This document shows, piece by piece, positions 1-64,000 of a stretch of DNA of 64,000 bases. Source of the DNA: Macrostomum lignano (taxonomy: Eukaryota). The notes below the pieces were generated by a model, which worked only from the letters and a program-made list of their open reading frames with translations, had not been told where the DNA came from and did no database searches. The position numbers and the translations under genes are program-made. Each line of letters begins with the position of its first letter. The first letter of the stretch is position 1. The stretch covers positions 921,403 through 985,402 of the forward strand of contig NIVC01000104.1 in NCBI GenBank assembly GCA_002269645.1. Direction: 5' to 3'.

Positions 1-393
1 CTGGTCTCAACCAATAGCGACTTACATGTGTGTGTTGCCAATAGAAACGGCCGGGTGAATCCCAAGGTTGCGCATGTATGTTTCTAAGGGGCGGGAGATT
101 AGGGTTCTAGTGGGCGGATTAATAAAGTTCTAGTGGGTGGTTGTCTCGGTGGCTTTAGGAGGCGGCTTATCTCCACAGTCAACTTAGTAGTTTAGACTTC
201 TCTTATTAAATATTCTCTAAAAATAGTCAAATGAATGCATAGGCTGATATTATATGGGTAGCTCGTACCTTTTTTACAACCTGACACAATCTCAATGTAC
301 TTTTATTGTTTTAATGTCGGTGCAGCGTGACTTCGCCCCACATCGGCTCTAGAAGTAATTATATAAATATCGCCCATCCAATAACTTAGTATC

Positions 394-2296
394 ATGGATG
401 ACGATTTGTTCCTATCTTCCTTTGATCTGCCGCCAATGTCCGACATAGACAAGCTGGACCTGTCCGGCCTGTCCGGCGGCTTCTCATCGTCATCGGTTAA
501 CGGCGAGTTGGAACAGCTGCAGCGACTGCTCGACCTGCCTATGGACGATCTGCACGAGTTGAACAAATTTGCCGCCTCGGTTGACGCTTTCGGCGCTAAC
601 AACGGCATCGACATTCACGCCGGGGCTGGCGACGGCGGGGACGGCGACCCTGTGTTGCTGTCTGGCTACTCCACAGCGCCTGCGCCGCCACCACCGCCGA
701 CGCCCCGCCGCCGCCGACGCCCCCACCGCCGCCGATGCCGCAAAAGGCGTCAAGTTTAGTTCAATTGCAACTGCACCGTTTTGCCCCTCCTCCGCCTCCG
801 CCGCCGCCACCGCTGCAGCAGCCGCCGGTTTCGCGTCCGCCAACAACAAAAGGTCACCAAGTGATTTGGTTCGATCAGCCGGATGTCTGTCACGATGAAC
901 CGCAACCGGCGCTGCCACCTGCCGAGAGAATGCCCAGAAGTTTGCCAGAGACCGGATCGACTCCGACTATCATTATTGGACAGGCGTCGCAGCAACCGGC
1001 GGCTCCAGCACCGCCGCCGCCTCCGCCGACACCTCCGCCGCCGCCACCTCCCCCTCAGCCGGAGTCGCCGTCGCCGCCCCAGCCCCAGCAAGTATTCGCC
1101 TGTTCCACGTGTTTTCGTTCGTATCAATCAAGGTCGGCGCTTCGGGAACACCGAGAGGCTGCTCACATGTGAGCCTTTTGTGTGATTATATATTTGCAGT
1201 AACAGAGTTGAAGCTCGATTACTTCAGGGTAGCTGAAGCTGAAGTTCTATCGCTTCAGAGAAGCTGAAGTTCTATCGCTTCAGAGAAGCTGAAGTTCTAT
1301 CGCTTCAGAGAAGCTGAAGTTCTATCGCTTCAGAGAAGCTGAAGTTCTATCGCTTCAGAGAAGCTGAAGTTCTATCGCTTCAGAGAAACTGAAGTTCTAT
1401 CGCTTCAGAGAAGCTGAAGTTCTATCGCTTCAGAGAAGCTGAAGTTCTATCGCTTCAGAGAAGCTGAAGTTCTATCGCTTCAGAGAAGCTGAAGGTCTAT
1501 CGCTTCAGTGAAGCTGAAGTTCTATCGCTTCAGTGAAGCTGATGTTCTATTGCTTCAGAGAAGCTGAAGGTCTATCGCTTCAGTGAAGCTGAAGGTCTAT
1601 CGCTTCAGTGAAGCTGAAGGTCTATCGCTTCAGTGAAGCTGAAGGTCTATCGCTTCAGTGAAGCTGAAGTTCTATAGCTTCAGTGAAGCTGAAGGTCTAT
1701 CGCTTCAGGAAAGTTGAAGGTCTATCGCTTCAGATAAATCAGAAAATCTAATTTCTATGACTAGCTGTGGCACTTATCTTTACTATAATCATCTAAAAAA
1801 CTCCAGAAACAGCCCGGTAATCTGCCTGATCTGCGCTCGCCAGCTGCGCTCCCGACACGCTCTGGTGCGCCATCTGGAGACTCAGCACTGCCGGATGACC
1901 TCGCGCGGCCTCTGCCTGCCGTTCGCCTGCGACCTGTGCGGCCGGGATTTTCCCAGCGCCGATGCGTTGCTGAGGCATCGCCGACGAGCTCCGGTGTGCT
2001 CGGTGGCTGCCACCTGTCCGGTCTGTTTGCACAAGTTTCTGAACTCGGGCGCTCTGGCGAGGCACAGAGCTGATTGTCAGAAAAAGCTGGATAAAGTGAG
2101 CACACCAACTGCTCCCCTGCCGGCTAAATTGAAGTGCCAGGTGTGCAAACTGTTGCTGCCCAATCCCGATGCTTACCGCTTCCATATGCACTATAATAAA
2201 TGCCGGGACTCGGCTAGCGCGTTGGCCACCGCAGGCGCTGTGAAACGGGATCGGCCGGCGGATTTGGCTTTCATGAGGAAGCTGAATCGGTTATGA
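394..2296 (+). CDS. C2H2 zinc-finger protein with an acidic/Pro-rich N-terminus; 2 exons (394-1168, 1807-2296); one -1 frameshift at about 703
   Basis: Fingers CSTCFRSYQSRSALREHREAAH, CLICARQLRSRHALVRHLETQH, CDLCGRDFPSADALLRH, CPVCLHKF and CQVCKLL. Donor CAT|GTGAG at 1169 and acceptor CTCCAG| at 1806 are both phase 2. ORFs 394-759 and 735-1172 join if one C is restored in GACGCCCCGCCG. Confidence 0.75.
1236..1733. repeat. Intronic 25-bp minisatellite (AAGCTGAAGTTCTATCGCTTCAGAG), about 20 copies
   Basis: Direct tandem periodicity; each unit contains CTGAAG...CTTCAG inverted repeats. Confidence 0.95.
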
Positions 2297-2340
2297 CTTT
2301 TGTTCCTGTAATCTATTCTATGTTTCAGTTAATTTTATTC

Positions 2341-3140
2341 AGAGTGAGAATCACTCCTAACGGATCTGTGAGAATCGCCCCTAATAGCTGTGTGAGAATC
2401 GCCCCTAATAGCTGTGTGAGAATCGCCCCTAATAGCTGTGTGAGAATCGCCCCTAATAGCTGTGTGAGAATCGCTCCTAATAGCTGTGTGAGAATCGCCC
2501 CTAACGGATCTGTGAGAATCGATACTAATAGCTGTGTGAGAATCCCCCCTAATAGCTGTGTGAGAATCGTCCCTAATAGATCTGTGAGAATCGTCCCTAA
2601 TAGCTGTGTGAGAATCGCCCCTAATAGCTGTGTGAGAATCGCTCCTAATAGCTGTGTGAGAATCGCCTCTAATAGCTGTGAAAATCGCCCCTAATAGCTG
2701 TGTGAGAATCGCCCCTAATAGCTGTGTGAGAATCGCCCCTAATAGCTGTGTGAGAATCGCCCCTAATAGCTGTGTGAGAATCGCTCCTAATAGCTGTGTG
2801 AGAATCGCCTCTAATAGCTGTGAAAATCGCCCCTAATAGCTGTGTGAGAATCGCCCCTAATAGCTGTGTGAGAATCGCCCCTAATAGCTGTGTGAGAATC
2901 GCCCCTAATAGCTGTGTGAGAATCGCCCCTAATAGCTGTGTGAGAATCGCCTCTAATAGCTGTGGGAGAATCGCCCCTAATAGCTGTGAAAATCGCCCCT
3001 AATAGCTGTGAAAATCGCCCCTAATAGCTGTGTGAGAATCGCCCCTAATAGCTGTGTGAGAATCGCCCCTAATAGCTGTGTGAGAATCGCCCCTAATAGC
3101 TGTGAAAATCGCCCCTAATAGCTGTGAAAATCGCCCCTAA
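2341..3140. repeat. 24-bp minisatellite (GAGAATCGCCCCTAATAGCTGTGT), about 33 copies with 22-bp variants
   Basis: Tandem array starting about 45 bp after the zinc-finger stop codon. Confidence 0.95.
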
Positions 3141-3725
3141 TCAAATTGCAGTACGATTGTATTGACATCAACTATATTATGCTTATTTAAAGGCATTACA
3201 AATGCACATTAGCTTCCATGAGATTGAGTACAAGCACTGTTTACTTATATAATTTCTAACTTTCTTTGTTGTGCATTGAATATAATAATATATAGCTATT
3301 ATAATGTAGTTTATCCGTGAAAAAAAACTAATCATGCTTATTTACTTGTAATTTTATTGTATTTCAAGTTCAACTCATACCGGTAGACTAATTTGACTAC
3401 TGCCAAAATAGCGTACTAGATTTTATAGTTAAATTATAGTTCTATACATTTTTAGTATACTGGATATACTGGTATCGCTACTATTTAGTAAGCTAATTCT
3501 CTTAGTTTTGACCAAATCAAAAATGGCATTTCAATGCGCCGCCCCTTGCGCGCAGCGTAAATTCAATACGTTGGATTGAAGTCTGCCAATTTTTGTTGAT
3601 TTTGCATTTTTATTTTGGGTAAATTAAGTCTGATCTGTACTCTTAACTTGTACTTTTACGAGTACATAGCTGCTTGTTATCTTAATTACAGTCGGTCATA
3701 TGTTTTATTAACACAGGAGCATTAA

Positions 3726-4030
3726 GAAGTAGACACTGAGAAGTAGATAAAGAGTGGAAGAAGAGAGTAGCTTCAGGAGTAGGCACTGAGAAGTAGATAA
3801 AGAATGGAAGAAGAGAGTAGCTTCAGGAGTAGACTGAGAAGTAGATAAAGAATGGAAGGAGAGAGTAGCTTCAGGAGTAGGCACTGAGAAGTAGATAAAG
3901 AGTGGAAGAAGAGAGTAGCTTCAGGAGTAGGCACTGAGAAGTAGATAAAGAGTGGAAGAAGAGAGTAGCTTCAGGAGTAGGCACTGAGAAGTAGATAAAG
4001 AGTGGAAGAGAGTGGCTTCAGAAGTAGACA
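3726..4030. repeat. About 50-bp purine-rich tandem repeat, about 6 copies
   Basis: Unit AGGCACTGAGAAGTAGATAAAGAGTGGAAGAAGAGAGTAGCTTCAGGAGT. Confidence 0.9.
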
Positions 4031-4477
4031 GAAAGGGGTATTCTAATGACATGACAATAATTAATTAAAGCAATTAAAGCAATGCGCCAGCTATTCCTGT
4101 TTCATTTGCTTTTGTGCTGTTTTTGCTAATGTTAAAATAAATATTCAGATATTGGCTCTTGCGAATGCCGAATAAAATTGCCAACTTGAATTACCGCCCA
4201 ATTATTCCACAAGTAAAACACTGTGCTTCATCTACTTGGTCTTACTAGTCGTTGCCATAGATATTCTGTGTAGCTATGCGAAAATGAGTTATTCCTTGTC
4301 AATAAATATTTAACTGGTTGTTGAAATTCCAACTATTATTAATATTGTTATTTAAAAATAACAATGCTGCAATGCTCGATTCCAACCGTGCGTTGGCGAG
4401 TTTTTGTCTGTTCAAGCGCGTGCTAATAATGACTATTGTTTGGTAAGCGAAAGTAATAATATTATACAAAAGAGTTT

Positions 4478-5243
4478 TGCTGGGCCAGTCTCCCAGATCC
4501 TCAGTTACTGGGCCAGCCTCCCAGATCCTCAGTTGCTGGGCCAGCCTCCCAGAGTGCCAGTTGCTGGGCCAGCTTCCCAGATCCTCAGTTGCTGGGCCAG
4601 CTTCCCAGATCCTCAGTTGCTGGGCTAGCCTCCCAGAGTGCCAGTTGCTGGGCCAGCCTCCCAGATCCTCAGTTGCTGGGCCAGCTTCCCAGATCCTCAG
4701 TTGCTGGGCTAGCCTCCCAGAGTGCCAGTTGCTGGGCCAGCCTCCCAGATCCTCAGTAGCTGTGCCAGCCTCCCAGACCCTCAGTTGTTGGGCCAGCCTT
4801 TCAGAGTGCCAGTTGCTGGGCCAGCTTCCCAGATCCTCAGTTGCTGGGCCAGCTTCCCAGATCCTCAGTTGCTGGGCCAGCCTCCCAGATCCTCAGTAGC
4901 TGTGCCAGCCTCCCAGACCCTCAGTTGTTGGGCCAGCCTTTCAGAGTGTCAGTTGCTGGGCCAGCCTCCCAGATCCTCAGTAGCTGTGCCAGCCTCCCAG
5001 ATCCTCAGTTGCTGGGCCAGCCTCCCAGATCATCAGTTGCTGTGCCAGCCTCCCAGATCCTCAGTTGCTGGGCCAGCCTCCCAGATCCTCAGTTGCTGGG
5101 CCAGCCTCCCAGATCCTCAGTTGCTGTGCCAGCCTCCCAGATCCTCAGTTGCTGGGCCAGCCTCCCAGATCCTCAGTTGCTGGGCCAGCCTCCCAGATCC
5201 TCAGTTGCTGGGCCAGCCTCCCAGATCCTCAGTTGCTGGGCCA
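4478..5243. repeat. 28-bp minisatellite (GCTGGGCCAGCCTCCCAGATCCTCAGTT), about 27 copies
   Basis: Tandem array; same consensus as 36537-39869. Confidence 0.95.
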
Positions 5244-5956
5244 CTGTCGACCTCCCACAGCCTACATTAGCTCAAAACAACGTTTTTCATGCATCATGCC
5301 GCATATAATTACTACAGACAACATGCATAAAGTAGTTGTTTGTTTGAATTACAAATGACTAGACGATGGTTCCACCCCTAGCAACAGTATTTTTGTTTCT
5401 ATTTTTAGAAGCACTTGAAGCGAAGAGCAGAAAAAATGCGCGCCCTAAACGAGGACAATTCGCTAGTAGCTAAATGACGCACAAACTAAGTTTGTGTTTG
5501 GGCAGACGATGACTCATGCACGCCTATACTAATGTAGCAATAACAATGGTCAGGATCTAAAAAATGTTGCTTCGAATAAAACTATCCTCGATTCCCAGAG
5601 CCGGCTCGTTTTCTTCTGTCACCTGATCTGACGGAATCAGTCCTTTATCTTATCTGCTAGTGTCGGGTCACGAGGCTCTTTACACCACTTTAACTTCCCC
5701 AGGGCCATCCAGTGGCCTGGAATCCTTGTTGTTCATTTGTAACTTTTGTCCAAAGGTTCGCGAGACCTCAATCAAAGCCAATCCGATCCAGACGACTGAA
5801 GATAAAGAAGCTTCAAGAGGTCTTCATATTGGAAAGCTCGATTGCAAAGATGATCAAATGTGTGCTTGTTTAATTACCATTGGCATAATTATCTGCATAC
5901 GTTTCAGCCTAGCGTTATTACAATCATATTGGTCTTTCATCATGTTGCTTTTTATA

Positions 5957-7483
5957 ATTCACAGCTCTTTTGGCGCCTTCCTTCACAGCTGATTTGGCGC
6001 CCCCTTCACAGCTCTTTTGGCGCCTCCCTTCACAGCTGATTTGGCGCCCCCTTCACAGCTCTTTTGGCGCCTCCCTTCACAGCTGATTTGGCGCCCCCTT
6101 CACAGCTGGTTTGGCGCCCCCTTCACAGCTGATTTGGCGCCTCCCTTCACAGCTGGTTTGGCGCCCCCTTCACAGCTGGTTTGGCGCCCCCTTCACAGCT
6201 GATTTGGCGCCCCCTTCACAGCTGATTTGGCGCCCCCTTCACAGCTGGTTTGGCGCTCCCTTCACAGCTGATTTGGCGCCCCCTTCACAGCTGATTTGGC
6301 GCCCCCTTCACAGCTCTTTTGACGCCTCCCTTCACAGCTCTTTTGGCGCCTCCCTTCACAGCTGATTTGGCGCCCCCCCACACAGCTGGTTTGGCGCCCC
6401 CCTCACAGCTGGTTTGGCGCCCCCTTCACAGCTGATTTGGCGCCTCCCTTCACAGCTGGTTTGGCGCCCCCTTCACAGCTGATTTGGCGCCCCCTTCACA
6501 GCTGATTTGGCGCCCCTTTCACAGCTGGTTTGGCGCTCCCTTCACAGCTGATTTGGCGCCCCCTTCACAGCTGATTTGGCGCCCCCTTCACAGCTCTTTT
6601 GACGCCTCCCTTCACAGCTCTTTTGGCGCCTCCCTTCACAGCTGATTTGGCGCCCCCTTCACAGCTCTTTTGGCGCCTCCCTTCACAGCTGATTTGGCGC
6701 CCCTTCACAGCTCTTTTGGCGCCTCCCTTCACAGCTGATTTGGCGCCCCCTTCACAGCTAATTTGGCGCCCCCTTCACAGCTGATTTGGCGCCCCTTCAC
6801 AACTGACTTGGCGCCCCCTTCACAGCTGGTTTGGCGCTCCCTTCACAGCTGATTTGGCGCCCCCTTCACAGCTGATTTGGCGCCCCCTTCACAGCTCTTT
6901 TGACGCCTCCCTTCACAGCTCTTTTGGCGCCTCCCTTCACAGCTGATTTGGCGCCCCCTTCACAGCTCTTTTGGCGCCTCCCTTCACAGCTGATTTGGCG
7001 CCCCTTCACAGCTCTTTTGGCGCCCCCTTCACAGCTAATTTGGCGCCCCCTTCACAGCTGATTTGGCGCCCCTTCACAACTGACTTGGCGCCCCCTTCAC
7101 AGCTGGTTTGGCGCCCCTCCCCTTCACAGCTGATTTGGCGCCCCCCCCACACAGCTGGTTTGGCGCCCCCTCACAGCTGGTTTGGTGCCCCCTTCACAGC
7201 TGGTTTGGCGCCCCTCCCCTTCACAGCTGATTTGGCGCCCCCCCACACAGCTGGTTTGGCGCCCCCTTCACAGCTGGTTTGGCGCCCCCTTCACAGCTGG
7301 TTTGGCGCCCCCTTCACAGCTGGTTTGGCGCCCCCTTCACAGCTGGTTTGGCGCCCCCTTCACAGCTGGTTTGGCGCCCCCTTCACAGCTGGTTTGGCGC
7401 CCCCTTCACAGCTGGTTTGGCGCCCCCTTCACAGCTGGTTTGGCGCCCCCTTCACAGCTGATTTGGCGCCCCCTTCACAGCTG
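5957..7483. repeat. 23-bp minisatellite (TTCACAGCTGATTTGGCGCCCCC), about 65 copies
   Basis: Tandem array; the repetitive ORFs over it are artefacts. Confidence 0.95.
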
Positions 7484-8967
7484 GTAACTTCGTGTTTATT
7501 TGATATTTTGCTACACATGCAGCTCTCTAGTGCTTGCGTATCCATGGTTATGTTTATACAATTGCAACTCTGTACGCTCTCAGTTCCAGTGTACAAATGT
7601 GAAAATGTAAATGTACGTGTGCGCGTTTGTCTGGGATCTAGAATCTAGATTGAGCTAATTGCAAACAATTGGAGGCTAGGAGGCTAGGAAATGGTCGTGC
7701 GTATATTTCAAGGTCGACTGTATCGTCATTGGTCACACCCACTTTGCACAATCATGCCCTCTGTTTGTTGCCCGCCCTGTGGCCCTTGTTGTTCTGTCTA
7801 GATTAGCTTAGGAAAAGGGAGACAATAATTTCGTCAGCTTTAGTTTTAAGGGGGTGGGGTCTCATTGGATGGCGTAAACAGGTAACAGTGCACTTGGTTT
7901 GCTAGAATCTTTCCAGAAAAGTTTTGGACTCCGCCCTATTGAACTGTGTTTTCGGGTGCAATTCTTTGCCCTAAGGGGCCATCGCGGGGACGAGGGTGGT
8001 TCAAGAAAAAATACAATCACACATTTTGTCGCTTCATTTGGGTAAAAAATAGGGTCAGACAAGGTCAGGACTGGGTGTTGGGGATCATTGGGATGAATTA
8101 TAATATTTTCGTGAATTCTTAACATAGGCTATGTTTATGAATTTATGGATTTTTTCCCATGGTCACGCGCACCGGCTGCAAGTATAAAAAGCGTGGGCGT
8201 TAGCAACTATGCTTAAAGGCTGTGTGCTATATTCCTTTGATTATACGTTGCCTAGGGGAGGGAGGCTTCTCGACCAAGGCATCTCGATCCAGTAGCAATC
8301 AGCTGGAGTCGGAGAGGAGGGGAGTTTGAGTAGTGGGGGGGGGAGTTGTGCCTTATGAGAACTTGTCGTCAGTGTAGGGTTAGGAAAATTCCACGCTGGA
8401 AAGTTCCATGCCGGTCGTTTTCTTCCCCCCCCCCAGATGCTGGATAGCCGGATGAGGCCCGAGAAGCAGGAGTTGCGGTGTACATTGTAACATTGGTTGA
8501 GTCCTGTGATCCGTCTAGTTGAGTTGCTGTACAGAAGCGGGAATGATTATTAGAAGGCTTGCTTAGCCTTAGGCCCGTTGTCCAAAATCCCAGCTGTGGG
8601 ATCAAGTTCTATTCCCCAAATCCCCATTGACCATCGTTTCTGCCTTGCTTTTCTTGCCCATATCTCTGTGTACAATTTGCACAGGCATTTTTCTTTGAAC
8701 CACCCCGAGCCAAGGCAACGATAGATAGAGAGTTTGCTGGGTGGAGAGGAGGCAAAGAAAGCGCAGCGAGCCAGCCAGAACCAGATCGCTCCGGAGGGGG
8801 GGCATGCAAGAGAACCGGTTTTGAACGAAAGGCGCTGACGAAAAAAGGTCGGCCCATTCGACCTTGAGAATTTCTAGAGGGGGTAGAGAGGAGGGCCAGG
8901 GTGGGTGAAGCGCTGGAATTCCGGGGCAGGAGGGGGGGTGGGTCTGGCCGGCCGCCGGCAACCCCCC

Positions 8968-8974
8968 TATAAAT
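8968..8974 (+). promoter_or_regulatory. Candidate TATA box for the UCP-like gene
   Basis: TATAAAT about 210 bp upstream of the ATG, preceded by G-rich boxes. Confidence 0.35.
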
Positions 8975-9177
8975 GCAAGCCCGATTCCGCGCCTCAAAGG
9001 CCCTCTCAACAAACAGCTGAGCCTGACTCGGAACCAGTTTGTGCAATTAAGCCGCCTAGAACTTCGAATGTTGACAAGATTATCGCGGCTTCAAGCCAAC
9101 AACGAAACCAACAAGAAGTCATTACCGCCGGATTTAATAGGTTCCTCTTCTAGTCAGTCCAGTTCCTCTCTACTAAA

Positions 9178-10161
9178 ATGTCTTCGTCAACGTCGTCAAG
9201 TAGCAGCGTCGGTAGCGGCGTCTCCAGCCCGGTAGGCAAGCTGCTCCTAGCTGGTACGTGCGCCTGCGTCGCCGACGCCCTGACTTTTCCCATGGACACC
9301 GTGAAGGTGCGTATGCAGATGGCACCAGCCGGCAGCGGCTTCCTCGCCACCCTGCGTCACGTGGCCGTCAGCGAGGGCCCGGCCGGCCTGTACGGCGGCT
9401 TGGGCGCCGGACTGCAACGTCAGTTCGCCTTCGCCTCGATTCGAATCGGATTCTACGAGCCGGTAAAGCAAGCCTACATGGGACAGCTGGGGATGCGGCA
9501 TCAGGACGCCTCCACCACGGCCCTGATGGGCGTCCGACTTCTGGCCGGCCTCACCACGGGCGCCTTGGCCGTCTGCTGCGCCCAGCCAACCGACGTCGTC
9601 AAGGTGCGCATGCAAGGCTCGGCCGGCCGCTACCCCGGCTGCGCCGCCGCCTATTCAACAATCTGGCGATCTGAGGGCCTCGCGGGCCTGTGGAAAGGCA
9701 CCGGGCCCAGCGTCGCTCGCAACGCCATCGTCAACTGCGCTGAGGTCGTGTCCTACGACACCATCAAGACCTACATGGTGGCCCGCCTGGGCATGCCGAA
9801 CGCTGTCGGCACGCACTTCCTGGCCGGCCTGTGCAGCGGCTTCATCGCCACCCTGGTCGCCTCCCCGGTGGACGTGGTGAAGACCCGCCTGATGAGCGCC
9901 AGGCCGGAGGAGCGCGCCGGAGTCGTCAGCGTCACGCGCGGCCTCTACCAGCAGAGCGGCCTGCGCGGCTTCTACAAAGGCTTCGGGCCGAGCTTCGCCC
10001 GCATCGCCGGCTGGAACATCCTCATGTTCGTGCTGTACGAGAAGGCCAAATCCGCGCTAGAAGTCGCCCCGGCGCTGCCGTCGCCTCATCTGGTGGCGGT
10101 GGCGGCTGTCGCGGCCTCCACGGGTGCCCCGTCTGTGCAGCCCAAGAAGCTGCAGCTTTGA
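9178..10161 (+). CDS. UCP2: Mitochondrial uncoupling protein 2/3-like (SLC25 carrier), intronless, 327 aa
   Basis: Three carrier motifs PMDTVKVRMQ, PTDVVKVRMQ and PVDVVKTRLM, plus UCP2-type segments LQRQFAFASIRIGFY, RLLAGLTTGALAV and LWKGTGPSVARNAIVNCAE. The symbol indicates family likeness, not proven orthology. Confidence 0.92.
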   Translation: MSSSTSSSSSVGSGVSSPVGKLLLAGTCACVADALTFPMDTVKVRMQMAPAGSGFLATLRHVAVSEGPAGLYGGLGAGLQRQFAFASIRIGFYEPVKQAYMGQLGMRHQDASTTALMGVRLLAGLTTGALAVCCAQPTDVVKVRMQGSAGRYPGCAAAYSTIWRSEGLAGLWKGTGPSVARNAIVNCAEVVSYDTIKTYMVARLGMPNAVGTHFLAGLCSGFIATLVASPVDVVKTRLMSARPEERAGVVSVTRGLYQQSGLRGFYKGFGPSFARIAGWNILMFVLYEKAKSALEVAPALPSPHLVAVAAVAASTGAPSVQPKKLQL

Positions 10162-10816
10162 ATACTGGAATCCTGGAAGCCCCCCCACCCCCTTCCAATG
10201 AAAATGTTGTCAACCTGACTCTGGAGATCTCTGACAGCTGTTTTATATTCATGCATGATGATTGATTGGTTTTGCTTCTATGCTGCTTTAATCCACAAGT
10301 TCGGCAACTGTAATCGGTAGATGTGTTTTGTTTCTTGCCTGACCTTGGGGCGGCAGTCCTACTAGTCTGCAGGTTAACTGATGCTTAGGAGCTTAGAAAC
10401 ATAAGCAAATTGAAATGTAATTATTCCTTTGTTATATTTGAGATGCTTTTAACTCGACAAGAAATCCTTTGCAATGCATATATAGTCTGATGTATAATGT
10501 ATGTGTAAATGTATTCAGATTGCTCTACCAATTGTTTAATGTTGTCATCAATTCACTACAGATATACTAATTGAAAGACTGTCTTCAATTATAATATGTG
10601 TGAAAATGCAAATATAATCATTGCAAATCCGACTGTGTTTAAAACTTTCAAATGCAACTCGTTTCTTCATCATTTTACCAACAAAAAGGCTTCGATCAAC
10701 CAAGTCTACCAAAAACGTATGGAATTAGCGATTTTTTCAGCTAGCTACTTACAGTACTACTTTTTGTGAATATTTGCTGTTTAAATTAACAGTTTTTTTC
10801 TACATTCATATCTGGC

Positions 10817-11244
10817 GTAGCTGGAGCCCCCTTCTGTAGCTGGCGCCATCCTTTCTAGTTGGCGCCATCCTCTGTAGCTGGCGCCATCATCTGTAGCTGG
10901 CGCCATCCTCTGTAGCTGGCGCCATCCTTTCTAGTTGGCGCCATCCTCTGTAGCTGGCGCCATCCTTTCTAGTTGGCGCCATCCTCTGTAGCTGGCGCCA
11001 TCATCTGTAGCTGGCGCCATCCTCTGTAGCTGGCGCCATCCTTTCTAGTTGGCGCCATCCTCTGTAGCTGGCGCCATCCTTTCTAGTTGGCGCCATCCTT
11101 TCTAGTTGGCGCCATCATCTGTAGCTGGCGCCATCCTTTCTAGTTGGCGCCATCCTCTGTAACTGGCACCCCCTCTGTAGCTGGCGCCCCCTCTTTAGCT
11201 GGCGCCCCTCTGTAGCTGGCGCCATCCTCTGTAGCTGGCGCCCC
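10817..11244. repeat. 19-bp minisatellite (GTAGCTGGCGCCATCCTCT), about 22 copies
   Basis: Tandem array with two alternating variants. Confidence 0.95.
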
Positions 11245-11333
11245 TCAATAAGTATTCAGAATTTGCAAGAAAATCTACGGCCAAAACTCCGGCTGGAGAT
11301 AGTTTCTCTTTCTGGGCAAGCTTCGGGGGCACA

Positions 11334-11621
11334 AATAATAATAATAACTGATTGCACCTGACCAATTTGGGCCAGATGCGCAACCGACAGCTCAGCTATT
11401 GCTCGGCGCATCTGAAGGCTGCGTACGGCTGTTCAGTCCAAGGACTGGGGGGTCGCCACACACCCTCAATTACTTACAGCTGGGTGAACTGAAGCAATGC
11501 AGATTTAAGTGTCTTGCTCAAGGACACGAATCGTTTCAGTGTCCTTGTACACCGCAATGTACACCGTGGGAAATCCAAATTCAATTCGTGAGCCCGACGC
11601 TCTAATCCCTAGGCTGCAACC
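11334..11621 (-). mobile_element. tRNA-derived SINE with a CORE-like central domain
   Basis: The minus strand has an A-box-like head (GCAGCCTAGGGATTAGAGCGTCGGGCTC), then GTGTCCTTGAGCAAGACACTTAAATCTGCATTGCTTCAGTTCACCCAGCTGTAA resembling the MIR/CORE consensus, and a (TAT)n tail. The B-box is degenerate. Confidence 0.65.
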
Positions 11622-11944
11622 CGTGAAGGAATTTCCAATATTACTCGTAGATTTTAAAATACCCTTCTGAATGAGTTTTGGAGGGCAATTGAGAGGTGCT
11701 TTCACTGGGAAAAATTTGTACTTTAAAATTATATCCAATCAAAATTTTCAATTGGCATTCTTTTGTATTGGATATTGCTGATTAATGTTCTCAATGCCAA
11801 TCATTGAAGTTTCAGTCATTTTCAGCAAACATTATTTGCTCTTGAACCAGCTCATCTTGTCGGATTTGTATTTCTCATAAGTCTTCTATTTCAGTCCTGT
11901 CATATGTTGGAATTGGAATTTTGTCTGACACAGAGAACACAATT

Positions 11945-11966
11945 ACAGACAGACAGGCCGACAGGC

Positions 11967-12003
<37 letters not shown>

Positions 12004-12102
12004 CACAGACAGACAGACAGACAGACAGACTGACAGAGAGACATAGAGACAGACAGACAGACAGACAGACTGACAGAGAGACATAGAGACAGACAGACAG
12101 AC

Positions 12103-12163
<61 letters not shown>

Positions 12164-12164
12164 T

Positions 12165-12255
<91 letters not shown>

Positions 12256-12318
12256 AACAGACAGACACTAAGACACTAAGACAGACGGACAGGCAGACAG
12301 ACAAACAGACAGACACTA

Positions 12319-12355
<37 letters not shown>

Positions 12356-12360
12356 GGCAG
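11945..12360. repeat. (AGAC)n microsatellite with CACTAAG and CATAGAG interruptions
   Basis: Direct; abuts the stop codon of the Gly-rich copy A gene. Confidence 0.98.
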
Positions 12361-12365
12361 GCAGC

Positions 12366-14520
12366 TCAGCACAGCCCCGGCACCAGCTGCAGCACCACCC
12401 GGCCCTGCTGGCTGCCGCTGTTGCCGCCGGTGACGCCGCTGCAGTCGAGGCCGTCGCAGGCGGAGCCGCCGCCCCTCCGGCGTGATTCAGGCCGAGACCC
12501 GCGCCGCCTCCGCTGAAGCCGCCGCCCGCGCCAGCGGCGCCTCGACGGCCACCGCCGCTGCCGCCGGCGCCGCCGCCTCCTCCAAAGCCGCCGACGCCGG
12601 TGTTGCCGGAGCCGGCAAGGCCGCCAGTCCAGCCTTCGGCGGGACCGCCGCCGCCGTCTCCATCATCAGTGCTCAGTCTCTGATTTATTGGCCCGCCCAG
12701 CCAGCCGGCGCCGCAGCCTCCGTGGTGGCTGTTTCTTGGGTCCTGCTGGGGTCGTTGAAGCCCGGGCCTCCGTTGGTGCCACCAAAGCCGGCGTTATCAC
12801 TATAAGAAGTTGAGTCGCTTCCGTTGGAGCCTGACTGACCGGAAATGCCTGGTCGATGAAAACATTGGCAAGGAAAACCCGTAGAAGCGTCTCGAACTAA
12901 TTATAAATGCCCGGCGGGAAATTCGAGGGCCGTGTGAGCTTTCTGTGTGAGCGTGTGTAGGAGCTTATATGTAATATGTGTTTGGGAATAAGGGAATGCA
13001 CAGATGGTGGGACGATGTCGCCGAAGGCGTTGCACCAGGGTGTCCAAAGCCCACCTGCAAGCTGCAGATGTTACTTTTATTGGTTGGTCACTTTCTCATT
13101 CTGCTTCTGACACTCGATCCCTGCAGCAGGAATATCTTAAAACTTTATTTCAGTATGTTTAATTATACTTAAGTGGAGTAAGAGCGTTCATGTCACTGGC
13201 ACAGCAAATTTTCATAGATCTATCTTACATTTCATAAACAGTTTTAGTATTTTTCCTGAGTTCATTCAGTGCGTCTGGCTGTAGTGTAGAGTAGAGGTCA
13301 ATAAGTGCCGGCAAGCGATAATTCAAAGCCGTTTTCTTTGGGTTGTGTCTCGACTAAAGAGCACCTGGAGCTGCTCATGCATTCCACATTGGGAGGCCAG
13401 TTCAAAGCAATTTCACTTGCCATTTCGTCTAAGGGACGCCCCGCCGCCGCCTCCCGCGGCGACCAGAAGGCGACCGTCGGCGCCGCCGACGAACACGAAG
13501 CTGCCGCCGCCACCGCCTCCGCCGCAGTCGCCGTTGACGGCCGGTCCGCCGGCCTGACCGACCAAAACCGACAGCCGGACGCCGGCAGTCAGGTTGAAGC
13601 GGCCCGACATCGAGGCTCCGCTACCGCCAGCTGTGCCTGCGAAGCTGTTGGAGCCGCCTGCAGCGCCCGGGCCTCGATTTGGTAGCAGCCGGTCAGCTCG
13701 ACTGTCAGCTGCTGGATGGAGCCGTCGCGGCCCGAGCTCGAGTCTGGGAGTCAGTGAGGGTCAGCGGGGTCAGCTGAGTTGCTGTGAGAATGAGCTGGCA
13801 TGAGAATGAGCTGGCATGAGAGTGAGCTGGTGTGAGAATGAGCTGGCATGAGAATGAGCTGGCATGAGAATGAGCTGGCATGAGAGTGAGCAGGCGTGAG
13901 AATGAGCTGGTATGAGAATGAGCTGGCATGAGAATGAGCTGGCATGAGAATGGGCTGGCATGAGAATGAGATGGCATGAAAATGAGCTGGCATGAGAATG
14001 AGCTGGCATGAGAATGAGCTGGCATGAGAATGAGCTGGCATAAGAATTAGCTGGCATGAGAATGAGCTGGTATGAGAGTGAGTTGGCATCAGAATGCGCT
14101 GGCATAAGAATTAGCTGGCATGGGAATGAGCTGGCATGAGAATGAGCTGGCATGAGAATGAGATGGCATGAGAGTGAGCTGGCGTGAGAATGAGCTGGCA
14201 TCAGAATGAGCTGGCATGAGAATGAGAACTTGAAACTGCGCCGGCGGCACGCACTTGAGAACTTGAGAACGAGTTCTCACGCACTTGAGAACTCGTGCGT
14301 GATGTTGAGCCTCCTCGACTCGATGACGCTGTCGATGTCGACCGCCTTCCACACCTCGGCGCCGGCCTCGGATCCCAGCGACCTCCACGCGTGACTGCGC
14401 GGCGGTCCGGCAGTCCGCGAGGCGTCCTCGACGAAGAGCAGCTGGCAGACGCGGCTGGCCTGCAGCAGGCTGACTGCCGCACAGCGCCTCGACCAGCAGC
14501 TGAGCAGGCAGTCTTGGATG
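12366..14520 (-). pseudogene. Damaged paralogue (copy A) of the PAN-like + ALK/LTK glycine-rich-domain gene
   Basis: Exons of about 14520-14285, 13743-13421 and 12850-12366 are homologous to copy B. There are 1-bp deletions at about 13666, 12730 and 12473. About 95 bp of exon 2 is missing, and no signal-peptide exon was found upstream. Confidence 0.7.
13785..14226. repeat. 15-bp intronic minisatellite (TGAGAATGAGCTGGCA-type), copy A intron
   Basis: Tandem array; orthologous to 18158-18487. Confidence 0.95.
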
Positions 14521-15477
14521 GATGAGTGGCTGCGTGAGGGAGGCTGGGACTGGTGGGGCGGGTTTGGGATCAGCGGCTGCGTGAGGGAAGCTGAGACTGG
14601 CGTGGGGGGGGGGTTGGGATGAGCGGCTTCGTGAGGGAGTCTGGTACTGACTAATACATAACTTTAAATTTTCATAAATTAGATTCTTCTGATTGACTCA
14701 GTCTGCAAGATAAAAATTTCAATGCGAACTATATCATATCAGTTCAGAGCTCACCAGTCAAGATCCCGCAGGCAATGATTATAATTACTGGTAGGGCTCG
14801 CATTCTGCACCTGCTAGTTGCTATTCACAGTTTGAGCTTCTGCTTAAACTTTTCTGTCAGCAACTGGGAAAAGTTATAGCAGGCATATCGCAATTTCCTA
14901 ATCGTTCCATCATTGGATGCCGGATTCATTGGACGAAATATTTCTGGCAGTTGTTAAATTCCCAACGTTACAGTCCGGGGTACTTTTTTATAGCAAACAG
15001 TCTAAGGAAATGACTGCTGAGACGCAAGGAGGCCTCAGAATTGGAGCCTACATTCACAAATCTGTTCCCATACTTCGCACATTGTTGCAGTTCTGAATGT
15101 GCAGTATTTTCTCTCTTTGGATAAAGCATTTTTCTCAGTTTTGTGTAAATAAGAAGCGCTCTTCCCAACATTAATTAGCAGCTCCACCGATTTTTATTAG
15201 GAACACGTGTGTCTTCCCTAACATAGCATCTTCTCCAGCAATCAACGAAGACCGGAGGGGTGCTCTATCCTCCAAGCAGACGATGGAGATTACACTTCAA
15301 TAATTCTGCTTCTGTTCCTGAATCTGCTTGGGCTTCTGCTTCTCTTACTCGAGGCTTCGCGACCCTCGGGATTCTTTCTGCTCTCACAAGGTCTATGGTA
15401 TTGGTATACGGCATTGGTATATTCCCACCAGATTTACGGGGCAGAAATGTCACAGAAATCTTCAGTCTTCATTAGTA

Positions 15478-16040
15478 TCGCTTTTGACTATCGAAATGGG
15501 AATTTGGACAATCAAAACGGGACGCCATAGACATTAAAGCCACGCCACAGACTCGGGCCGCTTGGGAATACACAACCAGAATGTGGAATGAACAATCAAA
15601 ATGGGAAAAATCCATTCGCCCAATTTAATGTATTTTTATATCTCAGGGCCACTGGAATATTTAGAATTGAACAAAGTGTACCGGAAGCAAAACAAAAGTA
15701 ATTCAGAACTCCTTGAGCGTCTGGAAATAATTTTCATCGAGTTTCTCAACCAATTGAAATGGGCTGTAAATTACAGAGGGCTGTAAAATCTCAGTCCGAT
15801 TCCCGTTTTGAATCGCTTCTTTCCATATTGAATTTCCAAAGTTTTAGTCTATGGCCAAGTCTCCCTAAGTAGACTTTGCTCAAGGAGTTCTATAATTAGG
15901 AATTAGGATGCTCATTATGGAACTCCTTGACTTTGCTAAACTGCTTAAGTCCATGACTAGGGTGTGATCTGTGGCCTGGCTTGAATGTCTATGGCGTCCT
16001 GTTTTGAATGTCCAAATTTCCATTTGATTGTCAAAAGCGA
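15478..16040. mobile_element. MITE-like element with about 70-bp imperfect terminal inverted repeats
   Basis: 15478-15551 (TCGCTTTTGACTATCGAAATGGGAATTTGGACAATCAAAACGGGACGCCATAGACATT...) matches the reverse complement of 15969-16040. No TSD identified. Confidence 0.55.
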
Positions 16041-16464
16041 CAGCAAATTGGATCATAAACAAAGAGTTTATTTTTAGAACGGCTGAACTTCAAAGTAATC
16101 ACGGACTTATTAGATGCTGAGATGAAGATTTCCATTGAAGCCCAAATTCGGGATTCGACATCATCTAAAAGCCATAGACTAAAACTGCGAAAAATAAAGC
16201 TTGGAACTTGGCTAAGTGCTTCTTTTTGCGGGCATTATGGCGGCTACATCATGCTCGATTCGTGTTATAAAGAAGACGTCTGCAACTCCGTTATCACGTG
16301 ACCTCATCAGCCAACTATACTTATGACTAGAAGTTGAAGCTGCAGTTGTTAACGATCCCGACCAGCTGATGAGGCTGGCCTGTCACGGCTCCTGTTGTGG
16401 CTTCTGACAGGATTAACGCGATCAATTGGTGGAAGAGACAGTTACTCCGAGATCCGCAAGATCT

Positions 16465-16719
16465 TCAAGCAAATTTTCCAATTCTGGATTCAATGCGTAT
16501 AGCTGCATCCAACGCCAGGAGCCGGTAATCCAGTCCATCGGTAACACTAGTCTGAGTTGCCAGCAAAGAAAGATATAGAAAGCCCATCTCTTCGCGATGC
16601 AAACCTGCTGATATCACCACCAAAGTATGCAGTTCATGTCGAGCAAAGGCATGGCAATTTGCGTCGGATAAACAACGCAGAGAAATGTTGAAACACGACC
16701 CTAAATATACTTCTCTCAA
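16465..16719 (-). other. Possible degenerate PAN/apple-like exon fragment
   Basis: SCFNISLRCLSDANCHAFARH has a PAN-like Cys spacing and lies between the two paralogues. Weak support. Confidence 0.2.
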
Positions 16720-16926
16720 CTGACGAGCTGCAAATGAACCAGAAACTCTACCATAGCCTATGAAAATGATTTCATAGACTTAACAGTTATCCAATTTATA
16801 TGTGTGCCAAGAGTTTCAGTCGTATTGACTGGAGTATCCACACTCAGTTTCAGAATATTGGCTCTATAACTTGAGCGGATTCTCCTGAGAAAAGCGTACC
16901 TTCGAGCAACTTCTCAGTTCAATCAT

Positions 16927-17203
16927 ACCAACCTGAGTAAATTCTCAGTGTCAGGAGGTGGGCTCATGCTCAGTGTCAGGAGGTGGGCTCATGCCTCATG
17001 CTCAGTGTCAGGAGGTGGCATGTCAGTGTCAGGAGATGGGCTCATGCTCAGTGTCAGGAGGTGGCATGTCAGTGTCAGGAGGTGGCATGTCAGTGTCAGG
17101 AGGTGGCATGTCAGTGTCAGGAGGTGGCATGTCAGTGTCAGGAGGTGGCATGTCAGTGTCAGGAGGTGGCATGTCAGTGTCAGGAGGTGGCATGTCAGTG
17201 TCA
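16927..17203. repeat. 21-bp minisatellite (GTCAGTGTCAGGAGGTGGCAT), about 13 copies
   Basis: Tandem array directly 3' of the copy B stop codon. Confidence 0.95.
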
Positions 17204-17216
17204 TGAACTGCCTGCC

Positions 17217-19157
17217 TCAGCACAGCCCCGGCACCAGCTGCACCACCACCCGGCCCTGCTGGCTGCCGCTGTTGCCGCCAGTGACGCCGCTGCAGTCGAA
17301 GCCGTCGCAGAAGGAGCCGCCGCCCCCTCCTGCGTGGTTCTGGCCGGTACCTGCGCCACCTCCGCTAAAGCCGCCGCCCGCGCCGCCCGCGCCAATCAGG
17401 CCCTCACCGCTGCCGCCGGCGCCGCCGCCTCCGCCGAAGCCGCCCAAGCCGGTGTTTCCCAGGCCAGCGAGGCCGCCGACCCAGCCTTCGGCAGAGCTGC
17501 CGCCGCCGTCTCCGTCATTGGCGCTGCGCCGAGCGTTGACCGGCTTGCCCAGCCAGCCGGCGCCGCAGCCACCGTGATTAACCAACCGGAAGGTTTTCTG
17601 CGGCCTGTTGGAGCCGGGATTTCCGTTGGCACCGCCGATGCCCACAGCCACGGCGGCGGCTGTGGAGTCCGTGCCATTGGGGCCCTGCTGCCCGGCGACT
17701 CCTGAAGAGCGACATTTGCCAGTTCCTCATTTACAAGCCAACTGCAGTGCGCCTACCTGTGGCATCGATCAGCATTGAGGAACCGTTCGCACCTGACTGG
17801 CTGTAGGACGCCCCGCCGCCGCCTCCCGCGGCGACCAGAAGGTGACCGCCGGCGCCGCCGACGAACACGAAGCTGCCGCCGCCGCCGCCTCCGCCGCAGT
17901 CGACGTTGACGGCCGGTCCGCCGGCCTGACCGACCAAAATCGACAGCCGGACGCCGGCAGTCAGGTTGAAGCGGCCTGACATCGAGGCTCCGCTGCCGCC
18001 AGCTGTGCCTGCGAAGCTGTTGGAGCCGCCTGCAGCGCCCCGGGCCTCGATTCGGTAGCAGCCGGTCAGCTCGACTGTCAGCTGCTGGATGGAGCCGTTG
18101 CGGCCCGAGCTCGAGTCTGGGAGTCAGTGGGGGTCAGTGGGGTCAACTGAGTTGCTGTGAGAATGAGCTGGTATGAGAATGAGCTGGCGTGAGAATGAGC
18201 TGGCATGAGAATGAGATGGCATGGGAGTGAGCTGGCATGAGAATGAGCTGGCATGAGAATGAGCTGGCATGGGAGTGAGCTGGCATGAGAGTAAGCTGGT
18301 ATGAGAATGAGCTGGCATGAGAATGAGCTGGCATGAGAATGAGCTGGCATGAGAATGAGCTGGCATGAGAATGAGCTGGCATGAGAATGAGCTGGCATGA
18401 GAATGATCTGGCATGAGAATGAGCTGGCTTGAGAATGAGATGGCATGAGAATGAGATGGCATGAGAATGAGATGGCATGAGAATGAGAAATTGGGACTGG
18501 TCTCACTTGAGAACTCTTTCGTGATGTTGAGCCTTCTCGAGTCGATGACGCTGTCGATGTCGACCGCCTTCCACACCTCGGCGCCGGCCTCGGATCCCAG
18601 CGACCTCCACGCGTGTCTGCCCGGCGGTCCGGCAGTCCGCGAGGCGTCCTCGACGAAGAGCAGCTGGCAGACGCGGCTGGCCCGCAGCAGGCTGACTGCC
18701 GCACAGCGCCTCGACCAGCAGCTGAGCAGGCAGTCTTGGATGGAGGCTGAGCTGGGCTCGCTGATGATGAGGCTGCTGACGGTCGGGTCGAGCAGGACTG
18801 GGCCGGAGGAGTTGATGAAGCGGCTGCAGCTGGCGAGCGCCTGTGTGAGGGAGGCTGGGACTGGCGGGGCGGGTTTGGGATGAGCGGCTGCGTGAGGGAG
18901 GCTGGGACCGGCGGGGCGGGTTTAGGATGAGCGGCTGCGTGAGGGAGGCTGGGACTGGTGGGGCGGGTTTGGGATGAGCGCCTGCGTGAGGGAGGCTGGG
19001 ACTGGCGGGGCGGGTATGGGATGAGCGGCTGCGTGAGGGAGGCTGGGACTGGCGGGGCGGGTTTAGGATGAGCGGATGCAGGTGGCGACTTAGCAACAGA
19101 GCTTTTCAGCTTACCTATCGTCAGCAGGCAGAAACAGGCAAGAGTTATTGGTGCCAT
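17217..19157 (-). CDS. Secreted protein: signal peptide + PAN/apple-like domain + ALK/LTK-type glycine-rich domain, 401 aa (copy B); exons 19157-19115, 18860-18507, 18116-17793, 17701-17217
   Basis: All three introns are GT-AG phase 1 and the total is 1206 nt, in frame. N-terminus MAPITLACFCLLTIVPASLTQA; PAN-like DCLLSCWSRRCAAVSLLRASRVCQL; glycine-rich-domain motifs QQLTVELTGCYRIEARGAAGG, LSILVGQAG, GGGGGSFVF, LLVAAGGGG and GGFGGGGG...GGGFSGGG. No transmembrane or kinase domain. Confidence 0.85.
18158..18487. repeat. 15-bp intronic minisatellite, copy B intron 2
   Basis: Same unit as 13785-14226. Confidence 0.95.
18841..19076. repeat. 47-bp GC-rich tandem repeat (5 copies) overlapping the intron 1 acceptor of copy B
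   Basis: Unit CTGCGTGAGGGAGGCTGGGACTGGCGGGGCGGGTTTGGGATGAGCGG; about 2.5 copies also at 14521-14640. Confidence 0.9.
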
Positions 19158-20271
19158 TTTGATTTACAAGATCTTAAATATTTTTCTTAAAAAGCGACTC
19201 TTTCCGAAGTAATCCTAGCAACTAAGCTGTTTGATGGAGACCATTATAAATTCAGTGTTATAATTTTTTCGGCCAAGCCCAAGACTAATCTTCTCAAAGA
19301 GACCCCTGACTTTTATGGTGATGCCTCTGTTGTGGGGAAAACTAAGTTTCACCCCTCATCACATGCTAAAACAGAAGTTGTATACAGATAATTACTTTTA
19401 ACTTAATTGGCCTTTTCTGAGAGCCTGGGACAGCCCCGCCTGCCGATAGGTAAAATGCGAATTTTCATTTAGCGCTTACTTGGGATCGCTGAGAGGCTTT
19501 GAGGGATTCGATGCATTGGCAAGAGGCTGTATCTGTGACAGTTGGGCAATTCGGTTGCCATGGCAACTGCCTACTGAGCACTCAGCGTAGGTTATTGTCT
19601 CAGCTGGTCATATAAGGTATCGAGGTGTTGAGCAGAAGAGTAAAAAGTTAGTTTGATTAATCTTTTTTATTTACTCTGCAAATTTGTAGACTGATAGACA
19701 AACAGAGAGAGAGAAAGAAAGAAAGACGCTAGCGAAGGCGTATTCAGCCCACCAGTGAAGTATGAGACAGGCCAGGTCTATGGGCTACGGTCTGCGATCG
19801 CTTCACGCCTGCCCCTATCTTCAGCAGGTGGGGGCCGGTATGAGGTCTGCACCACCAGCACTATTAATACTTAAGGCGATTTTTAGAGCTGGGTTTTTAG
19901 ATGTTTTTTTCGCAAAAAAACAAATTATACTGACACATATACAGACACTGTCACTATACTACTGACAAGAAATATGCAAGTAGCGTGGTAATTTCTATTT
20001 GTACTTCCAGATGTACATCTCTCAATATACTAAAACTGACGCGATGCTTCAGAGGCGCGCGGGCTGTACAATATCACTCTCTCCAAGCAATGGGGTGGTA
20101 GTGGTTGCGTCATCCCCCAAGTTCGACCCTCCAGACTGTATGAAGGCAATGCTTTCTATTTCTATTGAAAGTGTAGATGATAAAAGACGCCATGTCGCGC
20201 TTTAGGTGAATGAGGACTTAAATATGCGGACTTCACTACTTCATGGGTAAAAGTGTCAAGTTTGGCAATAC

Positions 20272-23200
20272 TGAAGCGGCTTGCGAGCGGTAGCTAGTTG
20301 AAAAGTAGCAAGCAAGCAAAAACAGTTTTCCGAGTACATCTGTTAGGGGCATATGAGCGTAGTTCTTTGTATTCTTTATACGTAGTTCTTGGTCGCAAAA
20401 CCGGCGTCGGGACTGGGTCTTCCGCGTCGATGACGACTGGCTTCAGCCTCTCGACTGACACCTGGTCGCTGCGAGTGCCCAGGTCCAGCAGGAAAGCTTC
20501 ATGGCGTCCCGCTCGAGGACCTTGAACCGGCCGTCGTAAGGTCGCTGCAGTGGAGGGCGGTGGCCGTCGCGCCGGATTAAGACGAACTGGCAGGCGTCGA
20601 GGGCAGCGGGCCAGGCTGTGGGGCGGCTGCCGTGACGGGACGTCAGCGTCGGCTGGAATGCCTGGACGGCACCGCGGAGCCGGGCGGGGAACTGGTCGTG
20701 GTCGCCGGGCGGCGGGCTGGGCTGCAGGCACTCGCCGGGCACGCAGAGGGGCGCACCGTAGACCAGCTCGGCCGACGAGGCCGGCAGGTCCTCCTTAGGG
20801 GCTGCCCGGATGCCGAGCAGCACCCAGGGCAGCTCGCTGACCCAGGCTGGTCCGGTCAGCCGCGCCATGAGGCACGGCTGCCGGTGGAAACGCTCGACCA
20901 GCCCATTCGCCTGCGGATGGAAAGCCATGGTCCGGTGCAGCTGCATGCCGAACAACCGGGAGACGTTGGACCACAGCTGCGACGTGAACTGCGAGCCGCG
21001 GTCCGAGGTGATATCGCTCGGCACGCCGAGCGTGGCGATCCAATGGGCGATGAAGGCGGAGGCGCATGCGGCCGCGGAGGTGTCGGTCATCGGTATCGCC
21101 TCGGGCCACCTGGTGAAACGGTCCTTGATGGTCAGCAGATGCGTGAACCTTGCGAAGGCAGCAGCGGCCCCACCAGGTTGACGTGCACCTGGGCGAAGCG
21201 CTGGTCCGGGACGCGGATATTGTCAACCGGGGCGGAGACGTGCCGCTGCACCGTGGCCGTCTGACAAGCGACGCAGGACCGGGCCCACTGGCTGACGTCC
21301 TTGTTCATGCCGGCCCCCCCCCCCACGAACTTGGCGGCCACGAGGCGCCGCGTGCTGCGGATGGACGGGTGGGCGAGGCCGTATGTGGCGTCGAAGACGT
21401 TGCGGCGGAAATCCGGTGGCACTAACGGGCGCGACCGGCCCGTGGAGATGTCGCAGAGCAGGTCGACACCGGGGCTGAACTGCAGCGGGCTCTAGTTGTA
21501 TGCTGGCGTCGGCCTGACTGGCCGTATCGGCCGCCTGCGCCTGCGCCATTGCCGCAAAATCCACTGCAGCAAAGAAACCGTGCAGCGAAACAGCGCGTCT
21601 GCGACCGAGTTGTCCTTGCCCGCCACGCGCTGGATGTCCGTGGTGAACTTGGACACGTAGGCCAGGTGGCGCTGCTGCCGGGCGGACGTCGGACATCTTG
21701 GACATGGCGGTGACCAGTGGCTTGTAGTCCGTGAAAGCAGCGAATGTGCGGCCCTCGAGGAAATAGCGAACCGCCGCCAGGTACAAGGCGAGCAGCTCGT
21801 GGTCGAACGCGCTGTACTTCTGCTCGGGCCGGAGGAGCTGCCGGCTGAAGAAGGCAAACGGCTGTCAGGCGCCGCCAACCCGCTGCTCGAGCGCCGCACG
21901 GACTGCGGTATCGGAGGCATCGTATGGCCGCGGGTGCGCCAGCATGGCGGCAGAGGCCAGCGCCCGCTTCGCTCCGTCGAAAGTGGCGGTCAGCTCAGGC
22001 GTCCACCGGACGAACTTCTTGCCGGCCATGGCCGCATGGATGGGGCGCAGCAGCTGGGCGGCGCGCGGAACGAAGCGGTGGTAGAAATTCACCATGCCGG
22101 CGAACTCCTGCAGGCCCTTTAGCGTGCCGCTGGCGACTTTAGCGGGCAGCGGCACGGCCCCTTGGGCGCTGATCCGGTGGCCGAGGAAGTCGATCTCGCT
22201 GCGGCCGAACCCGCACTTTGCCGGATTGACGATAAGGCCGTTGTCGGCCAGGCGCTGGAACAGCGTCCACAGGTGCTCCAGGTGCTGCTGCGGGCTGCGG
22301 CTGGCGACCAGGAAGTCGTCGATGTAGTCGAAAACGAAGTCCAGGTCTTGGCAGACGGAGTACACCAGCCGCTGGAAGGCCTGGGCGGCGTTCTTGAGGC
22401 CGAACAGCATTCGCAGGAACTCGAGAAGAGGCCAAACGGGGTGGTGACTGCGGTCTTGGCACGTCAACTGTGGCCACGGGCACCTGGTGGTAGCCGCGGA
22501 CCAGGTCGATCTTGGAGAAGATCGAGCAGCCGGCCAGGCGCGCTGAGAAGTCCTGGATGTGCGGCACCGGGTAGTGGTCGGGCACCATGGCATCGTTGAG
22601 CCGCCTGAAGTCGCCGCAGGGCCGCCAGAGGCCTTTGGCACCATATGCAACGGCGAGGACCACGGGCTGTTGGACCGGCGCACGATGCCGAGCTGCTCCA
22701 GGAGCCGGAACTCCTCCTTGGCCACCGCCAGCTTGTCCGGCGGGCCCTGCGTCGGGATTTGGTGCTCCAACACGTGTCGTGGCGCAGCCCGCTGGAAACT
22801 GGGCTCGGTGAGGGCGGGGAACTCGGCCAGCAGCTGGTTGTATGGGTCCGCAGCGGCGGCTGCGGCGAGCTGCAGTCCGGGCCCCGCGCCGTCCAGCAGG
22901 TGCACGCTGGCGAGCGAGCGGGCGTCCAGGTGGCGTCGGTGCGACAGGTCCACCAGCAGGCGGTGGTGCCGCAGGAAGTCGGTCAGCCGGCCGGCTGTCC
23001 CAGAGCTTGTCCGCCTGCTGCGCTGCTGCCCGGGGGTCCGCGAAACTGACGGTTGTCATGGCCATGCGTACCTCCGGTGGCAGCTGTTGGCGGAACAGTT
23101 CCTCGAACAGCAGGCAGGGGCGGTGGTTCCCCAGCAGGGCGAGCATCTCGTCTATCAACTCGGACGGCCGCCGGTCGCCAAGGCCGGACATGCTGAGCAG

Positions 23201-23620
23201 GCGGCTGGCCCGCTGCTGAGGAGTCAAATCGAACGTGCTATTGAGGCGCTCCTTTAGCTGAGCTTCTTTACTTGTTCGCCTCTGGAGGAGCCTCGAGCAC
23301 ATCGAGGAGGCGCTCTGCTGTCTGCTGGTCAAGAGCTGCGACCAGATGGGCGTACTTGGTCTTGTCCTGAGTGATGCCTCTCTGGGTAAACTGAGCCTCG
23401 GCTTGGATAAAGCAGGCTCGAGGCTGGGCCGCCCAAAACGTGGGCAACTACGGGGACACAGCAGAGTCGATTTGTGGGGCCATTGCACGAAATGGCTGCG
23501 TCGGACTCACCAATGAAGCGGCTTGCGAGTGGTAGCTAGTTGAAAAGTAGCAAGCGAGCAAAAACAGTTTTCCGAGTATATTTGTTAGGGGCATACGAGC
23601 GTAGTTCTTTATACGCGACA
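20272..23620 (-). mobile_element. Decayed Ty3/Gypsy LTR retrotransposon
   Basis: Short LTR-like direct repeats at 20272-about 20385 and 23514-23620, and a PBS-like TGGTGAGTCCGAC. Gag LPTFWAAQP...AEAQFTQRGIT, RT YIDD, RNase H DASD...ELLALY, integrase H..H..C..C, SDRGSQF and HPQANGLVERFHR. Many frameshifts; protease active site and PPT are missing; no TSD found. Confidence 0.9.
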
Positions 23621-24379
23621 AAGAATAGGGAGGTGCGAGTCAACTATCGAGAGGGTTTTTGTTAAATTAGGCTCATTATAATTGGTCTGTGCTGTTAAAA
23701 GATCCGCTTGCAGAATGTAGATTGGAAATGGACGGTAAGAATTCGTTAACTGTTAGAAATGGAAATGTTTGGTCAGAGATAACAGGGAAATTATGTGAAT
23801 ACGAGTCTGCTGACCATTGGATAGCCGTGCTAGTGTCTAATGCCTAAGGTGTTTGACCTAGCCGATGGGCTGGAGGGCCGGGGAGTAGTCTGGTCGCTAG
23901 CGGCCCCCCTCCTGATGTCGGGCCAGCCTTTAGGGTTATTTTGGCCTACTGCCCGCCCGGTCAGGTGGAGCGGCAAAGAGGGTACTGCGCCCCTTCGAGG
24001 GTAGCCCACCAACATTTATCATGGCCTTCGAACCGACTATGGATAAAAAAGCTTTACCTAGGGACGGGGACCTTTCTAAACCCCAACCTCAGTCCGAAGG
24101 ATCGGCCGGCTGTGCTGGCATATCCAACGGGAGCCATCGAAACCAAGGTGCGGGGGCCAAAGCGGCGGCGCCCATCAAGGGTGTTGAAGCAACCGGCTCC
24201 TCAAAGCAAACAGACGGGACGACCGGTGGAGGCTCCAGCAGTTCAGCGGCGGTGCTCTCTGGAGATGCTGCTGCGACTGCTGAGGCTGAAACCACGGCGC
24301 GGCAAATGACCACGACCAACAAAGAGATTCCTTCTCGAGCTACCTTTGCCGCAAAGGCCAGAATCTAGAAGACCAGGAC

Positions 24380-24852
<473 letters not shown>

Positions 24853-25584
24853 TCAGGGTAAGACTGCGATGTGCCGATTAGACCAGCTGTATTGTGGTAG
24901 TGTGGTACAATTCCTCGAGATTTCGCTCTCTCCAGCCAGTCTCAAAATTCTGCCACCCTCCCCAGATCTGACAAATATGAAACTCTGATATTGATGAAGG
25001 TCAAAAATAATCAGTTAAGTCGAGAAATGGATGACGTGGAAACAAATTCAGAACTATCAAGAAGTTTGTTTGCAGCTCCATCAGCGAATTTCAAGCCGCA
25101 TCGGACAGTGCTGATCCCGACCAAGTGGCCGAAGGAACCGTGAACAGAGCTAAATTTACACACACATTGACCTGTTTTAGGAGTTGCATGCGTTTATCTT
25201 TGGTGTGCAGGACCTGGGGCATCCCGGGAGAGGTCAGTGCCAATGCCAAATCAGACCCAAGTTTGTCTCCAATGAGTCAGTCCCAGGGCCTTCTGAAAGG
25301 CGTTCGGCATCGACCACCAATAGACTGCACTCTGTACTTCTCAAGGCAATTGTCAAGCAGTAAAACAGTATCTGAACTGTTGCACTGAACTGTCATTTAA
25401 ACTGCCAAGAATGCCTGTTTAGCCATCTCTGTCCATTCCAGTGAGCGCAATCGCTAGTGTTTGGGAGTGGAGTTCAAAAATATCCCTGAGCCGGAATAAA
25501 ATTCCTTTTTGACTGCTCATTTGACATCATTTATGCCACACCCCGTTAGTCACAATTACCTGAGAGACTGTCATTAAGCTAGCG

Positions 25585-26400
25585 AAGTGTCAATCAAAGT
25601 CATAAAAAGGTCATAAGAGTCAAATAGACTATTCAGCTGCATACACTTGCACTGACAAAACTCTGCTAAACACACTTTTGATTGCTGAGCTGTCATGAAG
25701 CAAACAATGCTGCCTAATCTTCACAGACAAGCAAGCCATGCAGTCTCTGCTCCGCCCTGCTCACATGAAGGCTTTCAGCTCAACCAACGTCGCCGCTCCG
25801 ACCGGAAACACGTGCCAATCCGATGTGCATAAATTCGCATCTGCCGACTGCTCAAGATAACAAGCTCAGACTCGACTCAGCTCAAACACTCGAATCGATC
25901 CTACTCAAGCAATCATGAAGTGGCAACTCGCTCTCGGACTTTTGCTGTGCGCAGCCCTGGCTGTCGCTGTGCCCACCCAGGAGGAGAAGGCTGAGGCCAT
26001 GGCCGTTCTGGAGGCTCTGTCCAACGTGGACGAGTCCAGCATGTCGGAGGAGGCCGTCGACCACGCCAAGAAGTTCGTCAGGGTCAGGGTTAGGCTTGGT
26101 TAAATGCTACCATAGCCACACCTGACATCCAGCTCACTTTACCGAAGCTTGAGACTCGCTGGCACTGACGACAACTCACAAATGACCTTTGAACTTTGAA
26201 TCCCGACCGCAAAATCACGGTTGTATTGACTGATCCGTTTTACAAAATATACCATCGAGAACACAGATTAAGATCTCAGCAGCACCTTAAGCTTTGTCTT
26301 ATTGAACATTTTCAATTTCGCCCAGTCGCCAGTCCAGTCTTTGCGTAGTGAACTGGTACTTGAAATTATTTGAAGATAATCATTGATTGTAACTTAATAG
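25585..26400 (+). repeat. Local duplication, copy 1 (partner 28891-about 29690, offset 3306 bp)
   Basis: Near-identical for about 527 bp (3 substitutions seen, none in the CDS), then visibly diverged but still alignable for about 290 bp. Confidence 0.9.
25915..26103 (+). CDS. 62-aa secreted prepropeptide: signal peptide, acidic propeptide, KK, FVRVRVRL-G(stop); copy 1
   Basis: MKWQLALGLLLCAALAVA hydrophobic signal, GC3-biased codons, a TATA-like CATAAAT about 85 bp upstream, a dibasic site and a C-terminal Gly. Present in two identical copies. Confidence 0.7.
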   Translation: MKWQLALGLLLCAALAVAVPTQEEKAEAMAVLEALSNVDESSMSEEAVDHAKKFVRVRVRLG

Positions 26401-26745
26401 TTACTACTGGAAGGTTTTGATTTGCTAAATCTCCTTATTAACGGCTACAAAGCATTGGGGAAAAAGTGTAAGGCAGGAAAAATGCGTCGCGGGCAAGTCT
26501 CGTGCTCCCGAGCGCAAAATGGTGGCATTGCGCAAGGCAGTGGTCGACACCGTCAAGCAGTATTGCGCTAAGACACAGGAAGCTCTGACTAACTCCCTGG
26601 AGAACCTACGAGTAGTTGACGCATTTCACGCTGAGGTATGGTGCCATACCTGCAAGAACAGGCACGATTCTACGGTTCGTCGACAGCCCGGGCTCTGAGC
26701 TTCATTATCTGTATTTTGTGCGGCCGAGAGATTCCCAGAGAGATT

Positions 26746-27787
26746 ACTGCTGGAGTGTTTCTGCCGATGTAGTCGACTGCGCAGCATGTAACATGTCCCT
26801 CGGCCCATTTACTGCAGGAGTGTTTCTGCCGATGTAGTCGACTGCGCAGCATGTAACATGCCCCTCGGCCCATTTACTGCAGGAGGGTTTCTGCCGATGT
26901 AGTCGACTGCGCAGCATGTAACATGTCCCTCGGCCCATTTACTGCCGGAGTGTTTCTGCCGATGTAGTCGACTGCGCAGCATGTAACATGTCCCTCGGCC
27001 CATTTACTGCCGGAGTGTTTCTGCCGATGTAGTCGACTGCGCAGCATGTAACATGCCCCTCGGCCCATTTACTGCCGGAGTGTTTCTGCCGATGTAGTCG
27101 ACTGCGCAGCATGTAACATGTCCCTCGGCCCATTTACTGCCGGAGGGTTTCTGCGGATGTAGTCGACTGCGCAGCATGTAACATGTCCCTCGGCCCATTT
27201 ACTGCAGGAGTGTTTCTGCCGATGTAGTCGACTGCGCAGCATGTAACATGCCCATCGGCCCATTTACTGCCGGAGTGTTTCTGCCGATGTAGTCGACTAC
27301 GCAGCATGTAACATGCCCATCGGCCCATTTACTGCCGGAGTGTTTCTGCCGATGTAGTCGACTGCGCAGCATGTAACATGTCCCTCGGCCCATTTACTGC
27401 CGGAGGGTTTCTGCCGATGTAGTCGACTACGCAGCATGTAACATGCCCATCGGCCCATTTACTGCCGGAGTGTTTCTGCGGATGTAGTCGACTGCGCAGC
27501 ATGTAACATGTCCCTCGGCCCATTTACTGCCGGAGTGTTTCTGCCGATGTAGTCGACTGCGCAGCATGTAACATGCCCATCGGCCCATTTACTGCCGGAG
27601 TGTTTCTGCCGATGTAGTCGACTACGCAGCATGTAACATGCCCCTCGGCCCATTTACTGCCGGAGGGTTTCTGCCGATGTAGTCGACTACGCAGCATGCA
27701 ACATGTCCCTCGGCCCATTTACTGCCGGAGGGTTTCTGCCGATGTAGTCGACTGCGCAGCATGTAACATGTCCCTCGGCCCATTTAC
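26746..27787. repeat. 65-bp tandem repeat, about 16 copies
   Basis: Unit TTTACTGCCGGAGTGTTTCTGCCGATGTAGTCGACTGCGCAGCATGTAACATGTCCCTCGGCCCA; no unique spacers. Confidence 0.97.
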
Positions 27788-27849
27788 TTTAGGCGTCAAC
27801 GAGTAAAGGTAGGTGCTTGTCCCTTGAAAGGTCCAGCGTAGTAGTCTGG

Positions 27850-28560
27850 GTGCACTAGGCACCACTTCCCGTGCTCTTGGCCGTCCCTGCCACAGTTCCA
27901 TTGATTTCACTTCCCATGAGACTGGAATGCTTTGTGATCCTTGTGTCGCGCATCCAGCTTGCATTGTGGGGCTGTCTTATTGATTAACAAAGCGTCACTT
28001 CCTTTTATTTCTCCTTCGCCGCACGGGACAGCTTCACATGCACTGACCAGACTTCACCTTCTCCCAAGTGATGTCCTTCAATTTTTCCTTCAGGAGCTTT
28101 CTGACAATCTACTTGATGGCCAAGCCAAATACAAACTGGTGGCGGAGCCTATCGTTCAGGCCTGTCAATTCGAAGCTCTCGACCGCCTGATGAAGCCTTC
28201 TGGAGTAAGCAGCAGGTGTGTCTTCGCTATCCTCTTGCTTCAGATAGTGAAAGACGTACCGATAGACCAGTCCTGACCTTTATCGCCTTTGATTCTTTAG
28301 AAGTTCGTTCATCTCGTCGAAAGTTTTGTCTTGTGGTTTGTGAGGGAGTAAGGCCAGCAGGTTAAAAGCTTTTTTACCGAGCTGATCGATGAATGCGTGT
28401 CTTCAGGACGTCCTCCTCATACTTATTAACTTCAGCAATTGTCTCCAATGGTTGAAGGCATCGGCTCACTTCAGCCGAGACGTCTATCTCCAGGGTTTGA
28501 TCGCAATCGTCGGCGGTGTTGTTTTCCGTTGGAACGGAAGGCGACAAGCAGCTTCATTGG
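27850..28560 (-). mobile_element. Degenerate Gypsy-type gag remnant
   Basis: Minus-strand fragments KPQDKTFDEMNELLK and RYVFHYLKQEDSED...LRHQFVFGL..*IVRKLLKE, plus a decayed knuckle WNCGRDG; in-frame stops. Confidence 0.6.
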
Positions 28561-29220
28561 CGATGTAGCAAGCAGCTACAAATTAAATCCTCCTGTTGAG
28601 CAGCTCATCACTGTTACGCTTGTTCTATTTTGAGCCCTGTGGCTCACACGTTTTTGGCAATCGAAGACTAACTAGGTCGGGAGAATAACTTAAACAGCTT
28701 TCCTGTAAGCACACAATCTATATATTCGTATGAGGCGGCTAACAGGGATTATATTGGCTAGATCTGATATCGAAGTCGCTTAATCAAAGACTGAGGCTGA
28801 CTGAACTTGACAGCTCGCAGCTGACCGAACTGTGGCTTTTCGTGCAATTCTCGCCAATGGCCCAAAACGATGAGAACTTCAGAGTCGATAAAGTGTCAAT
28901 CAAAGTCATAAAAAGGTCATAAGAGTCAAATAGACTATTCAGCTGCATACACTTGCACTGACAAAACTCTGCTAAACACACTTTTTATTGCTGAGCTGTC
29001 ATGAAGCAAACAATGCTGTCTAATCTTCACAGACAAGCAAGCCATGCAGTCTCTGCTCCGCCCTGCTCACATGAAGGCTTTCAACTCAACCAACGTCGCC
29101 GCTCCGACCGGAAACACGTGCCAATCCGATGTGCATAAATTCGCATCTGCCGACTGCTCAAGATAACAAGCTCAGACTCGACTCAGCTCAAACACTCGAA
29201 TCGATCCTACTCAAGCAATC

Positions 29221-29409
29221 ATGAAGTGGCAACTCGCTCTCGGACTTTTGCTGTGCGCAGCCCTGGCTGTCGCTGTGCCCACCCAGGAGGAGAAGGCTGA
29301 GGCCATGGCCGTTCTGGAGGCTCTGTCCAACGTGGACGAGTCCAGCATGTCGGAGGAGGCCGTCGACCACGCCAAGAAGTTCGTCAGGGTCAGGGTTAGG
29401 CTTGGTTAA
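29221..29409 (+). CDS. 62-aa secreted prepropeptide, copy 2 (identical protein)
   Basis: CDS reads identical to 25915-26103. Confidence 0.7.
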   Translation: MKWQLALGLLLCAALAVAVPTQEEKAEAMAVLEALSNVDESSMSEEAVDHAKKFVRVRVRLG

Positions 29410-29768
29410 ATGCTACCGCAGCCACACCTGACATCCAGCTCACTTGATCGGAGCTTGAGACTTGCTGGCACTGACGTATGCACTCTGAACTCTGACTCCT
29501 GACGGCATAATTATTGACTGATCAGTTTAACAAAATATGACAACATGAACTCTGTTTCTCAGCAGAACTATAAGCTTTGTCTGATTTATCAGTTTCACCA
29601 AGTCGCCAGCAGTAAAGTAAGCGTAAGTACCTAGGGCTTATCTGAGCAGATATTCATTGATTATAACTTATTTAAGCCTAAATTCTGATGCTGACTCGAT
29701 AACATATATAGACGCTAGAGAGCCTCGAAGTTCTAAGGAAAACATCGACGGCTGAATTTTTGAAGTAT

Positions 29769-32700
29769 CCCTATGAAAAATTGGCCCGAATTTTCGCCCG
29801 AAAACATATGAAATTGGGCCCGGAACTTTAAATTTGCGGGTGAAAACTAAAAAGCGGTCGATTCACCCGGAAAGCACGCCGACAAAACGGTTGAAACTAA
29901 ATCGGGCGAAAAAGCGGGACTCTCGCCCGGAAAGCGGGGAAAGCAGAAACGGCCCAGACGTGCGGGTCTCTAGCCCGTTTTTTTCTAAAAGCGTGTCCTG
30001 AGGGACTTTGACGTGACGATGCAGATTAAAAATGGGTTTAAATCAATATAGCTAAACGAGTAGGAAGCTAGGTGCCCAGGTTCCAAGATTCAACCGTACA
30101 TGTAGGTTTATTATTTTAAAAAGTACTATTATAGGAGTTTATATATCGATCACAAATGGTGGGAAATAATGTGTCGAAATCATTACTTCCATGCCCTTTT
30201 GGGGAATCTTTTTGCATGCTAATCTTTAATTTTTTACACGAGCTGCGTCTGGGGACTGCGTTTAAAATTTTGACGCGGCTGAGATGCGGCTGGCGACATG
30301 GAAGTGAAATCATTTACAATCGCTTACTATAAATACCTGTTTCTGAATAAGCTATTCACAGGCTAAAATCTATTTTTATTAAGTATTTGCTGTGCTTTTC
30401 ACTCTTTCATTGCGCTGACCAATGTGAAAAAAAGCTAGGAAACTATTTTGTTTGTTTTTGTTACTCGAAAAATATTTAAATTTCAGACGCCACGTTTTCA
30501 GAACTTCGATATTTTATGTGCTAGCTAGTGAAGCGTGTTTTGTTACTTTTGTATTAATTTATCATAATCTAACAGACAAAGTTTATTTAACTTCAAAAAT
30601 AGTCAATGTGAATTATTTCACTAAATGAGTCAATAGCAAGGACTGACCCCCTGCCCCTGCCCTGGTTCAGGAATTGGCAGTCACATAGTTAATTATAATT
30701 TAATTAAGTCCAGTAATTAGCCTATTTATTTATTTCTTAAAGTTAGTAAAAATAGAAAATAATTTAGAAAACTTATCCTGATTAATATTTCACCTATAAT
30801 GAAGATAGTATTGTATATGAGCACAGAGAGCTTGCTGAATGGTAAAAAGTTTTAGAACATAAGTAACAAATCAATTTTAAAAACCATTTATAAAGTCCAA
30901 ATATAGCTCGTAAAACTCTGAGTAGCATTAATATAATTTTTGCTTTTTCAAGTTTGTATAGTCTATATAGTACTTTTTAGAAAGCTATGTATTCACATTA
31001 TTTTTTAATCTGTATGCTTTTTGTATTTTATTTAATATAATTTTGATAACTTATTATATTCTAAGGGAACCTAAAGCCTAGAACTGAGCATTTTTCAAGG
31101 AAGCTAATAACTTGAAAAAGTTTTGCAATTTAACATATTCCCAGAGATAAAGGCCCTTTATATCTTATAAATAAGCCTTCTTTTTGCTCTTATATGAATG
31201 TTTTAGATCTAATAATCTGAATATGTTTTGTAGAATAAACATTTACCATCAGATTTAACATTCCAAGCACTGTACTTATACCATTATAATTAAAGAAAAA
31301 TTATTAATAATCAATTTTGTTGCCTTTTAATTTAGGTTTAGATTTTATTGCTCAATAAACAGAATTTTAGCATCATCATACCATGCTCCTAAGTCATTTA
31401 TGCTATGTATACATGCCCCTCAGCCAAGTTTTCCTCTGGCCATTAATGTCTGATGACATTGGACTGCTAAGCGTCGTCGCCGGGATTATGCCGTGCACTA
31501 CAGGACTGGTGTTAGGCGACATACTCCAGCCCAAACAGTCTATTTTAAAGTCATGTAAAATCACAAAATCCGAGCTGCAGTGTGCCTACTCCCGATGCCG
31601 AGAGGGCCAACTACCGAGAAAGACCAGCGTCGCTAGAAAGGCGACGAAGACCAAACCAGGTGATGTTTTCATTTTTTTGTATTGTAGTGTTGTTTAAAAC
31701 GTTATTGACGCTTTTCTGCAACTGCGCCCCCTTCTACTCCAGGTGCGCTGCTTCGATTAGCTGGTGCTGCAGCATCTCAGCTGCCAGAATCTGCTGTTAC
31801 GCCACCCAGCACCAGGCTCACAACCAGTGACACTGCTAACATGTTCAATCAAGCGCAGTATCGCATCCTGTCGCTCGCTGAGTTATAAATCTATACCTAA
31901 ACTTTGAACTTATGAATTTCTATCGCATTTGCTTTTGTTCTACACTGATTTGTTTTTTTCATTGCTTCGTAATGTGGCTGCGACTGGGAGGGAGGGATCT
32001 CGAAGTCACCTTAATTTGCACCAGACCCCATTACTGATCTCGGTTCTTCCTATCCTTCCGAATGTTGCTATTTCCCCCTCACATCGTTTCTCTCCTTTCT
32101 CCGTGGTCGCGCTAATACTTTCCCTATCTTAGCTATTTCACATGTGCATTCTGTGTGCACCCCTCTCCTTGCACTCTGTGCCTTAGATCTACCTCTTTTC
32201 AGTTGCAAACGTACTAGTATATTTGGTTATTTCTTAGCTGCAAATGCCCTATAAATAGTTAGTTATTTCTCCTTTTTATGGTTTTCTTCAGAATTTCTCT
32301 ACGTCAAGCCCCTTCATGTTATCTTCTTTACAACTTTGTTTGTTTCTGTTTCGATTCTTTTCTTAACCCTCCTTTGCTTTTATTACTTTAATGCTTTAAT
32401 GCTTTTGCTTACTGAACGTATTGAATGCATACATTAAATATTTAAATAAACTATCGCTCACACTTTTTCTTATTATGTGGCCAAGCTTAAACATTTCTAT
32501 CTAGATCTAGATTTCTTATTGAATCCCTCCAGAATTGCCTTATTTTTCTTCTCGATACATGTAGCTCTCTTGGAGGGGGTCATTTAGCTCGTACATGCAA
32601 AATCTTCCTATTCAACTAGATACAAGTTTTATTACAGTATGAAAAGTGGCAGTCACCGTAATTAAGTTTATGCCCTCTAAAAACTTACTATAATATCGTG

Positions 32701-32984
32701 CACTATCACTAAGACCAAAAGCAGGAAATATGACCAGCTCTTCGGGCCGGATTTGCAAGCAAAATATCGGTTAACTGGCCCGGATTTTTCGGCGCAAAAT
32801 AATTCTGGGTGAATCGCCCGTAAATATTCGGGTATAAATGCGGTTGCATGCACGGGTGCATCGCCCGAAAAACGAACTTTTCGTAACGATTCCGGGCCAG
32901 TAGCCCGGCAATTTTTACACCCGCAAAGTGCTGACGATTTCGGGTGAAGAGTAGGGTGAAAATTCGGGCCAATTTTTCATAGGG
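29769..32984. mobile_element. Non-autonomous TIR DNA transposon, 3.2 kb, possibly CMC/EnSpm-like
   Basis: TIR CCCTATGAAAAATTGGCCCGAATTTTC(G/A)CCC at both ends, with AT on both outer sides. About 250 bp of subterminal CCCG/CGGG repeats at each end. AT-rich interior without an intact transposase. Confidence 0.7.
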
Positions 32985-33019
32985 ATGTTTCGAAAAGGTA
33001 AGAAGTTATTAAGTGATTT

Positions 33020-33172
33020 ATCACAGGTATAACGCCCATTCTGCCTCTCCGTGTTGAGAATGTGGAGCACTTCATCCGTGAATGCCCCGGCCTGCCTTTA
33101 CTCAGGACAGGTGCACCTTCCTCGTGGCCAAGACCGGATCTTTCTGATGTTTTCAGGCCAGAGAATTTCTGC
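33020..33172 (+). mobile_element. Possible LINE ORF2 C-terminal CCHC fragment
   Basis: PFCLS / VENVEHFIRECPGL (with a frameshift) resembles the C-x2-C-x8-H-x4-C motif; it runs straight into (AGAC)n. Confidence 0.3.
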
Positions 33173-33958
<786 letters not shown>

Positions 33959-35995
33959 TGCAGCAAGGACCACTTCGTTATAGAAGGATGTTTCCACTCT
34001 CGATTCGTGTAAAAATAGTGGAAGGGGAATGAAGGCTGATTTTCGTTGTCGTATACTTTGCTGGGCCAAGCCGGTTTTGTAAATAGCGTCTAATTTTTTT
34101 GACCAATTATAGCACAATAATTCTAGTCTAATTTCGATCGCGTACTTTGAGAATAATTAAAATAGCAAATTAAATAGTAAATTAAAATAGCAGATAACAA
34201 ATAGAAATACAGTGTAAAAACATGCATGAAATAGCAACAAGTCTCGGTTCTCGACAGAGAATTTCTATGAAAAAAATCGACATTCGACGCCGCGTACAAT
34301 ATTTTCTTATAAAAAATCTAGATAGTGGAGTGCAGCTGTATAATTCCATGTATATTTCAACATCTTGTAAGTAATTAAATAGACAAAGATAAGATTAAAT
34401 CGAAATTTCCATCTAAAAATCGAGAGCTATTTTGCGGAGATTAATTAGCTTCTGGGGTTTAACTAATACAGTCGTGTAGTATCATCTAAGGAATGAGGGT
34501 TAGTTTAATAAAATTGATAAAAGTGTAAGTTAAAAAAAGTGGTTAGTTAGCTTTTATTAATTACTAGACATAATTCGTTGTATAAGCATTTGTGTGGTTT
34601 TGTTTTAGTGTTATACCTCTAGCTGTTACTGTCGACAATTATTTTAACACGATACATTAAAAAAGTTTTACAAAGCGTTCCCTAGCCTAGACTTATCTAA
34701 ATATCTTTCAAATTAACAAGTCATCTCACAGAAATTTTGATTGAAGGCGAAGCAGCCCAGTACAAATTTCATTGAAATTCTAAGCAATCATAGAACATTT
34801 ACCAGACAAAATAATCCATAATCTAAATATACTAAATCTCTAAGGTTTGTATGCTTGAATTCTTTTCTAAATAAGTTAAAACTAACCATTATCACGAATC
34901 CTGATACTCACATAAAAGTGAGTATGATCATTAATCCATGGTCATGATTTTTACTTAAACATGATTGTAATTTAACGCCTCACGGTCACGGATTGTATTA
35001 GTGACTTTTAATTGTGATTAAAAATGTCATGTATTTTTTTGATCGTAAATAAACGTTTCTAAGCTTTTTAAATGTCCAAGTGCATATTAATCTCAAAGTA
35101 CATAGGCGTTGTTCTTTTCGATATCGTATTTTTCATTTTAAGCCTGCTGTCAGTAATTTTCGAGCGTACACAATTACACAAAGAATGTAAAATGGTCTGT
35201 CAGTATCTATCATTATCTGTCAGTATCTATCATATTAACTAAAGTGCCAGACACTGTCAGCTATATAGTATATTCAAAAAGTTTACATTGTGTAAGATGC
35301 ACTTTAAATTAAATAAGTATATAATTGACGTCTGAAAGAGTATGAATGAATAAACTTGAAATATGCTTATATGAATAATTTATCTTGAGAAAAAGAAAAT
35401 TAAGTGTATCTAAAAGTAACCTAAAAGTAAAGCATAGCCTTTTCTATAGCCAAACTAATAAATATATGCTTTTAAAAATTGGTTTAAGCCAAAATGTTTC
35501 TTGCAATATTTCAAATAAAACATAAAAGATGCAGAAGAAGCTAACTTTGAAAAAAGAAGAAATCCATATACTAAAAGTGAAAATATCTTTGCTATAACAG
35601 TTTTATCAGATAGACTTTCTTTTTTGTAATTCTAATATTTGTCCACTTTTATAAAGAATTCTGATCAGATAGAGTTATATTTCTTCTCCACCATTCTTAC
35701 CAGAAAAAACCAACACTAAAAATGTTTTTGTACTTTAGACAATCATTTAAACTATATTATACTAACTAAAATTATAGCATAGATGAGTTAAATTGTATTT
35801 GATTTTTTAAGAACAAAGGTATCAAAATATTTTATATCTTTCTATTTAATAACTATTATATTATGCTATACAACAATTTACCTCTATAAATCTTAAACTA
35901 TTAATTACGATTCAATTTATTGCATGCTTAGAATCTAGCTCACAATCACAATCTAAAAGCAATCGCTTTGTAAGCAGGGCAGACACAAGTCGGCC

Positions 35996-57751
<21,756 letters not shown>

Positions 57752-59378
57752 TCTTGCTTGGAAGTTGCTTGTTCAATGATTAATTCTTTATTTTAATTAC
57801 CATGTCTATAAATCGACAACATTAGCCACAAATATGTTACAATTATCTGTAGAGATTCTGCAATCCTTTCAAGCATTGGTTCGTGAAAGACAAGAGTATA
57901 TTTGGTTTGCCAAAATACCTCTTGTAGAGTAAGTAGAACAGAAACGGTGGGAAACTTACAAATATAATTTTCACTTTAATAAGCATATTAAGTTTTTAAT
58001 GAAGGTTTGATGTATTTAACATAAAAATATCAATACGCAAGCAAAGTTAATAGCTAATATAACCCGAGGAGTTTTATTTTTTTAAATCGCAACTTTTATC
58101 AAAGCAGTAAAACAACTTTTCTTAACGTGTCTTGCTAAAATACAGAACAAATTACTCAAAAAAATTTAGTAATCAACCTCATCTCCGAAACAAATTTAAA
58201 AATACGATAGCTAGCTGTTTAGATATATCGGAAAAACTAAACATTTCATACGCAAGCACCGCGTCACAGGTTCTTGCGCCGATTATGATTGTAATTTGAT
58301 ACAGGAGTTGAAGAGTCATTTTTATAATATGTTAAATAACAACACATTTTTGGGGTTTCAAAATACGCTGTGACATCTTATATATGCTGCTTAATATACG
58401 GTGTATATTGATTTTTTTTATTTTGCTTCAATCTAGTGAGTAGCTTTATACACTCTCGTAAAAATTGACAACGGTTTCACAAGCTAAAAAATCTTTGTTT
58501 TAATTTTGTCTATATTGTTTAAATAAGCTTCGTCTTTGATTTAAATTTGCAAAGAAAATTGGATCGCGCTTTATGGCTCACTTTGGCTTCAAATGCACGC
58601 AGATATTATTCCTTCGTCTGTATCCATTTCTGTTAATTTGCTTTGCTTGCAAGTCTGCTTTATAGCTTCGATGGCTCCTTCAGCTGTTTATTTTTACGTG
58701 TTCCACGTTTTTAACCAATGAATGAACTAACAAAAGATTAATAAACACATTAGACAAGTGGTTCGTTGACTACTTTGATTAAAACGTGAAAACTAGCTAA
58801 TGTGTATTTGGTTAGATTTTTCAGTTTTTCGTGTGTAGGTGGTTTTCTTAAATGCAGCACTGGGGAACCTAAAAAGGATATATACTTTTTTGCAGTACCT
58901 ATCTGACAGATCCTCTTATACGTTACAGGCATATCTACAGAATGTCTCAGCAATCTAGATTTAGCTATGGCCATAACTGGGCAACTTGATCAAATACATG
59001 AGAGGGAGATGATGCCAGACCTCAAATACATGGGAGGAGGCAGATAACAGACCCATTGAATCTACACTCGAACATGTACATCAGAAAGTTAAGCCTGCTC
59101 CCCATTTGGGCCATAGACTATGGGATTAATATATCGATGTCGCGTGATAAAATGTACACCACCGTTTAAAGTAAAAGCTGTGAAGCTTTAGAAGTGTTGA
59201 TTAAGGAGTCCTTATTCTGTTTCTTTCTTCACGAGAGCCACTTTTAATGTCTATGGCCGAATAAAGCTTCAAATTAACTCACGTCGTAGTTAAACCATAA
59301 ATGATTAGATTTTAGCGCCTATTTTTGATTAGGATTTGTTGCTTGATAGACAAACGCGGATCTACATATCACTTCGAA

Positions 59379-62300
59379 ATGAAGCCGTCATTGCTGACTA
59401 CAGTTGCTAGCATATTAAGCAACCATAGTGCTAATGCTGATGCTGTCTAGGCCAGTAGTGCTTACAAAGAGTCACTTTTGGCAAGTTCATGTTGTACGAG
59501 CAGCTGCGCATCTACCGGACCAAGTACGGAGTCTCCGGGTATTATGACTCTACGAAAGACACTTTAGTTCTCAACAAGAGCCAAGAAAGCGATCTGCCGG
59601 CAGTGCCCAGTATTGACCTGGTGCAGGACTCAAATCGACTCTCGTCGAAGTTGGCTGTGAGCAACATCGATTTGGCCACGGGTGGCCTATCAAATATTCA
59701 ATGGACTCTGCCAAGGCGATCAGGCTTTGCCTGGGGCGTGCGGAGCGGTCACGTGAGATCTATCTTTGTGCTATAGGAGTGTCTTGAAGGTGAAGGTTAT
59801 GGCGATATGGTAGAGCATGCAGTCTTTTTCCGGGTCAGTTGGTCCTAGAGAGTTTACATTCTCCCCCCCCCTGTTTAATAATTCTCCCACCAAAAACCCA
59901 AATTCCAATTCCCGGCCTGTATCCGTTGTTGGTTCTAAGCTACATACATGTACATGGAGATAGATTAAAGCTACAGAAAAATATTTCCAAACTTAAAATC
60001 AACACCATCAAAGATCCCAACAACCACAGATTTATAATTCTACCAAGACGTCACTCTTTCACTGGACTAATCTTCAAGAAGTCCGGGTTTTTTAAGTGTC
60101 GCTTTATCTGTAGACATAGTATGAACTGAATTGTCAATTAAAAAACTCTTCGCCCGCAGAGCTCGGTGCCTCGTTACATTAAAAACGGCTGGACAGTGAA
60201 GAACGTGCCGCAAGGCTACTTGGTGCCAATGTGCGTGTGCAACGGGCGGCCAGCGGTGCACCGGGTTATAACGCGACTGGCCAACTTTGAGCCATTCGTT
60301 CCATTGCTGGACAAAGGATTTAGTCACCTATCAACGATAGTGATGGAGTCCTGCCGGGAGCATAGCAGAATAGAAGTCTATTGGCCGCCTGGTTGCATCG
60401 ATTGCAAATTAGAGACGACAAGAACGTGCACCGTTGTATCTAAGAATAACGAATCGCCAATGTGATGTGCAACTGCTATCACGGCTTCGATCCGGTGTCT
60501 AAGTGTTTTAATATTGCCGACAGGTGCACGGAACGAGTGACGCCGCACAGTGCAGAGACTGGGCGCGATCTTTGTCAGGTAATTGGCTAAATTAGCCAGA
60601 GATCTAGAAAAGATCAAAATGAAGTTACGGTTGCGTTCGGACACAAACACTCGCTTTCTGAGGAAGTTTTTTTGAAAGTCCCATATCACTAAACCATGTA
60701 TTAGATAGAGAGATAGAAAATCTACATTTTTAGGCACTGAATGGACGAATTTTTGCCTCATGGATCAAGCTCTAAACAAACGCATACCAATTTTATATGC
60801 ATTTGAAAGCCCAAAATGTGAGATTATTGACAATTGAGTGCTAAGTTTCTATCTCGTTTCAAGTGCCCGTTTAAATGAAATTTAGGCCTTCTAATGAATT
60901 GTCCATGGTACTCAAGTGTTACATCCGAATACAAGCGTAACTTCTAGTGTTCCGAGGATCTACTTTTTAGGTCTTAGGATCTTAGGATAAGTACTTAACA
61001 GAAGCATGGCTAAATAAAGCTCAAAAGACTAAGCCTAACGTAACCTAGGTAGTTTGCCGTACAAGCTCTTCAGAACGACTTGCATGTTTCATTAGGTTAG
61101 AGTGCACCAGTGAATAATAAGACTTTTCCTGCATTTTTACGTGGTTATGTCTGTTGCATTTTTTTCCAATAAACGCTTTGTAAATAATTATCAGATTGTT
61201 AGGCTACTAAGTCTCCTAATCTCAACTCAACAGGCCGACATTGGCAACAAGTGCACGACGGACTACATGTGCACGTGCTTCATGCCCTACTTCGAAAACA
61301 AAACCGTGTCCAACTTCCCCAATTGTCGAGGCAGTCGCGGCAAAGGCAGAGGCGCCGCGGCAAAACTCGCGGCAAGAAAATGCCAGAGCAAAGTCTGCGG
61401 CAACGGCGTCTGCGTTGGCCGCGCGCGATGTCGAGTGCAAATGCGACGAAGGCTACGCCGGGCAAGACTGCCGAGATATTTTCAACGCTGTCTGACTGGT
61501 CCGAGTGGAGCGACTGCTTCCCGGCCTGCGGCAACATCGGCGGCCAGTTTCGCCAGCGACCTTGCCAGTCTGCCGACTCAGACGGCCGATTCTGCGAAGG
61601 ATTCCGACGCCAGCACCGTCGCTGCCAACCAGCCCGGTGCTTCGAGAACGAATCGTTTCCAATTTTCGTGCGCAGCTTGCACGACCCGTTGCCGGCTAGT
61701 TTATACATTCGATCCGCTGCAGTCTTTATCGGAACATTCCTATTTGTCTACTGTCTCGGTTTGCTAATCGCGCTGGGCTTCAACTTTCAAGACTGGAAGC
61801 TCGAGTCGGTCAACCAGGCCGGTAAGCTTGCCTACGCAGTCGATCAGGTCTGCGACGAGTTGATGATCCGGCACGCGCCGAGCTGGAGGCCCATCGTCGG
61901 CAGGACAGGATTGAGAAACTCAAGCGTGGACGGAAAACGGGGGGCAACGACGCTTCTTACGCCGACGATGCGACAACGACGAAGAAGAAAGCGATGATGA
62001 GGATGATCTTCAAGGCGAAATTTTAGGGGAGAGCGAAGACTTTTTTCGTATGGGCGTCTTTGTTCCTCACCCAGTGGTCGATCACCTGACTGGCGTGAGC
62101 TCTCTACAGCGGCGCAGACTTAGGCAGGCGAAACTGTCAAAGACAGAGAAGAAAAAACCAACTGAGCAGGATGGCAAGAAGAGCCTGAGCGAGCCGCCAC
62201 AGGTGGGCAAGATTGACTTTGACAGGCTGTTCGTCCCGCTGGCAAAGAAAACTACCGACGAAGAAGATCTCATTGAGGCCAGACGAAGACGAGAGGGTGA

Positions 62301-62382
62301 AGACGATAACGAGGGCGAAGACGATAACGAGGGCGAAGACGATTACGAAGAAGAAGGCGAGGGCGAGGGCGACGCTGTTTAG
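59379..62382 (+). CDS. Type-I membrane protein: signal peptide, EGF-like repeats, TSP1 domain, transmembrane helix, acidic tail; exons about 59379-59752, 60160-60536, 61234-62382; at least 6 frameshifts
   Basis: EGF-like CNCYHGFDPVSKC and VCGNGVC...CKCDEGYAGQDC; TSP1 WSEWSDCFPACG...RQRPC...C; transmembrane AAVFIGTFLFVYCLGLLIALG. Junctions are phase 0 once the indels are corrected. Confidence 0.65.
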
Positions 62383-63256
62383 GCAAGCGTTTGTACGGCA
62401 AAAATTGATATTATTAGACTGATGTCAAACAAATCTTTTCTTTGTTATTTGTAGTTGAAGTTGGTGTTGAATTAGTGTTAAAGTGAAATGGTTCAGAGTC
62501 ACTGCACGTTGTACGAATTTGTTTGGCATCAAGCTTATCCCATTTCCTATCCATTATGCATTCCAACCATTATCTGTCTTACAACTATGGTCATGTGAGA
62601 AGCAGCTGCTGTTTTGCTAAACAGAATGCTTGACCCAAATAATTCGCATTCACTTTATGGTCAGGTCACGTGAAGGCCATTCTCTACAGCAGAAATCAAC
62701 GGAGATCTCCCGCTAACTTTATGGGATGAGCTCCAGCTCGATATATGCATATAAATACGAGTACGAGTACTTCCATTGGGGGAAGAAGGACGATGAGCGC
62801 CCCTAGAACGGAGGCTGCACAAAAGGAAAAAAGGGGAAGAGGGGAACGACTTTGAGTAGCCAGGCAATGTGTACTTCTGTACTATCCCTCTCTAAATATA
62901 TCCCTTCCTTGTCTCTCTCTCTCCTCTTGGAGCAAGAATGTACTACTCTGAAGAAGTGAATAGACTACAAGGAAAGCAAATTTAAATATGAACCCCGCCC
63001 ATGTTCTGGAGCACTGACTTTCTCTCTCCCGTTGGAATAAAATTTGCATGCCAGCAGGCAAAAGAACTGCGAGTAACTTCCTCTTACTCTTATAATTTCA
63101 CTCCAAATTCGACAAGCGCCTTAGAAGAACTGCAATGCGCAGTTTTTCTTCGGCTACGGTTTGTTAAACGTAGTTTTTAAACAACTCTCGCTTACCTGTG
63201 AGTTGCTCGTAACCCGGCCATCTATAGGGCCTTGATTTATAACTGTATTTTAAATC

Positions 63257-63619
63257 ATGGCCGAATGCTACAGTCGCTATGGCGACATCGACCAGCTGTT
63301 GGAGGACGTTCTGTTGTCGCCGTCGAATCATCATCGACCGTTGCACGTCAGTTCGGCTGGCGGCAAGGCAAGCGACGGCGATGTCTACGCAGAGGTGAAT
63401 AAAGAGACACCTGCGGGAGTTCATCAAGCCAAGAAGCTGCCTGCATCGTCGAATACTGCCCCTGACGGCATTGAATACCAACTGGAACGGCTGAGGCGGC
63501 TGACCACCACCGGCAGGACTCCGTGGGCAAAGAGGTGCCAGTCGTACGAAGTGCTGGAGCGAGTCAGCAGCTTCAGAGTTCATCCACCGCTGCACCACCA
63601 CCGAGTAATCAGGCACTGA
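63257..63619 (+). CDS. Probable first coding exon of a gene of unknown function, continuing beyond the window
   Basis: 120-aa ORF with coding-like composition (MAECYSRYGDIDQLLEDV...DVYAEV); possible donor CGA|GTAATC at about 63605. Confidence 0.45.
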   Translation: MAECYSRYGDIDQLLEDVLLSPSNHHRPLHVSSAGGKASDGDVYAEVNKETPAGVHQAKKLPASSNTAPDGIEYQLERLRRLTTTGRTPWAKRCQSYEVLERVSSFRVHPPLHHHRVIRH

Positions 63620-63638
63620 TCAATGCAGACCCTAATTA

Positions 63639-64000
<362 letters not shown>

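Follow-up and report, generated by a model that had tools for sequence, protein, structure and literature searches.

The 64,000-nucleotide window of Macrostomum lignano DNA considered here (contig NIVC01000104.1, positions 921,403 to 985,402) carries two short ORFs of 62 codons plus a stop on the forward strand, at 25915-26103 and 29221-29409, and the question that these raise is whether they are genes and, if so, what they make. The original prediction was that they are identical genes for a prepropeptide that would release an amidated octapeptide, FVRVRVRL-NH2. The two ORFs are indeed 100% identical, with no differences in 189 nt, and both encode MKWQLALGLLLCAALAVAVPTQEEKAEAMAVLEALSNVDESSMSEEAVDHAKKFVRVRVRLG followed by a stop. 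The layout proposed for them is also exact: a signal peptide, a propiece with a net charge of -8, KK, FVRVRVRL, Gly and the stop codon. The features of the two genes, all on the forward strand, are listed below.

25585-26170, +: copy 1 part of the gene-conversion tract, paired with 28891-29476 and taking in promoter, 5' UTR, CDS and the 3' UTR up to its 67th nt
25803-25834, +: core promoter, copy 1, with GGAAAC (25803-25809), E-box CACGTG (25809-25814), CCAAT (25815-25819) and TATA-like CATAAAT (25828-25834)
25858-25860, +: in-frame TAA adjoining the 5' UTR of copy 1
25861-25914, +: 5' UTR, copy 1; 5' ends of transcript models inferred at about 25864, 25870, 25873 and 25885
25915-25968, +: predicted signal peptide, copy 1 (residues 1-18, MKWQLALGLLLCAALAVA), predicted cleavage after A16-V17-A18
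25969-26067, +: acidic propiece, copy 1 (residues 19-51, net -8), conserved core QEEKA..A...LE.LSN.DE...S.E
26068-26073, +: dibasic processing site KK (AAG AAG), copy 1; K52 and K53 invariant
26074-26100, +: predicted mature FVRVRVRL (26074-26097) and amide-donor Gly (26098-26100), copy 1; design kept across paralogues
26101-26103, +: stop codon TAA, copy 1
26104-26314, +: probable 3' UTR, copy 1, holding TTTTACAAAATAT at 26238-26250, candidate region for a non-canonical poly(A) signal
29109-29140, +: core promoter, copy 2, same sequence as copy 1; E-box 29115-29120, CCAAT 29121-29125, TATA 29134-29140
29221-29409, +: CDS, copy 2; signal 29221-29274, propiece 29275-29373, KK 29374-29379, FVRVRVRL 29380-29403, Gly 29404-29406, stop 29407-29409
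29410-29600, +: probable 3' UTR, copy 2, with the family-conserved block TTTAACAAAATAT at 29526-29538

By sequence rules and conservation, the N terminus is predicted to be a cleavable signal peptide. It has the usual n/h/c layout: MK forms the n-region, the hydrophobic core is 14 residues long, and A-V-A supplies the small residues at -3/-1. Within the subfamily V17 and A18 do not vary and A16 hardly does, and the variable position 19 (+1) is followed by an invariant P20.

A multigene family in Macrostomum lignano

The same plan recurs in at least 60 GenBank gene models, every one of them annotated merely as 'hypothetical protein': the signal peptide is invariant, and after it come an acidic propiece, KK, a peptide of variable sequence in which hydrophobic residues alternate with Arg or His, and Gly-stop. 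Intact intronless copies number 27 in the window and loci L001-L008, and because these and the annotated models all follow one plan, the window ORFs lie far beyond chance; that they belong to a real, expressed prepropeptide gene family is close to certain. The paralogues with varying mature regions that had been anticipated are thus abundant, and all retain the signal, acidic propiece, KK and Gly-stop. They lie in tandem multigene clusters, with 5-7 copies per fetched cluster locus (on NIVC01000181.1, the 32-kb L008 holds 7, and the 20-kb L003, which overlaps it in part, holds 6), and a family pseudogene is present in L012. Of 22 distinct precursors, 21 have KK, KKK or RKK as the dibasic site, which within the subfamily is invariably KK, while a C-terminal Gly or Gly-Lys is found in 19 of the 22 and Gly-stop in every short-peptide copy.

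At least 20 distinct mature peptides are carried on this one prepro scaffold: Arg- or His-striped peptides of 6-10 residues, Arg/Trp-rich peptides of 18-33 residues, one that is Pro/Arg-rich and one with two Cys. Across the superfamily the same prepro region thus precedes long Arg/Trp-rich, Pro/Arg-rich and His-striped peptides alike. There are at least 12 short variants, ending in RL, RI, RV, RF, HI, HF, FH or LP, and the His-striped members FIHIHF, GFHVHFH and FHLHLP are among the commonest forms in the annotation.

The family matches all come from M. lignano except for one read-archive contig, which is clearly related, and a HMMER search over 1.84 billion protein representatives gave no homologue outside the family; as judged from these sequences, the superfamily appears to be restricted almost entirely to the M. 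lignano lineage. A PDB search gave no match. Pfam offered no credible match for the window ORF, the lone hit being 'Lock_Gag1-like' at 16.6 bits against a cut-off of 27; it is only in the chimeric two-copy model P0001, at 27.1 bits over a 17-residue stretch of the propiece, that this domain reaches its cut-off.

Sequence constraint and gene conversion

The mature region follows a simple design, namely two hydrophobic residues, repeats of Arg or His plus a hydrophobic residue, and Gly-stop. In the paralogue alignment its length varies in two-codon units and Gly-stop is always retained, and Arg is kept through multi-base codon swaps from AGG to CGT, CGC or AGA. Between paralogues 9-11 of 30 nt differ and the design is intact; mutants generated at random at the observed paralogue divergence retain it in 0.03-0.14% of trials. 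Divergence is lowest in the signal peptide (pS 0.09, pN 0.04), intermediate in the propiece (pS 0.20, pN 0.19) and highest in the mature peptide (pS 0.41, pN 0.33). The mature-region pN/pS of 0.80 is below 1, and positive selection is therefore not demonstrated. The evolution of host-defence and toxin peptide families typically leaves this pattern of a conserved signal and propiece joined to a diversifying mature peptide. The charge of the propiece is also inversely related to that of the mature peptide (Spearman rho -0.77 for 22 precursors, a raw value that ignores shared ancestry).

The window copies themselves are an old tandem duplicate whose identity has been maintained by gene conversion. 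The segments 25585-26170 and 28891-29476 are 98.5% identical (9 mismatches in 586 nt), with promoter plus 5' UTR at 99.1% and the CDS at 100%, and beyond them the tails have diverged, with 77% identity between 26224-26314 and 29512-29597. Comparison with the positional counterparts in the sister locus L002 gives 96.1-96.7% for promoter plus 5' UTR and 98.4-98.9% for the CDS. The distal 3' flank shows positional orthology, being about 97% identical to its L002 counterpart and only 72.6% identical between the tandem copies.

Promoter and transcripts

An E-box/CCAAT/TATA block is invariant in 11 of 11 aligned paralogues, and a promoter core, GGAAA-N-ACGTG...GCATAAAT, is common to the window genes and to distant superfamily members in L009, L011 and L012; CCAAT and the full CACGTG are restricted to the window subfamily. 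The TATA box lies 27-51 nt upstream of the 5' ends of transcript models, as back-calculated onto the window from the 5'-open models P0002, P0016, P0019 and P0020 (79, 77, 76 and 72 aa). Downstream of the ORF, paralogues share a conserved 3' UTR block, which lines up with AATAAATAT of the L012 gene in both position and sequence context, and no canonical poly(A) signal (AATAAA or ATTAAA) occurs within 330 nt of either stop.

StringTie/TACO transcripts and TransDecoder ORFs underlie the GenBank annotation (PMC5730564), whose transcript-derived models of the family are single-exon and unspliced through the stop. Neither splicing at AGG/GT nor a larger protein, the two outcomes against which the original prediction was set, is therefore seen in these models. 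Every suggested check open to sequence analysis favoured the prediction. The proposal that the ORF is exon 1 of a larger gene, FVRVRVRLG-stop arising by read-through into an intron, or that it is a non-coding repeat, draws on the resemblance of the VR codons to splice donors (AGG/GTCAGG and AGG/GTTAGG), and such donors are in fact used by two older UniProt models, A0A1I8G6Q8 ('SERPIN domain-containing') and A0A1I8ID49 ('Neur_chan_LBD domain-containing'). These belong to an earlier annotation, presumably of ab initio origin, and we read their spliced structures as artefacts of it: the 'SERPIN' model depends on a 62-nt mini-intron running into the 3' UTR, while the other, of 1,047 aa, passes through the antisense of another family copy at a locus where the transcript-based annotation has a stand-alone gene and no receptor gene lies within 10 kb. 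Given also that frame, alternation, Gly and stop are conserved through synonymous multi-base changes, and that a paralogue cDNA probe is colinear with the genome, this proposal is effectively refuted.

Predicted peptide and proposed mode of action

FVRVRVRL-NH2 would carry a net charge of +4 and has a calculated monoisotopic mass of approximately 1042.69 Da ([M+2H]2+ about 522.35). The suggestion that it is beta-amphipathic is supported by a hydrophobic moment of 1.30 at 170 degrees as against 0.49 at 100 degrees, the scan peaking at 180 degrees. The long superfamily members show no strict alternation, and for two of them the moment peaks near 100-105 degrees. AlphaFold returns an all-helix model of low confidence (pLDDT 63).

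We envisage that an intronless, TATA-driven gene gives rise to a 62-residue prepropeptide, which residues 1-18 would direct into the secretory pathway and in which the 33-residue acidic propiece (net -8) would neutralize the cationic tail and keep it harmless in transit. An enzyme of the prohormone-convertase type would then cut C-terminal to Lys52-Lys53, and PHM and PAL would turn the C-terminal Gly into an amide, yielding FVRVRVRL-NH2. Convertases favour KR or RR over KK, and cleavage could leave KK attached to the mature peptide. A PC2 homologue has been reported from M. lignano, where it is pan-neuronal (PMC12435804), and PHM and PAL have been reported from other flatworms (PMC9042389). 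In an extended conformation FVRVRVRL would present Val/Val/Val/Leu on one face and Phe/Arg/Arg/Arg on the other, a two-faced geometry like that of membrane-active, beta-sheet-forming cationic peptides, and it is possible that such a peptide defends body surfaces, the gut, or the gametes and eggs. Where the precursor is cut, its amidation, the beta conformation, any action on membranes or microbes and the tissue of expression are all points that we infer.

The precursor layout, the two-faced geometry and the pattern of a conserved prepro region with a diversifying mature peptide are the reasons for reading the product as a secreted cationic antimicrobial or membrane-perturbing effector. As an overall account, lineage-restricted secreted cationic, membrane-active peptides of the host-defence type are our best reading, and we rate the chance that it is right as about even. 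On its separate parts, it is probable that a short amidated peptide is released much as predicted, while a defence-type, membrane-active function is plausible but a little short of an even bet. A length of eight residues lies at the lower limit for natural membrane-active peptides, which counts against defence. At the pH of seawater the His-striped FIHIHF, GFHVHFH and FHLHLP would carry almost no charge and so fit poorly with a simple cationic antimicrobial model; their pattern points to pH-dependent, metal-dependent or self-assembly behaviour.

Relationship to described peptides

As no homology was found by Pfam, PDB or HMMER, the family is analogous to described antimicrobial peptide families but a member of none, and its products have the look of defence-type peptides of a class not yet described. 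Precursors of the frog preprodermaseptin type (dermaseptins and temporins) share with it a conserved signal, an acidic propiece, a dibasic site and a hypervariable cationic peptide that is often Gly-amidated, and likewise form rapidly diversifying multigene families; temporins also resemble it in their very short mature peptides, temporin-SHf having eight residues. They differ in using KR where KK is found here, in having no sequence homology and in belonging to another phylum, and their peptides are amphipathic helices of demonstrated activity, whereas those of M. lignano are strictly alternating, of beta type, and known from sequence. The arminins and periculins of Hydra are similarly lineage-restricted, and cleavage frees their strongly cationic C-terminal part from an anionic N-terminal one. 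The long superfamily members (WRIRFRRIRIRWRRVY...) resemble the Arg/Trp-rich arminin C terminus; the active arminin peptide has about 31 residues, and the maternal germline expression of periculin echoes the 'gonads' pattern of one paralogue described below. However, no homology to the Hydra families was detected, and they have no counterpart of the striped peptides of 6-10 residues.

Among designed peptides, the VK/VR-repeat strands of MAX1, MARG1 and PEP8R and short (X-R/K)n-NH2 peptides share with FVRVRVRL-NH2 the alternation of hydrophobic and basic residues, the amide, the eight-residue strand and the beta moment. Designed peptides of the (Val-Arg)n pattern are antibacterial beta-sheet formers, and IRIKIRIK-NH2 is a designed antimicrobial of the short type. 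These are man-made, whereas the M. lignano peptides are gene-encoded, start with two hydrophobic residues and use Arg or His rather than Lys. The catalytic-amyloid heptapeptides Ac-IHIHIQI-NH2 and Ac-LHLHLRL-NH2 resemble FIHIHF-NH2, GFHVHFH-NH2 and FHLHLP-NH2 in their hydrophobic-His stripe, length and amide, but they are N-acetylated, FVRVRVRL lacks His, and Zn binding, fibril formation or catalysis by the natural His peptides is hypothetical. The FMRFamide-like peptides of flatworms (YIRFamide, GYIRFamide) have in common with the family a signal, a dibasic site and Gly-amidation, and two paralogues would end in -VRFamide; the family differs in having no conserved C-terminal motif, a mature part that is the most variable, many copies and, by the HMMER search, no orthologues in other flatworms.

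Alternative roles

A reproductive role, in which the peptides are made in the gonads or germline and act on gametes, on eggshell or yolk granules or on the mating partner, with sexual selection or conflict driving their diversification, is an unlikely alternative; a peptide that protects gametes or eggs from microbes would combine it with the defence reading. The published ISH primers for one long-peptide paralogue define a 364-nt cDNA probe that maps exactly and colinearly onto the genome and spans the whole CDS, and the pattern entered for this gene in Additional file 16 of PMC7336406, which tabulates it from a screen for socially sensitive genes (Ramm et al. 2019), is 'gonads'. This is the sole ISH pattern for the superfamily; gonads are neither a barrier nor an immune tissue, which counts against defence. 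The promoter core is common to that gene and the window genes, and fast diversification with tandem expansion is typical of reproductive proteins, a theme of PMC7336406. Yet the probed paralogue is only 74% identical to the window genes over 141 nt, too diverged for the probe to report on them, the promoters differ outside the core (CCAAT and full CACGTG again being peculiar to the window subfamily), and none of 17 other family IDs looked up in the complete ISH table is listed there.

Less likely still is that the peptides are self-assembling or metal-binding materials, forming beta-sheet fibrils or gels on release (Arg forms perhaps with polyanions, His forms with Zn2+/Cu2+ or on a pH shift) and serving as structural, adhesive, mucus-organizing, granule-packing or even catalytic scaffolds. 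Such a role would suit the perfect alternation with its beta moment maximal at 180 degrees, the close resemblance of FIHIHF, GFHVHFH and FHLHLP to the designed Zn-dependent IHIHIQI and LHLHLRL, that of the Arg members to the strands of the MAX1 and PEP8R hydrogelators, and the abundance of His forms in the annotation; but +4 on eight residues disfavours assembly without a counter-ion, the long members do not alternate and look like ordinary cationic peptides, and no evidence connects the genes with adhesive or rhabdite glands. Signal, dibasic site and C-terminal Gly are also the canonical layout of neuropeptide precursors, and the amidated product could be a receptor ligand, with FVRVHVRF-NH2 and IFRVHVRF-NH2 being RFamides akin to the flatworm FMRFamide-like peptides and with a PC2 that is pan-neuronal (PMC12435804). 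A neuropeptide or hormone role is nevertheless very improbable, given that conservation within the precursor is lowest in the mature peptide, whereas neuropeptide genes show the opposite, that the short variants (at least 12) differ at their C termini and unrelated long cationic tails occur on the same prepro region, that dozens of clustered copies each carry one peptide, and that the HMMER search found no homologue in other flatworms or animals.

Telomere-like codons

The mature codons, TTC GTC AGG GTC AGG GTT AGG CTT, had been noted to mimic the telomeric repeat. The likeness holds approximately, 16 of 18 bases matching (GTTAGG)3, and no further, since the ORF contains TCAGGG twice and TTAGGC once but no exact TTAGGG hexamer. 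Derivation from a telomere repeat was considered and rejected, there being no TTAGGG and the same residues being encoded in paralogues by CGT, CGC and CAT codons; we regard the resemblance of the VR codons as superficial. The mature-peptide codons do show a bias towards AGG.

The window genes and their transcripts

The original prediction of two identical genes, each with a signal peptide, acidic propiece, KK, mature peptide, amide-donor Gly and stop, was accurate: the two ORFs agree at all 189 nt and their positions were confirmed. They lie within a longer duplicated segment, and no other copies of the family were found in the window.

Features of the window genes
25915-26103 (+), copy 1 ORF, product MKWQLALGLLLCAALAVAVPTQEEKAEAMAVLEALSNVDESSMSEEAVDHAKKFVRVRVRLG followed by stop
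29221-29409 (+), copy 2 ORF, product MKWQLALGLLLCAALAVAVPTQEEKAEAMAVLEALSNVDESSMSEEAVDHAKKFVRVRVRLG followed by stop
25585-26170 and 28891-29476, duplicated segment, 98.5% identical, then a diverged tail (77%)
25803-25834 (+), promoter block, copy 1
29109-29140 (+), promoter block, copy 2

The promoter block is invariant upstream of every paralogue, with the form GGAAAC-CACGTG-CCAAT-N8-CATAAAT in the window, and its core, GGAAA-N-ACGTG...GCATAAAT, also precedes distant members of the superfamily, in which long-peptide or other tails follow the same prepro region. A third promoter-like match, at 46135, falls inside a retrotransposon gag ORF with neither a TATA box nor a family ORF nearby, and we treat it as chance. 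The GenBank annotation is not ab initio: it combines TransDecoder ORFs with transcript assemblies, both genome-guided and de novo (PMC5730564). Its 'partial' models of the window genes are 5'-open ORFs whose starts can be back-calculated to 25864-25885, just past an in-frame TAA and 27-51 nt downstream of the TATA box, as expected of TATA-driven transcription starts. A few chimeras bridging neighbouring copies excepted, the gene models are single-exon through the Gly-stop. There is no canonical AATAAA within 330 nt past either stop; the best candidate poly(A) signal region is a block conserved in the family, TTT(T/A)ACAAAATAT, situated 135 and 117 nt past the two stops.

Splicing at AGG|GT had been raised as evidence that would count against such genes, and models of this kind do exist, but they are confined to an older annotation, presumably ab initio, while the transcript-based models are unspliced. 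Nor is the ORF part of a known larger protein, since both larger UniProt models proved on dissection to be chimeric. Excising 62 nt, a mini-intron that runs from AGG|GTTAGG to an AG just beyond the true stop, yields exactly A0A1I8G6Q8 ('SERPIN domain-containing', 73 aa), which thereafter reads 3' UTR. A0A1I8ID49 ('Neur_chan_LBD', 1,047 aa) leaves the ORF after KKKIFR, takes in another family copy translated in antisense, and continues into an unrelated receptor; the transcript-based annotation places a stand-alone 79-aa gene there and no receptor gene within 10 kb.

Exits at AGG|GT donor look-alikes in the chimeric UniProt models
10180-10243 of L008, a fetched family locus; protein model P0061

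Donor-like coding sequence has thus led older models into spurious 'serpin' and 'ligand-gated channel' fusions that are still in UniProt, and the names of both entries are misleading. The GenBank models P0001 (85 aa) and P0033 (139 aa) are likewise chimeras, spanning neighbouring copies.

A family of striped peptides

Homology searches recovered M. lignano 'hypothetical proteins' with a matching N-terminus, and cluster look-ups together with a profile search place at least 60 annotated gene models in the family. Among the window and eight fetched loci, 27 copies are intact and intronless; they comprise 17 distinct coding sequences. Every short-peptide copy follows one plan: KK or KKK, two hydrophobic residues, two to four (Arg/His-hydrophobic) pairs, Gly and stop. 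Paralogues with variable mature regions, which the original prediction had proposed to look for, are plentiful on a conserved prepro plan.

Mature peptides of the short-peptide genes
FVRVRVRL (window peptide), FVRVRARIRL, FIRARVRVRL, WLRVRARVRI
FVRVHVRF, FVRLRVRI
IFRVRARIHI, IFRVRVRI, IFRVHVRF, IFRVRVHI
FIHIHF (His-striped)
WLRVRARVRVGSRRRSRS-G (longer tail, one form)

Arg is kept despite AGG to CGT, CGC or AGA codon changes, each needing two or three substitutions, and the length of the mature peptide varies in whole two-codon steps. Random mutants of the window's 30-nt peptide-coding segment carrying as many differences as are observed (9-11) retained the full design in only 0.03-0.14% of trials, a figure that illustrates constraint and is not a p-value, because the paralogues are not independent. 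A chance ORF or intron read-through is ruled out by the family-wide conservation of frame, design and stop, together with the transcript-based models. Neither the peptide nor the gene IDs had a match in literature searches. The precursor follows a familiar logic; the family itself is new, and its mature-peptide design is unusual.

Divergence climbs along the precursor at both synonymous and non-synonymous sites.

Nei-Gojobori proportions among 17 distinct CDS
Signal peptide: pS 0.09, pN 0.04
Propiece: pS 0.20, pN 0.19
Mature peptide: pS 0.41, pN 0.33

The profile search further showed that one type of signal peptide and acidic propiece precedes very different tails. The C-terminus is Gly or Gly-Lys in 19 of 22 distinct precursors, and the negative charge of the propiece tracks the positive charge of the peptide (Spearman rho -0.77, not corrected for phylogeny).

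Superfamily tails
WRIRFRRIRIRWRRVYRVVRTAYRIYRHLPFP-GK
WLLRRIRIRWRRVLRVASRVYRIYRYLPI-GK
FRIRIRWGRVARNVLRLL-GK
WRRRRRFRWRKAIRVAGKVAKAVL
2-Cys peptide
Pro/Arg-rich repeat, FLRVRLPRVRMPRVRLPRVRLPRLRVRFRWSKK
GFHVHFH-G and FHLHLP-GK (His-striped)
AVYKPNYYKD (single non-cationic outlier type)

The outlier type is represented by P0044 (5001-5198 of locus L010) and P0062, in which the usual signal peptide and propiece are followed by a non-cationic Tyr-rich tail without Gly (AVYKPNYYKD or AVYKPNYNKD); these genes adjoin a proteasome subunit gene and lie outside any cluster. A cluster of long-peptide paralogues at L012 (6001-33330) has three intact copies and a frameshifted pseudogene (22217-22354, -), and an annotated 139-aa model there spans 27 kb between two copies. 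The Pro/Arg-rich repeat peptide is encoded by a family gene with a homologous promoter on L009, a 929-nt genomic contig from Logan SRR31628392. This sequence is absent among the M. lignano GenBank proteins returned by the searches, and its source may thus be an unannotated locus or a different Macrostomum species.

Searched exhaustively with HMMER, 1.84 billion representative proteins yielded only family members; a word-indexed profile search gave no homologues beyond the family, and there was no match to the precursor in the PDB or to the window in Rfam. From these searches the family appears to be restricted to Macrostomum. Two apparent relationships were set aside: P0045 is a spurious repeat match, and the Pfam 'Lock_Gag1-like' hit covers a 17-residue stretch of the propiece at 16.6 bits in the window ORF against a cut-off of 27, which is reached (27.1 bits) only in the artificially duplicated model P0001.

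Concerted evolution of the pair

Window positions 23000-29768 are collinear, at ~94% identity, with a sister locus on NIVC01002033.1 (L002), which likewise holds two copies, one on either side of the 65-bp minisatellite found in the window. The distal 3' flanks of the two window copies are 96.9% and 96.4% identical to their positional counterparts in L002, whereas the tandem copies match each other there at just 72.6%, and the tandem duplication is therefore old. The relationship is reversed in the promoter and 5' UTR, where the tandem copies are 99.1% identical as against 96.1-96.7% to their counterparts, and in the CDS (100% as against 98.4-98.9%). Since the tandem copies are here closer to each other than to their counterparts, the identity of the two ORFs is due to gene conversion across ~590 bp together with selection. 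The locus is a clean case of concerted evolution within an old tandem duplicate, limited there to promoter and CDS. The 65-bp array itself (26744-27788, 16 copies, 96% matches) has only ~5 copies in L002, so that its length differs between the duplicated genomic loci.

Codon usage and the telomeric repeat

The suggestion that the peptide's codons mimic the telomeric repeat does not hold in its original form: exact TTAGGG is absent from the ORF, and paralogues use other codons for the same residues. An origin from telomeric repeats remains speculation. AGG accounts for about 80% of the Arg codons of the mature peptides (window 26074-26097 and paralogous regions of L001-L008); neighbouring host ORFs in the window favour CGC, with AGG at 1/17, 3/20 and 1/8. 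Combined with the 6-nt steps in which length varies, this bias hints that hexamer-repeat slippage had a part in how the stripe arose or evolved. Across the whole window there are 36 occurrences of CCCTAA, and an interstitial, degenerate telomere-like array of CCTAAA/CCAAAC units lies at 44137-44310.

Expression of a superfamily member

The sole superfamily ID found in the expression tables searched is that of a long-peptide member, Mlig001477.g4. PMC7336406 Additional file 16 links it to transcript RNA815_1838.3 (501 nt) and a 364-nt in situ probe and lists its annotation as 'gonads', citing Ramm et al. 2019. Family IDs were not found in the searched supplements of PMC5730564, PMC5946080, PMC12732829, PMC12896417 or PMC5977470. 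The probe primers map without mismatch at L012 5977 and 6320-6340, spanning exactly 364 nt of genomic DNA and the entire CDS of a family gene; the agreement with the probe length shows an unspliced cDNA for a superfamily member. An AATAAA ~215 nt past the stop of this gene fits the 501-nt transcript. Over 141 nt the probe has only 74% identity to the window gene, and the two promoters have the core motif alone in common, so the gonadal pattern is not transferable to the window subfamily of short striped peptides.

Possible functions

The predicted beta-amphipathic stripe is borne out by the computed hydrophobic moment of FVRVRVRL, 1.30 at 170 degrees (beta; scan peak 180) versus 0.49 at 100 degrees (helix). 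Net charge is +4 for the peptide, if amidated at its C-terminus, and -8 for the propiece. An AlphaFold2 model of the precursor is all-helix with low confidence (pLDDT 63, pTM 0.28), and is uninformative because the fold of such a peptide depends on membranes or partners.

To our knowledge, the family peptides are among the shortest gene-encoded cationic peptides, and we know of (Val-Arg)n and (Ile/Leu-His)n stripes otherwise solely from designed peptides. The first resembles the designed hydrogelators MAX1 and PEP8R, and the stripe of the His members resembles the catalytic amyloids IHIHIQI and LHLHLRL. Chemists designing antibacterial beta-sheet peptides, hydrogels and catalytic amyloids came independently to sequence patterns that the natural peptides match. 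The family therefore provides a natural means of testing if minimal designs of this sort function in vivo and how a charge-matched propiece lets a cell handle such peptides safely.

On the best-supported reading, the genes encode a secreted cationic peptide of the host-defence, membrane-active type that would be processed by a convertase and amidated. The signal peptide would direct secretion, with convertase processing and then amidation of the cationic peptide to follow, and the charge-matched propiece would hold the peptide inert. A PC2 homologue is present in M. lignano (PMC12435804), and PHM and PAL are present in flatworms (PMC9042389). In its conserved prepro region, hypervariable cationic tail and clustered expansion within one lineage the family is like the peptide families of frog skin, Hydra and venoms, and its evolutionary signature is unlike that of neuropeptides. 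A reproductive role, in gamete or egg protection or in sexual conflict, is also in play, as the gonad signal of one paralogue suggests, and so is self-assembly or metal binding, to which the His-striped members point in being almost uncharged in seawater. We consider a more specific proposal improbable, though worth stating: that Macrostomum has evolved amidated (hydrophobic-Arg)n and (hydrophobic-His)n peptides of 6-10 residues which work by assembling, when triggered, into beta-sheet fibrils that are cationic or bind metal, an action unlike that of classical soluble ligands or pore-formers, with the acidic propiece as a built-in assembly inhibitor up to secretion and release occurring, for example, onto the body surface or around gametes or eggs. 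If true, the peptides would be natural equivalents of two kinds of designed material, the MAX1/IK8 antimicrobial gels and the Zn catalytic amyloids of the IHIHIQI type.

As host-defence candidates, the family would supply a large lineage-specific set of effector peptides in a genetically tractable flatworm. RNAi protocols have been published for M. lignano. Transgenesis is established in this species (PMC5730564). The traditional lophotrochozoan antimicrobial peptide groups are reported to be missing from flatworms, whose repertoire of such peptides is described as essentially uncharacterised (PMC10414684); the main text of that report does not mention Macrostomum.

Other features of the window

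The window is eukaryotic, and its best protein matches are to Macrostomum lignano, a free-living marine flatworm, in assembly GCA_002269645.1 (Mlig_3_7). GC content is patchy across the window, which has mini- and microsatellites by the dozen. Minisatellites are unusually dense at the sites listed; a 28-bp unit occurs in 118 copies at one site and in 27 at another 31 kb away, and a 16-bp unit is present at two sites. The apparently intact retroelement encodes gag with a CCHC knuckle, then protease, RT, RNase H and integrase, in a single 1,121-codon ORF.

Other features
36537-39870, 4477-5243, 5958-7483, 2344-3141, 13785-14226 and 18158-18487, minisatellites
45774-49939 (+), Ty3/gypsy-type LTR retroelement, apparently intact
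20443-23488 (-), degraded RT/integrase remnant
9178-10161 (+), intronless mitochondrial-carrier ORF, 327 codons (Pfam Mito_carr, E 3e-64)
1757-2296 (+), C2H2 zinc-finger ORF
61251-61997 (+), exon with thrombospondin type-1 domain
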